From a virus (taxonomy: Duplodnaviria > Caudoviricetes), in the IMG/VR virus record IMGVR_UViG_3300021956_000017, positions 1 to 57,617 of that record: 57,617 nucleotides of DNA; one strand, 5' to 3'. Shown piece by piece: positions 1-57,617 of this stretch. The notes below the pieces were generated by a model, which was not told the origin of the DNA, did not search any database, and saw nothing but the letters and a program-made list of their open reading frames with translations. Numbering within the stretch: position 1 is the stretch's first letter; each line of letters begins with the position of its first letter. A program made the translations under genes and the position numbers.

Positions 1-100
1 TGGTGTCAGAGGGGCATGTGGACGCGTGGATGGACACCATCCCGCTCAAAGTTGCGCGAGAAATTTACTTGCGTTTAGACGCCATCTTTGGAGCACAGAA

Positions 101-298
101 ATGAGCGGCACACCACTACGCCTCGCGGCGCAAATCCACAACGACATACAAGACCTGACCTTTGCACTGGAGTACGACGAGCAGGGTGTGCATCACCATA
201 TCCCCGAGCGCGTGCAGGAGTGGCTGGGCAAGCTGTATCTCAACACCGCGCTGCTGCATAAAACATTGAAAGAAGAACGTGATGCGACTAATAGCTGA
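101..298 (+). CDS. hypothetical early protein
   Basis: ORF with GGAG SD before ATG at 101; part of the tightly packed + strand cluster. Confidence 0.6.
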   Translation: MSGTPLRLAAQIHNDIQDLTFALEYDEQGVHHHIPERVQEWLGKLYLNTALLHKTLKEERDATNS

Positions 299-419
299 CC
301 TACTCGCCCTCATTGGGCTTGTCTCCACCATCATCGTGGCGGGGTTCTATGTGGGTTACGCCACCTACGCGCCAAAGTGCGGCACTGTTGCCGCAGTATT
401 CACAAAGGAGTGCAAATGA
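282..419 (+). CDS. small membrane protein (45 aa, not in ORF track)
   Basis: Hand translation MRLIADLLALIGLVSTIIVAGFYVGYATYAPKCGTVAAVFTKECK; one hydrophobic helix; ATGA overlap with next gene. Confidence 0.6.
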   Translation: MRLIADLLALIGLVSTIIVAGFYVGYATYAPKCGTVAAVFTKECK

Positions 420-679
420 AATTTCCTGAGCATAAATGCGGCTTGCATTTGTCGCACAACGCGCACCGCGATGTGTACGAAATTGTTCAAGATTATTATG
501 AACCTGATGACTTCATATCGTCCACAGACCGACAAAAGTGCATCGACACCGATGATGTTTGGGAGTTGCAGTGGTATCCCGACACACCCATTGGCTTCCA
601 TCGAGTGCTTGGTTCATCGCTTGAGCTGGTGATGGCGGAAGCATTAAGAATTGAAACTGAATATGAGGAGTGCAAATGA
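416..679 (+). CDS. hypothetical phage protein
   Basis: AAGGAG SD, ATGA coupling; WELQWYPDTPIGF motif. Confidence 0.7.
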   Translation: MKFPEHKCGLHLSHNAHRDVYEIVQDYYEPDDFISSTDRQKCIDTDDVWELQWYPDTPIGFHRVLGSSLELVMAEALRIETEYEECK

Positions 680-870
680 TTGAAGTTGTAAAGAAGCTGT
701 TGGCTACGCCAACCCCGTTAGAGATGGCAGCGCGTGAGTTGGTGAAAGCACAGCGCGAGAAGCTTGAAGCTGAGTCTGCATTGGACTACGCATACAGCAT
801 CGTTGAGTACAACAACCAACGAATCGAACGGTTGAAGCAACGAGTAACCGAAATGAAGGAGCAAGCATGA
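676..870 (+). CDS. hypothetical coiled-coil protein
   Basis: GAGGAG SD, ATGA overlap at both ends. Confidence 0.7.
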   Translation: MIEVVKKLLATPTPLEMAARELVKAQREKLEAESALDYAYSIVEYNNQRIERLKQRVTEMKEQA

Positions 871-1058
871 ATACGCCGCCTGAAGTATGGGTAATCACTT
901 GGGAGTACTTGGACAAAAGCGATTACGGGATTGTTGGTGGCCTTGCATACGAGGACTTCAACGCAGCAACACACATTGCCCGAACTTTGTCAGAGCAAGG
1001 CACGGGTAAAAATTTTACGGCAGTCAAACTTGGTTTAGTTACAGGAGCATTGCAATGA
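867..1058 (+). CDS. hypothetical protein
   Basis: AAGGAG SD, ATGA coupling. Confidence 0.65.
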   Translation: MNTPPEVWVITWEYLDKSDYGIVGGLAYEDFNAATHIARTLSEQGTGKNFTAVKLGLVTGALQ

Positions 1059-1255
1059 AAGAAGACACCACACCCATCGACCCCACATGGATGGAACGAA
1101 CAGGCGGCTTTGCCCGCGACATGACCCTGCGTGATTGGTACGCTGGGCTGGCTTTGCAAGGAAGGGTTGCAAATGCGGCTTCATTTGTAAAGTGGAATAG
1201 CCAAAAAGCCTATGAATTTGCAGACGCAATGCTGAGAGCGAGGGAGGCGAAATGA
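1055..1255 (+). CDS. small phage protein of the MTLRD[YW]xA...AY..ADAML family
   Basis: MTLRDWYAGLALQG...KAYEFADAMLRARE, a widespread phage early-gene motif. Confidence 0.75.
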   Translation: MKEDTTPIDPTWMERTGGFARDMTLRDWYAGLALQGRVANAASFVKWNSQKAYEFADAMLRAREAK

Positions 1256-1413
1256 TACTTACACCACAGCAGATGGCAGAGTCGATATTGAAAACACTGG
1301 AGGATGTTGTTGCCGACATCTATCCGCCCGAAGAACGCGAAGAAGCCAAGGCCCGCATCCTTGATGCATGGAGCGCGGAGATGTTTTATGGGAGCAAGCG
1401 AAATGAACAGTAA
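1252..1413 (+). CDS. hypothetical protein (53 aa, not in ORF track)
   Basis: Hand translation MILTPQQMAESILKTLEDVVADIYPPEEREEAKARILDAWSAEMFYGSKRNEQ; GGAGG SD; ATGA overlap. Confidence 0.6.
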   Translation: MILTPQQMAESILKTLEDVVADIYPPEEREEAKARILDAWSAEMFYGSKRNEQ

Positions 1414-1645
1414 AGAATTTGAAGATAGACCCATCGCGGTGATATACGAACGAGGAATGTTCCATGCTCGTGAAAATTGCATCCATTTTGTGATGATGGG
1501 CACTCAAGAGCCGGTGCAGACCGCCACCCTCAAGGCTTTAGAACGCGACCGCCTACGCATTGCCAAGTTGATTGCGGGGGAAGACCCAGACCTGCGCCGA
1601 CTGGTTGACTCCTACACGATGGCAAGCGAGGAGAACGAGGTATGA
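1403..1645 (+). CDS. hypothetical protein
   Basis: GGAG SD before ATG 1403; overlaps neighbours. Confidence 0.6.
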   Translation: MNSKEFEDRPIAVIYERGMFHARENCIHFVMMGTQEPVQTATLKALERDRLRIAKLIAGEDPDLRRLVDSYTMASEENEV

Positions 1646-1845
1646 ACAAACGAGACATGAAGAGAGACGCGGAGTTGGCCGAGCAATGCTATGTCAACCC
1701 CTCTGAATTTGACTACAAAAAATATGCCGCCCTTATCCGTTCTGATGAGCGTGAAGAGTGTGCCAATCTGTGCGATAGGTTCGCTAATCGAATGATGAGC
1801 GCAGAAGAATGTGCAGACGCAATCAGAGCAAGGGGGCAAGCATGA
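1642..1845 (+). CDS. EREECA...AIRAR family small protein
   Basis: EREECANLCD and ECADAIRARG motifs. Confidence 0.7.
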   Translation: MNKRDMKRDAELAEQCYVNPSEFDYKKYAALIRSDEREECANLCDRFANRMMSAEECADAIRARGQA

Positions 1846-2144
1846 AACAAGATGAAATTATTGAAATGGCTAGACAGGTTGGACTTCATATCGCAACGGA
1901 TGTGAACTGGATGCCAATCATTGGAATTGAGTACGCTGAAGCCTTTGCCAAGTTGGTAGCCGCACACACGCTGATGAACATTGACCCAAGCAAGTTTATT
2001 GGCGGCTATCAAGAAGGGTATGAGGCGGGTGCAGCGCATGAGCGTGAAGAGTGTGCAAATATTGCAATGAAATATGAACCAATTGAAAGGCATCGAGACG
2101 TTACATACGCCTCTGATGCAATCAGAGCAAGGAGCAAAGCATGA
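1842..2144 (+). CDS. EREECA...AIRAR family small protein (paralogue)
   Basis: Same C-terminal motifs as 1642..1845; ATGA coupling. Confidence 0.7.
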   Translation: MKQDEIIEMARQVGLHIATDVNWMPIIGIEYAEAFAKLVAAHTLMNIDPSKFIGGYQEGYEAGAAHEREECANIAMKYEPIERHRDVTYASDAIRARSKA

Positions 2145-2269
2145 ATGACGACGATACCGACAGCGGCGGGGACTTCTTCTTTGACTTGATAAAGACAGTC
2201 GTTGCCATGTTTTTCTTTGGGCTGTTTGTCTCAGTGATAGGCGGCGTTGTGTGGGGGTTAGTAGCATGA
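2141..2269 (+). CDS. small membrane protein (42 aa, not in ORF track)
   Basis: Hand translation MNDDDTDSGGDFFFDLIKTVVAMFFFGLFVSVIGGVVWGLVA; ATGA overlaps at both ends. Confidence 0.6.
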   Translation: MNDDDTDSGGDFFFDLIKTVVAMFFFGLFVSVIGGVVWGLVA

Positions 2270-2445
2270 AAGAAAAGTACAAGTTTGAATATACCGATTT
2301 ACGGGCTATGTACGGCTCAACGGCTGTCGAGCTTGAAGAGCCTGAAGTGAAGTGGGAATTCCTTGAGCACCACCAGTACGACATTGCCGCCGCAGCAGTG
2401 CAGTTGATTGGGATTACGGTGTTGCTGTTGGTGGTGTTGCTATGA
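2266..2445 (+). CDS. small protein with C-terminal TM helix
   Basis: ATGA coupling; hydrophobic C-terminus. Confidence 0.55.
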   Translation: MKEKYKFEYTDLRAMYGSTAVELEEPEVKWEFLEHHQYDIAAAAVQLIGITVLLLVVLL

Positions 2446-2627
2446 CTTGGGTTATAGACGTGCGGTACATCGACAACGACATCAACAAATCTGTGGGACA
2501 GAGCGTAACTCTGACTGATTTTTTGCTTGAGCATCACAAAGATGATGCGCTTGATATTCGGGTCGAGGTATTCAAAAAAATCCTGCAAGACATAGAACGT
2601 AAGAAACGCAAAATGGAGCAACTATGA
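2442..2627 (+). CDS. hypothetical protein
   Basis: ATGA coupling at both ends. Confidence 0.6.
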   Translation: MTWVIDVRYIDNDINKSVGQSVTLTDFLLEHHKDDALDIRVEVFKKILQDIERKKRKMEQL

Positions 2628-2794
2628 AAACTGAAGCCCAAAAAGTGTGGGATGCATTGAAGAAAATATACGGTACGAACCTAACCGCAGCGGTTTCCAA
2701 TGTGGTGCTGGTTGACGGGCACAAGCTGGAATACATAACCGTAGTGCTGCCGGGCGACTTAAATAAAAAGGACAAGGAAAATGAAAACACCTGA
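2624..2794 (+). CDS. hypothetical protein (56 aa, not in ORF track)
   Basis: Hand translation MKTEAQKVWDALKKIYG...; GGAG SD; fills the gap. Confidence 0.55.
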   Translation: MKTEAQKVWDALKKIYGTNLTAAVSNVVLVDGHKLEYITVVLPGDLNKKDKENENT

Positions 2795-3104
2795 AGACGA
2801 AGCGTTTGATGACCTTGCCCGCAAGCAGGGTATGTGGGGCGGTGGCTTTCAGGCCAAGCGTGCGGCGGCTGCGGACAAACAAGAGCCGTGGGATTGGGCA
2901 GCGCATGAGTACGATGGCGTACACCGTAAAGCACAGCCAGCGCAGGAGCCTGAGATGCTGACCATCGCATACCAAAGCGGTTACTACGACGGCAAGAAGG
3001 CAGCACTGGCTGGGCGGGAGTGGAACTTCTGTGAACGCTGCGGTAAACGCACGGCAGACCTGACTGTTATCCATACCTGCACACCACCACAGGATGGCGC
3101 ATGA
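2781..3104 (+). CDS. modular AQPAQEP-linker protein with C-terminal CxxC/HxC zinc-finger-like motif
   Basis: AQPAQEPE linker; FCERCGK...HTC. Confidence 0.7.
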   Translation: MKTPEDEAFDDLARKQGMWGGGFQAKRAAAADKQEPWDWAAHEYDGVHRKAQPAQEPEMLTIAYQSGYYDGKKAALAGREWNFCERCGKRTADLTVIHTCTPPQDGA

Positions 3105-3680
3105 ACCTTAACCAAGGCAAACTTGTTGATGGCTTAGTTGAAGACCTACTCAACACAATTCACAAATACGATGACAGCCTGTACATGGCAACCGTGATTG
3201 GTTGCTTGGAGTTTGTTAAGCAGCAACTGATTGATGAAGCGAAGGAGGAGAACAATGGAACGTGAAGCATTGAAGCTGGCTGTTGATGGACTAGAAAAAA
3301 TACTGCATACGTTTGCAAAAGACGGCAAAGTCGTGATGGCATCCATGATAAGGAATGAGTTGTTCGCAGAAGTCAATTCACTTTTGCAACAAGCTAAAGC
3401 AGCATTGGCACAGCCAGCGCAGGAGCCTGTGGCGCGTGTTCTACAAATTATTAAGGAGTTACGCCCTGCCATCAAGCCGATGGAAGGTATGGGCAAAGGC
3501 AAAACCACTACTGAGTGGTTTGACATTTTGGTCAAGGAGATTGAGCGCATACGGCCAGCGCAGGAGCCTTATGACCAGACCGCGCTTGAACTGTGTAATG
3601 TATGCGGCTGGAAAACGCTGATACCCGATGATGGATGCTTGAACTGTGAACGGGCACAGCCAGCGCAGGAGCCTGTGGCG
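2931..3680 (+). repeat. four copies of the GCACAGCCAGCGCAGGAGCCTG (AQPAQEP) repeat
   Basis: Copies at 2931-2952, 3408-3434, 3554-3569 (partial) and 3654-3680. Confidence 0.9.
3101..3265 (+). CDS. hypothetical protein (54 aa, not in ORF track)
   Basis: Hand translation MNLNQGKLVDGLVEDLLNTIHKYDDSLYMATVIGCLEFVKQQLIDEAKEENNGT; ATGA overlap. Confidence 0.6.
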   Translation: MNLNQGKLVDGLVEDLLNTIHKYDDSLYMATVIGCLEFVKQQLIDEAKEENNGT

Positions 3681-3872
3681 TTGGTAATTGATGGCTTTTT
3701 AATAAAGTCTGAATTGCCTAAAGAATACACGGGGCATCTCTACACCACCCCACCAAAGCGCGAATGGGTAGGGCTGACGGATGAGGAGTTGCTGCACATA
3801 GGTGTTGCAACGGGACTGGAGCGTGCGGCAGCGGAAATGATTTCAAACAAGCTGAAGGGGAAGAACACATGA
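3255..3872 (+). CDS. modular protein with three PAQEP linkers (Ea22/DUF551-like architecture)
   Basis: REALKLA N-terminus, AQPAQEPV linkers, LYTTPP..REWVGLTDEE C-terminal module, internal CxxC..CxxC. Confidence 0.7.
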   Translation: MEREALKLAVDGLEKILHTFAKDGKVVMASMIRNELFAEVNSLLQQAKAALAQPAQEPVARVLQIIKELRPAIKPMEGMGKGKTTTEWFDILVKEIERIRPAQEPYDQTALELCNVCGWKTLIPDDGCLNCERAQPAQEPVALVIDGFLIKSELPKEYTGHLYTTPPKREWVGLTDEELLHIGVATGLERAAAEMISNKLKGKNT

Positions 3873-4033
3873 CTAAAGAAGAAGCCCTGCGCATCATCAA
3901 GCTGTTGAGCGCAATGGAATCGTGGGCATATAGCCAGCCCGACAGCAGAAGGCTTCCCGACTACCTAGTGGAAGACGTTGCCAACGCAATGACGGTGCTT
4001 GAGCGCTTCGTTTTAAAGGAGAAAACTGAATGA
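3869..4033 (+). CDS. hypothetical protein (54 aa, not in ORF track)
   Basis: Hand translation MTKEEALRIIKLLSAMESW...; ATGA overlaps at both ends. Confidence 0.6.
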   Translation: MTKEEALRIIKLLSAMESWAYSQPDSRRLPDYLVEDVANAMTVLERFVLKEKTE

Positions 4034-4218
4034 ACACAGAAGTAATCATTGACTACGCAAAGCCGTGCATGGACGCCGAGAAGGCGCTGCGGGACGCACA
4101 CAACGCCGTTTTAGAGCAGAACCTGGACCTAGCCATGACCAGGACAATGGATGCCGTCATCTCTGCACGCTTGATGTACAGCTCCCTGCGCCACATGAAA
4201 GAGAAGCAGCGTGATTGA
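4030..4218 (+). CDS. hypothetical protein
   Basis: AAGGAG SD; IDYAKPCM motif. Confidence 0.7.
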   Translation: MNTEVIIDYAKPCMDAEKALRDAHNAVLEQNLDLAMTRTMDAVISARLMYSSLRHMKEKQRD

Positions 4219-4597
4219 AGAGAAGCCGCCATACCCGAAGTGTTTCGACAACCAAGACCGCTTTGACGAGTGGAAGGCCAACGCCCGCATAACGGGGCTG
4301 GGCAGTGCGGGGTATTGCGCGGACTGCAACCCCAAGCACAAGGCGCTGATGCTGCGGCATAAACGCTGCGAAAACCCAACCGTTATGTTTGAGCTGGACT
4401 CCGAAGGAAACACAGTGGGGTACATCCCTGAAGTCCGGCGGATATCCATCCCCGTGACGGAGAACATTGTGCACAAGTGGCTCAAGCCTGACGAGCAATC
4501 AGCAGTTAAATACCTTGGCCCAACCAGCGCTTGGCATCCTGTGCCGGGCACATTTGACCGTATACCTTTACCAAAGAAAGAGAGTAAGAAACTATGA
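4211..4597 (+). CDS. Cys-containing hypothetical protein
   Basis: PKCF...YCADC...RCE. Confidence 0.6.
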   Translation: MIEEKPPYPKCFDNQDRFDEWKANARITGLGSAGYCADCNPKHKALMLRHKRCENPTVMFELDSEGNTVGYIPEVRRISIPVTENIVHKWLKPDEQSAVKYLGPTSAWHPVPGTFDRIPLPKKESKKL

Positions 4598-4815
4598 GCG
4601 CAGACCAAGAGCAAGTGGGCGGAACCCACTACAAAGACATGCCGGTGCAGCCGTGGACTGTGATGCAGAACGTGCTGACACACAGTGAGTTCGTTGGCTT
4701 CTTGAAGGGCAACATCATCAAGTACAGCATGCGCCAAGGCCGCAAGGATGGCAGCGACGATGCAGCCAAAGCCTTCCACTATTTGCAGAAGCTGAACGAA
4801 GTGTTGGATAAGTAG
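4594..4815 (+). CDS. DUF3310 / SaV-like (T7 gp1.7-related) protein
   Basis: QVGGTHY...GFLKGNIIKY..R.GRK...D..KA.HYL signature. Confidence 0.85.
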   Translation: MSADQEQVGGTHYKDMPVQPWTVMQNVLTHSEFVGFLKGNIIKYSMRQGRKDGSDDAAKAFHYLQKLNEVLDK

Positions 4816-4952
4816 ACGGGGGCATAGGACACGCCTGTAAGCCTAGTAGTTGTAAGCAGGTATGTTGGCAGTCCGGCCCCGTCTACTGAGTACGTCGGCC
4901 TGCTCTTTCCCTACAGCGAATCGAGGGGGCGCTGAAACTACTTTTCCCCCTC
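4811..4952 (+). ncRNA. structured intergenic RNA: long hairpin followed by an H-type pseudoknot
   Basis: AGTAGACGGGG/CCCCGTCTACT stem (4811-4887); CAGCG/CGCTG and GAGGGGG/CCCCCTC interleaved stems (4914-4952). Confidence 0.5.
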
Positions 4953-4972
4953 ACCTATTTTAAGGAACACAG

Positions 4973-5272
4973 ATGGCAGCAACACCAGAAAAGTTAGTGA
5001 AGAACAAAATCAAAGTGATACTGCAAGACGGTGGCGTGTACTACGCCATGCCGATTGGTTCCGGGTACGGTAACGCGGGAGTCCCCGACTTCCTTGCGTG
5101 TGTGAACGGGCGCTTCCTTGCCGTGGAAGCCAAAGCAGGAAAGGGAAAAACAACCGCGCTACAGGACGCGCACTTAGAAAAAATCAAGACTGCCGGAGGC
5201 GTATCAATGGTGGTGAATGAATTGAACTTAGACCAACTAAAGGAAACTATCCAATGGATGAAAAAGAAATGA
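4973..5272 (+). CDS. VRR-NUC nuclease (Holliday junction resolvase-like)
   Basis: TPE..VK, GVPD, VEAK.GKGK.TALQ PD-(D/E)XK motifs. Confidence 0.9.
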   Translation: MAATPEKLVKNKIKVILQDGGVYYAMPIGSGYGNAGVPDFLACVNGRFLAVEAKAGKGKTTALQDAHLEKIKTAGGVSMVVNELNLDQLKETIQWMKKK

Positions 5273-5541
5273 CAACATGGGGAGAAGAAGTGAGCAACCG
5301 AGTTGACGCGTTGCCGCTGGAGAGGCGGATGATGCTTGCCAAGTACATGGACATCCTGTCCCGCTGTATGGCAGCAGAAGAAGGCTACAAGGCGGTGCTC
5401 ATCATTGAGACTGAAGACAGCGTAGCGCTGGGCGCAGTCAACGCAGACATGGCGGAGTCGCTGGGCATGGTGACGTTTGCACAAGAGCAGATGTACGAGT
5501 CGGTGATGGAGGGGCGTCCGCCCAAGGGGATGTTGAATTGA
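5254..5541 (+). CDS. hypothetical protein
   Basis: Fills the gap between nuclease and polymerase; overlaps both. Confidence 0.7.
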   Translation: MDEKEMTTWGEEVSNRVDALPLERRMMLAKYMDILSRCMAAEEGYKAVLIIETEDSVALGAVNADMAESLGMVTFAQEQMYESVMEGRPPKGMLN

Positions 5542-7505
5542 GCGCCCCCTACGACCGGATACTGGCTATTGATTTTGAAACCTACTGGGACAGCAAGGAG
5601 TACACGCTGTCCAAGATGACCACTGAGGAGTACATACGTGACCCGCGCTTTACTGCATTCGGTGCTTGCATCCATGAATTTGGAACCGATTTACGAACTC
5701 AATGGTATAGAGGAGATGAGCTTCATCGAGTCCTATCAACATACGACTGGGGACGAACAGCAGTCTTGGCACATAACGCCCAATTTGACGTGTCCATACT
5801 CTCATGGCGATACGGAGTCCAGCCCGCCTTCATCTTCGACACCCTATCAATGGCGAGAGCTTTACGCGGCGTGGAGGTTGGCAATTCCCTCGCAAAACTG
5901 GCAGGCGATTTTGGTCTTCCCCCTAAAGGGAGAGCCGTACATTCGACGGATGGACTGGCCGTCATTGACGCTGCGACAGAAAGAGAACTTTCAGAGTATT
6001 GTGAGCACGACGTATATCTCTGCGAAAAGATATTCGAGAGACTCGTACAGGGCTACCCTACATCGGAACTACGCCTTATCGACATGACGCTCAAGATGTA
6101 CACGAGGCCCATGCTTGTGTTAGACCAGACCATGCTGGCCAAGGAGCTGATTGAAGAGCGCACCAACCGCGAAGCATTGCTGGCCAAACTCAACGTCGAT
6201 GAATCAGCGCTGGCATCCAACCCGCAGTTTGCGCAGTTGCTGGAGTCCTTGCATGTGCCCCCGCCCATGAAGAAGAGCAAGACCACCGGCGACCAGACCT
6301 ACGCGTTGGCAAAGAACGACGCCATGTTCCAAGCCCTGCTCAACGGGGACAACGACGATGTGCGCCTGCTGTGCGAAGCACGGCTGAAGGTGAAGTCCAC
6401 GACCGAGCGCACCCGTGCGCAGCGGTTCCTTGACATTGCGCAGCGCGGCACGCTGCCTGTACCCTTGAGCTACTACGGGGCATTGTCGGGGCGGTGGACG
6501 GCATCCAAGGGCAGCGCCATCAATATGCAGAACCTGAAGCGCGGGTCGTTCCTGCGCAAAGCAATCATGGCCCCCGAAGACCATCAGATTGTGGTGGGCG
6601 ACCTGTCCCAGATTGAGCCGCGTGTGTTGGCATGGCTGTCGGACTACACCGAAATGCTGGGTATCTTCCGAGCCGGAGGCGACCCGTATGCTGCCTTTGG
6701 TGCGCAGATGTTCGGCATCCCCGGCATGACCAAGGACAGCCACCCCATCCACCGCCAGTCGGCCAAGAGCGCGTTGCTGGGGGCAGGGTATGGGTTGGGC
6801 TGGGCGTCGTTCGCAGCGCAGCTTCTGGTGGGTTTCCTTGGCGCTCCGCCCCTGCGCTACACCAAGGCTGACGCAAGGCAGCTCGGGGTGACACAGCAGT
6901 ACGTCCAGCGCTTCGTGGACTGGGAGGAGAACCTGACCAAGATGGCGGAAATCCCCCACACTTGCAGCGAAGGCGAGTTGCTTATACACTGTGTCGTAGC
7001 GAAGAAAATCATCGACGTGTACCGCGCTACAGCGGAGCCGGTGACCGGGTTTTGGGACATGTGCAGCGGTCTTATCGAGACTTCCCTGTACGGCGGCAAG
7101 GAGTACACCTACAAGTGTTTGACCTTCCGCAAGGAGCAGATTGTGCTGCCAAACGGCATGAGTCTGCTCTACCCCAAGCTGCGGCGTAAGAAGGACGAGA
7201 CGGGTCGGCAGCAGTGGGTGTACGGCGAAGACGAGACCAAGCTGTACGCTGGCAAGGTGACCAACAATGTGACGCAGGCGGTTGCGCGGATTGTGATGAC
7301 AGATGGTATGCTACGGGTGTCAAAGAGATACCCTGTGGTGGGGACGGTGCACGACGAGCTTTTGGCCGTTGTGCCCGACGAGGAAGCAAATGACGCTAAG
7401 ACTTGGGTCTTGGCGCAAATGGTCATGGAGCCACGGTACATGCCGGGGATTCCATTAGGCGCTGACGGTGGCGTTCACCGTAGGTACGGGTTAGCTAAAA
7501 ACTAG
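5538..7505 (+). CDS. family A DNA polymerase with 3'-5' exonuclease domain
   Basis: ExoI DFET, ExoII HNAQFD, ExoIII YCEHD; motif A DLSQIEPR, motif B RQSAKSALLGAGYG, motif C VHDE; TTG start. Confidence 0.95.
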   Translation: MSAPYDRILAIDFETYWDSKEYTLSKMTTEEYIRDPRFTAFGACIHEFGTDLRTQWYRGDELHRVLSTYDWGRTAVLAHNAQFDVSILSWRYGVQPAFIFDTLSMARALRGVEVGNSLAKLAGDFGLPPKGRAVHSTDGLAVIDAATERELSEYCEHDVYLCEKIFERLVQGYPTSELRLIDMTLKMYTRPMLVLDQTMLAKELIEERTNREALLAKLNVDESALASNPQFAQLLESLHVPPPMKKSKTTGDQTYALAKNDAMFQALLNGDNDDVRLLCEARLKVKSTTERTRAQRFLDIAQRGTLPVPLSYYGALSGRWTASKGSAINMQNLKRGSFLRKAIMAPEDHQIVVGDLSQIEPRVLAWLSDYTEMLGIFRAGGDPYAAFGAQMFGIPGMTKDSHPIHRQSAKSALLGAGYGLGWASFAAQLLVGFLGAPPLRYTKADARQLGVTQQYVQRFVDWEENLTKMAEIPHTCSEGELLIHCVVAKKIIDVYRATAEPVTGFWDMCSGLIETSLYGGKEYTYKCLTFRKEQIVLPNGMSLLYPKLRRKKDETGRQQWVYGEDETKLYAGKVTNNVTQAVARIVMTDGMLRVSKRYPVVGTVHDELLAVVPDEEANDAKTWVLAQMVMEPRYMPGIPLGADGGVHRRYGLAKN

Positions 7506-7512
7506 GAGAAGC

Positions 7513-7833
7513 ATGAAAACAGGAACTACACCAGCAATACCCCGCCTTATCAGGGTGGGCAACAAACGGTACTCCGTTGAAGTTGTAGAGGCGCTACTGG
7601 ACAAGCAAAACGTAGCACGCATTCAGTACGATGAACAACGCATCCAGCTAGGTCTACGCAACGGGCAGACCAACCGCAGGCTACCTGCATCGGAAGTGCA
7701 AGATTCGTTTTGGCATGAGCTAGTGCACGCAATTCTTTACGACATGGAGCGTCACAACCTCAACCGTGATGAATCGTTTGTCATTGGGTTTGCCAGCCGC
7801 TTATCCAAAGCAATCGACTCAGCGAGGTTCTGA
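7513..7833 (+). CDS. small HExxH zincin-like protein
   Basis: FWHELVHAIL followed by a downstream E (DESFV); AGGAG SD. Confidence 0.75.
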   Translation: MKTGTTPAIPRLIRVGNKRYSVEVVEALLDKQNVARIQYDEQRIQLGLRNGQTNRRLPASEVQDSFWHELVHAILYDMERHNLNRDESFVIGFASRLSKAIDSARF

Positions 7834-8498
7834 TGGTCAACGTCACATGGTCGCACTCAGGCTTGAAAGCCTACGAGCAGTGCCCCCGCCAGTACTACGA
7901 AGTATCGGTGCTCAAAAATTTCCCTAGAGGCGATACAGTGGCAACGCTGTACGGCAAGGAGCTACACACCGCTGCGGAGGAGTACATACGGGACAACAAG
8001 GCGCTGCCCAAGCAGTTCGAGTTCATGCAGTCAATGCTCGATGCGTTAATTGCCAAGCCCGGACGCAAGCTGTGCGAACATGAGATGGCGCTCACCAAAG
8101 ACCTGAAGCCCTGCGACTTCAACGACCCCAATCGGTGGGTGCGCGGGATTGCTGACTTGATTATTGTTAACGACGAGAACCTGACCGCAAGGGTGATTGA
8201 CTACAAGTCCGGCAACAACAAGTACCCCGACAGGGAGCAGCTCAAGTTGATGGCCTTGATGATATTCGCCCACTTCCCACACATCCGCAAGGTGAGTGGG
8301 GCGCTGCTGTTTGTGGTCAAGAACGACATGGTGCGCCAAGACCTGACCATCGACAAGGCCGAGGCCGAGTGGTGGAACTATCGAAAGCGCGTAGCTCGTA
8401 TTGAGCAAGCACACGAGACAGGCGTGTGGAACCCCAAGCCAACCCCACTATGCGGTTGGTGTCCTGTAGTGAAGTGTCTCCATAACCCCAAGCATTGA
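7833..8498 (+). CDS. PD-(D/E)XK (Cas4/RecB-like) exonuclease
   Basis: WSHS..YEQCPRQY, G.ELH, RGIAD...IDYKSG, QL, C-terminal CGWCPV.KC. Confidence 0.9.
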   Translation: MVNVTWSHSGLKAYEQCPRQYYEVSVLKNFPRGDTVATLYGKELHTAAEEYIRDNKALPKQFEFMQSMLDALIAKPGRKLCEHEMALTKDLKPCDFNDPNRWVRGIADLIIVNDENLTARVIDYKSGNNKYPDREQLKLMALMIFAHFPHIRKVSGALLFVVKNDMVRQDLTIDKAEAEWWNYRKRVARIEQAHETGVWNPKPTPLCGWCPVVKCLHNPKH

Positions 8499-8509
8499 AA
8501 GGACGTACT

Positions 8510-8743
8510 GTGGCAACCCGTGACTACAAGAAGGAATACCAACAAGACCTCAAGACCGGCAAGTCCGGGCCGGGGTCAGACCAACATGAGCGCCAACGTG
8601 CGCGACGCAAGTACGACAAAGAAGGCATCGACCGCGCTGGCAAAGACATCGACCATATCAAACCCCTACGCAAAGGCGGCAAGTCCACACCGGGCAACCT
8701 GCGGTTGCGAAGCAAGTCAGCCAATCAAGGCGACAACAAGTGA
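8510..8743 (+). CDS. small HNH endonuclease
   Basis: DIDHIKPLRKGG...NLRL.S..AN; GTG start after AAGGA. Confidence 0.8.
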   Translation: MATRDYKKEYQQDLKTGKSGPGSDQHERQRARRKYDKEGIDRAGKDIDHIKPLRKGGKSTPGNLRLRSKSANQGDNK

Positions 8744-8744
8744 T

Positions 8745-8867
8745 GTGCACTGCGCAGACTTCGACGAAGACTGCGCATACGTTCCAAATAAAACAAAGTG
8801 CTGGTTGTACCAGCCGGAGAAGGGGTTATGCCCCTATCTCCAAGGAGAAGTAAATGGAAATTATTGA
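8745..8867 (+). CDS. putative small Cys-rich peptide (40 aa)
   Basis: GTG start right after the HNH stop; HCADFDEDC...KCW...LCP. Confidence 0.35.
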   Translation: MHCADFDEDCAYVPNKTKCWLYQPEKGLCPYLQGEVNGNY

Positions 8868-10413
8868 CGACAAAGCGCTCTTACTAAAAACTCGCAACCC
8901 ACACAAGTACGCAATCATCCCGAAGCACAAGGTCGTTAGCGAGAGCAACGGCACGTATGAGGTGTTGGTTCACTGGGGTTTAGAAGAGACGCAGGTGCTG
9001 CGCAACCTTGGCGTAAAGGATGTGCCCTCGCCCATCACACGGCGCTACAACTGGCCCGGCAAGTACAAGCCGATGGCACACCAGATACAGACAGCGGACT
9101 TCCTCACGCTGCACCGCAAGGCGTTTGTGTTCAGTGAACCCGGTACAGGCAAGACGTTGAGCGCTTTGTGGGCCGCAGACTACCTGATGAACATCAAGCA
9201 TGTTCGCCGTGTGTTGATTCTGTGCCCGCTGTCCATCATGCACAGCGCGTGGTTGGGCGACTTGAGCAACAGCGTTATCCATCGGTCGGCGGTGGTGGCC
9301 CACCACACGCAGTCGTCGCGGCGTATTGAGATGGTGCAGGAAGACTACGAGTTCGTCATCGCCAACTATGACGGGCTGAACCTGATTGCCAACGAAATCA
9401 TCAACGATGGGCGCTTCGACTTGGTGATTGTGGACGAAGCCAACGCCTACAAGACCCCGACGACCAATCGCTGGAAGTCGCTCAAAGCCATTCTGAGGCC
9501 GGAGACTAGGCTGTGGATGATGACCGGCACGCCTGCATCGCAGTCGCCCGTGGATGCGTACGGTCTGGCCAAGCTGGTCAACCCCGGCGGTGTGCCTAAT
9601 TTTTATACAGCGTGGCGGGACAAGGTGATGCTCAAGGCCACCATGTTCAAGTGGGTTCCCAAGCCCGAGGCCAAGGCGCTGGTGCTGGAGGCGCTACAGC
9701 CCGCCATACGCTTCACAAAGGAGCAGTGCCTAGACCTACCGCCAGTGATGACAATGACGCGCACCGTGGCCCTAACGCCGCAGCAAATCAAGTACTACAA
9801 CGCACTCAAAGACCGGCTCATGGTGGAGGCAGCGGGCGAGACCATCACGGCAGTCAACGCGGCAGCAGGGGTCAGCAAGCTGCTGCAAATCAGTTGCGGC
9901 GCTGTGTATACAGACGACAAAGACGTTGTGGAGTTCGACGCTACCCCGCGCCTGAACGAGCTGAACGCCATACTGGAGGAGACCGACCGCAAGGTGCTGG
10001 TGTTTGCCCTGTTCCGCAGCAGCATCGACACCATCCACACGCACCTGACCAAGCACAGCATCAGCGCTGAGTGCATTCATGGTGGGGTTTCACCCACCAA
10101 GCGGGCGGATATCATCCGGCGCTTTCAGCACGAACCCAGCCCCCGCGTCCTTGTCATGCAGCCCCAAGCCACCGCCCACGGGATTACCCTAACTGCCGCC
10201 GACACGGTGGTGTTCTTTGGGCCGTTGATGAGCGTTGAGCAGTACATCCAGTGTATTGCGCGGGCTGACCGCAAGGGGCAGAACGCCGACAAGGTGTCGG
10301 TCTACCACATCGAGAGCAGCCCGATTGAGAAGAAAATGTTCAGTGCGTTGGTCTCAAAGGTGGATGACAACTTCCTTTTGACCGACATGTTTAAAACCGA
10401 AATTAGCAATTAA
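8854..10413 (+). CDS. SNF2-like superfamily 2 helicase
   Basis: PGTGKT Walker A, VDEA Walker B, MTGTP motif III, HGITL and QCIARADRKGQ motifs V/VI. Confidence 0.93.
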   Translation: MEIIDDKALLLKTRNPHKYAIIPKHKVVSESNGTYEVLVHWGLEETQVLRNLGVKDVPSPITRRYNWPGKYKPMAHQIQTADFLTLHRKAFVFSEPGTGKTLSALWAADYLMNIKHVRRVLILCPLSIMHSAWLGDLSNSVIHRSAVVAHHTQSSRRIEMVQEDYEFVIANYDGLNLIANEIINDGRFDLVIVDEANAYKTPTTNRWKSLKAILRPETRLWMMTGTPASQSPVDAYGLAKLVNPGGVPNFYTAWRDKVMLKATMFKWVPKPEAKALVLEALQPAIRFTKEQCLDLPPVMTMTRTVALTPQQIKYYNALKDRLMVEAAGETITAVNAAAGVSKLLQISCGAVYTDDKDVVEFDATPRLNELNAILEETDRKVLVFALFRSSIDTIHTHLTKHSISAECIHGGVSPTKRADIIRRFQHEPSPRVLVMQPQATAHGITLTAADTVVFFGPLMSVEQYIQCIARADRKGQNADKVSVYHIESSPIEKKMFSALVSKVDDNFLLTDMFKTEISN

Positions 10414-10421
10414 GAAAGGAG

Positions 10422-10449
10422 TTGCAGACGCCGAAAAATCGTGTACACT
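10422..10449 (+). promoter_or_regulatory. putative sigma70 promoter
   Basis: TTGCAG-16 nt-TACACT in the intergenic gap before the SSB operon. Confidence 0.5.
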
Positions 10450-10483
10450 TGTCAAACACTAGACACAACAACAGGAGAAGTAG

Positions 10484-10885
10484 ATGACTGAAGAAGCTAT
10501 CCCCATTGATAAGCTGACCAAGATTTACCGCAAAATCAAAGCGGAAATCGACCAACTGACCAAAGAGTACGACACGCGAGTGGAAGAACTCAAGGCATCG
10601 CAAGACGAGATTAAGTTTGCGATTAAAGACCAGATGAAAGCGCTTGGCGTTTCGTCTGTGAAAACCGAGTTTGGCACTGTCTCAATGGCCAACAAAACGC
10701 GGTACTCCACCCAAGACTGGGACTCGTTCAAGACGTTCATTGTCGAGCACGATGTCGTGGACTTGTTGGAGAAGCGGATTGCCCAACTGAACATGGCCAA
10801 ATTTTTAGAAGACAACCCCGGTGTTGTTCCCCCCGGTCTCAATGCTTTTAGCGACTTTGAGATTCGTATTACCAAACCACGTTAA
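10484..10885 (+). CDS. conserved replication-module coiled-coil protein (Gam/gp157-like architecture)
   Basis: Coiled coil followed by SVKTEFGTV, DWDSF and PPGL motifs; AGGAG SD. Confidence 0.7.
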   Translation: MTEEAIPIDKLTKIYRKIKAEIDQLTKEYDTRVEELKASQDEIKFAIKDQMKALGVSSVKTEFGTVSMANKTRYSTQDWDSFKTFIVEHDVVDLLEKRIAQLNMAKFLEDNPGVVPPGLNAFSDFEIRITKPR

Positions 10886-10895
10886 GAGAGAACCC

Positions 10896-11861
10896 ATGAG
10901 CAACCTTGCTACATTCAACCCATCCAAAGTCCCAGCCTTTGCACGCAACAACGCACTGTCGGATACCGCCCGCGCACTGGCCGGTAGTGATTCCGCTGGC
11001 GGCGGTAAGCGCATCTCCATCAAGGGCGGGGTGTTCCGTCTGCTGAGCGAAGGCAAAGAGGTGGCCAGCATTGAAGAGCGCCACTTGGACGTCATCATCA
11101 TCAAGGCAGCGCCGAAGGTGAGCCGCCAGTACTACTCTGCCAAATACGACCCGGATGCTGCTGCCGCCGCACCGGACTGCACCTCGGCTGATGGTGAGAC
11201 CCCTGACAGCAACGTGAAGGCCCGTCAGTCGGCAAGCTGCGCTACCTGCCCACAGAACGTGGCAGGGTCAGGCCAAGGTAACAGCCGTGCTTGCCGCTAT
11301 CAGCACAAGCTGGCCGTGGTATTGGAGAGCGACCCCGAAGGCGATGTGATGCAGCTCATCCTGCCCGCAGGCTCTATCTTTGGCAAGGCTGAAGGGGACA
11401 AGCGCCCACTGCAAGCGTACGCCCGCTATCTGGCTTCGCAGAACCCGCCCATCAATCCCGAGCAGATTGTGACCCGCATGAAGTTCGACACAAGCCAAGA
11501 GTCCCCCACGCTGGTGTTCCAGCCCGCCCGCTGGTTGACCGATGACGAGTACGAAATCTCCATGAGCCAAGGCAAGACTGCCGATGCCGAGCGTGCTGTT
11601 GGCGCAAGCGCCGCTGCTGTCGATGGTGCAGCCCCCATCAAGCTGGCCGGTGCACCGCCTGCCAAGGTCAAGGCCGCAGCAGCCGAGGAAGAGGAAGCCC
11701 CTGCACCCAAGCCTACCCGCGCCAAAGCTAAGCCAAAGGCTGAAGTGGTGGAGGAGGATGAGTCCGAGCCGGAAGTGCGCAAGGCAGCACCCGCTGCGTC
11801 TGCTGTGCCGGTCAAGTCCAGCAAGCTGGCCAGCATCGTGTCTGACTGGGACGACGAGTAA
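10896..11861 (+). CDS. putative single-stranded DNA-binding protein
   Basis: RISIKGGVF, CATCPQN...AC zinc site, Ala/Pro/Lys linker, acidic tail SDWDDE; replication context. Confidence 0.7.
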   Translation: MSNLATFNPSKVPAFARNNALSDTARALAGSDSAGGGKRISIKGGVFRLLSEGKEVASIEERHLDVIIIKAAPKVSRQYYSAKYDPDAAAAAPDCTSADGETPDSNVKARQSASCATCPQNVAGSGQGNSRACRYQHKLAVVLESDPEGDVMQLILPAGSIFGKAEGDKRPLQAYARYLASQNPPINPEQIVTRMKFDTSQESPTLVFQPARWLTDDEYEISMSQGKTADAERAVGASAAAVDGAAPIKLAGAPPAKVKAAAAEEEEAPAPKPTRAKAKPKAEVVEEDESEPEVRKAAPAASAVPVKSSKLASIVSDWDDE

Positions 11862-11960
11862 TTTTTCGGGGGCTGAAAGCAGTAAAAAGCTCAGGGCTGG
11901 TACACCACGGGACTCATCGCAAGATAAAGCCGAAATAGACCACAGCCCCCACCTATAACT

Positions 11961-12239
11961 ATGGCTTATTCACCAAAAATTAAGGAGCTTGTGGCTTCGT
12001 CCCCCAAGACGCTGGGCAACCAGCTCGGGCGGTGGGCAATCCACTTGAACTTCCCTGTTACGAAGATTGCGTACGCGCTGGGCGTAACGCGTCAGACTGT
12101 CTACAACTGGTTTGAGGGGCGGGACATTTTCCCTGCCTACCAGAACCGTGTTGAATTTCTTTTATCAATTATGCGGTCGTCGAAAACGGCAGACCAAGCG
12201 TGGAGAACAATATGCAAAGAGTACAACTTGAAGCCCTGA
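11961..12239 (+). CDS. helix-turn-helix DNA-binding protein (Cro/XRE-like)
   Basis: VTKIAYALGVTRQTVYNWFEG. Confidence 0.85.
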   Translation: MAYSPKIKELVASSPKTLGNQLGRWAIHLNFPVTKIAYALGVTRQTVYNWFEGRDIFPAYQNRVEFLLSIMRSSKTADQAWRTICKEYNLKP

Positions 12240-12421
12240 AACCCAGCATGCTGAGCGACGAAGAGTTCGCCAAATACGTCACGCTGCATACGCCGGAACA
12301 GTTGCCCATGTCGTGGGTGGCCGAGTTGGTTGAGCGCTTCATTGCAAAGCTGAAGACTGTTGACGCACTGGAGAGCGCTGTCGCTGCGCTTGAAGAAGAA
12401 CTCCTCGACACCGCCGAATAA
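12200..12421 (+). CDS. hypothetical protein
   Basis: ORF between HTH and primase; true start may be the ATG at 12212 after GGAG. Confidence 0.6.
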   Translation: MENNMQRVQLEALKPSMLSDEEFAKYVTLHTPEQLPMSWVAELVERFIAKLKTVDALESAVAALEEELLDTAE

Positions 12422-12439
12422 CCCAACCCAAGGATTTCT

Positions 12440-15391
12440 ATGGACGCGCTTGCTTTCATGGCGGCAGTCCTGCCACCTCCGGGTAATGGGCGTTACTGCG
12501 TGGTAGAGCTGACAAACAAAAAAGAACACGTATTCGTAAAGGAGATTGAAGACACAGAACCGACACTTGCACGCTGGCGTAAACAGAACTGCGACATCTA
12601 CTTTGCGCTGGGCACATTTGGCGGCGAGGACAAGCGCGTTGCTACCAACAGCCAGATGGTCAAGTGCATTGCGATTGACGTTGACTGCAACCACCCACGC
12701 GACATACCGGACGAGAACGGCGTAGTCACACCCAAGGCGTACCCCGCTGCGCGAGTGGCGGCACAGGCCATACTGGACTTCTGTCAGGCAACAGGTCTGG
12801 CAGGGCTTGGCGAGCCGTGGATGGTGGCATCAGGCGGTGGCGTGCATGCGTACTGGCCCCTGACCGAGGCGGTCAGCATTGCCGATTGGAAGCCGGTGGC
12901 TGAAGCATTCAAGCGCTTATGTGTCTTGCACAAGCTGCACATTGACATGACGGTGACTGCGGATGCCTCACGGGTACTGCGGGTTCCCGATACGGTGAAC
13001 AACGGGGTCAAGGGCAAGAAGCGTGTGCGTGAGCGCACCAATGTCCGGTTCATGCACGAGGGCAGCTACTTCGACATTGAGGACATCAGCGCCTTGGTGC
13101 ACAAGGGCTTGGCCGGTACAGCGCTGGAGGTCAAGGCCCCTAAGCCGTCCAACACCCTGACACTACCCGGCGTACGCCCAACGGCAAGCGTAGCGGCGCA
13201 GCCCATCACGCTGTACCCCAACAGCAGCACCAAGTTTGGCAACATCTTCAAGGCAACTAAAAAGGGTGCGGGTTGCGAACAGCTTGCACACTATGTCGAG
13301 AACGCTGACCAAGACGGCATGGAGCCGCTATGGCGCGGGCTGTTGAGCATTGCCCAGAAGTGTGACGACGGGGACAGGGCATCCGTATGGTTGAGCGGGC
13401 TGCACCCCTACAGTGAAGAGCGGATGCAGAACAAGCTGGCTGAAATTAAGGGGCCGTATCCCTGCATCAAGTTTGACTCAGAGAACCCCGGCGTGTGCAC
13501 ATCGTGCAAGCATTGGGGCAAGATAACCAACCCGCTGGCCCTTGGGCGGGAGTACAGCACCGAGACCGCGGTCAAAGAAATCGAGGTGGTCATCCCCCAC
13601 GCCTCGACAGACCCCCGCAAGATTCTGCGGCCCGAAGCACCCCGTGGCTATGCCTATGGTCGGGATGGGGGAGTATTCATTGAGAAGGACGACGAAGACG
13701 CAGAAGGCAACAAGATTAAGCGCCAGATATTGCTGGTTCCCTACGACCTGTTCCCGTTGGATATTTTGAACAGCAACGGAGAGCACACCATTCACATGCT
13801 GGCGCTGCGCCCCGAGGGTACGCAGACCGTCACACTGCCACAGAAATCGGTAGTAAGTAAGGACGACACCCTCAAGAGCCTTGCCCAACAGAACATCCTT
13901 GCGTCATTCGGCGCAGGCAACGACAAGAACTTGTTTGATTACATACGAGCGAGTGTAGAAAAAATGAGCACTGAGAAGCAACCCGTCAAAGTCCCCGGCA
14001 ACACCGGCTGGCAACCCGACGACACGTTTGTGTACGGCGGCAAGATTTACTCCACGGCTGAGCCGCTGGCCGTCCCGATGCTGGGTATGGAGAACATCGT
14101 CAACAACACCCAGTCCAAGGGCACGCTGGACGGATGGAAGAACGTCATCAACTTGTTCATCCGCAAGAAGATGTACGACCACTTGGCCATCATTCTGTTC
14201 AGCGCTGGCGCTCCACTGATGCGCTTCACCGGCATCTACGGGCTGACCATTCACTGCGGCTCAACCGAGTCAGGCACAGGTAAGTCGCTGGCGCTGGAGG
14301 GTGCGGCATCTATCTGGGGGCATCCGGTGCACTACCGCACAGGCAAGAGCACATCGCCGGTCGCCATGCAGCAGCGCTTGGGGTTACTCAACAGCATGCC
14401 CTTGATTACGGACGAGATTACCAGCAAGAACCGAGCGTCTCCTGAGTGGTTCTCCGAGTTCCTGCTGGACATGACCGAGGGGCGCGGCAAGGAGCGTATG
14501 GAGTCCGGGGCCAACAAGGAGCGGCTGAACCTGTCCACATGGATGTCGATGGCGCTGATGTCATCCAACACCCACGTTGTCGATACGCTGACGGGCGCAC
14601 GCAAGCATGCTGCCGAAGGTGAGCTGCGCCGCCTGCTGGACTTTGTGCTGGACGCGGAGCTGTCTTGGGAGCCGCACGAGGTGGAGATTATCAAGAGCTT
14701 GGGCCAGAACTACGGCGTGGTGGGGGAGCTGTACGCGGACTACCTTGCCAAGCATGTGCCCGAGCTGACCACGTTTGTGCCTGAAGTGGTGGCCAATACC
14801 TACAAGGACTTCAACGCCACCAACGACGAGCGCTTCTGGATGGCAGGGATTGGGGCGGCAATGGCCGCAGGGCTGGCGCTGGGGCGTAACCACGCTGGCA
14901 TCGTTGACTTCCCCCTACCGGAGATTCTGGACGCGTACAAGCGTTGCGTAGAGTACATGCGCAGCAACATTCACACCAATACTCGCACCGCCGAGGACGT
15001 GCTGAACGCCTATACCCGCGAAAACTACGGGCACTTTGTGGTGGTCAACTTCGGGGCTGCTGGCGGTGTGCTGGCGCAGATGGGTGATGGCGCTGTGATT
15101 GACAAGAGCACCACGCGCTCCCATGTCATGGGCCGTATCGAGAACGGCGTTACGGCGGGGTACGTTGACTACTACGTGGACGAGCGGCAGATGAAAGCGT
15201 TCTGCGCCACCATGAGCTTTGGCTACGCTGACTTCAAGAAGCAGATGGAGCAGCAGTTTGCGGTGACGTACATGCCCAAGAAAGACTTGATGGGGCGCAC
15301 CAACGGCCCGCACATGCGTGTGGCGGTGATGAAGATTTCTCGGCGGGTGGATGAAGAAACTGCTTTACAAATACCCGTGGCAGAAGATTGA
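12440..15391 (+). CDS. primase-helicase fusion (RepB/AEP-like primase, Cys-rich domain, DUF927, P-loop helicase)
   Basis: IDVD, SGGGVHAYW, SRVLRVP primase motifs; PYPC..F....PGVCTSCKHW; ESGTGKS Walker A, ITDE Walker B, GRGKER, SSN. Confidence 0.88.
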   Translation: MDALAFMAAVLPPPGNGRYCVVELTNKKEHVFVKEIEDTEPTLARWRKQNCDIYFALGTFGGEDKRVATNSQMVKCIAIDVDCNHPRDIPDENGVVTPKAYPAARVAAQAILDFCQATGLAGLGEPWMVASGGGVHAYWPLTEAVSIADWKPVAEAFKRLCVLHKLHIDMTVTADASRVLRVPDTVNNGVKGKKRVRERTNVRFMHEGSYFDIEDISALVHKGLAGTALEVKAPKPSNTLTLPGVRPTASVAAQPITLYPNSSTKFGNIFKATKKGAGCEQLAHYVENADQDGMEPLWRGLLSIAQKCDDGDRASVWLSGLHPYSEERMQNKLAEIKGPYPCIKFDSENPGVCTSCKHWGKITNPLALGREYSTETAVKEIEVVIPHASTDPRKILRPEAPRGYAYGRDGGVFIEKDDEDAEGNKIKRQILLVPYDLFPLDILNSNGEHTIHMLALRPEGTQTVTLPQKSVVSKDDTLKSLAQQNILASFGAGNDKNLFDYIRASVEKMSTEKQPVKVPGNTGWQPDDTFVYGGKIYSTAEPLAVPMLGMENIVNNTQSKGTLDGWKNVINLFIRKKMYDHLAIILFSAGAPLMRFTGIYGLTIHCGSTESGTGKSLALEGAASIWGHPVHYRTGKSTSPVAMQQRLGLLNSMPLITDEITSKNRASPEWFSEFLLDMTEGRGKERMESGANKERLNLSTWMSMALMSSNTHVVDTLTGARKHAAEGELRRLLDFVLDAELSWEPHEVEIIKSLGQNYGVVGELYADYLAKHVPELTTFVPEVVANTYKDFNATNDERFWMAGIGAAMAAGLALGRNHAGIVDFPLPEILDAYKRCVEYMRSNIHTNTRTAEDVLNAYTRENYGHFVVVNFGAAGGVLAQMGDGAVIDKSTTRSHVMGRIENGVTAGYVDYYVDERQMKAFCATMSFGYADFKKQMEQQFAVTYMPKKDLMGRTNGPHMRVAVMKISRRVDEETALQIPVAED

Positions 15392-15560
15392 GCGGGGGCA
15401 GGGGTTCTTCATCCCCTGCTTGGACGTTGTGGCCGTCAAGGAAGCGGGCCTACAAGCAGCCCTGCGGCATCGGTACTTTGGCGCTAAGGCCGAGGTCGGT
15501 ATCCGCAATGGGCTGCTTGGGGTCTGGTTCTACCGTCCGGCTAAGACTCCAGCTCCTTGA
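15351..15560 (+). CDS. small conserved phage protein
   Basis: YPWQKIERGQGFFIPC...GVWFYR; last gene of the + strand block, overlapping the convergent gene's stop. Confidence 0.65.
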   Translation: MKKLLYKYPWQKIERGQGFFIPCLDVVAVKEAGLQAALRHRYFGAKAEVGIRNGLLGVWFYRPAKTPAP

Positions 15561-18500
15561 TGCGCTGTTCAAACTTTGATGCCAAGTCCTGCTTGCGCTT
15601 TTCAAGGTCGTCGATGCGCTTGCGCTTCTCGTCGCCGGGCATATTCGCACCGCGAATCCGTTCTTCCATTGCCCGAATGTTGCCCATCAACTTCTGATAC
15701 TGCAAGGCCATAGGCGCAACGCGAAGCTCGGTACGGTGGTTTTCCACAAAGTCTTTGGCATCTGCGGCCCGGCCTTCCCGTTTCATGGCGTCGAAATCGC
15801 GCTTGGCCTGCATCGCCTCATCCGCCAGTTTGTACATGACGTCCGCGTCAGCACCGCCGTACTTCTTCTGGAACGCGCTACCAATGAACGACATCTCCGA
15901 CAAGTTTTTGGGCACAGGCTCCACTTCACCGTCTTTGAACAGCCCATTGGTTGCAGCCAGCACGGCAAGGGGAATCTGCCCAAAATAGCCGGACACGATG
16001 CGCTCAATCTGAATGGGTGACAGGACAGGCGCAAACTTGCTCATGGCCTTGGCCAGCTCGGTGGTGTTGGCGTTGTAGCGCTCCTCCACGCTCTTGCCAC
16101 GAAGACGGGTTGACTCCAGCTCGAAGCCGGTGTTGAAGTCTTTGTTCGTCCACACCTCCGCAATCGGTTTGACGACCTGCGGCACACCCATAGAAGACGC
16201 GCCGGGGATAGCGCCCTTAAACATGCTTTGAAGCGCGGCAAGCTGCTGCCCGCCATCCGTCTGCCCGGCCATAGCGTCTGCTGCGGCTGCGCCCAACGAA
16301 AAGAACCAGCCAAACTCGTACGGGATGGGCAGTTTCAGCGGTTCATCCAGCCCCGGCACATGCATAAAGAAGTTGCTGTACCGGTCTTTGGGCTTGGCGT
16401 TCTTGTAGTAGTCGTCATCCTGCATAGCCATTGCGTATGCGATGCCGCCCGCAGCCAGCAGCATGGCGTTGTTGTAAAACTTCTGCTTGATTTTGAGCTG
16501 CTCGTTAAACGGCATCTGCCCGGTGGCTGCTTTGTACAGGACGTTCAAGCCCTGAATCTGGGCATTGAAGAACGGAATCATCCGGCTGGCGTACTGGATT
16601 GCTGGCGACAGACCCCGCTTGTGGAAGTTCATCGACTCCATGACGGCAAACTCTGCCTCCACTTCCGACAGCCCGTTCTTGATGGCGTTCTCGTACACCA
16701 GCGCCCGTGTGGCAGCATCGGCATTGAGCGCGGCCTTGTCAGCCATGCGGAACAGTTTGTCGAAGGCGTTGAAGTCCTTGCCGCTTGCCAGTTGCAGCGC
16801 AAACTTGGAGATGTCGTCCGGGTCACCTGTGAAGATGCCGCTCTGCATCAAGCCTTTTTTAATCAACTCCGCCGCAGTATTACTCTGCCCGGTGCTCATC
16901 TTCAAGAACTCTTTGTTGGCTTTGTAAACTGCGGTCAGCATGCCGTAGTCCAGCCCGGAAGTGGCGGTTGCCGCCATAGGGTCACGGAACAACTGACGCA
17001 GCAGGTACAGCGGAGTGCGGGTAACACCGGCACGCAACAGGTCACCGGCAATGCCGCCCCACTTCAAGAACCCCGGCAGCGTCAGGGGCGCGCCCTCAAG
17101 GCTTTGAATCAATAACTCCGCCGGGATACCCTCGGCCACCGTTCCGTTGGTTTGTACGCGCACATGGCGCTCACCATTGTCTTTGGGGTCGTTGGGGTCA
17201 GGCTCTTGGTTAAACCGGATGATGCTGGCGTCAGACGCCACGCCGTAACCCTTGCGGACTTGCATACTGTCCGTGGCTTTACCAATCTCCTGCATGGCAT
17301 AGCCCACATTGCGAGCGGCCAAGTTGGTCAGGGCCTTGTTCACCAACAACGTGGTGTTGCGCGGGATGGACTCGTTGATGGGCAGAATCTTGGCTTCGCC
17401 GCCCTTGAGTGCTGCCAGATGTGGCTGGTGGCGGATGTCGCCAATGCGGATGGTGCGCTCACCACCAAACACCAGCTCGGCTATGCCGTTCTCTTTGACC
17501 CGGTAGTACGGAACGTAGTCGCCGTCACGCAGGAAGTCCCGCGCCTCGGCCTTGGTGATAGCGCCCGTATCTGCCAAGAACTCAATCATTCCCTTGTTGT
17601 AGGCGTTGTACCGCTCACGCACTTTCTCCAGTGCGGCTTTCAGTTGGGGGTTGGCTTCCGCCGCCGCCATTGCAGCGTCAACTTCTTGCTGGGTAATACC
17701 CAAGGCCCCGAGGTCTAGCTTGGCCAGCCCTTTGTTGGCAGCACGCTGCGCAATCAGGTACATGGTTGCCATCTGCATTTTGGCGGCTTCATTGCCGTAC
17801 CTATCTGGGATGTCGCCTACCGCAGCAAACACCTCCTTGGCGCTGTCTTTCCCGGTGCTGCGGATTCCTTTGAGCCCCTTGTCGTCTTCGTATATTTCCA
17901 ACGGCCCATTGCTCAGTGCGGACAATACCAACGGCATCTTCTGGTCGGCCTTGGTGTAGCTGTACATGGCCTGCTGAAACAGGCGGGAGTCGCCAAACGC
18001 CTTGGCTCCCATCTCCATTACCTTGCGCAAAGCCGCCCGCATATCGGTCGTCTGCATCTCAAACTCAAGCGCGTAGTTTGAACCACCACGCATGGTCTGC
18101 CACCAGCCCTGCTTCTGCGCTACGGTTCTTTGCGCCAGTTGGGACAAGTCATTGTCTTCGCCGTACTTGGCTGCTTTGGCAAACGCTTGTTGTTCGCCCG
18201 GTTTGGCAAAGTACGTCTCCGACGGCATGTAGATTTTCTCAATCAAGTCCAGCGCTTGTTTGCTTGGAGGTTGATTGAACAAGCCCGCTATCCAGCGTTT
18301 CAATTTCTGCCAAAGCGACTCAGGCTTGCCGATACCGTCCAAACGGTCGCGGAAGTCTTTGCTGGAGTTGACCTCGGACATGAACTCGTGCACGTCCTTG
18401 ATGCCGTACTGGCCTTTCAAATCCAACCGGCTTTCAGCCGCCTTGAACAAGTTGATGATGCCCTGCTTGGACGCACGCTGCATTGGCGTTAGCTGGGAGT

Positions 18501-21500
18501 CCGGCGTGCGCATTGCCTTGGTGGTGGCAGCGTGGGTCAACTCGTGCAGCAAGTCTTCTTCCGTCACGCGGTTGGGGTGCATTGTGATTTTGTTGCGGCC
18601 CTCTTCGTACAGACCGGCGACCATCTCACCCTGATACTTAACGAACCGGTCAACGCCAATCGTAGTGCCGTGCAGGAACTCACGCAGCCCCTTGGCACGT
18701 TCACGGATTGCCGGGGTCGAACCGTGCTTGATAAGCCCATCAACAACGCCCATGATGTCGTTGTCCCGCACAGCAAACTTCACGTCGTCATGCGGCACAG
18801 TCAGATTCAGCGCTTCCGCCTCATCCATCAGCTTGGCAAACTCATTGCCTTTATCCAACTCAGCTTGCGTAGCGGCTTCCAACTTGGCTTGGGCCTTTTT
18901 TTCCGCAGGGGTCAGCAACGCTTGCTTGGCAAGCTCCAACGCGTTTGCTTTGGCGCGTTCGTTTGTTTCAGCCCGGTCTACTACGGCTTGCGCTTCTTCT
19001 TTGGCCTTGCCTTCTTTGGCGGCATTCAATTTTTCCAACGCAGCAAGGGCTTCTTTTGTGGCTTGCTTCAACGCAGCTTCTGCCGAGATGACGTTGTTCT
19101 CCAGTACCTCCCGCGCTTCTTGCGCTGGGGTTAGTTTTCGGGGCTTGCGGGCTTGGCTAAGTCGCTGTTGTCCGCTTGTGCCGCCAGCGCCTTCGATACT
19201 TTCAGCCGTACCCGTACGCATTTTTGATGGTGCAGCCGTTTGGGTTCTGGCTACGGGGCCTGCTGTTGGTGCAGTCTTTACAAGCCCTGCAAGGTTTTTG
19301 TAGTAGTTGTACTGCGCTTTCAGTGTTTGAAGCTGCTTGTTAATTCGCGCAACGCTCTTGCCTTGTTCTTGCAAGGCTTGGCCTTCTGCCCGCAACGCGT
19401 CAAACTGAGTTTTAATCCGGCCCATCTCTTCAACAGCCGTTTGTTTTTCTTGCTCACGGCGCATCCGCTCAAACGTGTCTTCCGTTGCTTTTTCTCGGGC
19501 TTTTGCTGCGCGGCTTTCAGGCGTAGTCTTTTCAATTGGCTCAACGATTGTTTTTTTAGTAAGCCCCGACAATTCGGTTTCAATTTTGTCTATGGCGTTG
19601 TCAACGCGCTTTGTGCTTTTCTTTTGGGCAACCAGTTCTTCGCGTTTTTCTTGCGCAATTTTTAACTGCTTTTCAAGGTCTTTAAGTTTGATTTCAAAAT
19701 TCTTCTGCGCAATTGGGGGCACAGTGACGCGGCTACCGGGCAGTGTTTCACCTGCCGGGGTTTGAATAGTTCCAGTTTGCCGCGCCGTAACCGCAGCCTG
19801 CATCTCATTCTTCTGCTTGTTGACGGCTTCCGCGTTGCGCTTGGCAGCTACCTCGGCTGCGCCCACAACAGCGCGTTGTGCCTTGGCCTCGGCCTGCTTT
19901 TGTTTGACAGCAGGGTTGCTCTTCTGAAACTCCTGCAAGTCTTTAAGCTGCCCATCCAGCAGCTCCAGTTTCTTGCGCTCAACGAGCACCAGCCCGTCCA
20001 GCATGGCTTGGGCAGAAAACTCCGCGCCGTTGTAGGCTTCGTTCAGCTTTGCGTTTAACTCCGCCAACCCTTGTTGCGCCGCAGCAATTTCTGTTTGCAG
20101 CGCCGTAGCTTTTTCCAACTCGTTTGCCAACGCCTTCTGTTCACCAGCGCGACCTTCAATGGCTTCAGCAGCGGCAATCATCTGCCCTATGCGCGTTTGC
20201 ACAGCAGCCAACTGCCTCTCGGCGGTATTCAGTGCGTCCTGTGCGTTCTTAATGTCAGGGGCGTACAGCGCAGCCCGCGCATCCATCGCTTCCTTCTTGG
20301 CTTCTGCAAAGGCTTCCTTCACTGCAATCGCGTAGTTCTTTTGCGCCTCGGGGATGCGTTTGTTTAACCGCTCGGTTGCTGCGTCAATAATTTTTTGGTT
20401 GGCAATAGCCAGCTTCTTGGCTACGTCCAATGCAGCACGCCCCGCTTTGACCGCAGGGGACTTTTCAAAATTACTTGCCGTGGCACGGATGTGCCCAATG
20501 TCTTCACGCGTTTCGGGGAATAGCTCGGTTTGCGCTTGGGCTTGCCGTATTGACTGACGTTCCAAAGCGTCTGCTTCTTTGTCTTTTCCTTCTGCACGCA
20601 ACTTTGCAATTTTTGCAGCCGTCTGGCTGTCTAAGTCCAAACTGCCCTGCGCCTTTTCATACTCGCGCAGTGTTTCTTGCAGTTCGCGCAACGCGCTACC
20701 TTCCGGGGCCAACGCCGCTTCGTAGCTAACGGTTTTGTTTACACGTCCGCGTTCCCCAATGCGCGTCTCGCTGGGTTTACCGGGCACGTTCTCATAGACT
20801 TTTCCTGCTTTCCAATTTGTTCCGGGTTCAGATACGGTACGCGTATACGTTTGCTTGCCAAGGTCTTCCCCACGCAAAATGCGCTCAGCTTGGTTCTGTG
20901 CTGCATCCAACATGGCCCTATTAGCTTTGCCGTCTTCAATCAAGTCTTTTACCCGCAACAACGCTTCTTTGATGCCCTGTGTACGAATAGGCCCAAACTC
21001 CGTCTCTATGGTTTCCCCTTCAGGGATGCTGCGTTGCAGCGCTTTATCAATTAGATTGCCTACGTATTCCTGTAGGCGGCGCAGTTCTCCGGCCAGCGTG
21101 GTGGCTGTTTCTCCTTTTTCTTCCGCAGTCTTGCGGGCTTCTTCGGCAGCAAACTGGCGTTTCAATGGGCCAGTTTCTACGCGCTGCGGTGCACGCGGTG
21201 GGTTTGCAAGCTGGTTGCGAAGAGTGTCCAGTTGTTCTTTGATGACGGCAACCGCAGGGTGGTACGCACCAAACCGGCGCTCCTCCAGTGGGCGCAAGTC
21301 CCGCATCTCAGTCTCTGCACCAAGAATGGTCTTGGCCCCCCGCACAATGGCAGGCTTTGTGACGACCTCCGTCAGTGCTTCACGGCGTGGCAACGCCTGC
21401 ACTCGGTTCACCCACTCGCTCAAGGCAGTATGCAGTTCGGATGCGGCTTTGGTGGCTTCGTCTACCGTCATGGCTGGACGGCCTTGTGCGCGGCGGGCAA

Positions 21501-23811
21501 TGGCTGCTTCTTGTAGCGCGGCGCTGATGTAGTCGGCACGGGCGCGTTCGGCACGGGCCACGGCGGTTTGTATTGTCCCCGACGCGGTTTCGCCTTTTTC
21601 TTTACCCAAGAAGTTGCCGGTGCGAATCTTGTCCAATTCGTCTTCAATGCGGGTAAGGGCGTCTTGTTGTGCGCGACGGGCTGCAATGGTTTCTTGGACG
21701 TGCACCGGGCCATCTTTGGCCAAGGCATTTACTTGGTCAAGCGCAAGGTTCCCGCGCCCAAACGCCGCCGATGCTGCGGCCTGTTCATTTGACCGCTTAG
21801 CCGTAACGTAGTCTTGGTCTGCTTTTTCTTTTTCTGCCAGCAGTTTATCCAGCTTGCCGATGTCCTCGGATGCTTTGTCAGATGGAAGAATTGCTTCATT
21901 GACTTTTACAACAGGCTGCCCCCCACCCAACGCCTTTTCAAACATGGGGTCAAGGTAGCTGAAGTCGGTCTCTCCAGTACGGCGCAAGTTTTCAAGCGCA
22001 TCCATACCTTCGGTGAACCCCGCCATGCGTTCATCTACTGGCGCAACTTGTTGCTGGGTTTGCAAATCGGCTTGACGCGTAGCCAGTTCCTGCGCCGTGG
22101 CTTTTTTGGCTTGCTTTTCTTTTTCAGCAAGGCGTAGCTTCAACCCGGATAGCAAGTTGTTGTTGTCCACCGTCGACAGCGTAAAGGCTGTATTGCCTTC
22201 TTGGATGGGCGGTATCTTGACCCGGTTTTCAACCAACTGCTGTGCCAGCTTGGGGTCTTGCATCAAATAATCGGCGTAGCTGCCCAAGTCCATATCACCC
22301 GCGCTACGGGCAGCGCCAATCTGCTGGGCCGCGTAGTCTGTAAGCGTAGTGTCAGCTTTGGTGGCGGGTGCGGCCTCGGTTTGGTACAACGAACGCGCAG
22401 CGCCCTTACGACCGCTGACTTGGATGCCTTCGCCTGTGCGTTTCTGCATCTGCTCCAGCATGTAGTCCTCGGGAGTCATTGCTGCAACGCGCTCTTGTTC
22501 CTTAGCTGTTTCCAAAACAGAACGAACACGCCGGTACTCCGACGCTGCCGCTTTCAAAATGGGGGCATGCTCTCGCAGCTGAGCGTTGATTGCTGCGTTG
22601 TCTTGTTTCTGCGCTTCAGTGAGCGGCTGCGTTTTTGTGGCTTTTTGAATCTGCGCTTGCAGGTCGGCCTTCACTTTTTCAGCATCGTTGTACGCTTGCT
22701 CAGCTTCTTTGGCGTACTCTGGGGTCTGGCGGTAGGCAACTTTCTCGGCTTCGGTTTTGGCTTTAGCCTGCGCATCGGCTGCGGCTTGGGCTTGTCGGTC
22801 TCTTTGTTCTTGAAGACTGACCTGTGCGCGTGCCCCGCCGCGTTCTTGTAAACCGGTAACGCCACCAATAGGGAAACCCAGCACCATATTCAACGCCGTA
22901 ACGCGGTACTGCTGTAAAGCTTCATCATCGGCAAGCGGTTTGCCAATCGCAGCCCGGTCTACTACGTCTTGCAAGATTTCAGTGGGTAGTTCTCCAGCAG
23001 TAAAACCTACTGCACCCCGAGCAATGGTCTCAATGTTGCCGCGTCCTGCTACTTTTGTAGCTTTTTCCATCAACGCCAACCGCGCTACATCATCCGCTTC
23101 TGCGGCAACTTTTTGGCCAATGGCTTTCTTGAACGCACTTGGTAGTGCGATGCGTGTACCGACCAAGTTGAGGGCTGCGTTTGCAGACGCGTATGGAGCC
23201 AGCTCCAACGCATCAACGTCAACTTTTTCACCTTTACTGATTTGGTCTTTTGCTTTTTCTTGCGCTTGGCTTCCCAGTGCTTGGATTGCATTTACGACAA
23301 GAGGTACAGCGTACTGCCCAACTGTTGCGCCAACTGCCGTTCCCGCAGGGCCAAAGACAGAACCCAACGCCCCGCCGCCAAGCCTGCCTGCGGCAGCTAG
23401 CCCAAACTCTTGCCCAACAGATGGTGCAAGCCCTGCGACTGCGGATGGAACTTGTTTTAGCGCTTCGCCAGCGGCGGATAGGTAGTTACCCTTATCAAAC
23501 TCGCTTGTGATTTTTTCGGGTTGGAAACCGGACTCGTATTTCTGTTGGAGATTCTTTTCCCGTTCAATACCTGCTTGGGCTGCGGCATTGGTGTTGCCGG
23601 TCAATGCTGCTATACCGGTCTTGCCGATGTTGAGCAGGTTTTCAGCGCCCCCCATTACATCGGCAAGAATGCCTTTGCGGGGTTTGATTGGTGTGCCCGC
23701 TTCCGGGTGCTGCGCTAGAACTTGCCGTATTACGTCATCTTGAGATGCCCCTTCCGGCCCCTCAATACTGTATGTGTTTCCATCCGGTGCTGAGATGCGG
23801 TAAGTAGGCAT
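15541..23811 (-). CDS. giant polyvalent/ejection protein (2756 aa) with zincin metallopeptidase and C-terminal LPD38-like domain
   Basis: N-terminal YRISAPDGNTYSIEGP; long coiled coils; LLHELTHAAT...EFMSE; PFFNAQIQG...KLPIPYEFG C-terminal region. Confidence 0.8.
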   Translation of the reverse strand: MPTYRISAPDGNTYSIEGPEGASQDDVIRQVLAQHPEAGTPIKPRKGILADVMGGAENLLNIGKTGIAALTGNTNAAAQAGIEREKNLQQKYESGFQPEKITSEFDKGNYLSAAGEALKQVPSAVAGLAPSVGQEFGLAAAGRLGGGALGSVFGPAGTAVGATVGQYAVPLVVNAIQALGSQAQEKAKDQISKGEKVDVDALELAPYASANAALNLVGTRIALPSAFKKAIGQKVAAEADDVARLALMEKATKVAGRGNIETIARGAVGFTAGELPTEILQDVVDRAAIGKPLADDEALQQYRVTALNMVLGFPIGGVTGLQERGGARAQVSLQEQRDRQAQAAADAQAKAKTEAEKVAYRQTPEYAKEAEQAYNDAEKVKADLQAQIQKATKTQPLTEAQKQDNAAINAQLREHAPILKAAASEYRRVRSVLETAKEQERVAAMTPEDYMLEQMQKRTGEGIQVSGRKGAARSLYQTEAAPATKADTTLTDYAAQQIGAARSAGDMDLGSYADYLMQDPKLAQQLVENRVKIPPIQEGNTAFTLSTVDNNNLLSGLKLRLAEKEKQAKKATAQELATRQADLQTQQQVAPVDERMAGFTEGMDALENLRRTGETDFSYLDPMFEKALGGGQPVVKVNEAILPSDKASEDIGKLDKLLAEKEKADQDYVTAKRSNEQAAASAAFGRGNLALDQVNALAKDGPVHVQETIAARRAQQDALTRIEDELDKIRTGNFLGKEKGETASGTIQTAVARAERARADYISAALQEAAIARRAQGRPAMTVDEATKAASELHTALSEWVNRVQALPRREALTEVVTKPAIVRGAKTILGAETEMRDLRPLEERRFGAYHPAVAVIKEQLDTLRNQLANPPRAPQRVETGPLKRQFAAEEARKTAEEKGETATTLAGELRRLQEYVGNLIDKALQRSIPEGETIETEFGPIRTQGIKEALLRVKDLIEDGKANRAMLDAAQNQAERILRGEDLGKQTYTRTVSEPGTNWKAGKVYENVPGKPSETRIGERGRVNKTVSYEAALAPEGSALRELQETLREYEKAQGSLDLDSQTAAKIAKLRAEGKDKEADALERQSIRQAQAQTELFPETREDIGHIRATASNFEKSPAVKAGRAALDVAKKLAIANQKIIDAATERLNKRIPEAQKNYAIAVKEAFAEAKKEAMDARAALYAPDIKNAQDALNTAERQLAAVQTRIGQMIAAAEAIEGRAGEQKALANELEKATALQTEIAAAQQGLAELNAKLNEAYNGAEFSAQAMLDGLVLVERKKLELLDGQLKDLQEFQKSNPAVKQKQAEAKAQRAVVGAAEVAAKRNAEAVNKQKNEMQAAVTARQTGTIQTPAGETLPGSRVTVPPIAQKNFEIKLKDLEKQLKIAQEKREELVAQKKSTKRVDNAIDKIETELSGLTKKTIVEPIEKTTPESRAAKAREKATEDTFERMRREQEKQTAVEEMGRIKTQFDALRAEGQALQEQGKSVARINKQLQTLKAQYNYYKNLAGLVKTAPTAGPVARTQTAAPSKMRTGTAESIEGAGGTSGQQRLSQARKPRKLTPAQEAREVLENNVISAEAALKQATKEALAALEKLNAAKEGKAKEEAQAVVDRAETNERAKANALELAKQALLTPAEKKAQAKLEAATQAELDKGNEFAKLMDEAEALNLTVPHDDVKFAVRDNDIMGVVDGLIKHGSTPAIRERAKGLREFLHGTTIGVDRFVKYQGEMVAGLYEEGRNKITMHPNRVTEEDLLHELTHAATTKAMRTPDSQLTPMQRASKQGIINLFKAAESRLDLKGQYGIKDVHEFMSEVNSSKDFRDRLDGIGKPESLWQKLKRWIAGLFNQPPSKQALDLIEKIYMPSETYFAKPGEQQAFAKAAKYGEDNDLSQLAQRTVAQKQGWWQTMRGGSNYALEFEMQTTDMRAALRKVMEMGAKAFGDSRLFQQAMYSYTKADQKMPLVLSALSNGPLEIYEDDKGLKGIRSTGKDSAKEVFAAVGDIPDRYGNEAAKMQMATMYLIAQRAANKGLAKLDLGALGITQQEVDAAMAAAEANPQLKAALEKVRERYNAYNKGMIEFLADTGAITKAEARDFLRDGDYVPYYRVKENGIAELVFGGERTIRIGDIRHQPHLAALKGGEAKILPINESIPRNTTLLVNKALTNLAARNVGYAMQEIGKATDSMQVRKGYGVASDASIIRFNQEPDPNDPKDNGERHVRVQTNGTVAEGIPAELLIQSLEGAPLTLPGFLKWGGIAGDLLRAGVTRTPLYLLRQLFRDPMAATATSGLDYGMLTAVYKANKEFLKMSTGQSNTAAELIKKGLMQSGIFTGDPDDISKFALQLASGKDFNAFDKLFRMADKAALNADAATRALVYENAIKNGLSEVEAEFAVMESMNFHKRGLSPAIQYASRMIPFFNAQIQGLNVLYKAATGQMPFNEQLKIKQKFYNNAMLLAAGGIAYAMAMQDDDYYKNAKPKDRYSNFFMHVPGLDEPLKLPIPYEFGWFFSLGAAAADAMAGQTDGGQQLAALQSMFKGAIPGASSMGVPQVVKPIAEVWTNKDFNTGFELESTRLRGKSVEERYNANTTELAKAMSKFAPVLSPIQIERIVSGYFGQIPLAVLAATNGLFKDGEVEPVPKNLSEMSFIGSAFQKKYGGADADVMYKLADEAMQAKRDFDAMKREGRAADAKDFVENHRTELRVAPMALQYQKLMGNIRAMEERIRGANMPGDEKRKRIDDLEKRKQDLASKFEQRIKELES

Positions 23812-23837
23812 AATTTTCTAACAGTGATGAGTACGGG

Positions 23838-25673
23838 TCAATTTTTAACGGCTTGCCCCCAACCGGCTTTGTTGATTGTACCCCCACCGCCTGTGCTGGA
23901 CATGCCTGCTTTGAACGCCTCAAAGGTTGGGAAGCGTTGCACAAAAGCAGGGCCTTTCATATCGTCAGTCGCCAGTTTTTGATATTCGGCGTACATGCGG
24001 GGTTCTTTATCCGCTTGCTCGGTAAGCATGTACCCTTTGTACAAAGCGCTGTCTTCCGGGGCTGCACCAATCTTTTTCAAGAATTCCAGTTTTGTTGCCA
24101 GTGGGGCGCTTGCGCTGATGCCTGCTGCCTTGAGCGCATTGTTCATTTGCGCTATTGCCAAGCGTTCTTGGTGCGCCTGTTGTTGAGCGTTGAGTCCCAG
24201 TTGGAACTGTTGGCGCTGTCCTTCAAGTCGTTCAGCACTGCCTTCACGCTGAGTTTCAATATCACGCTGAACCATTGCATCAAACTTGTGCCCAGCAGTT
24301 TTGAGGTTGATGTCTTCTTTATGCGCAATGTGTTCGACAGTGGCTTTCTTGGCGGTAATTGCGCCCTGCGCAATGGTGTTCTGCGCAGCAAGACGTTCTT
24401 TTTCCGTCATGTTCTCTTGGTTGAACTTCAAGTCTTCCAACGCATCGCGGGCGTCTTCCAGCTTCTGGCGTTGTGCCGTGGTGTACTTGGCCTCGGCCAT
24501 GTATTGGGCAACACCTGCTTGAGAACCTTCAGCAATACCTGCAAGGCCCTTGCCTTTGGACTGCATTGTGGACAGCCCAGCAGTCAACAGCGACATGAAC
24601 GGGTTCATGTTTTCTTCTTGAGCAACGCGTGCCTCACGTCCAGCCAACCGTTCGTTGCGTGCGTCTACCAATGCCTTTAAGCCCGCGCCGCGCTTCTCTG
24701 CCGCAGCCGCTTCCTTTTCGCCTTGTGCTTTAGTCAGGTCGGCAATCTCGTTAATTTCCGGCGGCAGGTTATCCCGTGGGTTGCCTTCCGCTTTGAGCGC
24801 GGAACTGAACGCAGCGTTGTAGTCTAGCCCTGATGCAGCCGGAGCCGAGCTGGCTTGGACGGTGGGGGCCACTGCGGGGATATTGGATGTGGAAATTTTG
24901 TCCGCACGCAGTTGTTCAATCCCCTTTTTCTCTTTGGGGGCTGCTTCTACTTTTTCTGGGGGAGCGCTGGGAGCTTTTTCAACTCTTGGAACAACCGGAA
25001 CTACTGCGGGCGCAATAGCCGCAGGTTTTGCCGGAGCCTCGGGCGCTGCACCTGCGGGCCTTCTTCCGTATACAGATTCGTACGCTTTCAAAACTTCTGG
25101 GTTGGGCTGTTCAAAATTGGATTTAACAGCGCTTATTGCTTTTTGCCGCGCATTCAAGTAATCCGTCATTGAACCGTTAAAGCGGTTAAAACCCTCCAAG
25201 CTGACGCGGGGGTCGGGCATATTCTGGTCAATAACTGCAAGCGCATCACTAACCCCGCCTTTTGCAAACGCAACTATCCCGCCAGCGGCGTACTGGCCGG
25301 GCATGTTCTGCGCGGGGAGCTGGGCGATGCCGGTGTCCTCGGGCATGGGCTGACTTTCGTCTTGCGGAGCAGCCTGCGGTTGGGGCGCGGTTTGGCGAAC
25401 TGGGGGTTGCGGGGACATCTGCGCCACAACTTGTTGGTTCACTGGGGGAGGGGCAGCACCAGTAGCTTGCGCCGCCAAAGACTGCGCTTGCTTGGCAATC
25501 TGGGTGTCAACGTACTTGGCAGCGGACAGCATCATGGGGTCGTCCATGTGCATCTGGGCAAACTGCTTGCGCTGGGGTGGCGTCATCTCCACAAGGTGGG
25601 CAATGACCGCGTTGATGTTCATCGGGCCGGTGATACCGGCGGAATTAGGAGTCAAGGGGCGAGTTCCAATCAT
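23838..25673 (-). CDS. internal virion / ejection protein
   Basis: Ala/Gln-rich helical protein, YAAGGIVAFAKGG motif, located in the ejection-protein block. Confidence 0.65.
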   Translation of the reverse strand: MIGTRPLTPNSAGITGPMNINAVIAHLVEMTPPQRKQFAQMHMDDPMMLSAAKYVDTQIAKQAQSLAAQATGAAPPPVNQQVVAQMSPQPPVRQTAPQPQAAPQDESQPMPEDTGIAQLPAQNMPGQYAAGGIVAFAKGGVSDALAVIDQNMPDPRVSLEGFNRFNGSMTDYLNARQKAISAVKSNFEQPNPEVLKAYESVYGRRPAGAAPEAPAKPAAIAPAVVPVVPRVEKAPSAPPEKVEAAPKEKKGIEQLRADKISTSNIPAVAPTVQASSAPAASGLDYNAAFSSALKAEGNPRDNLPPEINEIADLTKAQGEKEAAAAEKRGAGLKALVDARNERLAGREARVAQEENMNPFMSLLTAGLSTMQSKGKGLAGIAEGSQAGVAQYMAEAKYTTAQRQKLEDARDALEDLKFNQENMTEKERLAAQNTIAQGAITAKKATVEHIAHKEDINLKTAGHKFDAMVQRDIETQREGSAERLEGQRQQFQLGLNAQQQAHQERLAIAQMNNALKAAGISASAPLATKLEFLKKIGAAPEDSALYKGYMLTEQADKEPRMYAEYQKLATDDMKGPAFVQRFPTFEAFKAGMSSTGGGGTINKAGWGQAVKN

Positions 25674-25682
25674 GACTGTTCC

Positions 25683-26624
25683 TTATCCCATACTGTTGAT
25701 GAGAAGCGCAGGCAGACCACCGTGGGGTTTCTTGGTGACTTGACCGCCACGGGCTCCGGTCGGAGTAGGGTTGTTCTTAGTGTACTGGTTGTACGCGCCC
25801 AACGCGCCCGCGCCTGCCATGCCCAGACCTGCCACTTGATTGAGCATCGACGGGGCTGCTTGGTACACGCTGGACCCAGTCTGGGTCAAAGGCGCACCAC
25901 GGATGATGTCCGACATGAAGCCAAGGTTCTTAAACGGGTAGTTCTGTTCCGCAGCGTAGTTCTGCTGGCCCACATTGATAAGGTTTTGGGCTTGCTGCTG
26001 TTGCTGACCGCCCAGTTGACTTTGAAGTGCAAGACCGGCTTGGCCCTGCTGGCCCAGTAGGGAATACCCTTGGAGTCCTTTGGCTTGGTCTGCGTTGAAT
26101 TGCTGCTGGGCGGCGTTGAATGCGTTCTGCATGCCGGTCGCTGTGATGTCGCCCTTTTGCAGCGCAAGGTTACGTTCACGTTCCGCCCGCATGATGGCAT
26201 CTCGACCGCCGCCAAATGCCCCTGCTTGGGTTGCCTGTGCTTGCTGCTGGGTTCCAGCCACTTGAGATTGACGCTCTGCATCCCGCTGCTGCTGTTCAAT
26301 GACGCTCTGAATGTAGGGCGACATGTACTGCTGGGCTTGCTCCTGCCCAAACCGCTGACCGGACAGTGCTTGGATTCCTTGCAAGGCGTTCTGAGCGTAA
26401 TTGCTTCCTGCCCCGCCAAGCCCTTCGGCTTGCTGGAAAGACTGCTGTTGCAGCGGATTGAACTGCGCTACCTGTTCACCGCTCAGGCCGTACTTCTTGG
26501 CCCAGTCTTGGTAGCTTTGGTATGGCGTGGAAGAAGCCGCTTGGGCGGCTCCAAGGAGCCCCTCTGCGTAGGGAGCGATTACCGGCGCAAAGCCTGTTTG
26601 GTACTGTATTGTTTGGTCTGCCAT
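25683..26624 (-). CDS. internal virion / DNA-transfer (pilot-like) protein
   Basis: Gln/Gly/Ala-rich; YMSPYIQSV, GAFGGGR motifs; C-terminal Gly-rich hydrophobic segment. Confidence 0.7.
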   Translation of the reverse strand: MADQTIQYQTGFAPVIAPYAEGLLGAAQAASSTPYQSYQDWAKKYGLSGEQVAQFNPLQQQSFQQAEGLGGAGSNYAQNALQGIQALSGQRFGQEQAQQYMSPYIQSVIEQQQRDAERQSQVAGTQQQAQATQAGAFGGGRDAIMRAERERNLALQKGDITATGMQNAFNAAQQQFNADQAKGLQGYSLLGQQGQAGLALQSQLGGQQQQQAQNLINVGQQNYAAEQNYPFKNLGFMSDIIRGAPLTQTGSSVYQAAPSMLNQVAGLGMAGAGALGAYNQYTKNNPTPTGARGGQVTKKPHGGLPALLINSMG

Positions 26625-26632
26625 GTCAGCTC

Positions 26633-27286
26633 CTATGCGGGAAGGTACTTGTTTGCTTTGCGCACATTGTCAACTCCGGGTATAACTTGTAAGTTAGTTG
26701 GTACGTGAAGCCCAGACACCAATTCCCCCTGTAAAGGAAGGATGTGGTCTACATGCCAAGAGAACCCAAACATTGTAGTGCGTAAAGCTGCTATTTCATA
26801 TGCCTGTTCAACCATCCAATGGTCATCAGGGGACAACCATGCTGGAGTGCGGTGCATCTTTGCCAAACGGCGTTTGATGGTGTTTGCACGAACCTTGCCG
26901 GGGTTTTTTTGCTTCCACTGTTTCCCTGCTGCGCGATGCTTTTCTATCCAATCACTTGTTTGCTTTAGTTTGTTTACTGAACGTCTTTTTTCTTTACGGC
27001 GTGTTTCTGTTGTTTCCACATAATATTTTTTACGTTTTGCATAAATTAAAACTAACTGTTCAGGAGTTTTGTTAGCCCAACGTCTTGCATTCCCACCACC
27101 TTGAGTAGATGCTTTTTTTACTTTTGCTTTAAGGCAAGCCGAGCAAACTCTATCTTTAACATATCTATATGTTAAATGTCCTTGTTTACACTCAACGCCG
27201 GTATAGTATAGGTTATTACCCACGGCGCGGGCTTCAGCCAAAGATTTAGGCAGGGAGGTGATTTCTTGCTTTTGCATCAAATGCAA
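26633..27286 (-). mobile_element. HNH homing endonuclease
   Basis: YYTGVECKQGH..R....CSAC, TPAW, WHVDHILPLQG..VSGLHVPTNLQ...N; AT-rich relative to flanks. Confidence 0.88.
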
Positions 27287-29144
27287 CCTTATCTTTACCT
27301 ACTGTTTTTGCCCGACCTTGTTGTATCCTGTCCATCATCTTATACAACTCACGAGCGCCTGCATCTGTAGAGCCGTTACCAATTTCAGAAACAATTCTTG
27401 CTGGAATTACAAACTCACCATCTGCAAGTCTTGCTGGTTGGTTATGACCTATCGTAGCGGGAATATCATCACTGGTTCCATTTCCCGGCCCCTTGAGCAA
27501 GCGCCCGCCATCTGAGTAGGAGCCGAGGTTGTACTGGTTCAGGTTGGCTATGCCGCCGTGGGCCATATGTTGGAACCCATAGGGCGTGGAAAGACCTCCA
27601 GTAGCTGCCTCGCTGCCACCACGATATCCTGCATCTACAGCCCCGTAGCCACCCCCACCAGCATCTCCAGATACAGCGTCGCGTCCAATAGGCCCGTTAT
27701 TATTTGCAGCACCCCCATAGGTTCTATCTGCGGCGGCATTTGAATTTTGCACAGCTTGAGCCATAGCATCTGCTCTGGCAATTGCATCTCTTGCAGCAAA
27801 ATCGGTTGTCATGTAGTTTGGATTAAATACACCAAATTTATCTTCTACAGGTGGAGGATTTAAATTTGTTGGTTTGCCAAACGGATGCATAAGAGAATCA
27901 ATTATTTTTGCACCTATTGGAATAATGCCAACTTGTGTAACTACATCGCTTATGGCTGTTCTGATTGGGCTTTGTAACCTAACGTCCTGCATATGCATCG
28001 CTCTTTCAGCGGGGCTCAATGCTGCAAGACTTGCTTGTGACTGTACATCTTTTACAACAGACCCAGTTTCTGGGTCAAAACGGTCAATGCTCAAATAATC
28101 TTGAGGAGCATTCCAATCTTTTTCATGTTGCTCACGTTTTTCCGCGCTGTCATTACCGCCCCGTTGAATATTTCCGTATGGGTCATACACCGTTTCCAAT
28201 ATGGGTGTGGTCGGCGTGATGGGCGCAGGCGTAGGCGCTGGGGTCACAGCGGCTGCTGGTGCAGCGGTGTGCGTGAACTGCATGGGGTTAGGCCCACGCC
28301 CCATCAGGTAGTCATAAATGCGGCTGGAATCTGTTGCCGTGCCACCATCAGCCATGCCTTTTGCGGCTTCATACTCAGACTGGCCCACACCACCAAACGC
28401 ACCTGCTGTACCGGCCTTGGACGATACGTCCACATTGGGGTCGCCGCCAGCTTCATAGACACCCACTTGCTTGTACTGCCCAGTAACGGGGTCAAGCGCG
28501 TACTTGCGGATGTAGCCCTTGTGTTGCGCTGGTGCGCCGTCGCCTTCGTCTTCTTCATCAAACGCTTCAGCCGCAGCGGGAGCCAAGCCAGCCAAGATGG
28601 GGAGACTGCCTTTCAAAGCGCTGCCGCCACCAAGGGTGGAAAGCGAGTTCATGGGCTGTGCAGCAAAGTTACTCAAACCTGTTCCAACTTGGGACTGATA
28701 TGTTCCGTTGGCAATAGCCTCTTGTGTTGCAGCTTGCCTTGCGGCTTCTCCCGCCGCGCCGGGCATATACCCAGCTTCAGCACCCAGCCCCGCCAAGCCG
28801 CCGACCATACCTGCGCCGCCCCAAGCACCCAGACCCGCTGTAAGGCCTTTGCTCAAATCCTTAGAGTCCAGCGCAGTGATGCCGCCAATAATGCCGCCAG
28901 CCGTCATGGGGTCGATTGCCCCGCCGCTGATGTACGTTAATCCTGCTCCTGCAACCATCGGCAAGATGCTGTCCAAGAACCCTGCTTCGGGAAGGCCGGT
29001 ATCAGGGTTTACACTGAGTTCCCCGCCATGCTTCTTTGCAAGTGCTTGCAAGCCCGCCACTTCCCGGTTGGACATGTGGACGAGGGTGGAGTCGGGACCA
29101 CGGCCCTTTTGGGCAAGGTGTTGGGCGACAAGTTGAAGGCTCAT
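27246..29144 (-). CDS. internal virion protein
   Basis: GRGPDSTLVHM...NPDTGLPEA N-terminus; GPGNGTSDDIPA..ARLADGEFV C-terminus; several xAxGG motifs. Confidence 0.7.
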   Translation of the reverse strand: MSLQLVAQHLAQKGRGPDSTLVHMSNREVAGLQALAKKHGGELSVNPDTGLPEAGFLDSILPMVAGAGLTYISGGAIDPMTAGGIIGGITALDSKDLSKGLTAGLGAWGGAGMVGGLAGLGAEAGYMPGAAGEAARQAATQEAIANGTYQSQVGTGLSNFAAQPMNSLSTLGGGSALKGSLPILAGLAPAAAEAFDEEDEGDGAPAQHKGYIRKYALDPVTGQYKQVGVYEAGGDPNVDVSSKAGTAGAFGGVGQSEYEAAKGMADGGTATDSSRIYDYLMGRGPNPMQFTHTAAPAAAVTPAPTPAPITPTTPILETVYDPYGNIQRGGNDSAEKREQHEKDWNAPQDYLSIDRFDPETGSVVKDVQSQASLAALSPAERAMHMQDVRLQSPIRTAISDVVTQVGIIPIGAKIIDSLMHPFGKPTNLNPPPVEDKFGVFNPNYMTTDFAARDAIARADAMAQAVQNSNAAADRTYGGAANNNGPIGRDAVSGDAGGGGYGAVDAGYRGGSEAATGGLSTPYGFQHMAHGGIANLNQYNLGSYSDGGRLLKGPGNGTSDDIPATIGHNQPARLADGEFVIPARIVSEIGNGSTDAGARELYKMMDRIQQGRAKTVGKDKVAFDAKARNHLPA

Positions 29145-29153
29145 AAGAAGTCC

Positions 29154-29828
29154 TTAGACGGCGGCTATAGGAAGCGCGGAAACGAATGACATTGTAGCTA
29201 CTACAGAGGCAGTTGAGGGGCGAACTGGGCCTGTGGAAGCTGCGTAGGTTGCGATGCTGACGGCGGCGTTGGTGGTTGACCAATAAATCTGAACATAGTC
29301 ATCCGCAGCCATAGACAGGAAGTAGTTCCAGCCGTTGATTGAATGCCCGTCAACCCCACCATGACTGTTCGGGATAGATATAAGTCCGGTAGAGCCCACA
29401 ATGTCGGCTGAAGAACCCCCATCATTGCCTTGGCGTAGCCATATGGATACATCGTGAAGCTGTACCGAGGTATTGATGAACTGCGTACTGAACTGGAGGT
29501 TGTAGATACCGGCGTTCTGTACTCGGATTTTTGATGAACTGACGCTGACCTGATTGCTGAAGTCCGTGGTGGTGATGCCCATCAAGGTAGCCGTATTGGC
29601 TGTAGCGGTCTGGTTGTTGTAGTCTGAGAACGCGCCGTATGGTGTACGTATATACGCCCCGCCGGTATTGTTCAGCAGTGCTGCAAGGGAGTTATCTAGC
29701 TGGTTGAAGTACAGCCGTAAAACATTGTTTAACTGATTTTGATAGTTGATGTCGTAATCAACTGTAGCCGCAGGCAAGCGCGGCTGTTGTGGGGGCCGGA
29801 GGTTTGTTACCGCAGTAGCCGTAGCCAT
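29154..29828 (-). CDS. tail-associated protein with C1q/BclA-like beta domain
   Basis: LNNVLRLYF helix, then PYGAF and GIYNLQFS.Q...DYVQIYW jelly-roll pattern. Confidence 0.65.
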   Translation of the reverse strand: MATATAVTNLRPPQQPRLPAATVDYDINYQNQLNNVLRLYFNQLDNSLAALLNNTGGAYIRTPYGAFSDYNNQTATANTATLMGITTTDFSNQVSVSSSKIRVQNAGIYNLQFSTQFINTSVQLHDVSIWLRQGNDGGSSADIVGSTGLISIPNSHGGVDGHSINGWNYFLSMAADDYVQIYWSTTNAAVSIATYAASTGPVRPSTASVVATMSFVSALPIAAV

Positions 29829-30451
29829 TACACAGCCCCCCAGTGCAGACGTTCAAGCTCTTTACGTGCAGCGGCAGCTTCTTCTACCGTAGGAAACACT
29901 CTGGAGTAGTGCGACTTATCCCCTACCGTTATTTTCGCCATAAATCTACCAGAACTTGTTTTTGATACCCCTGTCACCTTCGTGGTGCTGTCTGGTCTTA
30001 CCCGAATGTTTCTACATTGGGTCTGCACACCCGCCCAGCGGCAGTTGGTTGGTTCATAGTTTCCGTACGCGTCAATACGGTCAAGCGTTTCATCCCCAAC
30101 AGGTTCACCCATATCGGCAACGAAGTTTACATACTCTAGCCATTGCGGGCAGACAGACACGCCCCTCCCGCCATACCGAGGGTAGTCTTTATCTGTTGGA
30201 ACCGTACACCGTCTAATCATTGCCCGCCATGTGTTGTAAGAAGCTTTTTTCCACCCGCCATGCTTAAAATTTGGAATAACACACCCGCATGAGGTTGTAT
30301 TGCCTGTTGCCAAACTTCCAGATGGCACTATTGTCTCATTGCCGCATTCACACTTACACCGCCAAAGTACTTTTTTCAAGGCATCACGCCCCGCCTGCTC
30401 CAAAGCAGTCAGCTTTCCAAAAACTTGCCCTGTCCGGTCGATTAGTTTCAT
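29828..30451 (-). mobile_element. HNH-AP2 homing endonuclease
   Basis: GQVFGKLT..WRCKCECG..TTSCGC, YGGRG, LDRID..GNYEPTNCRW, C-terminal AP2-like GV...F.T.EEA..AR. Confidence 0.88.
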
Positions 30452-30473
30452 ACATGCTCCTATTAAAAGCCTG

Positions 30474-30485
30474 TATTGTATCAAC
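30474..30485 (-). promoter_or_regulatory. putative extended -10 promoter for the homing endonuclease
   Basis: Minus strand TGaTACAAT followed by AGGAG SD upstream of the ATG at 30451. Confidence 0.35.
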
Positions 30486-30504
30486 ATATAAACGGACGGA
30501 ACAT

Positions 30505-32616
30505 TTATCTCCTGCCATCAGGACGCAAATCTATACGGGGAGCGCCAAGCTGCCACTGCGTACCAAGCGTGTTGGAGGTAATCTTCATTTGCATCTGGCG
30601 ACCACGGATACGGATATAGACCTGCCCAGTAAATTGGTCTACGTTAATGACCGATGGAGCAGAGCCTGTGTTGACCACATTGGCGTTGCCAGTCTGCGTA
30701 ACTCCTGAGCCAGAGTTGTTTAAACCCTGTAGGTACATAGTCACTTGCGGAGTGGTTCCTTCAGTAGACCCACGGAATGTCAGGTCAGGAATCATGCGGT
30801 ACACAAACGCAAAGTTGTGTCCATCCCCAATGTCGTACTGCGCGGAAGTGATAGATGCCTCTATTGGCAGTGCGGTTGCGGTCTCATTGTCATCCACACC
30901 ATCCTCATGGTTCACGATGTTGTAGCTGTAGGTAGCAGCGATTGGGAAGTTGCGCAAGCCGGTATCCAGCCAAGCAGTGCGGGCTATAGAGCCATACTGC
31001 CAAACATCTTCTGCGTAGTTGTAGCTGACGTACTTGTCGATGGTGTTGCTGTTTTGTGAGCAATAGAACCACCAGACCTCATTGAAACCTTCATTTGTTC
31101 CAGCAAAAACTTGGTCATACTGAAGCGCGTTGATGTCGTTGTAGATGTACTGACGCAGGTCGCAACGCAGGGTTTGAACCCGTCCGTCGTATTTGTAGAA
31201 CTTGTCCACACCCATCCAGTAGGTAACGCCGGAAGCAATAGCGGCTGCGTTAGGGCCAGCAATAGACACGTTATCCACAAGCAACTGTGTGCCCCATACA
31301 TAGGGAGGTCCAAGGTACTGGAGCGAATAAAGCGCTTGGTCGGTGAAGACCACAATCTCCTGACGGCTTTGCAACGTGGTGACAATCTTGGAACCGTGAG
31401 ACAGGCGCACACTACCCGCTTGGTTGGTCACCGCTGGATACCACACGGTCAACGACTCTTGGTCAGACCACCGGATAAGCATCGGGTCAAGCGTAGTGCT
31501 GCCATAGTCGTTCGTACCAAACACAAGCAAGAACCGACTGACATCAGAGATAGTGAACGTATTCTGGTACAGCGGGGTGTATCCATCTGCGCCGGTCAGC
31601 GAGGACAGCAGCATTCCGTTGGAATTAATAGTCTGCGTACCGGATTGCGTACCGCTCGTGTTGATAGAAGCGCCGCCAGATGTAGCTGCTAGGTTAAACG
31701 TGCTTGCAGTCAGGTACTTGGTGTAGTACGTAACCCCCGGCAACAACCCAGTTGGCAACCACCCCGTAGTGGAGAAGGTGATTGGCGTTCCATCTGCAAG
31801 GTTGACGTTGGCTGTAACTACACAAGGAGACGCAATGGTCATCGTTGCAATGGAGCCGTTCACGTTCTTGGTAGCGTCCCAGTAATACATAGGACCACCA
31901 CGAGGGCCGTACACAAGGTTTTGGCCCCAGTTAATTTGGTTCCAGATGCGCAAAGCGTCCGTAGACGCAGTGCCAATACCCCAAGAACCGGAGCCCCAAG
32001 TACTTGCACCCCACCCAGTCAAAGGCGCTGCATAAGACGGGCCAGTATTAATTTGGTAGATAGCGTAGATGGTTCCACCGCCAGCAGAACTTGCTGATGC
32101 AGTGCCCGTGACCGTGATGGTGTAGGTCGTCGCGCTTACGTACGTAATCTGGTACTGCGTATTGGTGGTGATGGTGATGCCATTGAACGTGACTGAGGCC
32201 GCGCCGCTTACGTCAAAGGTAACGTAGTCGTTGTTGATAAACCCACCGTTAGCATCGGTCACCAAAACCGTAGTAGTTGTACCTGTGTTGGTAGCCGTAT
32301 TGGTGGTGAACGGGTTGGTCAGCGTGTTGGTAGTACGGATTGGGGTGATGTCGTAGTAAGCACCGCCGCGCTCAATGTAGAACTTGAGGTTAGTACCGAC
32401 GCCCAGCAGGTTCAACGAACCCAGCGTAATCCAATTCCACAGAGAACGGCACAGGCCGCTGAACGTGTTAGCTGAAATGCGCTGCCATCCACCAATCTTC
32501 TCAGGCGTGCCTTGGCGGAACCGAACCTTATCGGACTCGTACCAACCGCCCTCGTTGGTGTAGCGGGTGTTCTCCCTGTTTACACCGGGCTTGAGGATGA
32601 CTTTTTGTAATGGCAT
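30505..32616 (-). CDS. tail nozzle / stabilisation protein (tail tubular protein B-like)
   Basis: MPLQK..LKPG.N, VRFR.G.PEKIGGW, IRWSDQE, NEVWWFY, RTAW, RIRGRQ; beta-propeller-like. Confidence 0.75.
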   Translation of the reverse strand: MPLQKVILKPGVNRENTRYTNEGGWYESDKVRFRQGTPEKIGGWQRISANTFSGLCRSLWNWITLGSLNLLGVGTNLKFYIERGGAYYDITPIRTTNTLTNPFTTNTATNTGTTTTVLVTDANGGFINNDYVTFDVSGAASVTFNGITITTNTQYQITYVSATTYTITVTGTASASSAGGGTIYAIYQINTGPSYAAPLTGWGASTWGSGSWGIGTASTDALRIWNQINWGQNLVYGPRGGPMYYWDATKNVNGSIATMTIASPCVVTANVNLADGTPITFSTTGWLPTGLLPGVTYYTKYLTASTFNLAATSGGASINTSGTQSGTQTINSNGMLLSSLTGADGYTPLYQNTFTISDVSRFLLVFGTNDYGSTTLDPMLIRWSDQESLTVWYPAVTNQAGSVRLSHGSKIVTTLQSRQEIVVFTDQALYSLQYLGPPYVWGTQLLVDNVSIAGPNAAAIASGVTYWMGVDKFYKYDGRVQTLRCDLRQYIYNDINALQYDQVFAGTNEGFNEVWWFYCSQNSNTIDKYVSYNYAEDVWQYGSIARTAWLDTGLRNFPIAATYSYNIVNHEDGVDDNETATALPIEASITSAQYDIGDGHNFAFVYRMIPDLTFRGSTEGTTPQVTMYLQGLNNSGSGVTQTGNANVVNTGSAPSVINVDQFTGQVYIRIRGRQMQMKITSNTLGTQWQLGAPRIDLRPDGRR

Positions 32617-32624
32617 GGCGGCGT

Positions 32625-32963
32625 TTACACGTTCCGTTCAAAGTGCGGGCAGTCTACCAAGGACTTGAAGTTGCCGCCCCAGCGGTTCTTGGGGTGCAGG
32701 GATTCCCAGTATGCGCCGAGCGGGGCTAGGACTACTTTATCCCAGACAATCTTGCCATCCTTGAAAAAGTTGAGGTCAGCGGCACACCGCTTCAGGTGGA
32801 TGGAGTTCATGGTCTTAGACCGGCCTGTCTTGAAGTAGATGGCCTGCTGCTCCGGTGTACGGGCAAGTTCCCCGCCGGTCACCATAAAACCTTGGTCAGT
32901 AGCGTACTGGACCAGCTTGCAGAAATCCAGCAGGAAAGCTGCTTGTTCTTGACTAAGACTCAT
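32625..32963 (-). CDS. endolysin, M15-family peptidase (L-Ala-D-Glu/D-Ala-D-Ala type)
   Basis: RTPEQQ, SxH......D (SIHLKRCAADL), WGG, DCPHFE. Confidence 0.88.
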   Translation of the reverse strand: MSLSQEQAAFLLDFCKLVQYATDQGFMVTGGELARTPEQQAIYFKTGRSKTMNSIHLKRCAADLNFFKDGKIVWDKVVLAPLGAYWESLHPKNRWGGNFKSLVDCPHFERNV

Positions 32964-33150
32964 ACAAACCCCTTTTTTGAACAATCAAATCAATGCACGT
33001 TGCGTCCACCTTTGCGCCCAGCTTGATGTACTCCTGCTTCTTTTTCTCCGCCGCTTCCATGCACTGTTGCCTGTCGGTGTAGTGGGAAAGCTGCTGCAAG
33101 AACTCGCAGTGTGCTGCAACGCAAATATAGAGGACGGGGATGGAAATCAC
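32953..33150 (-). CDS. small hypothetical protein in the lysis cassette
   Basis: GTG start; hydrophobic N-terminus with Cys residues; overlaps both neighbours. Confidence 0.55.
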   Translation of the reverse strand: MISIPVLYICVAAHCEFLQQLSHYTDRQQCMEAAEKKKQEYIKLGAKVDATCIDLIVQKRGLYES

Positions 33151-33659
33151 TTACTGCTCCGTATCTCGGCCAGTTTCTCGACAGTGCGACCACCAAAATA
33201 GGCCAAAAACACTATCTGACCCCACGTCCCTAGGAGACTTACAAAACTCTCTTGTGGGCTGTATCCAAATGCAGACATCATGGTAAACAAGAAGTAGCCG
33301 ACAAATATGGCAATCAAACTCATTGGTCGGATGTTCTTGGATAGCCAAGAGTCCGAAGACATATCTGATTTCCAGCGGTCTGTTACGTTGTCAGCATCGT
33401 TTTGAGCGGCCTTGGCAAGCAATTCCATCTCAGCCAACTCCATCTTGGCCTTCTCAATGCCCAACTCAATCAGGCGCTCTTCATGTTGGAACTGCAACTC
33501 ACGCAGCTTGGCTACGTCTTCCGGCGTTGGGCTGTCAGGGATTTTCACGCCCAGCGTGTTCTCAACCACTTCCTTGCCCTTGGCTTGGATGGCGCTGGAC
33601 AGCAGCCCTAGCCCGTTTTCAGCCAGCGTACCCAGCAATGCACCGATGATTGGAATCAT
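33147..33659 (-). CDS. holin (3TM, GTA-holin-like)
   Basis: SDSWLSKNIRP, two hydrophobic helices, YFGGRTVEK; adjacent to endolysin. Confidence 0.8.
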   Translation of the reverse strand: MIPIIGALLGTLAENGLGLLSSAIQAKGKEVVENTLGVKIPDSPTPEDVAKLRELQFQHEERLIELGIEKAKMELAEMELLAKAAQNDADNVTDRWKSDMSSDSWLSKNIRPMSLIAIFVGYFLFTMMSAFGYSPQESFVSLLGTWGQIVFLAYFGGRTVEKLAEIRSSK

Positions 33660-34126
33660 GCGCGTCTCTCCAAAAATAGAGTTGTGAAAAAATAACTCAG
33701 GCCGATAGCTGCCAAAAATACTGCAATCCAGAAGACCATACTCAGGGCTTCCATTATCTGTTGACGCTTCTTGGCCTTAGCCAGCGCTGCGTCCATCTCC
33801 GCCTTCTTGCGCTTCTGGATGATGTTATTGCGTTCCAGCAGCACACCTTCCCATACATCCGCGTTGCCCGACCAGATAAGCATGTTCTTGAGTTCTGTCT
33901 CGGCTTCGGCAAGCTGCTTGGCCTGCATCACCGTTTCCAGCGCCTGCGCTGTGTCGCTCTTAAACTTCTTGGGGTTGTTCGCCGCTTGCTGAACAACGTC
34001 CTTGGCTTCAAAGAACTTACTCAAGTCAGAGGCAATCCCCTGAACATCCTTACCCAGCTTGATGGCTGCTTGGATTCCTTTTACCGCTGCCTGAGCGGCT
34101 GCAAAAGCGGTTAAAGGGTCTAGCAT
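33656..34126 (-). CDS. membrane protein with C-terminal TM helix
   Basis: MLDPLTAFAAAQAAVKGI N-terminus, coiled coil, C-terminal TM. Confidence 0.7.
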   Translation of the reverse strand: MLDPLTAFAAAQAAVKGIQAAIKLGKDVQGIASDLSKFFEAKDVVQQAANNPKKFKSDTAQALETVMQAKQLAEAETELKNMLIWSGNADVWEGVLLERNNIIQKRKKAEMDAALAKAKKRQQIMEALSMVFWIAVFLAAIGLSYFFTTLFLERRA

Positions 34127-34626
34127 GATGCAGTTTCTTGCTTGGGTAAATTGTAGTACTTGTCTTCGCCTAGTTTTCTTGCGTTGATTGCTTCATCAAG
34201 CAGTGAATACCTGCCAAGCCATTTATTTTTTCCGTTAATTTTTATATAAACATTCCATTTATTGTCTCTAGCGTACCAAGAAACACCCATGTGTCCACTA
34301 GTATTATGTTTTGGCAAATTAATATTTTGGCAATTGTCTGAAAAGCTTGCTTCTCTCAAATTACATAAACGGTTGTCGCTTCTTATCCTGTTTTTATGGT
34401 CTATATATTTTTCAGGCATTGCTCCTGTCTCATATAACCAAATTAACCTATGCACCAAGTAACTACTGCCGTCAATCTTGACACTCATGTACCCATTTTT
34501 GTTTAAGCAACCAGCTTTTTGACCTACTTTTACATTTCTACCACGGGCAATTTTCCATAAAAAATCACCGGTTTCTTTGTTGTAATCAAACAAAGATTGA
34601 ACGTAGCTTTGGGTCAAGGCAATCAT
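34120..34626 (-). mobile_element. HNH-AP2 homing endonuclease
   Basis: FDYNKETG, HRLIW, IDHKN..R.DN...NLR, NTSG..GV.W...LG.Y...EA..AR; strongly AT-rich. Confidence 0.9.
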
Positions 34627-34784
34627 TTTCTGTTCACTACCACCCAGCGGCAGATGCGTCCATCTTTGTCTACAAACTCGTTTGTGCTTGGCTTGTCATC
34701 CTTCTTAGGAATGCGGCAGACCAATACCGTTTTGGTCTCGGTATTGGGCCACGGGCTGTCAGCGGAAGCAAGCTGGTCAATCAC
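34623..34784 (-). CDS. hypothetical protein (53 aa, not in ORF track)
   Basis: Hand translation MIDQLASADSPWPNTETKTVLVCRIPKKDDKPSTNEFVDKDGRICRWVVVNRK; GTG start; fills the gap. Confidence 0.55.
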   Translation of the reverse strand: MIDQLASADSPWPNTETKTVLVCRIPKKDDKPSTNEFVDKDGRICRWVVVNRK

Positions 34785-34785
34785 A

Positions 34786-35136
34786 TTACACCGCTACCCA
34801 AGAAGTGGTGGTTTCATCCCATGTGTACAGACCTTCGGTCGGCATTGGGGTCGGCGCATCCCACAGGCAGGTGTCCTCGTTCAGCGTCCACGATGGATAT
34901 GGCTGGGGCGGGATAAAGGCATCGCGGCCTTCGTCGTAGGTGTAACCGATGCCAGCGTAATTCTTACGAATGCGCCCGTTGTAGCTGGTCTGTTTCCAAT
35001 CACCACCAAACAGGCGCTCACAGAAAGCCGCACCGATGTACTCTTTTTCTGTACCGTGCGCGTCAGATGTGTCCTCATTGCCGACCACAATCACTTGCGT
35101 GACGATGCCGTTTTCAATTTTTGCAAAGTGTGCCAT
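34786..35136 (-). CDS. tail-fibre-associated (chaperone-like) protein
   Basis: MAHFAKI, WKQTSYN..RKNYAGIGYTYD..RDAFIPPQPYPSW; follows a Gly-rich fibre gene. Confidence 0.8.
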   Translation of the reverse strand: MAHFAKIENGIVTQVIVVGNEDTSDAHGTEKEYIGAAFCERLFGGDWKQTSYNGRIRKNYAGIGYTYDEGRDAFIPPQPYPSWTLNEDTCLWDAPTPMPTEGLYTWDETTTSWVAV

Positions 35137-35984
35137 CAGAATGTGATACTTCCAGAACCAGTCCATTGGTAGATTCGGTAACCGCCAGAGACTGTAATTG
35201 TCGGTGAACCAGTTGTAGATGATGCAGCTGCATATATGTTTGGATATTGAATAATAACAATGCCAGAGCCGCCAGCGCCGCCGTTTCCACCGCCGCCTGC
35301 TGCATCTCTTGAGCCGCCACCGCCGCCGCCAGTATTGGTAGTGCCAGCAGTTCCATTATTGGTCGCAATAGCTCCAGCGCCACCGCCGCCTGCACCACCA
35401 GTACCCGCAATTGTGGCACTTGCACCACCGCCGCCACCAGCGTAAGTTACTGATGAACCTGAAATTGAAGATGCAGTACCAGCGCCACCATTGCCGCCAG
35501 AACTGCCAGCAAGATTTCCATCTCCTCCAACTGCACCAGCACCTCCACCGCCACCGCATTGGTTTTGGTCTGAACTATTTGCGCCGCCGTTGTTGCCTTG
35601 AGATGGTGATGTTGATGGTGTATTGCCAGCAGCGCCACTTGCAGTAACGCCGTTATTGTTTCCAATACCACCACCAGAACCGCCAGTATTTGCGCCCGTA
35701 ACCAACGCAGAGTTACCACCACCACCGCCTGTAGACGTAATGGATGAAAAAACAGAATCGGAACCATTTGTTCCGTTTGCGCCCCTAGATGTTGCACCAG
35801 CGCCTCCAGCGCCAACAGTCACGGTGTAGGTATTGCCAGTTATAAAAGGCAAAATTCCTGTGCGAAAACCACCCGCACCACCACCGCCGCCAAACTTTCC
35901 ACCACCGCCTCCACCAGCTACAACAAGATAGTTGACTACCTTGCCTTTAACAGCAGAAAATAACAAGTTTTTAGACGCAAACAT
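35136..35984 (-). CDS. glycine-rich tail fibre / receptor-binding protein
   Basis: YLVVAGGGGGG, YTVTVGAGG, NTGGGGGG, GGSGIVII. Confidence 0.8.
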   Translation of the reverse strand: MFASKNLLFSAVKGKVVNYLVVAGGGGGGKFGGGGGAGGFRTGILPFITGNTYTVTVGAGGAGATSRGANGTNGSDSVFSSITSTGGGGGNSALVTGANTGGSGGGIGNNNGVTASGAAGNTPSTSPSQGNNGGANSSDQNQCGGGGGAGAVGGDGNLAGSSGGNGGAGTASSISGSSVTYAGGGGGASATIAGTGGAGGGGAGAIATNNGTAGTTNTGGGGGGSRDAAGGGGNGGAGGSGIVIIQYPNIYAAASSTTGSPTITVSGGYRIYQWTGSGSITF

Positions 35985-36916
35985 TATGCAAACGCCTGTG
36001 CGTAGTTGCCGTACCAAACAGAGCCATTAGCCACAAAGCTGATGATGTCCACAGCCGATGCGGTTGCCGTAATGGTTGGCGCAGTGCCAGCAGGCCACTT
36101 CACGCCGGTAAATGTTGCTGTGGTCATGCCGGACGATGCTTGCGTCAGAATCAAGATGAATGATTTGCCAGCCACCGCTGTAGGCATGGTAAATGTGCAG
36201 GGCGTGGATGCTGTCAATGTTGCGGTCAACACAGTGCCTGTTGCCAATGACAAGGTACTAGATGCGCCAACTGTTCCCACTGCTTGCAGGGTTTCTACGT
36301 AGTTGGTGACCGTTGGGTTGGTCAGTGTCTTGTTGGTGAAGGTCTCACTGCCAGCAAGCGTAGCCAAAGTGCCCGTTGTAGGCAAAGTTACCGCAGTTGT
36401 TCCGCTAACCGTTAGCGTCGTGCCAAAGTTACCTGAAATGGTCACAGTGCTTGCGGCGTTGTTCGCTATGCCTGTACCGCCGTTGGCGGGGCCGACTATT
36501 CCTGATGCACCCACCGAAGATGCTTTTGCAAAATCAGAGCCGTTCCAAACACAAACTGCCACTTCACCTTTTAGGATAGTTACTCCAGTTGTAGGCCCTG
36601 CGCCGCGCAGCACAATGCTCTGGGTGCTGGAGCTTGCGTTGATGACAATGTAGACCTTGGATTGCGCCGGGGCTGTGATGTTGCGGGTTACTGTGCCTCC
36701 TGCCGTCCACAGCAGAATTGCTTCGCGGGCAGTGTTGGCGGCTCCAGTAGTCGTTGTCAGTGTTACGTCAGCGTCGGTACTGAGTGTGGTCGTGCCCGCT
36801 ACAGCGGAGTCCAGCAACGAGGTGATGGCGTTGTTAACCGTGTCGCCCCATGTACCGGACAGTTCGCCCGTTACCGGTAAGGCAAGGCCCAAGAGGGAGG
36901 TATATGCAGTAGTCAT
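35984..36916 (-). CDS. tail fibre-like structural protein
   Basis: Thr-rich; GELSGTWG..N, TLTNKT-like motif, C-terminal KWPAGTAPT..DIISF. Confidence 0.7.
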   Translation of the reverse strand: MTTAYTSLLGLALPVTGELSGTWGDTVNNAITSLLDSAVAGTTTLSTDADVTLTTTTGAANTAREAILLWTAGGTVTRNITAPAQSKVYIVINASSSTQSIVLRGAGPTTGVTILKGEVAVCVWNGSDFAKASSVGASGIVGPANGGTGIANNAASTVTISGNFGTTLTVSGTTAVTLPTTGTLATLAGSETFTNKTLTNPTVTNYVETLQAVGTVGASSTLSLATGTVLTATLTASTPCTFTMPTAVAGKSFILILTQASSGMTTATFTGVKWPAGTAPTITATASAVDIISFVANGSVWYGNYAQAFA

Positions 36917-37041
36917 TGTGTGTTTCCTTCAGCCTGAGCGGCTAATGCGGCTTCGTACGCAGCGAGTTCTTCGCCTTCTAGTTCAATTTCCTTGACCTCG
37001 CCGGTCTGGACGTTAACTTCAATTCGTGTAGGTGTAGTCAT
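36913..37041 (-). CDS. small fibre-associated protein (42 aa, not in ORF track)
   Basis: Hand translation MTTPTRIEVNVQTGEVKEIELEGEELAAYEAALAAQAEGNTQ; ATGA overlap. Confidence 0.6.
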   Translation of the reverse strand: MTTPTRIEVNVQTGEVKEIELEGEELAAYEAALAAQAEGNTQ

Positions 37042-37044
37042 AGC

Positions 37045-37875
37045 TTACTCGTACAGGATATTTACTTTACCAGCGTCAAAAGTAACTGTACCAACGCGGG
37101 TCAACCTCACGGCAGTCATAGTCCCCGATAAGGCAATAGCCCCACTCGACCAAGAAGAATTTGTTGTATTGTTATAGCCGTTATATGAAGCAACCCATGT
37201 ATTTGTTGATGCGTCAAAAAGCGTAATCGTCATTACACCTACAAGCGCATTTGTTGCATTCAAACTTTGTAGCACAAACCCGGTTCCCGGTTGATTACTA
37301 CTAGATGTTGGAACAGTTGAAAGACTTTGAGAGCCGCCAGAATACCCAGAAGTTACCCAAGTTGGGGTAGCTCCGTATCCAAGTTGAAAAATTGGTGCAT
37401 CTGTTCCAGTTGTTGAAACACCATTTAACATAACGGTTATGCGCTTCACATAGCTTGGCAGGCTTGTGTACTCTATACTAGTTTGGTTTGTCAGGGTTAC
37501 AGCAGTGCCTGATGCAATCGTCCCACCTTGAATCGTCTTGTTCGTCAGCGTCTGGGTTGCATCAAGCAGCGTTGCTTGGCTTGCTGGGTAGGTTACAAAG
37601 ACATTCTTCGTCCCCGCAGAGAAGTTAACCAAGCTGCCGGAGTTGCTGGAGCCTAAGACTGTAGTGCGGCTGAGAGTGGTTCCCGACGAGGTGTATGTAC
37701 CCAGCCCAACTTCCCACTCGGATGTGCCTTGTCCTGCAATTGTGTAGTAGGTGGTGTTGGCGTTGCCCACTGCGGAGAATGACTGGAAGCCTTGAACCGC
37801 GCCCAAAAGCGTTACCGTACCTGTGCCTGTGGTAGTGGTAGTCTCTTGAACCCGGTCGGCTAAAACAAGCGCCAT
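37045..37875 (-). CDS. tail fibre protein
   Basis: MALVLADRVQET..TGTG, EWEVG.GTY, FSAGTKNVFVTYPA, QTLTNKT, variable C-terminal domain. Confidence 0.75.
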   Translation of the reverse strand: MALVLADRVQETTTTTGTGTVTLLGAVQGFQSFSAVGNANTTYYTIAGQGTSEWEVGLGTYTSSGTTLSRTTVLGSSNSGSLVNFSAGTKNVFVTYPASQATLLDATQTLTNKTIQGGTIASGTAVTLTNQTSIEYTSLPSYVKRITVMLNGVSTTGTDAPIFQLGYGATPTWVTSGYSGGSQSLSTVPTSSSNQPGTGFVLQSLNATNALVGVMTITLFDASTNTWVASYNGYNNTTNSSWSSGAIALSGTMTAVRLTRVGTVTFDAGKVNILYE

Positions 37876-37883
37876 CTACATTC

Positions 37884-39317
37884 CTAAGTAGCGTTATCTA
37901 CCAGCACCCAGCCCGGTGTCTGGTTCGTTCCAATTGTACCCCAGCTAGGTGTTTGCCCAGTGGTAACCGCCGCCCAGCTTGATGCCTGCGCATTGGCTAT
38001 TACTGTCCATGCCACAGTCTGAGCGTCGTTGATATTCTGCCAGTTTGCTGTCTGGCTGTCATCTATTGGTTTCCAATATACCGCAATTACATCTCCGACT
38101 GTGCCACTTGCTGCTACGCCGGTCAATGCAATCGACCTATTCCCAAGTCCAACTGAACCAGCAATTGCAGCCGCAGCCGCGCCCGTCAGGTCAAAGCTGT
38201 AGGAAATCGTAACTGTGCCGGTGCTACCAACAGCCTCCACCCCAGTGAATGGGATAGATAAATATCCAACTTCACCAACAGCCTCTACACCAGTCAAGGT
38301 CAGTTGTTTGGCTACACCAAACGTGTTTACCACGCCGCTTGCCACAACCCCAGTCAAGGCAATCTGGGTCTCTCCGCGAGAAACATCCCCCACCAGTCCG
38401 CTTGCAGCTACGCCAGTCAGAGATACATTCAGCGCAACACTGACGGTTCCTACATTACCGGTGGCGACATCCCCAGTTTCCGCTGCTGAAGAACTTGGTG
38501 TCAGCGCCCCAGTCAGGCCCGAGCCTGCAACACCAGTCAGGGCAATGCTGATAGAGGCAGCGACTGCGCCAACATCCCCGACAGCCGCATCCCCTGTTAC
38601 ATCCTCGGCATTGGAGACCACCACAGAACCAACTGCCCCGCTTGCCTCATTACCTGTCAGAGCAAGCTGAGTTTCACCCCGAGAAACTGTTCCCACAAAA
38701 CCGCTTGCGGCTACACCTGTCAATGCCGCTGAGTTAACAACGCTTACTGACCCTATATCGCCTGTGGCGGCATCGCCGGTAAGTGGGAAAGCTATGCCAA
38801 AAGCTACGCTGCCTACATCGCCAGCGGCTGAAACTCCAGTCAGCGCAACGCTTACCGACAGCCCAACGGTTCCTACGTTACCTGTGGCTACATCACCTGT
38901 TTCTGCATCAGAGTTGCTTGGAACTAGGGAGCCGACATTGCCGGACGCATCGTCAAGGAACGCCCCGCCCCAAGTTGCGTACCCCCAAGCAGGGATGCCC
39001 CAGCCGCCGTTGTTTAGCGCTACGGATGTATTTGGAGAAAGCGTGCCGGAGCCGCCAGTAGAAGCTACGCCCGTAAGAGCGACGGATACCCCTTGGGCTA
39101 CCGACCCAACATTGCCTGTTGCAGAAACGCCGGTAGGTACAAACCCTATATTAAAAGATACAGAACCGACATTACCTGTACCAGACGCGCTGGTAAGGAC
39201 GATAGTCCCGCCCCAAGCGTTATAGCCCCAAGTGGCGTAGCCCCATGTGCCCGGGTTTGGTTCGGACGCGCCCGTTGCACTGAACGGTGCGCCAGATAGT
39301 GGCGCAAACCCGAACAT
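37884..39317 (-). CDS. repetitive virion structural protein
   Basis: Many ~22-aa LTGV.A.G.VG repeats; WG...WG motifs; C-terminal 11-aa Trp periodicity. Confidence 0.75.
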   Translation of the reverse strand: MFGFAPLSGAPFSATGASEPNPGTWGYATWGYNAWGGTIVLTSASGTGNVGSVSFNIGFVPTGVSATGNVGSVAQGVSVALTGVASTGGSGTLSPNTSVALNNGGWGIPAWGYATWGGAFLDDASGNVGSLVPSNSDAETGDVATGNVGTVGLSVSVALTGVSAAGDVGSVAFGIAFPLTGDAATGDIGSVSVVNSAALTGVAASGFVGTVSRGETQLALTGNEASGAVGSVVVSNAEDVTGDAAVGDVGAVAASISIALTGVAGSGLTGALTPSSSAAETGDVATGNVGTVSVALNVSLTGVAASGLVGDVSRGETQIALTGVVASGVVNTFGVAKQLTLTGVEAVGEVGYLSIPFTGVEAVGSTGTVTISYSFDLTGAAAAAIAGSVGLGNRSIALTGVAASGTVGDVIAVYWKPIDDSQTANWQNINDAQTVAWTVIANAQASSWAAVTTGQTPSWGTIGTNQTPGWVLVDNAT

Positions 39318-39330
39318 GCCCTACCTCACT

Positions 39331-39807
39331 TTAGGTAGTGGACAGGCGCAGCAACGCGGTAGTCGTGGTATTGGACGGCATAGTCAGCGTGAAGGTTCCA
39401 GCCGTGATGGTCTGAGAACCGAAGGTATGCACACTAACTGCCTTGTTGCTCTGCGTCGAGTTGTACAGCAGCACCGTATCAAACGCTGTAGTGAGCGTGA
39501 CGTTGGTATAGACAAACGATGCAGAGGGAGTCCAATAAGCCACGCCAGCAGTCGATGAACTGTTGGTTGCTGTAGGCGCGGTAGCGTTGGTCACCGTCAC
39601 GCCACCAGCCGTGTAGTTTGTACCGGTCACTTCACCAGTAGACGAATATGCTGTGGTAGCTGCATTGATGGTAGCCGAAGCAAGATACAGAGCCGCTTTA
39701 AACGTGTCGGCGGCAGTAGTCCCACGGGTAGGAGCCGTGCCGAAGTTATGCGTGGCGGTCAGCAACTCCCCCATGAAGGAGGTGCACATTGATTGGGTAT
39801 TAGCCAT
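39331..39807 (-). CDS. virion structural protein
   Basis: CTSF..ELL, FKAALY, YTAGG..., FGS..TAGTFT..MP. Confidence 0.75.
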   Translation of the reverse strand: MANTQSMCTSFMGELLTATHNFGTAPTRGTTAADTFKAALYLASATINAATTAYSSTGEVTGTNYTAGGVTVTNATAPTATNSSSTAGVAYWTPSASFVYTNVTLTTAFDTVLLYNSTQSNKAVSVHTFGSQTITAGTFTLTMPSNTTTTALLRLSTT

Positions 39808-39816
39808 GATTAGTCC

Positions 39817-40008
39817 TTAAAAAGAAGCTGTTTCCGCGCCCGCATATCCGGGCATTTTCTTCAGCGTTACATGCGCAGACCGGTGAACCAATTCGCCATC
39901 CAGCCAGTACTCAGTCCACGTAGTGAACTCATTCTCGTTGTCCACCTCACCAGAACGTCGCTCAAGCAAGGAATCATCCATCTCGCCTTTGGTTGTAGTG
40001 ACAATCAA
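39817..40008 (-). CDS. small conserved protein
   Basis: TTKGEMD, WTEYWLDGELVHRS. Confidence 0.7.
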   Translation of the reverse strand: MIVTTTKGEMDDSLLERRSGEVDNENEFTTWTEYWLDGELVHRSAHVTLKKMPGYAGAETASF

Positions 40009-40421
40009 TTTGAACTCCTGATAAGTGCGGTGGTGGAAGTGTTGGCAGGCATGGTGATTGTAAAGGTAGTGGTCGAGGTTTTGTCTGCCCCGAAGTCAAT
40101 CACTGCAATGGATTTGTTGCCTTGTGAGGCGTTGTACATCAGAGCACAACGGGCCGTGATTGCTGCCGTCCATGACGTGTTTGCCCAGTTCACATACGCC
40201 GTGTACCCAGAAGAACTGATAGCCACTCCAGTCAGGGTATTCCCGCCAGCCGTGTAGCCAGACGCTACAACCTCACCGGTAGTTGTATATACAGTCGTGT
40301 CCGCGTTTAAATCAGCATTGCCTGTGTATAGCGCAAGCTTGATGGTGTCCGTGGACAGATTGTGGACGGCCTGATACAGCTCCTTCTTGAAGCTGGTGGT
40401 CTGGGTTTGAACGATGCTCAT
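40005..40421 (-). CDS. virion structural protein (paralogue of 39331..39807)
   Basis: TSFK.EL, KLALY, GYTAGG..L, DFGADK; same motif order. Confidence 0.75.
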   Translation of the reverse strand: MSIVQTQTTSFKKELYQAVHNLSTDTIKLALYTGNADLNADTTVYTTTGEVVASGYTAGGNTLTGVAISSSGYTAYVNWANTSWTAAITARCALMYNASQGNKSIAVIDFGADKTSTTTFTITMPANTSTTALIRSSN

Positions 40422-41134
40422 GCAACCCCGCTATTCTGCGGCAAAGGCGCTTGACGATACTGCCCACTACGGTAGGCATCGCTGCGCTCCAGACCATCAC
40501 CCAGACGTTTAGCCAGTCCAAGGGCTTCCTTGTACTTGCCGTCGTACAACGCAATCATGTCGGCCTCACCCTTCATAAAGGTGTATGCCTCTACCAGTGA
40601 GCCGTACAGCAGTACGGTGTCAAAGTTGTCACCCAGCCAAGTTGTAGATGCAGTCACAATGGACTCAGGGTAATAGTAGTAGTGCAGTTCAGCGGAGTAG
40701 GTTGCATCCGGCGTAGGGCCAAGGATGAACGACAGCTCGTTGCTGATGGTTGAGCCTGAGACCGTCGGGCCAAACAAGGCGTAGTACTTTGGTGTTCCCG
40801 TATCGGTCGGCGTTGGGTATGCCTCGCGCATGAAGTTCACATCCTTGTTGAGCAGGAATGTGTACGGGCTAGAACCGGAGTAGATAGCCAAAGAGAATGA
40901 AGACAGAAAGTCATCCGGGCAAGACAAGTACTTATTGCCAGATGTGATTGTCCCCGTCACGTTCTTACGCAACGAGGGGAACTGCACCGAGTTGTAGATG
41001 CGCTGCTCCGCTTGCTCAATGAAGCGGTTAATCTGAGATGTAGACGAGACCGTAGAACCATCCGCGAGCGTAATCGTCGGGAAGTTGTTTTCTGTATAGG
41101 TCTGAATTGATGAGACCAAGGCACTGTAGTCGAT
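40418..41134 (-). CDS. head-tail adaptor / tail tubular protein A-like (start uncertain: ATC 41134 or TTG 41119)
   Basis: FIEQAEQRI, GTPKYY, GPTPD, LLYGSLVEAY.FMK. Confidence 0.75.
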   Translation of the reverse strand: MDYSALVSSIQTYTENNFPTITLADGSTVSSTSQINRFIEQAEQRIYNSVQFPSLRKNVTGTITSGNKYLSCPDDFLSSFSLAIYSGSSPYTFLLNKDVNFMREAYPTPTDTGTPKYYALFGPTVSGSTISNELSFILGPTPDATYSAELHYYYYPESIVTASTTWLGDNFDTVLLYGSLVEAYTFMKGEADMIALYDGKYKEALGLAKRLGDGLERSDAYRSGQYRQAPLPQNSGVA

Positions 41135-41857
41135 TTAAGCCACCATTTCCAAAGTAAACTTGCCAGCTACTTTGCCTTTCTGCTTAACTGCGTTACAAAC
41201 ACTCGTGCGTAGAACACCAAAAAATTCAGCCGCTGCTTTCTGTGACCGGAAAGAACATTGAAGTTCTGGGCAGTATACCGGTTTCCACTTTGCTTGCGCC
41301 GCTAACATGCGCCCAATTGCGGGGTCACGTTTTTGCTTACACGTTTTTATTTTTGGTATCGGTGTTTGTTTTTTAACATGGTCTGCCCAACGGGCAGCAA
41401 TGCCAATAGAAGATACTTTTTTACCCCGTGCCGTAGCTTCCGGCGTTTGGGCAGCACGCTGAATACTCTGTACCGTTTTTGCCCGCCACTCAGGGTTTTC
41501 CCATCTTGCTTTTGCCGCATCTGACCGCTTGCGCCTTGTGGCTTCTGTTACCTCAAAGGGCCGCAGCCCCATGCCTCCCTTGGAGGCGTTGTAACTTGGT
41601 TGTAGCTCTGCAATCACTGCAATTTCTGCGCGGTTCAATGCTTCCGCATCAAAGGCAACAAACACTTCCTCAACCCCAAATGCATCACAGCCAAACTCTA
41701 GCAAGGCATTTTGGAACCTTGCTTTCCTAGCTGTACTGCAAATAGCTGTTCTCCAATGCGCAGCCCATCTTTTTTGCACGGGCTGACGCGTCTGCCCAAC
41801 ATACTGCTCACCAGTATGCTTGTTAGTTGCAACGTAGATTGAGCCGTAACGCATCAT
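41135..41857 (-). mobile_element. GIY-YIG homing endonuclease
   Basis: GSIY...N....YVGQT...RW..H, E..I.....YN..GG, NUMOD3-like basic repeats, C-terminal HTH. Confidence 0.88.
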
Positions 41858-41859
41858 AT

Positions 41860-42105
41860 TTAGGCCATCGGACCCCTTGACATTGTTCCTTTGGTAGCTG
41901 CGCCAGTACCGCGCATTTTGATACCAGTTGTCTTGACCTGTTCGTCACCAGCAGACTTGCTGTATTGACCAACGCTGATGTCAGACGTGTCGAGCTTGCT
42001 GCGGTTGGGCTCTTTCCCGGGGTTGGGCTCAACGCTCACCGTCTTTCCAGACATGGTGTGAGGCTTGGCGTAGGCGGAAGCAGGTTTGTTGTTGATGGTG
42101 GCCAT
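41860..42105 (-). CDS. small basic protein
   Basis: C-terminal GIKMRGTGAATKG..SRGPMA. Confidence 0.7.
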   Translation of the reverse strand: MATINNKPASAYAKPHTMSGKTVSVEPNPGKEPNRSKLDTSDISVGQYSKSAGDEQVKTTGIKMRGTGAATKGTMSRGPMA

Positions 42106-42108
42106 GAT

Positions 42109-42282
42109 TCACCCCGTTTTCTGGTTGGCTGCACGGGACAGGTTGCGACCAACGCGCATCCGGTCTTCGGAGGTTGGACCGCCTTTTTTCATGCCCTTGG
42201 CATGCATACGCGACTCGTGACCCTTGACCATCTTCTTGGCCTCGGTGTCGGCAATGCGTTTAACTGTCTTTGTATCCATCAT
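42109..42282 (-). CDS. small basic protein (57 aa, not in ORF track)
   Basis: Hand translation MMDTKTVKRIAD...HESRMHAKGMKKGGPTSEDRMRVGRNLSRAANQKTG; AGGAG SD. Confidence 0.7.
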   Translation of the reverse strand: MMDTKTVKRIADTEAKKMVKGHESRMHAKGMKKGGPTSEDRMRVGRNLSRAANQKTG

Positions 42283-42288
42283 GGACTC

Positions 42289-42678
42289 CTATGAAACCGT
42301 TACTGTTACTGTGCCAACACTTGTGGTTCCGACCAAGTAATTGGGGGTCAAACCTATGTCTGTACTGCCTGCTCCGCCAACCGGATTCCAGCCCCACTGA
42401 ATATCTCTACTACCGCCACTATTGTAGCCGTCAGGCATAGGCCCTGCGGTGTAATACGTGGTATCTCTACGTGGATTGCGTAGGGCTTGAGGGTCATCGA
42501 CTGGATACATACCAAGCTGCAACTGGGGTTGGTCAGGGTCCCAGCAGCTTTTGCAGACCAACAGGTTGTATGTCTTGGTCTTGATGATTTCGCGTTTCAG
42601 CTCAACGAGCTTGAACTGCTGTCCGCATCTGTCGCAGATAGCAATCGCTTTCTTGCCGGATGCGAATCTGTTTGCCAT
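42289..42678 (-). CDS. zinc-finger-like conserved late protein
   Basis: ASGKKA.AICDRCG, VCKSCWDPD.PQL, DPQALRNPR. Confidence 0.8.
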   Translation of the reverse strand: MANRFASGKKAIAICDRCGQQFKLVELKREIIKTKTYNLLVCKSCWDPDQPQLQLGMYPVDDPQALRNPRRDTTYYTAGPMPDGYNSGGSRDIQWGWNPVGGAGSTDIGLTPNYLVGTTSVGTVTVTVS

Positions 42679-43595
42679 TAGATGTACGTCTGACGCGGCA
42701 CAAACCGCAGCGCTGCTGTTTCACGGTCTTCGGAGGAGGCCAGCTCCCATGCTTCGTCGTATTGGGCTTTAAGCACGTCCAGCCGCACCATTGCGTTGGG
42801 AACCTTGAGTGCCAAATAGTAGGCCAGCCCCGCCACCAAACAGTTCAAGAAGCGAAAAGGTACGTCCATCGTGTTCACACCGCCGCCAGCATCGTCAATA
42901 CGGCGCATGCGCCAGTACACAAGGGTGTAGGTCTGGGAGTTGTCCGGTGTAGGCCACACGGTCACGCAGGGAAGGTTCTGTGTGTAGACCGAATCCCCGG
43001 CAACATGGACTGCTGCGGTAGTTCCGTTCTGCGCACGCACGCAGTTGTATAGGGTATTCCCTGTGACGTATCCGTAGTAGATGGTCTCTGTGCCAATCAA
43101 AATGAATCCCGCAGAAGCCAAGTTGGCTGCGGAGGTCACTGTAAGGGTTGTGTCAGTCGAGGTGATGCTGGCACTCAGCGTAGTGATTGCCGCCGTGGTG
43201 GAGCCGTCCAACCGCTGGAACCACAACTGAATGGGCCGGGCTTGCTGCAACTTGTTGGGGATGGTGGCGTAGGTCGAAACGCTGATGCGCGTGATAGTCA
43301 GGTCTGCTTGCGTTGCCACGCTGCCTTCCCCTGTACGAATGACATGTTCCAAGAGGTCAACGGTATCAAGCGGCACGGGGTACGTAGGAACGCCGGGAAC
43401 CAAAGTGATAGAGCCTTGCTCAAACGTCCACATGTTTACACCGCGATTTGCCCAATCAGCAAACAGCAAGTTCAACGAACGCCGCGCTGTCTTTAGGTCG
43501 TAGCCGGTGCGCAACTCAGAACCCGTGCGCTCATACGCCTCCTCAACGATTTCCGTCAAGTCAAGGTTGAACGTAGCGCTTCCTGAAGTTGCCAT
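42678..43595 (-). CDS. head-tail connector / adaptor protein
   Basis: MATSG..TF.LD..EIVEEAYER, ARRSLNLL..WANRG.N.W, VWPTPD, PFRF...LVAGLAYY. Confidence 0.75.
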   Translation of the reverse strand: MATSGSATFNLDLTEIVEEAYERTGSELRTGYDLKTARRSLNLLFADWANRGVNMWTFEQGSITLVPGVPTYPVPLDTVDLLEHVIRTGEGSVATQADLTITRISVSTYATIPNKLQQARPIQLWFQRLDGSTTAAITTLSASITSTDTTLTVTSAANLASAGFILIGTETIYYGYVTGNTLYNCVRAQNGTTAAVHVAGDSVYTQNLPCVTVWPTPDNSQTYTLVYWRMRRIDDAGGGVNTMDVPFRFLNCLVAGLAYYLALKVPNAMVRLDVLKAQYDEAWELASSEDRETAALRFVPRQTYI

Positions 43596-43828
43596 TATCT
43601 AAAACCTGCTGTTTTCTTTGCGATGCTTTTTGGCTGGGCTACAAACTGTTTGCCTGCTGCTTTACCTGCCCGTTTGGCTTTGGTAGTTGCAGCGTACTCG
43701 GATGGGGACAAGGACTTGATGGCAGCTTCAGGGAGGTATCGCTCACCTGTTTTTGACGACGGCTTTCCCGACTTGGTACGCCACTTCTGGTCGCCCCAAT
43801 CTTTCAGGGATTGTTGCGGTGCTTTCAA
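43595..43828 (-). CDS. DUF5872-like protein, C-terminal part
   Basis: QQSLKDW..QKWRTK, ERYLP..A..SLS..EY.AT..KR...KQFV. Confidence 0.7.
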   Translation of the reverse strand: MKAPQQSLKDWGDQKWRTKSGKPSSKTGERYLPEAAIKSLSPSEYAATTKAKRAGKAAGKQFVAQPKSIAKKTAGFR

Positions 43829-44100
43829 TCCTTGTACCCTCCGCCCGCAGCCTTGTACTTCTTGGCTACAAGCTGCGCTTTACGTGCTGACCATTGGCCT
43901 GCACCTGTGCCCTGTGTGGCCGCAGCCTTGACTTGGGACAGGATGCGTTTACGCAGACTCGGCTTGGTGTAGTTTCCCGCAGCATTGACCTTGCCGCCTT
44001 CCGCGTACTGCGTGAAGTCGGTGTCATCCCGACGCGCTTTCTTCTTCGCGCCGGGCATCTTGGCTGGGTTAACGGCTCCCATGCCGCGAGAGGACATCAC
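43825..44100 (-). CDS. DUF5872-like protein, N-terminal part
   Basis: YTKPSLRKRI, GQWSARKAQLVAKKYKAAGGGY. Confidence 0.7.
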   Translation of the reverse strand: MMSSRGMGAVNPAKMPGAKKKARRDDTDFTQYAEGGKVNAAGNYTKPSLRKRILSQVKAAATQGTGAGQWSARKAQLVAKKYKAAGGGYKD

Positions 44101-44975
44101 AGGTATTTACCCCGAGTTCTGCCGCGCTGCGCAATGCCGTCACCGCGACTTGCACCGCTGGGCTTGGACATTTTGGAAGACGCCAGACCGCCGGATGCCA
44201 TCTTGACTACACCCCCTTTGGCACGCCGTCCGCCGGAGGCACGCAGTGTATCCAACCGAGCTTGCTCTGCACGCTGTTGTGCAAGGTACGCGGCTTGATT
44301 AGCGCGAGATGTAACGGCCAATGCGTCCGTTTTACGGGCACTGGGGCTTGCGGCTGCCGCCATTCTGTCCGCTTGCATTGCGGGATTAACTGCCCTAGTG
44401 TAATCGCCCAAAGCTGCACTGCTTGGTGTATTTGCTGTACTGGCGCGGTTGTAGTCGTTTGCCGAAGCTACGTATCCGGGCGGGGTAAACGCTCTTGTTG
44501 TAGGAACGGCTTCATCCGCCTGTCCTGCTGTAGTGAAAGCGCCCATTGAACTTTGAACGCCGGGAGGGGTAAAGGCCCGTGTTTTGGGAACGGAAACGAC
44601 TTCGGCCGCAGCGGGGGCCGCAGCCGCAGCAGGAGTTTTTGAATTTGCACCTGCGGCTTTCAGCTTTTGGTATCCATCAATTGCCGCAGTTTGGCGACCG
44701 CCTTGCCCAACATCGCTAGGCCGCATACCGCCAGACCCTTTGGGGCCGTATTCCGCTTCAAGTTCAGCCGTGCGGTCAACCCTATCCCGCGCATACCGAG
44801 GAACCTCAACTTCATCGGGCTCGGGACGCGTGGCACGTTCGTACGCGCCTTGGTTGGTCATGTCCAAGCCTTCGCCCATTTTTTTCTTGGGCTCGTTCTT
44901 TTCGCTGTACTTGTCGTACGCGTACTTGCCCGCGATGCCGAGGGCTGCAAGGGCAGCTAGGTCTCGTGCTTTCAT
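44097..44975 (-). CDS. low-complexity protein with AxGG motifs and basic C-terminus
   Basis: Duplicated VP.TRAFTPPG; RAKGGVVKMASGG; SRGDGIAQRGRTRG. Confidence 0.7.
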   Translation of the reverse strand: MKARDLAALAALGIAGKYAYDKYSEKNEPKKKMGEGLDMTNQGAYERATRPEPDEVEVPRYARDRVDRTAELEAEYGPKGSGGMRPSDVGQGGRQTAAIDGYQKLKAAGANSKTPAAAAAPAAAEVVSVPKTRAFTPPGVQSSMGAFTTAGQADEAVPTTRAFTPPGYVASANDYNRASTANTPSSAALGDYTRAVNPAMQADRMAAAASPSARKTDALAVTSRANQAAYLAQQRAEQARLDTLRASGGRRAKGGVVKMASGGLASSKMSKPSGASRGDGIAQRGRTRGKYL

Positions 44976-44985
44976 GGATTACTCC

Positions 44986-45381
44986 TTAGCAGGCCATGCC
45001 GCCTTTGTTCATTTTGACTTGGGTAGCTTTGGTCTTGCCGCGGGAAGCAACACCGTCAGCCGCACGGACGTATCCGCCGGTAGCCATCTTGGTCATACCG
45101 CCTTTTTTCTTCATCATCATTTGCTTTTTGTCCAATGCCATGTCCGCTTTGGAGCCCTCTTTCATGCCCTTCTTCTCTACGTCCTTGCCGGATTTTTCAA
45201 ATTTAGCAAATGGGTTCACACCTTTTGTAGCCATCTCACCACCTCGTTTAAAAGTTTTGCCTTTGTCGGCCTTGCTGAAATCCTTGCCCACAGACTGTGG
45301 GACTCCTGCCTTCTTGGCAAACGATGGGCTGTGCGCCACCGCTTCCATGAAATTGTGCTGTTTCTTACTTGTGCTCGGCAT
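44986..45381 (-). CDS. Lys/Met-rich basic protein
   Basis: MPSTSKKQHNFMEAVAH; several xKxGG/MATGG; ADGVASRGKTK. Confidence 0.75.
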   Translation of the reverse strand: MPSTSKKQHNFMEAVAHSPSFAKKAGVPQSVGKDFSKADKGKTFKRGGEMATKGVNPFAKFEKSGKDVEKKGMKEGSKADMALDKKQMMMKKKGGMTKMATGGYVRAADGVASRGKTKATQVKMNKGGMAC

Positions 45382-45574
45382 CGTCGTCTTTCTTCTTCCA
45401 CTTGATGACCTCGGCAAACGATTTGCCCGTGGCCATCTCGACAATGCGCATCACACCAACGATAGCTCCGATAAGACCAAACACAGGTGAGACCCATTCC
45501 AAAAATGCGCCGATGGTTGAAAAAACGGCAGCGACATCAAGGATGTCTTTGACGGTGTCGTGATGTTCAGTCAT
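45365..45574 (-). CDS. small membrane protein
   Basis: Two short hydrophobic segments. Confidence 0.6.
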   Translation of the reverse strand: MTEHHDTVKDILDVAAVFSTIGAFLEWVSPVFGLIGAIVGVMRIVEMATGKSFAEVIKWKKKDDDAEHK

Positions 45575-45575
45575 A

Positions 45576-45821
45576 TCAGCAGTTCCACGCTTTCAGCGAT
45601 TTATTGATACGGGAATTTGGGTCTTTCGCGGTCTTCTCGCTGGTCAGCTTCTTCTTCATCCCTTCCATACGAGCGCAGAAGGAGTCGCGCCTGCTGCCGC
45701 CTTCGGGCTGGGGAGGTTTCAAGTTCATGCCTTGCTTTTTCGCGGAGGCCCGACCCTTGGCGTTGAGGCCACCATTGGGATTCTTGCCTTCTTTGCGAGT
45801 CCATGCTGGAGACTTAGCCAT
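45576..45821 (-). CDS. DUF6321-like basic protein
   Basis: AWTRKEGK.P.GGLNAKGRAS, RRDSFCARM, SRINKSL..W.C. Confidence 0.75.
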   Translation of the reverse strand: MAKSPAWTRKEGKNPNGGLNAKGRASAKKQGMNLKPPQPEGGSRRDSFCARMEGMKKKLTSEKTAKDPNSRINKSLKAWNC

Positions 45822-46104
45822 AGAACACCGTCACACCGGTAACCGATGCGCTCAAAGCAAGATACAGCGTGCTGCTGAACTTAATCCCCTCACCGGGGAT
45901 GTCGAATGTGTACGTGTTGGGGTTGGTGTTGCTGGCAATGTCAATTTCCAACAAAATCGTTCCTGACGAACCCCCATCTTTGAACTGCACGGTCGCAGCG
46001 GTACTTGCTGCTGGGCAAATAATCAAGCCCTTTAGCCGTGTCGGCCCATTAAAAAGCGTGCCCGCTGCGCTTGCATGAGCACTCTTAACGTCTGTCTGTT
46101 GCAT
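45814..46104 (-). CDS. small beta-rich virion protein
   Basis: QTDVKS, GPTRLKG, IPGEGI.F, VTVFYG; AGGAG SD. Confidence 0.75.
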   Translation of the reverse strand: MQQTDVKSAHASAAGTLFNGPTRLKGLIICPAASTAATVQFKDGGSSGTILLEIDIASNTNPNTYTFDIPGEGIKFSSTLYLALSASVTGVTVFYG

Positions 46105-46119
46105 AACTAATCTCCTATG

Positions 46120-46139
46120 AAACAGGGGCCGAAGCCCCC
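46120..46139 (-). terminator. UUCG-tetraloop hairpin / weak intrinsic terminator
   Basis: Minus strand GGGGC-TTCG-GCCCC-TGTTT just after the stop at 46148. Confidence 0.6.
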
Positions 46140-46147
46140 GAGACTAA

Positions 46148-46639
46148 TTACTGCTGGTTGGCAGGAGGCGACATGTTGCCGCTGGAATCCTTGACGATGT
46201 ACTGCACGGTAATCTGTGCTGCACCGCCGCTGGCTGTACCTGCGCAAGCATAGATGAATTGCAGAATCAGGTCGGTTGAACCCACGTTCAGAAGGGTAGC
46301 CATGTTCGTTCCCGACAGCGTGACGGTTGCGCGGCCCACAGCCAAAGGAGTCGTGGTAGCGCCGCCAACGGTAGCCAATGAAGTGCCGCCCGAAGTCTGA
46401 ACAGTGATGGTGTTTCCGGTCGTGCCAGCAAATGCGGTAGTGATGTCACAGAAGATGTTGGTAATCTGTGCGCCTGCGGGGATGACCGCAAAGGTCGTGG
46501 CAGTCGTGGTGCTAACCGTCAGTGAGCCGGTTTGGCAGACTTGGGTAGCGCCTGTGTTCTGGATGGTTCCAGCGGTAGTACCAGTGGTATTTTTGACCGT
46601 GCCCAAAAGCCACGGGCCGAGATGAGTTGCGAATCCCAT
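46148..46639 (-). CDS. capsid decoration / cement-like protein
   Basis: Thr/Gly-rich beta protein, IPAGAQI..I..D...AF; immediately downstream of MCP. Confidence 0.65.
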   Translation of the reverse strand: MGFATHLGPWLLGTVKNTTGTTAGTIQNTGATQVCQTGSLTVSTTTATTFAVIPAGAQITNIFCDITTAFAGTTGNTITVQTSGGTSLATVGGATTTPLAVGRATVTLSGTNMATLLNVGSTDLILQFIYACAGTASGGAAQITVQYIVKDSSGNMSPPANQQ

Positions 46640-46646
46640 GATAAAT

Positions 46647-46722
46647 CCTCACATACAAGTGGAGCGCATCAATCGGTATGTCGTCCAGCCGGGACTGGTT
46701 TGATACGCCGGTAACCCCGGAA
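46647..46722 (-). ncRNA. structured RNA downstream of MCP (candidate Mu-gpT-DE-like motif)
   Basis: Four complementary segments forming two pseudoknots; position downstream of a Mu-gpT-family MCP. Confidence 0.6.
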
Positions 46723-46740
46723 TGATTGCAATATACACCA

Positions 46741-46771
46741 AAAAGAAAAGGGGCACAAGGCCCCTTTTCTC
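46741..46771 (-). terminator. intrinsic terminator after MCP
   Basis: Minus strand AGAAAAGGGGC-CTTGT-GCCCCTTTTCT followed by a T run. Confidence 0.8.
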
Positions 46772-46778
46772 AGTCCTT

Positions 46779-47690
46779 TTAGGACGAACCGGGAGAACCA
46801 AAAATTCCCAGCGGGTCAGACCAGCCGAACGAATAACGCTCACGAGCCTTGTAACGGACGTTACCAGTATCGAAGTCGCCATCCATCGAAGTGGCCATAG
46901 GCGTACGCACGAAGTGCTTCAGCCCGTTAGGCACGTCAGTGGTCAGATACCAGCCATTGCTGTCTGTCAAGAAGTGGTTGACAGTGTAGCCTTCAGGAAT
47001 CGAACCATTGTTCTTCAGTGCGTTGATGTCGTTGTCGGTAGTACCAACACGCAGGCTGGTTTCCAACAGACGAGTAGCAACGAACATCAGAGACGGGGGA
47101 ACAATCAGCTTGCGGGGCTTGGCTGCAATCAGCAGGCCCTTCTCATCCGTCCAAGCGGCGATTTGGATGACGGCGGCTTCCAAGGAAGTCTCGTTCAAAT
47201 CAGCGCCAGTGGTCGGGCGATTGCTGTTGGTTCCGCCATTGACCAGCGGGTGAGCAGTGCTGAACAACGAAACGCCGTCGCCGCCAATGTAGTTGGCAGA
47301 GAAACCGTTGTTGATAACAGCAGCAGCTTTAACCTGCTTGGTGTACGCCATACCGCGTGCCAAAGCCTTGGTGTAGCGGGCAGACAGACTGTCGTACAGG
47401 TTGTCTTCCACAGCTTCCTCGGTGATGGAGAAGCCCAGCGCAATGGTTTCGTGGTTGTAACGGGAAGTGAAGGCTTCCTGCGCATTGTCATAAGCAATGG
47501 CTTGGCCCTCGTTCTTCACCGGTGCAGCACCGAATCCAGCGAGCTTGGTTTCTTCTTCAAAGCTACGCTCCGATTTCTCGGTCTCGTAGATTTCCTTGTG
47601 CTCTTCGCCATAGCGGGCGTATTCAAGTCCGTACAGAGCGTTCAGACCCGGAAGGAGTTCCTTCAATAGTTGTGCGCGTGAAATAGCCAT
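46779..47690 (-). CDS. major capsid protein (HK97 fold, Mu gpT-like family)
   Basis: MAISRAQLLKELLPGLNAL.GLEY, ITEEAVEDNLY, GDGVSLFSTAHP, KLIVPP, DFDTGNVRYKARERYSFG. Confidence 0.92.
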   Translation of the reverse strand: MAISRAQLLKELLPGLNALYGLEYARYGEEHKEIYETEKSERSFEEETKLAGFGAAPVKNEGQAIAYDNAQEAFTSRYNHETIALGFSITEEAVEDNLYDSLSARYTKALARGMAYTKQVKAAAVINNGFSANYIGGDGVSLFSTAHPLVNGGTNSNRPTTGADLNETSLEAAVIQIAAWTDEKGLLIAAKPRKLIVPPSLMFVATRLLETSLRVGTTDNDINALKNNGSIPEGYTVNHFLTDSNGWYLTTDVPNGLKHFVRTPMATSMDGDFDTGNVRYKARERYSFGWSDPLGIFGSPGSS

Positions 47691-47701
47691 GATTTAGCTC
47701 C

Positions 47702-48535
47702 TTATGCACCGGTTGCGGAATAGTAACCGTGCAGACCTTGGTTCAATTTAACCAAGATTTCGGGGTACTGGGTGAAGACGACGGTCGAGCTGTAAACACC
47801 CGAGTTGATTGTGAAGCTTGCGGCTTGGTCCAGCACAACGGAGGTTGCGCCAGCGGCTGCTGCGGTTGCCACAAAAGAACCCGTCTGTGCAACTTGACCA
47901 CTGGTGGTCAACACAGAAACGTCCGTACCAACGGGCAGTGCGTAAGGCAGTGCACTCACGGTCAGGGTAGTAGTACCCGTGCTGTAAGTAGCAGTACCCA
48001 AAGCAACTGCGGTATCAGGCACAACGCCAACCATGCGCAAAGGCAGAGTGGTGGTGACCGGAGTAGCCGTAGGAGCCAGAATCGCGTTGGCCGAATTGCC
48101 AGTGTTGACGCTGCCGGTGTTGTTGATGGCTGACAGGTTAGTGCCAATCATCGCCAGAGCGCCCGAAGCAACGGTAGTACCGGAGCTGCAAACAACCGCC
48201 TTGAACACGGCATCAGGGTCATCCAAGATGTAGGCTTGGCAATCACCGGCGGCGGTGCTTGCGGGCCAATACTGGGAGAACAACTTTTGCTTAGTTGTGG
48301 GGTTGGTGTAGGTGCAACCCAAGAAAATACCGACGGTCTGGTTCAGACCAGTGCCAGTAGAAACCGAGGCGCGTGTGGCAAAGCCACGGGATAGAACCAC
48401 GAAATCTCCGTAGAAGATGCTGGTCGCGTAACCGTACTGGATGTTGTACATGCGGGTAGAACCTGCAAATACTTGACCACCAATAAGGTTCTGCGGCAAC
48501 AGTCCGTACGGAGCTGATACGACAGGATATGCCAT
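47702..48535 (-). CDS. minor capsid / cement protein
   Basis: APYGL.P, IFYGD.V, GIFLGCTY, DDPD..F; directly upstream of MCP. Confidence 0.7.
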   Translation of the reverse strand: MAYPVVSAPYGLLPQNLIGGQVFAGSTRMYNIQYGYATSIFYGDFVVLSRGFATRASVSTGTGLNQTVGIFLGCTYTNPTTKQKLFSQYWPASTAAGDCQAYILDDPDAVFKAVVCSSGTTVASGALAMIGTNLSAINNTGSVNTGNSANAILAPTATPVTTTLPLRMVGVVPDTAVALGTATYSTGTTTLTVSALPYALPVGTDVSVLTTSGQVAQTGSFVATAAAAGATSVVLDQAASFTINSGVYSSTVVFTQYPEILVKLNQGLHGYYSATGA

Positions 48536-48548
48536 GAAAAACTCCTAT

Positions 48549-48995
48549 TTATTTAAGACCAAGACCAAAACCGCCACGCGTTGAACTGGATTTTCTTTCC
48601 GAGAACAACGGCATGCGCGGGTCATTCTGACGCAAAAAGCTATTGTCTACCGAGTCCATCTGTTGCTGTGCTTGTCCGTTGTAGTACTCAGCCATAGCTT
48701 CTACGTTCTCGGTCGGCTGTTTGCAAAGCATCAGCCCTCCGATTTCGATGTTGCCTGTCTTTTCGTTGCCGGTTAGCATCATTTCAGGGTAATCCACTGC
48801 CTTACACGGTTCCCATCCGTCACGCAATTTACGCGACACATTGGTAGGGTCAGACTGCCCTAGGATGTGTGTCGCAATCCAGCGGTGCGTCATACCGGGG
48901 ATTGGGTCGGGGTCAGGCAGAGTACTGGACGGTCGATAGACCTTACGCACAGATTTTTCGCGGGAAACAAGGTCACGGGATTCACGAGTTGCCAT
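48549..48995 (-). CDS. conserved head-module protein
   Basis: LPDP.P.PG..HRWI, KLRDGWEP, IGGLMLCK.P. Confidence 0.75.
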   Translation of the reverse strand: MATRESRDLVSREKSVRKVYRPSSTLPDPDPIPGMTHRWIATHILGQSDPTNVSRKLRDGWEPCKAVDYPEMMLTGNEKTGNIEIGGLMLCKQPTENVEAMAEYYNGQAQQQMDSVDNSFLRQNDPRMPLFSERKSSSTRGGFGLGLK

Positions 48996-48999
48996 AATA

Positions 49000-49944
49000 T
49001 TAAGACTCCAATTTTGCTACTTGAGCAGCGTACTGCTGCGGGGTTAATCCAAACTTCTTGGCCAACGCAAGCGCTGACGGCGTAATCTGAATTTTCTTTG
49101 GCCCTGACGAACGGGTCGCTGGGGCTACCACGGATGCTGGACGCTGACTCCTTTCACTTTGGGGCTTTTCACTCCGGCTACTCCCGAACACTTCGGGAAA
49201 TTTGCTTCTGACACTATTGTCAATCTGCGCGTAGTACTCATCACTTTGCGGGTCAATGCCCGAGTTCACTAGCTTTTGATGCAACCCTAGTGCGTAGTTG
49301 GATACATCCTCGAACCCCTCAGAACCGAACCACTGGTTTTTTGCTTGCCAGCGCAAGGATTTTTGGTCAGGTTTTCCCTGTGGGGCCACAGGTTGTTGCG
49401 TTTGTACACTATCGCTGTACGTTTGTAAAGGGGCCGGGCGGAAGCTTTTTGCCCGCTCCAAGTTGAACTTGGCGTCGGTCATGGCTTCCTGAGCGGCAAT
49501 GATGGCGTCCGTGTCAAAGGCTTCTTGCGCTTCCTTGTACTGACGGCGGGCTTTTTCCATCTCGGCTTCCGCAGCGGACAGGCCGGAGGCAGCAATCTGC
49601 TTTGTGCCTTGCTCGACGTAGCCCTTGAGCTGTTTGTTCTCGTCCAACAAAGCTTGGGCCAGCCGCTCCAGCTCCTGCTTTTCCCGCAGGGTGGACTCTT
49701 TGGCGCGGCGTTCGTCGTGCCGTGCGTGGGTCAGCTTCTTGATGCGCTCTTGGACTTTGGAGCTGTAGGTCTCCAGTTCTTCGTCCGTGGGGTCTTCGAC
49801 CGGCTCTTCCAGCTTTTGACGACCGCGGTCTTGCTCCGGGGTATCGTCTACGACTTCGACTTCAATGTCGGTGTCGCCGGTTTCAATGTCAACGGTGACG
49901 GTTTTTTCGTCTTCAATCTCGTCGGGAAATTTGAATTCAGACAT
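49000..49944 (-). CDS. putative capsid scaffolding protein
   Basis: Acidic N-terminus, long coiled coil, W...N.WFG, C-terminal LAKKFGLTPQQYA helix; between portal and MCP. Confidence 0.75.
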   Translation of the reverse strand: MSEFKFPDEIEDEKTVTVDIETGDTDIEVEVVDDTPEQDRGRQKLEEPVEDPTDEELETYSSKVQERIKKLTHARHDERRAKESTLREKQELERLAQALLDENKQLKGYVEQGTKQIAASGLSAAEAEMEKARRQYKEAQEAFDTDAIIAAQEAMTDAKFNLERAKSFRPAPLQTYSDSVQTQQPVAPQGKPDQKSLRWQAKNQWFGSEGFEDVSNYALGLHQKLVNSGIDPQSDEYYAQIDNSVRSKFPEVFGSSRSEKPQSERSQRPASVVAPATRSSGPKKIQITPSALALAKKFGLTPQQYAAQVAKLES

Positions 49945-50365
49945 GGGTGATTCCTCTCGGGTCTTGCACAACACCTTCAACTTGGTCGTCGTTGATTAAG
50001 CGCATCTCGCGCCCGTACATCTTGAACCGTGTGCCTGCATACGTACGGGTAAGTACGAAATCGCCTTCCTTGCACCAAGGGCCTGTTGGGAACTTGGATT
50101 TGTCGGAGTAGGCATCAGGGCCAACCTTGACCACAAACAAAACCGCCGTGGTCAGCTCTTCTCGCTTCATCATGTCTTTCGGCTTGACAAGGTTTGTGCC
50201 TTGAATCAGCTCTTCGACTTCAGGCAAGAAGCACAACAGCTTGTACCCAGACGGGTCGGGTAGCTGCTTGGCTTTTTCCGCATCCGTCAGCGTTTCGTCA
50301 GGGACTTCCGCTGTTTGGATGGGCTGGGGCATTTCTACCCCCGGAGGCAAGAGGATGTCACTCAT
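49937..50365 (-). CDS. groES: GroES-like co-chaperonin
   Basis: P.GYKLL, VVKVGPDAY, CKEGDFV..YAGTR..G.E.RLINDD.V.GVV. Confidence 0.85.
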   Translation of the reverse strand: MSDILLPPGVEMPQPIQTAEVPDETLTDAEKAKQLPDPSGYKLLCFLPEVEELIQGTNLVKPKDMMKREELTTAVLFVVKVGPDAYSDKSKFPTGPWCKEGDFVLTRTYAGTRFKMYGREMRLINDDQVEGVVQDPRGITHV

Positions 50366-50552
50366 CGTTGTTTTCAACTTTCTTCAGCAGGGCCAACAGG
50401 TAGGACTCTGCGGTGGCTAGGCCCTGTATCACCCCGCAAAGTTTTTGGTACTCTTCAAAAGACCGACAGGCCCCACCAGCCATGTGGTCCGCGTAGTTGT
50501 TCATGTCTTCGCGTATTTGCGCGTTCAGTACGTGTGCAAAATCTTGAATCAT
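50358..50552 (-). CDS. small conserved head-module protein
   Basis: SFEEYQKLCGVIQGL. Confidence 0.75.
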   Translation of the reverse strand: MIQDFAHVLNAQIREDMNNYADHMAGGACRSFEEYQKLCGVIQGLATAESYLLALLKKVENNDE

Positions 50553-53065
50553 TCTTCAGTCTCCGTTGGTGTAGTTTGTTGTGTTTGCATCGCTTGGTCT
50601 TTTGCAATCTGCGCACCCAGCTTGACCCCTGCGTGCTCTTGGTCAAATTTCTGCTGGGCTTGTTTCTCCCGGATGGAAGCTCCGACCTTTACGCCCTCCA
50701 ACTGCATGCGTGCAGCAGCTTCTTCTTTGCGTGCGTTGTTGATGTCCGCTTTGGCCGCTGCCTCCATCACCATGCGTTGCTTCTCCAGCTCCAGCTTGGC
50801 TTGCTCAATTGCAAAGTCCTGCTGCACCTTCTGCGCCTCCAACTGCAAGCTGCCCTGCTTGAGCTGCAACTCCTGCTGCTGCATCACCACCATCGGGTCT
50901 TGGGCTTGTTGTTGCGCTTGCTGTTGTTGTGCCTGCTGCTGGTTTACCTGCAACGCCTGCTGCGCGGCTTGCGCCATCATGCTGGACAACGCCTGCTCAA
51001 TCTGCGGCGGCAAGTCTTCGTCCTCGGGCGGTAGGGCCAAGCCCAACTGCGCCTCAATCTGTTTGCGGTACTGGTAGCCCGCGTGCTCGGCAACGTGCGC
51101 CATGAGCGCGGCTTGGATGACCGGAGCCTTGGGGTTCTGACCAATGCTGGCTGCAATCATGGGGTCTTGCATCATCGACATGTGCACCGCGATATGCGCC
51201 TGATGGTCTTGGTTCAGGAATGCCTTCACCGGGTCGCCTTTGAGGAGCGACATGTTCTCGGTCACCGGGTCGCGTGGCTTCTGGTCTTCCGGCAGGGGAA
51301 CCAACTTGTCGGCGTTCTTGATGCCCAGAATCTCCAGCATGTTGCGGTGCAACTGGGGCATGTTGTAGATGTCAGGCGACGCCTGTGCCATCTGCATGAC
51401 CGCTTGGTACTGGACGACCCGCTGGCTCATGGTGGCCGCGTTGGGGTCGCTGACCGGAATCACGTCCACATGGTCGTAGTCCTCACGTTTGGCCGTGGGT
51501 GCGCCAATGTCGGGCTGGTAGTCGTACGCTGGCTCCGTGTAGTCACGGATGATTGCCGCCAGCAGCCGCAGCTCCTGCTTGAATGTGTAGTGCAGCCGGG
51601 CCTGAACCGCCGACATCACCTTGAGCTGGCGCTCCAGCAAGGCCAGCGTAGTGCCCACCGGGGCTTGCCCCGACATGTCGCTAATCTTCATGTCCGCCGT
51701 GGACGCGAACCTTCTACCTTCTTCTACGATGTTATTCAGCAAAGTGTATAGAACTTGGCTGGGCTCTTTGTACGGCAGGGGCAGGATGTTGTCGCGCAGC
51801 GCACCGGAGCCAATGTCTACGTCGCGGAACTCGCCCGGCTGGATGGGAGTGTCGTCTCCCTTGATGCGCAGGCCACGGGACTTCAGACCACCGGGCAAGT
51901 TGGACAGCGTGCCTGCATCCACCAACTGACGCATGATGCTGGTCGCGCTCTTGGCAAACCCGCCGATGAGGTGGAACAGCCCGAACCCGTACGCGCCAAA
52001 GCCGGGGATGTACTGGTAGTGCACAAAGTGCTGGCGTTTTAGCTTGAGAGGGTCGTCCTCCAGCCAGTTGCGACGAATGGCCAGCACATCGTTGCTGCCC
52101 TTAATCATCGTCACCACGTACGGCAGCGCAATGCCGGTCATGCCTTCTTTGTCTTCGTCCTCGAATCCTGTAATGTCCAAATCCACATGGACTTCATAGA
52201 CCGTGTACCGGTCGTCGTTGATGTCGCTGAAGCCGGTCTCTTTGTCCTTGGCCTGCTTGATGTCGCTACGGTCTTTGTCTGTCTCGGGCAGCTCAATGTC
52301 GCGGTAGAACCCCGCTTTCTGGAGCTTGATGATTTCGTTCTCAGTCTTGCGCATGACGTGCGTGATGCGGTAGCACGTATCCAAGTCGGTCGTCCCGTAC
52401 GGCAGGATGATGTCCTCTGCCGGTATGAACATGGAGACCTGACGCCCAAGACTGGGGTCAAAATAGATTTTCTTGAACGCTGAACCCGTAGCAGGTAGGC
52501 TCCACAGCATGCGCTCTTGCTCGGGCCGGAACTCCCGCATGACTTCGGTCAGCTCATAGTTCATGTCAGCCTCGACCCGTTGCGCCGCCTCAAGTTTCTC
52601 GGGAGTCTCTTTACCCACAATCTTTGTACGTACAGGCCCTTGCGCTGGGAACATCTCTGTGATGGTCTCCGACTGGAAGCGCACCACAGCCTCGGTAATC
52701 ATGGGGTGGAACACGCCGCTGGCGCCTTGCCACGGCTCCGTGCGGTCTTCGTACTGCAAGCCCAGCAGCTTGATGCCCTCGGTGTACGCTTTCTCCCAGT
52801 CCTTGCGGCTGGCTTTGTCGTTGTCAATGTCGTTGGACAGGTCGCTTGCAAGCTCCTGCAAGTCCCCGTCGTCCATCAGGTCGGCCAAGTTTGCGCCAAA
52901 GTCGTCCATGTTGTCGCCGGGGCGGATGGAAAGGTCAAGGTCTCCGGCGTGGATGTTGACTTCTTCGGGGTCAACAATCTCAATCTCGATGGGTTCTTCG
53001 TCCCCGGCAAGGTCGTCCATGCCAAGCGGTGCTTGATATAACCCTTTGTCCACATTGGTAGCCAT
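50549..53065 (-). CDS. portal protein (P22-like)
   Basis: SRKDWE, HPMITEAVVRFQ, GSAFKK, GFGL, RQLVDAGTLSN, Gln-rich C-terminal barrel; follows terL. Confidence 0.9.
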   Translation of the reverse strand: MATNVDKGLYQAPLGMDDLAGDEEPIEIEIVDPEEVNIHAGDLDLSIRPGDNMDDFGANLADLMDDGDLQELASDLSNDIDNDKASRKDWEKAYTEGIKLLGLQYEDRTEPWQGASGVFHPMITEAVVRFQSETITEMFPAQGPVRTKIVGKETPEKLEAAQRVEADMNYELTEVMREFRPEQERMLWSLPATGSAFKKIYFDPSLGRQVSMFIPAEDIILPYGTTDLDTCYRITHVMRKTENEIIKLQKAGFYRDIELPETDKDRSDIKQAKDKETGFSDINDDRYTVYEVHVDLDITGFEDEDKEGMTGIALPYVVTMIKGSNDVLAIRRNWLEDDPLKLKRQHFVHYQYIPGFGAYGFGLFHLIGGFAKSATSIMRQLVDAGTLSNLPGGLKSRGLRIKGDDTPIQPGEFRDVDIGSGALRDNILPLPYKEPSQVLYTLLNNIVEEGRRFASTADMKISDMSGQAPVGTTLALLERQLKVMSAVQARLHYTFKQELRLLAAIIRDYTEPAYDYQPDIGAPTAKREDYDHVDVIPVSDPNAATMSQRVVQYQAVMQMAQASPDIYNMPQLHRNMLEILGIKNADKLVPLPEDQKPRDPVTENMSLLKGDPVKAFLNQDHQAHIAVHMSMMQDPMIAASIGQNPKAPVIQAALMAHVAEHAGYQYRKQIEAQLGLALPPEDEDLPPQIEQALSSMMAQAAQQALQVNQQQAQQQQAQQQAQDPMVVMQQQELQLKQGSLQLEAQKVQQDFAIEQAKLELEKQRMVMEAAAKADINNARKEEAAARMQLEGVKVGASIREKQAQQKFDQEHAGVKLGAQIAKDQAMQTQQTTPTETEE

Positions 53066-53076
53066 ACTTATTTCTT

Positions 53077-54618
53077 TCAGTAGTATGCGGCTGCACGCCG
53101 CCTAAAAATTTTCGGCTCATCCTTCTCATCGGAGTCCAACGGGATGAAGCCGCCTTGTCGATAGCGCAGCAGGGCTTGGGTTGTCGTGTCCACGTAGTCG
53201 TCGTTCTCCCCCACCGGGAAAGCCGCAATCTCTTCAATCACCTCACGCGCCCAGCGTGTATCGGGAGCCCACACTTTACCTGATGTGAACAAGTCGGCCA
53301 CCGCGTTGACACGCACCATCTTGTCGTTGCCGCGGCTGGGGCTGAACTCTTGGACCGGGATGCCCATCTGGCGCAGTTCTTGGATGAGCGGTGCACCAGC
53401 GGCTTTCTTCTCCACGATGAACGCGTCGGGCTCCCACTCTTTGTAGTGCCGCAGCGCAACTTGCTTGAGTTCGGGGAATGCCATGCGGTCTTTGAACGCG
53501 TCCAGCAGAATGATTTGGGGCGTGTTGCCCTCTTCCTCGTTGTACCAAACGCCCCACGTCGTGCAGGCACTGTAGTCAGACGTGTTCTTGGTCTCAAACG
53601 CCGTGTCCCAGCTCTGGAGGACGTATTCACACTGGGGCGGGTCTTCTGCCGTCCAAATCCGCCAGCTCTTGCGGGAAATCAGCGCCGAGTTGTCCATTGT
53701 CGGCTGCTGCATGTACTGGGCGTTCCAATACCGGGGGTCAATGCTGGCCTTGGTGGCTTTCAGGGACTCTAGCGTCCACTGCTCGGGCCAGAGAGACTTC
53801 TCCTGCGGCGTGTCTTCGTTCAGGATGGCTGGAAGCTCCACGATTTCCCACGGAATCGACTCGGGATTCTTGGTTTGGTACGTCAGTAAGCGCCCTGTCA
53901 GGTCCAGCAGCGACCAACGGGTCATCACGATGATGATTGCCCCGCCCGGCATCAGCCGTTGCAGCGGCCCGGTCTGCATCCACGACCACGCAGTGTCAAA
54001 CGCAAGGCGGCTGTTGGCTTTTACGTCCTGCTCAGAGTGCGGGTCGTCGATTACAAACAAATCCGCGCCGCGCCCGGCCAGTGCACCACCCACACCGGCA
54101 GCGTAGTACTGGCCTCCAGCCCCGGTTGACCATTTACCCGCAGCTTTTTGGTCGGCTGCGACCCGCGTATCGGGAAAAATGGCGTTGTAGTCCTCGCTGT
54201 CCAGCAGATTTCGCACCCGGCGACCATAATCCTCCGACAAACCCGCCGTGTGGGTGGCCATGATGATTTTTTTGTCGGGGTACTTGCCTAAAAAATAGGC
54301 AGGAAACAGGTAGGAACTGAATTCGGACTTGCCCATACGGGGTGCAATGTTGATGATGACGCGTTTTTTGCGCCCTTCAATCACGTCCGTGAAGATTTTG
54401 GCCAGCTTACGGTGGTGTGCGCCGATTTTGAAGCCCGGATAGACCGCCGTGGCAAAGCCCAGCATGTTATGTTGCGCTGCAGCAAGTGACACGCGCTTCT
54501 CTCGCACCTCCAAATCGTTGAACAGCTCCATCTTTTCTTGGAGTGTCATGGTCGGCAGCGCCTTCATCAGCGCTTCCAGCTCCTGTTTGTTCAGCGATGT
54601 GAGGATTTCAGGCGTCAT
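53077..54618 (-). CDS. terL: terminase large subunit
   Basis: APRMGKS Walker A, GRGADL.VIDDP Walker B, MTRW, QYMQQP, SWDTA, IVEKKA.G, NDDYVD. Confidence 0.95.
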   Translation of the reverse strand: MTPEILTSLNKQELEALMKALPTMTLQEKMELFNDLEVREKRVSLAAAQHNMLGFATAVYPGFKIGAHHRKLAKIFTDVIEGRKKRVIINIAPRMGKSEFSSYLFPAYFLGKYPDKKIIMATHTAGLSEDYGRRVRNLLDSEDYNAIFPDTRVAADQKAAGKWSTGAGGQYYAAGVGGALAGRGADLFVIDDPHSEQDVKANSRLAFDTAWSWMQTGPLQRLMPGGAIIIVMTRWSLLDLTGRLLTYQTKNPESIPWEIVELPAILNEDTPQEKSLWPEQWTLESLKATKASIDPRYWNAQYMQQPTMDNSALISRKSWRIWTAEDPPQCEYVLQSWDTAFETKNTSDYSACTTWGVWYNEEEGNTPQIILLDAFKDRMAFPELKQVALRHYKEWEPDAFIVEKKAAGAPLIQELRQMGIPVQEFSPSRGNDKMVRVNAVADLFTSGKVWAPDTRWAREVIEEIAAFPVGENDDYVDTTTQALLRYRQGGFIPLDSDEKDEPKIFRRRAAAYY

Positions 54619-55180
54619 TGGAAAGAACGGCTTCCTGAATATCGACTACGCCCATGAACCGATTGAGCTTTTCCTTGATGCGCTGCTCCAACTCGGTGTC
54701 GGTGAGCGATTCTTTCTGGACTTCAATCTTGTCGGTGAACAATCCCACCTCGGTCACCTTGCCAAGTAGGCCGAGCGCCTTGAGGCGGATGTTTGCGTTG
54801 GGGTTTTGGGTTTCTTCCACCAGTTTGGCGACGGTGTAGCCGCGCAGTTCTTTGGCTTGGTGGATGAACTCCCAGTCGTAAGCAGTCAGCATTCCCACCA
54901 GATGTTGCACCGCAGCAGGCGTCTTGACCTGTGCCAGCGCAGTGTGGGTAATTTCTTCCGGTGATGCGGAAACCAGATTTGCAAAGGTCTCTTGCGCGGC
55001 TTTGGTGTCAAGTGCAGTTGCCAGCTCTGTGCTGTCTACCGCGCCCATCTGCTTCAGCCAGTCGGTGGTATTGATTTTGGCGTTGAGCAAAGCTGTGGGG
55101 TCAGCCTTCCTTACCGCTTCCACTGGGCGTGGGCGGTTGGGGAGAATCTCCGGGTCGAAATCAATCAGGTGTTCAAACAT
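54608..55180 (-). CDS. putative terminase small subunit
   Basis: Directly upstream of terL; RLKALGLLGK..VGLFT.K.EV. Confidence 0.7.
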   Translation of the reverse strand: MFEHLIDFDPEILPNRPRPVEAVRKADPTALLNAKINTTDWLKQMGAVDSTELATALDTKAAQETFANLVSASPEEITHTALAQVKTPAAVQHLVGMLTAYDWEFIHQAKELRGYTVAKLVEETQNPNANIRLKALGLLGKVTEVGLFTDKIEVQKESLTDTELEQRIKEKLNRFMGVVDIQEAVLSNDA

Positions 55181-55189
55181 GCGTAGGTA

Positions 55190-55218
55190 TTGTGACCTCG
55201 TTGGACACAGTGTATACT
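55190..55218 (+). promoter_or_regulatory. sigma70-type promoter
   Basis: TTGTGA-17 nt-TATACT. Confidence 0.55.
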
Positions 55219-55224
55219 ACTTCT

Positions 55225-55315
55225 CGGTAGGTGTGCAACTCTTGTGCATTTGCTTCTCCTTGGTAGGTAACACTATCCTTAAACCCCCGGCCTCAAAAAC
55301 CGGGGATTTTTTTTT
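55225..55315 (+). ncRNA. candidate antisense small RNA with anti-SD/anti-AUG seed
   Basis: Bounded by the promoter at 55190-55218 and the terminator at 55285-55315; no ORF; contains CATTTGCTTCTCCTTGG. Confidence 0.5.
55285..55315 (+). terminator. intrinsic terminator
   Basis: CCCCGG-9 nt-CCGGGG-A-T9. Confidence 0.75.
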
Positions 55316-55516
55316 GAAATTTTTAGGCCTGCCTATTTTTTAAGCAAGGGGGTGGGCTGCTGGATTGGGGTTAAGTTGTCTAAGGTTTTACAAAGTACTG
55401 GGAGCGTGTGGGGAATAGTGTTTGGGGCAATGGGCCATCGTCTGCTCCATAAGGGGTGATACCCCCGTGGTGGGGTCGCCATAGTGTCTACTACCCTGCA
55501 TTATTTACACCCCTCG

Positions 55517-55525
55517 TGGTAAAAT
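55517..55525 (+). promoter_or_regulatory. putative extended -10 early promoter
   Basis: TGgTAAAAT upstream of the first early gene. Confidence 0.4.
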
Positions 55526-55598
55526 AGAGGCATCGGTTGGGGAATGGTTCCCTACTGATTCCGTTGCACAGTGCAACACTTTCCTACTGGAGAAACCT

Positions 55599-56012
55599 AT
55601 GACGACTAAGTTCAACAAGACCGCCCTGTTCGCAGCCCTCAACAAGTTCGCCAACAATCGGGTGCAGTTCATTCAAGAGGTCATCAACGCGGGCTACCCT
55701 ACGTTGGAGCAGGCCCGCCCGCACATCATGGAATGGGTGGCTATGCAGATTAAGGGTGTGGAAGCCGTGACACTCAAGACAGGGCGCGTGGTGTTCAAGG
55801 GCGACAAAACCGCTTGCAATTCCGCACGCAGCTCCCTGCGCGACTTTCTGCTGAATCTGGAAGGCACTACGCGCCGCAAGGCCGCGCCCAAGGCCGCTGC
55901 ACCGAAAGAATCGGCCAAGGCCGCGCCGCTGACCAAGACGCAACGCACCGCACTCGACTTGGCTATCGCCGCTTTCGGTAGCAAGGCCAAACTGCTTGCC
56001 GCGCTGAAGTAA
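55599..56012 (+). CDS. basic early protein
   Basis: TGGAG SD; Lys/Ala-rich linker KAAPKAAAPK. Confidence 0.75.
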   Translation: MTTKFNKTALFAALNKFANNRVQFIQEVINAGYPTLEQARPHIMEWVAMQIKGVEAVTLKTGRVVFKGDKTACNSARSSLRDFLLNLEGTTRRKAAPKAAAPKESAKAAPLTKTQRTALDLAIAAFGSKAKLLAALK

Positions 56013-56107
56013 ATCTGTTGCACAGTGCAACACTTTTCCGTGCATGACCCCGAGGGCGGGGCTTGTGCGGTGTTTCTTTTATTGTCAACTTACCTTTGGA
56101 GAATCCC

Positions 56108-56269
56108 ATGTTCCACATCAGCGTTCGCGTCTGCGGCGGCTCATATCACTACGCAACCGCCGACAACCTATCCTGCGCCCTCACCCTTTTCCACGCCCTG
56201 ACCAAGACCTTCACAATGGTTGAGTTGCGGCAAGGCACAACCCTCGTCAGTTCCTACAACAACGCCTAA
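56108..56269 (+). CDS. small early protein
   Basis: TGGAGAATCCC-ATG. Confidence 0.55.
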   Translation: MFHISVRVCGGSYHYATADNLSCALTLFHALTKTFTMVELRQGTTLVSSYNNA

Positions 56270-56362
56270 GCAGGGCTTTCTGCAAGCGTAGCGTGCTGCG
56301 CTTGCGGGGCAATCCTGCCCAAATCTGTTGCACTGTGCAACGCTTTCCCTATGGAGAATCCT

Positions 56363-56560
56363 ATGAACCACATCGCTAACCGCACCCAATCCATCAACCC
56401 GTTCACCCGCGCCACTCTGACTGTGTACCCTGTCGGGACATGGCGTGACGAGAAGGCCAAGCGTGATGTAACCGAAGCCCTCTACTTCTACCAGTGCGGG
56501 GCAGACCGCTACACAGTGACTGTGTGGCACAAGCCAAAGGCCAAAGTGTCTATACACTGA
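56363..56560 (+). CDS. small early protein
   Basis: TGGAGAATCCT-ATG. Confidence 0.6.
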   Translation: MNHIANRTQSINPFTRATLTVYPVGTWRDEKAKRDVTEALYFYQCGADRYTVTVWHKPKAKVSIH

Positions 56561-56605
56561 CCGAGTGTCTTTAGAAATACTACACAAGTTAGTAGAATTT
56601 CAACC

Positions 56606-56896
56606 TATCCAGCGTATCTATAGCACGGACACACTTTCGGACACGCTAAGTTGTTGATTCGTAACAGATACCGGCGCGGTACTCCACTCTATATATATAA
56701 ATATAATTATTAAGATAAGTAAGTAAGTATCTCTTCATATACCCACAAACTTCGGCGGCTTTGCTTGCCCTTGTTTCCTTTGGCGTATTAGTTCTTCCCA
56801 AAACAGAGACTTTATGGAGTACCGCGCCGTTTATCCTTACAAATCAAGGACTTTTCGTGTCCAGCACCACGACACAGCATATAGATACATTGGATA
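56606..56896. repeat. large imperfect inverted repeat around an AT-rich core (candidate replication origin)
   Basis: Perfect 15-bp IR at 56672-56686/56815-56829, extending imperfectly outward; IHF-consensus boxes in both arms. Confidence 0.7.
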
Positions 56897-56982
56897 CCCC
56901 AACAATGTCTACAAAAATAGGTATGCAGAATGTATAATAGCTTTGAAAGTGTTGCACTGTGCAACGCTATTGGAGACTCAAA

Positions 56983-57617
56983 ATGCCCAAGCTACTGACC
57001 CGAACGCCCATGCAGCGCCGCGTGGAAGAACACGCTGCCATCGTCAAGAACACCATGCGAAAGGTGAAGATAAAGGACAAAGTGTGTAGAAACCTGTGGC
57101 GTGAGCTGGTGTACCCGCTGCGCCGTGAGCGTGCCAAGGTGCAGACCAGCATCGACTACTACGCCCGCAAGCCGGACGCTGACCCCTATCAGCGCGACAC
57201 AAACGCCGCATACCTTGCCCTGCTCATAAAACTGGAGGACAAGTTAGTGGCATGGCAGACGCTGTACGAACACCGCACGCCCAAGCAGATGGCGTTGGAG
57301 AAGGGCGTGGCCAACCACGGCGCACACTGGTCTGACTGGATACCCGCGCACATCCGCGACCACTTCCTGATGGCCTACCAAGCCATCGATGCAAACCGCA
57401 AAGGTGGCCGAGCGCGTACCCCGTTCGAGAGAGAACCCGCACCCAAGATACCGCCCAAAGCTCGACGGGTGTCAAAGACCCCCGCGCCGCACCGACCACC
57501 AACCCCAATCGAAGAGCTGCGCGACCGCATGAAGGCGCTCGATGACGAGCAGCTACGCACAACCGACCCATACCGAAAGGAGGAAATACGCCAGACCATC
57601 ATCGCCATGCGGACAGA
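56983..57617 (+). CDS. hypothetical early protein, runs off the end of the window
   Basis: TATAAT at 56933, TGGAG SD, ATG at 56983; open to the end (MPKLLTRTPMQRRVEEH...NHGAHWSDWIP...). Confidence 0.7.
   Translation, partial: MPKLLTRTPMQRRVEEHAAIVKNTMRKVKIKDKVCRNLWRELVYPLRRERAKVQTSIDYYARKPDADPYQRDTNAAYLALLIKLEDKLVAWQTLYEHRTPKQMALEKGVANHGAHWSDWIPAHIRDHFLMAYQAIDANRKGGRARTPFEREPAPKIPPKARRVSKTPAPHRPPTPIEELRDRMKALDDEQLRTTDPYRKEEIRQTIIAMRT

What the first reader, a model, noticed from the sequence alone, without database searches (positions are those of the whole stretch)
55190..55315. Candidate phage-encoded trans-acting sRNA that base-pairs with the SD+AUG of the phage's own replication genes
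Seen: a TTGTGA-17-TATACT promoter and a GC-hairpin/T9 terminator enclose ~90 nt with no + strand ORF. Bases 55247-55263 (CATTTGCTTCTCCTTGG) are complementary over 17 nt (one G-U) to the helicase RBS CCAAGGAGAAGTAAATG at 8840-8856. They also pair over 14 nt (two G-U) with AGGAGAAGTAGATG before 10484 and over 10 nt with AGGAGAAGCA before 7513. Weaker matches are AAGGAG-T-GCAAATG before 416, the related context before 676, AGGAGAA before 3255 and AAGGAGAA before 4030. Established: sRNA seeds that cover SD and AUG block translation. Inference: one sRNA located at the early/late divergence could shut off several early/replication cistrons whose RBSs converged on its seed. It is also antisense to the terS leader. 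The alternative reading is that the same bases are a minus-strand RBS for a 10-codon uORF.
Basis: partly seen in the sequence, partly recalled or inferred. Interest (0 to 1): 0.85.

Follow-up and report, generated by a model that had tools for sequence, protein, structure and literature searches.

The report
Conserved phage small RNA matching helicase start
A roughly 90-base small RNA gene sits just upstream of this phage's packaging genes, is kept in many related uncultured phages, and changes in step with the start region of the phage's own helicase gene, so it probably switches helicase production off.

Summary
TTGTGA-17-TATACT (55190-55218) and a GC hairpin plus T9 (55285-55315) enclose about 92 nt on the + strand.

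The unit is conserved upstream of the putative terS gene. In each of the 58 unique upstream sequences the MFE shows hairpin 1, a free UCUCCU linker, a second stem and a terminator. Pairing holds in 94.6% of cells against 35-53% for slid controls, and 16 of 24 pairs carry double changes. G-U pairs assign it to the + strand. It has no Rfam family.

The uORF reading fails: 21 of 63 relatives lack a start codon there.

The helicase claim is supported. In 15 genomes (12 unique pairs) the seed and the SNF2-helicase start region change together. The cognate contiguous match averages 13.0 nt against 9.3 nt for non-cognate pairs (0 of 100,000 permutations). One lineage lacks both the RNA body and the helicase motif.

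The limits are as follows:
- There is no expression data.
- Four of seven distant unique combinations match the helicase by 7 nt or fewer.
- The gene at 10484 shows no covariation.
- The weak matches are at chance level.

My reading is a new phage sRNA family that probably represses helicase translation (about 0.6).

The parts
55190..55218 (+). sigma-70-like promoter of the small RNA: TTGTGA (-35), 17 nt, TATACT (-10)
   Evidence: The pattern TTGNNN-16..18-TANNNT is present at this place in 62 of 63 anchored relatives.
55209..55238 (-). Putative divergent promoter for the terS/late operon: TTGCAC (55238-55233), 18 nt, TACACT (55214-55209). Its -10 overlaps the sRNA -10 in a near-palindrome.
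   Evidence: Read. The same pattern is on the terS strand in 55 of 63 relatives. Promoter activity is not tested.
55224..55315 (+). Predicted small RNA, about 92 nt. The 5' end is inferred from the -10 box and the 3' end from the T run.
55226..55254 (+). Stem-loop 1: a 13-bp stem rich in G-U. Its 3' arm (55242-55254) is the 5' half of the seed.
   Evidence: In helix 1, 91.6% of cells pair as + strand RNA against 57.1% as minus-strand RNA, and 34.5% of cells are G-U.
55247..55263 (+). Seed CATTTGCTTCTCCTTGG. The part 55255-55261 (TCTCCTT) is single-stranded in the predicted fold.
   Evidence: the TTGCTT..CC block is invariant in 30 aligned short forms; covaries with the helicase start region.
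55262..55277 (+). Stem-loop 2 (GGTAG/CTATC): variable sequence, conserved pairing
   Evidence: 5 of 5 pairs carry changes on both sides, and 98.5% of cells pair.
55285..55315 (+). Intrinsic terminator: 6-bp GC stem, 9-nt loop, T9
   Evidence: A T run of 6 or more preceded by a hairpin of -8 kcal/mol or better is found in 63 of 63 relatives.
8840..8856 (+). Proposed target: SD, spacer and ATG of the SNF2-family helicase gene (8854-10413)
10470..10486 (+). Possible second target: start region of the 133-aa gene after the helicase (14-nt match with two G-U)
   Evidence: No covariation in relatives.
54608..55180 (-). First late gene (190 aa), taken as the small terminase subunit from its position before terL only
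   Evidence: no PHROG hit; terL 53077-54618 hits phrog_38 at 4.7e-97; no Pfam family above cut-off.

Best explanation
Bases about 55224-55315 of the + strand encode a trans-acting small RNA of a family not yet described.

Anatomy. It has its own sigma-70-like promoter and three hairpins, the last of which is an intrinsic terminator. A pyrimidine-rich seed runs from the 3' arm of hairpin 1 through a 7-nt free linker (UCUCCUU).

Proposed mechanism. The free linker nucleates on the Shine-Dalgarno sequence of the phage's SNF2-family helicase mRNA, 46 kb away in the record. Pairing then spreads through the spacer to the AUG by opening the weak, G-U-rich hairpin 1. This occludes the ribosome-binding site and lowers helicase synthesis.

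Timing. The sRNA promoter shares a near-palindromic -10 region with the putative promoter of the terS/late operon, which points the other way. The silencer is therefore probably made from the same control region as the late genes.

What is shown by sequence comparison:
- the gene anatomy;
- the secondary structure and the strand;
- seed/target covariation in the window's clade;
- joint absence of the RNA body and the helicase motif in one lineage.

What is inferred: that the RNA is transcribed, its start site, that the effect is repression, its timing, and any need for Hfq.
For: 1. The anatomy is conserved.
- By the terS-like protein, 291 of 299 candidate stretches in viral contigs are relatives, and 80 were kept.
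- In each of the 58 unique upstream sequences the single-sequence MFE shows hairpin 1, a free linker holding UCUCC, a second stem and a terminator with U6-9, with apical inserts in many.
- The + promoter pattern is present in 62 of 63, and the T run and terminator hairpin in 63 of 63.

2. Structure.
- A covariance model built from 10 sequences finds exactly one hit, at the syntenic place, in 53 of 54 sources.
- On that alignment 94.6% of 1183 cells pair, against 34.9-53.3% when partners are slid.
- 16 of 24 pairs change on both sides (151 cells), and 0 of 500 shuffles reach any measure.

3. Strand. Helix 1 pairs in 91.6% of cells as + strand RNA but in 57.1% as minus-strand RNA.

4. Target.
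- In the window the helicase start is the best non-self site genome-wide and the best of 88 gene starts (-28.5 kcal/mol).
- Shuffled flanks give P = 0.0115. None of 88 reverse-complemented gene starts matches another start over 16 nt.

5. Covariation. Fifteen genomes hold both loci (12 unique seed/target pairs). Lineage-specific states appear at both sites:
- GAGAAGCAAATG;
- GAGAGAGCAAATGCA;
- GGAGAAAGCA;
- GGAGAAGCAATG (one A fewer);
- GGAGAAGCAG(A/G)TG;
- GGAGAAGCAT;
- three pairs kept through G-U.
The cognate mean run is 13.0 nt against 9.3 nt non-cognate (0 of 100,000 permutations). With the seven distant combinations added it is 11.1 against 8.1 (0 of 100,000). In G002-G004 the helicase SD lacks GGAG, so the shared bases are not simply an SD.

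6. Joint loss.
- The complete 65-kb genome G040 keeps the promoter remnant but lacks the seed, hairpin 2 and the terminator. Its helicase start reads AAAGAAGACGCGTAATG.
- The 15 loci whose terS is 92% or more identical to that genome's all lack a model hit.

7. No other family explains it. There are 0 Rfam matches at gathering score, and the best sub-threshold match is 21.7 bits against a cut-off of 39.
Against: - No transcript evidence of any kind: no RNA run could be listed. The promoter match alone is not above chance.
- The model-fitted alignment leans towards the structure, and the shuffle control ignores relatedness (caveats).
- Helicase pairing is not universal in the RNA family. Among 7 further unique seed/target pairs from distant clades, the cognate run is 5, 6, 7 and 7 nt in four (G047, G043, G044/45, G051) and 10 nt in three. 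No alternative start-region target emerged there.
- In G005 the helicase (10 nt) is outranked by other early-gene starts (13 and 12 nt), and GGAGAAAGC is a common RBS flavour in that genome.
- In G049 several early-gene starts match 14 nt of the seed's 3' half. This fits a broader anti-RBS role better than a single target.
- Half of the seed is buried in hairpin 1.
- A cofold estimate with 100-nt mRNA windows ranks the helicase only third of the predicted gene starts tested.
- The lineages are related, so the 12 pairs are fewer than 12 independent events.
Confidence: 0.6

Rival explanations
1. The small RNA is real, but the helicase is only one target, or not the main one. On this reading it is a general anti-RBS RNA whose seed tracks the clade's preferred early-gene ribosome-binding sequence. 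It would damp many early and middle genes, or host mRNAs.
For: - + strand (early/replication) gene starts pair better than minus-strand (late) ones: mean -14.3 (n = 38) against -11.4 kcal/mol (n = 50), Mann-Whitney p = 0.0011.
- In G005 and G049 several early-gene starts match as well as or better than the helicase.
- 7513 and 10484 orthologues recur among the better matches.
- Four distant combinations keep the RNA without helicase complementarity.
Against: - In the window the number of gene starts with a run of 10 nt or more is not enriched over flank shuffles (P = 0.74).
- Early genes simply have stronger SDs, which alone would give the strand difference.
- The lineage-specific spacer states (GCAT, GCAG, GCAATG, GAGAGAGC) are shared with the helicase start but not with the 10484 orthologue.
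- Host targets could not be examined because the host is unknown.
Confidence: 0.2
2. The transcript is a by-product of a bidirectional late promoter. The hairpins and terminator only insulate the early region from that divergent transcription, and the RNA itself has no function.
For: - The + and - promoter patterns share a near-palindromic -10.
- Such symmetric promoters fire both ways, and one binding event excludes the other (PMC12825309; I saw the abstract in the listing only).
- The strong terminator is conserved in 63 of 63.
Against: - An insulator needs only a terminator. Here hairpins 1 and 2 keep pairing through compensatory changes (7 of 13 and 5 of 5 pairs).
- The TTGCTT..CC block is invariant in 30 aligned short forms.
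- The seed covaries with a distant gene start.
Confidence: 0.07
3. The conserved bases are a minus-strand ribosome-binding site for a short leader ORF, or an N-terminal extension of terS. They resemble other RBSs only because they are one.
For: - On the minus strand the bases read CCAAGGAGAAGCAAATG followed by 10 codons.
- 42 of 63 relatives keep a start codon at SD distance.
- In some (for example L021-L024, L030, L036) the frame runs into terS.
Against: - 21 of 63 lack any start codon. Frame length is 1 to 38 codons with no peptide conservation.
- The G-U pairs, promoter and terminator are all oriented for the + strand.
- The conserved minus-strand promoter pattern lies downstream of this 'RBS', so the terS mRNA would not contain it (inferred).
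- Seed/helicase differences kept as G-U (G000, G021, G025, G034) fit RNA pairing, not a shared motif.
Confidence: 0.04
4. The helicase start region and the terS-upstream element are two copies of an operator for one RNA- or DNA-binding protein (a translational repressor of the T4 RegA kind, recalled). They change together because the protein's specificity changes.
For: The same 10-16 nt word occurs at both places and changes in parallel across lineages.
Against: - It would need a minus-strand transcript, for which no feature speaks.
- At least six different word states, including single-base insertions and deletions, would each need a matching change in the protein.
- Differences between the two copies that stay G-U compatible are expected for pairing, not for a protein site.
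Confidence: 0.03

Closest known systems
Trans-acting phage-encoded sRNAs of temperate phages: VpdS of vibriophage VP882 and PreS of lambda (review PMC12197685, passages read)
   Same: A short RNA with its own transcription unit, encoded away from its target, that acts by base pairing on mRNAs and bears on phage replication.
   Different: As described in the passages read, those come from temperate phages and are tied to Hfq: VpdS is said to bind Hfq and to affect both phage and host mRNA levels, and PreS is said to depend on Hfq and to target the host dnaN gene. Here the covarying target is the phage's own helicase, the phages are uncultured relatives (about 50% terL identity) of cultured HTVC023P-type pelagiphages, and nothing is shown experimentally. 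There is no sequence or Rfam relation.
Cis-antisense phage RNAs: lambda OOP against cII (PMC12197685) and P22 sar (recalled)
   Same: A small terminated phage RNA that blocks expression of a phage gene by pairing.
   Different: Those overlap their target on the opposite strand, so complementarity is automatic. Here the target lies 46 kb away in the record (14-17 kb in relatives). Complementarity must therefore be maintained by selection, which is what the covariation shows.
P1/P7 c4 RNA and P4 CI RNA (recalled, not looked up)
   Same: A phage RNA whose loops pair with the ribosome-binding region of a phage mRNA at another site.
   Different: As I recall, those are processed from the operon they control and serve immunity of a prophage. 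This RNA has its own promoter and terminator and sits at the early/late divergence.
Plasmid copy-control antisense RNAs, for example RNAII of pMV158 inhibiting repB translation (PMC4485353, abstract in the listing)
   Same: A small structured RNA that limits a replication protein by blocking its translation start.
   Different: Those are cis-encoded opposite the target leader on a plasmid. This one is trans-encoded on a phage.
Small RNAs of virulent phages: PAK_P3 sRNA1/sRNA2 and T4 band C/D RNAs (PMC4933390, passages read)
   Same: Abundant RNAs of about 100 nt from intergenic regions of lytic phages. The PAK_P3 pair is late-expressed.
   Different: Their targets and functions are unknown, and their only phage matches were 11-nt words inside genes. 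Here a target is supported by covariation, but expression is unknown.
Symmetric bidirectional bacterial promoters (PMC12825309, abstract in the listing)
   Same: A pseudo-symmetric -10 region usable in both orientations, with one RNA polymerase binding event excluding the other.
   Different: Here it is only a sequence pattern (55 of 63 relatives have both orientations). No start sites are mapped.

Membership tests
Trans-encoded base-pairing sRNA | Independent transcription unit: own promoter and Rho-independent terminator, no conserved ORF | tested here: met
   Promoter pattern in 62 of 63, terminator in 63 of 63. Minus-strand uORF not conserved. The + strand 139-codon frame begins far upstream of the promoter. 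This is sequence-level evidence only.
Trans-encoded base-pairing sRNA | Conserved, accessible seed | tested here: met
   The TTGCTT..CC block is invariant in 30 aligned short forms. The linker UCUCCU is unpaired in the MFE of the 58 unique sequences.
Trans-encoded base-pairing sRNA | Complementarity to a target at another locus, maintained by compensatory change | tested here: met
   Helicase start region: cognate 13.0 nt against non-cognate 9.3 nt, 0 of 100,000 permutations, 12 unique pairs. Not met in 4 of 7 distant unique combinations.
Trans-encoded base-pairing sRNA | The RNA exists in infected cells and changes target expression | not testable with these tools
   No RNA run was listed. 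The host is uncultured or unknown.
Trans-encoded base-pairing sRNA | Chaperone (Hfq/ProQ) dependence | not testable with these tools
   Only the U-rich 3' tail and the A/U-rich linker before the terminator are seen. These are suggestive and not a test.
Cis-antisense RNA (OOP/sar type) | Overlaps the target transcript on the opposite strand | tested here: inconclusive
   The only opposite-strand feature is the terS upstream region. The conserved minus-strand promoter pattern would start terS mRNA about 23 bp away, running the other way. The start sites are inferred.
Upstream ORF / leader peptide of terS | Conserved start codon and conserved or at least length-stable peptide | tested here: not met
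   No start codon in 21 of 63. Length 1-38 codons with unrelated peptides.
Any Rfam 15 family | Score at or above the family's gathering threshold | tested here: not met
   0 matches in the whole window. The best sub-threshold match is NsiR1 at 21.7 bits against 39, over the terminator half.
Symmetric bidirectional promoter | -35/-10 patterns in both orientations sharing the -10 region | tested here: met
   + pattern in 62 of 63 and - pattern in 55 of 63. In the window the -10 boxes overlap by 2 bp (55213-55214).
Symmetric bidirectional promoter | Divergent transcription start sites mapped about 18-25 bp apart | not testable with these tools
   No RNA data.

The most novel reading that the evidence does not exclude
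One near-palindromic RNA polymerase binding site is the phage's early-to-late switch. In one orientation it starts the packaging/late operon. In the other it makes a small RNA with a pyrimidine-rich, anti-Shine-Dalgarno-like seed. That seed co-evolves, clade by clade, with the ribosome-binding flavour of the replication and early genes, the helicase foremost. Turning on late transcription would then silence early translation through a single compact element. Lineages that lost the RNA (G040) would have rewired the helicase start accordingly.
Probability: 0.18. Interest if true: 0.8.

Novelty: new member of a known kind. Interest (0 to 1): 0.62.

Why it matters
Almost all characterised phage sRNAs come from temperate phages or prophages. 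For virulent phages the papers read here name only RNAs of unknown function.

This is a family with hundreds of natural variants in public viral contigs: 291 terS-linked relatives and at least 599 helicase relatives. Evolution has already done the compensatory-mutation experiment on it.

That gives a testable case of a phage timing its own replication machinery post-transcriptionally. The natural seed/target pairs form a ready-made orthogonality matrix that can be tested in a heterologous reporter without culturing the host.

The gene is also missed by protein-based annotation in a widespread group of aquatic podophages related to HTVC023P-type pelagiphages.

Tried and rejected
- RNA evidence: the look-up of sequencing runs on 54000-56500 listed no RNA holder.
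- Known families: Rfam at gathering score gave nothing. The E-value mode gave only sub-threshold hits on the terminator half.
- DNA similarity to deposited phages: none for 54600-56100.
- Cultured relatives found through terL: Phage DSL-LC04 (OR003939.1) and Pelagibacter phage HTVC027P (MN698241.1). Both have a different gene order before terL and no significant model hit (E = 0.54 and 0.56).
- N4-like idea. I first read the four GTTGCACNGTGCAAC palindromes and the 2756-aa protein as hairpin early promoters plus a virion RNA polymerase, with genome ends beside the sRNA. I dropped this. The giant protein hits only LPD38 and an unnamed PHROG. In two relatives with direct terminal repeats the ends lie in the late region, not near the sRNA (coordinates).
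- Link between the palindromic operators and the half-site inside hairpin 1: other clades use GGGTCACNGTGACCC, while hairpin 1 keeps TGCGCAA, so there is no covariation.
- RNAduplex scans of whole genomes with 22-27-nt seeds, and G-U-tolerant run scans, are noisy in these GC-rich genomes and were used only for ranking.
- A cofold estimate with 100-nt windows ranked the helicase third, behind a 64-aa late ORF and terS. The terS window contains the sRNA's own antisense. I judged this not discriminating.
- Prediction test: a scan for the exact complement of the divergent helicase start of the G040 lineage gave 42 stretches. Seventeen were helicase starts, 25 were unrelated places, and none was an sRNA-like locus. 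That lineage turned out to lack the RNA body.
- Records without a model hit (18 of 24): none of the 20 fragment records then searched (those 18 plus two) holds terS (0 of 20), so they say nothing about absence.
- Ten terS-bearing records were searched for the helicase without a match, or were too short.
- Rows dropped: L059 (truncated at terS), L037 from the anchor-based counts (seed TTTTCC, no CTCC anchor), G046 (helicase cut by the contig end), and L082, missed by the model at E <= 1.
- Literature: searches (plus 53 for the phage group) found no report of this RNA or of a virulent-phage sRNA acting on its own helicase. Supplementary tables, such as the 38 uncharacterised phage sRNAs of PMC12197685, could not be seen and might bear on novelty.
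- Structure prediction, complex prediction, the protein atlas and the large protein searches were not needed.
Full report
**What the window is**

The window is a whole IMG/VR virus record of 57,617 bases, classed as linear and estimated 91% complete.

- The + strand genes run from 55599 to the end of the record and from 1 to 15391. They include a DNA polymerase, a PD-(D/E)XK nuclease, an SNF2-family helicase (8854-10413) and a primase/helicase.
- The minus-strand genes run from 55180 down to 15541. They include a 190-aa gene taken as terS from its position only, terL, the portal and virion genes.
- The finding lies in the divergent gap 55181-55598.
- By terL the nearest cultured phages are HTVC023P-type pelagiphages and the lake phage DSL-LC04, at about 50% identity.

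**The observation**

- TTGTGA-17-TATACT lies at 55190-55218. It is the only sigma-70-like site in 1.7 kb, although one such site is what shuffles give.
- CCCCGG, nine bases, CCGGGG and then nine T lie at 55285-55315.
- The 91-nt RNA between them folds into three hairpins at -28.1 kcal/mol (z = -2.7).
- Bases 55247-55263 are complementary over 17 nt, with one G-U, to the helicase SD-to-ATG at 8840-8856. They match over 14 nt before 10484 and over 10 nt before 7513.
- With the CTCC core kept and the flanks shuffled, a best run of 16 or more arises in 1.15% of 2000 shuffles and a second-best of 14 or more in 0.55%. The count of gene starts matched over 10 nt or more is not enriched (P = 0.74). 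So two matches stand out and the weak ones do not.
- None of 88 gene-start regions, turned into a pseudo-seed, matches another start over 16 nt.

**It is a conserved, structured RNA gene on the + strand**

The terS-like protein has 291 relatives in viral contigs, and I examined the best 80. Their terS proteins are 60-100% identical to the window's, yet the upstream region keeps one layout.

Read on the window's + strand, that layout is:
- a TTGNNN-17-TAYAYT promoter;
- a hairpin whose closing stem is rich in G-U and whose tip varies, or carries an inserted stem;
- a free UCUCCU linker;
- a second hairpin of unrelated sequence in different lineages;
- an A/U-rich spacer;
- a GC-rich terminator hairpin followed by 6-9 T.

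Each of the 58 unique sequences shows hairpin 1, the free linker, a second stem and the terminator when folded alone.

A covariance model built from ten sequences found one hit at the same place in 53 of 54 sources and nowhere else. On that alignment:
- 94.6% of 1183 cells pair, against 35-53% when partners are slid by one to three columns;
- 16 of 24 pairs show changes on both sides;
- no shuffle of 500 reaches any measure.

That alignment is fitted to the model, which favours the structure. The single-sequence folds do not have that bias.

A third of helix-1 cells are G-U. The helix therefore pairs in 91.6% of cells as + strand RNA but in only 57.1% as minus-strand RNA.

The promoter pattern is present in 62 of 63 anchored relatives and the terminator in 63 of 63. 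Rfam has no family for it.

**The minus-strand reading fails**

The same bases read CCAAGGAGAAGCAAATG plus ten codons on the minus strand. Against that reading:
- 21 of 63 relatives have no start codon there;
- one has ATG followed directly by a stop;
- the others run 3 to 38 codons with unrelated peptides.

A minus-strand promoter pattern (TTGCAC-18-TACACT in the window, present in 55 of 63) lies downstream of that 'RBS'. It shares the near-palindromic -10 with the sRNA promoter.

If both promoters are used, the two RNAs start about 23 bp apart and run away from each other. The small RNA would then not be antisense to the terS leader. This is an inference, since no start site is mapped.

**The target**

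I paired the sRNA seed with the helicase start region in every record that held both: the window plus 14 relatives. The two sites change together, as these examples show:
- G002 and G003: the complement of the seed reads GAGAAGCAAATG, and so does the helicase start.
- G004 and G006: both sites read GAGAGAGCAAATGCA.
- G005 and G007-G009: both read GGAGAAAGCA.
- G019 and G026: both read GGAGAAGCAATG, one A shorter.
- G034: both carry GCAG in place of GCAA.
- G016: both carry GCAT.
- The window, G025, G034 and G021: the two sites differ, but only by changes that keep G-U pairs. G021 keeps 15 contiguous pairs this way.

Over the 12 unique combinations the cognate contiguous match averages 13.0 nt against 9.3 nt for non-cognate pairs. 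Energies average -21.6 against -17.1 kcal/mol. No permutation of 100,000 reaches either value.

In G002-G004 the helicase start has no GGAG, so the shared bases are not simply a Shine-Dalgarno sequence.

The helicase start is also unusually constrained. Most of the 80 helicase relatives examined keep a GGAGAAGCA-type word there.

The same test on the neighbouring genes gives no signal for the 10484 orthologue (p = 0.13) and a marginal one for 7513 (p = 0.046).

**A natural knock-out**

One group of helicase relatives has an unrelated start, AAAGAAGACGCGTAATG. A complete 65-kb genome of that group (G040) has terS, terL and the helicase but no model hit.

Its terS-upstream region keeps a decayed promoter and then runs straight into the sequence that follows the terminator in other phages. 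The seed, hairpin 2 and the terminator are gone. All 15 loci with 92% or more terS identity to it lack the RNA, while 53 of the 80 loci in that second terS set have it.

**Limits**

Eight further complete genomes from more distant clades carry variant RNAs. Two of these have only two hairpins and one has two seed-like stretches.

The cognate match to the helicase start in these genomes is 10 nt in G048, G049 and G050. It is only 5-7 nt in G043, G044/45, G047 and G051, and no other gene start stands out there. With these included the cognate excess persists (11.1 against 8.1 nt, 0 of 100,000), but helicase pairing is clearly not a property of the whole family.

In G005 and G049 several early-gene starts match as well as or better than the helicase. 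This keeps a broader anti-RBS role open.

Nothing here shows that the RNA is made. No RNA run was listed.

**Mechanism proposed**

Established knowledge, recalled rather than tested here, is that an sRNA duplex covering the SD and AUG blocks 30S binding.

The rest is inference:
- The 7-nt free linker acts as the toehold on the SD.
- Pairing then invades the G-U-weakened hairpin 1 as far as the AUG.
- Helicase synthesis falls.
- Because the sRNA promoter is fused to the late-operon promoter, this probably happens when packaging genes come on.

**Comparison with what is known**

The RNA works like a classical trans-encoded base-pairing sRNA. In purpose it resembles plasmid copy-control RNAs (PMC4485353, abstract only).

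The phage sRNAs reviewed in PMC12197685 (passages) are mostly from temperate phages and mostly aimed at host genes or the lysis-lysogeny choice. For virulent phages, PMC4933390 (passages) names only RNAs of unknown function.

I file it as a new member of a known kind. The family is new, the mechanism is conventional, and the biological role, a lytic-type phage tuning its own helicase in trans, is not in the papers I could search.

Noticed in passing
window 55563-55577, 56017-56031, 56327-56341, 56951-56965: Four perfect 15-bp palindromes GTTGCACNGTGCAAC lie before the first + strand genes (4 found, 0.58 expected). G002 has five of the same kind. G004, G005 and G025 instead carry GGGTCACNGTGACCC at the equivalent places. 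These look like lineage-specific operators, presumably matched to a lineage-specific regulator.
   Followed up: partly
window 55316-55420 and the same place in loci L004-L083: Conserved blocks lie downstream of the sRNA terminator: AAATTTTT..GCC..TTTTTTAAGCAAGGGGGTGGG, and TTGTCTAAGGTTTTACAAAG. In other clades these appear as a TTGTCTAACGTTAGACAA palindrome followed by GGATTTTTTATAAAATTT. They may be the early promoter or operator region.
   Followed up: no
loci L021-L024, L030, L036 (upstream of terS): In these relatives the minus-strand ATG opposite the seed is in frame with terS with no stop, giving a possible extension of 24-37 residues (frames of 25-38 codons up to and including the terS start). 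The frequency is about what chance allows.
   Followed up: partly
G040 (L251-L254), terS upstream at about 49611-49720 of that record: A natural deletion of the sRNA body with a decayed promoter remnant, in a complete 65-kb genome and 15 loci of its lineage.
   Followed up: yes
G050 (L284), upstream of terS: A variant RNA with two seed-like stretches (..CTGCTCCTCCTTG.. and ..CATTTTGCTTTCCTTG..) before one long terminator. The covariance model does not detect it.
   Followed up: no
window 15541-23811 (-): A 2756-aa ORF whose only Pfam hit is LPD38, a large polyvalent protein domain (3.1e-21), plus an unnamed PHROG. Orthologues in relatives are 31-49% identical in the tested pieces.
   Followed up: no
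window 54924-55343 (+): A 139-codon TTG-started open frame runs antisense through terS and across the whole sRNA. It is probably a shadow frame of the GC-rich terS.
   Followed up: no
records G044 and G049: IMG/VR classes these two relatives as having direct terminal repeats. By the coordinates their ends lie several kb downstream of terS, inside the late region, not at the early/late divergence.
   Followed up: partly
window 8815-8853: Just upstream of the helicase SD, GGAGAAGGGG..CCCCTATCTCC can form a hairpin whose 3' arm (TCTCC) abuts the SD (sequence). It is a possible local structure that could compete with, or cooperate in, sRNA access.
   Followed up: no
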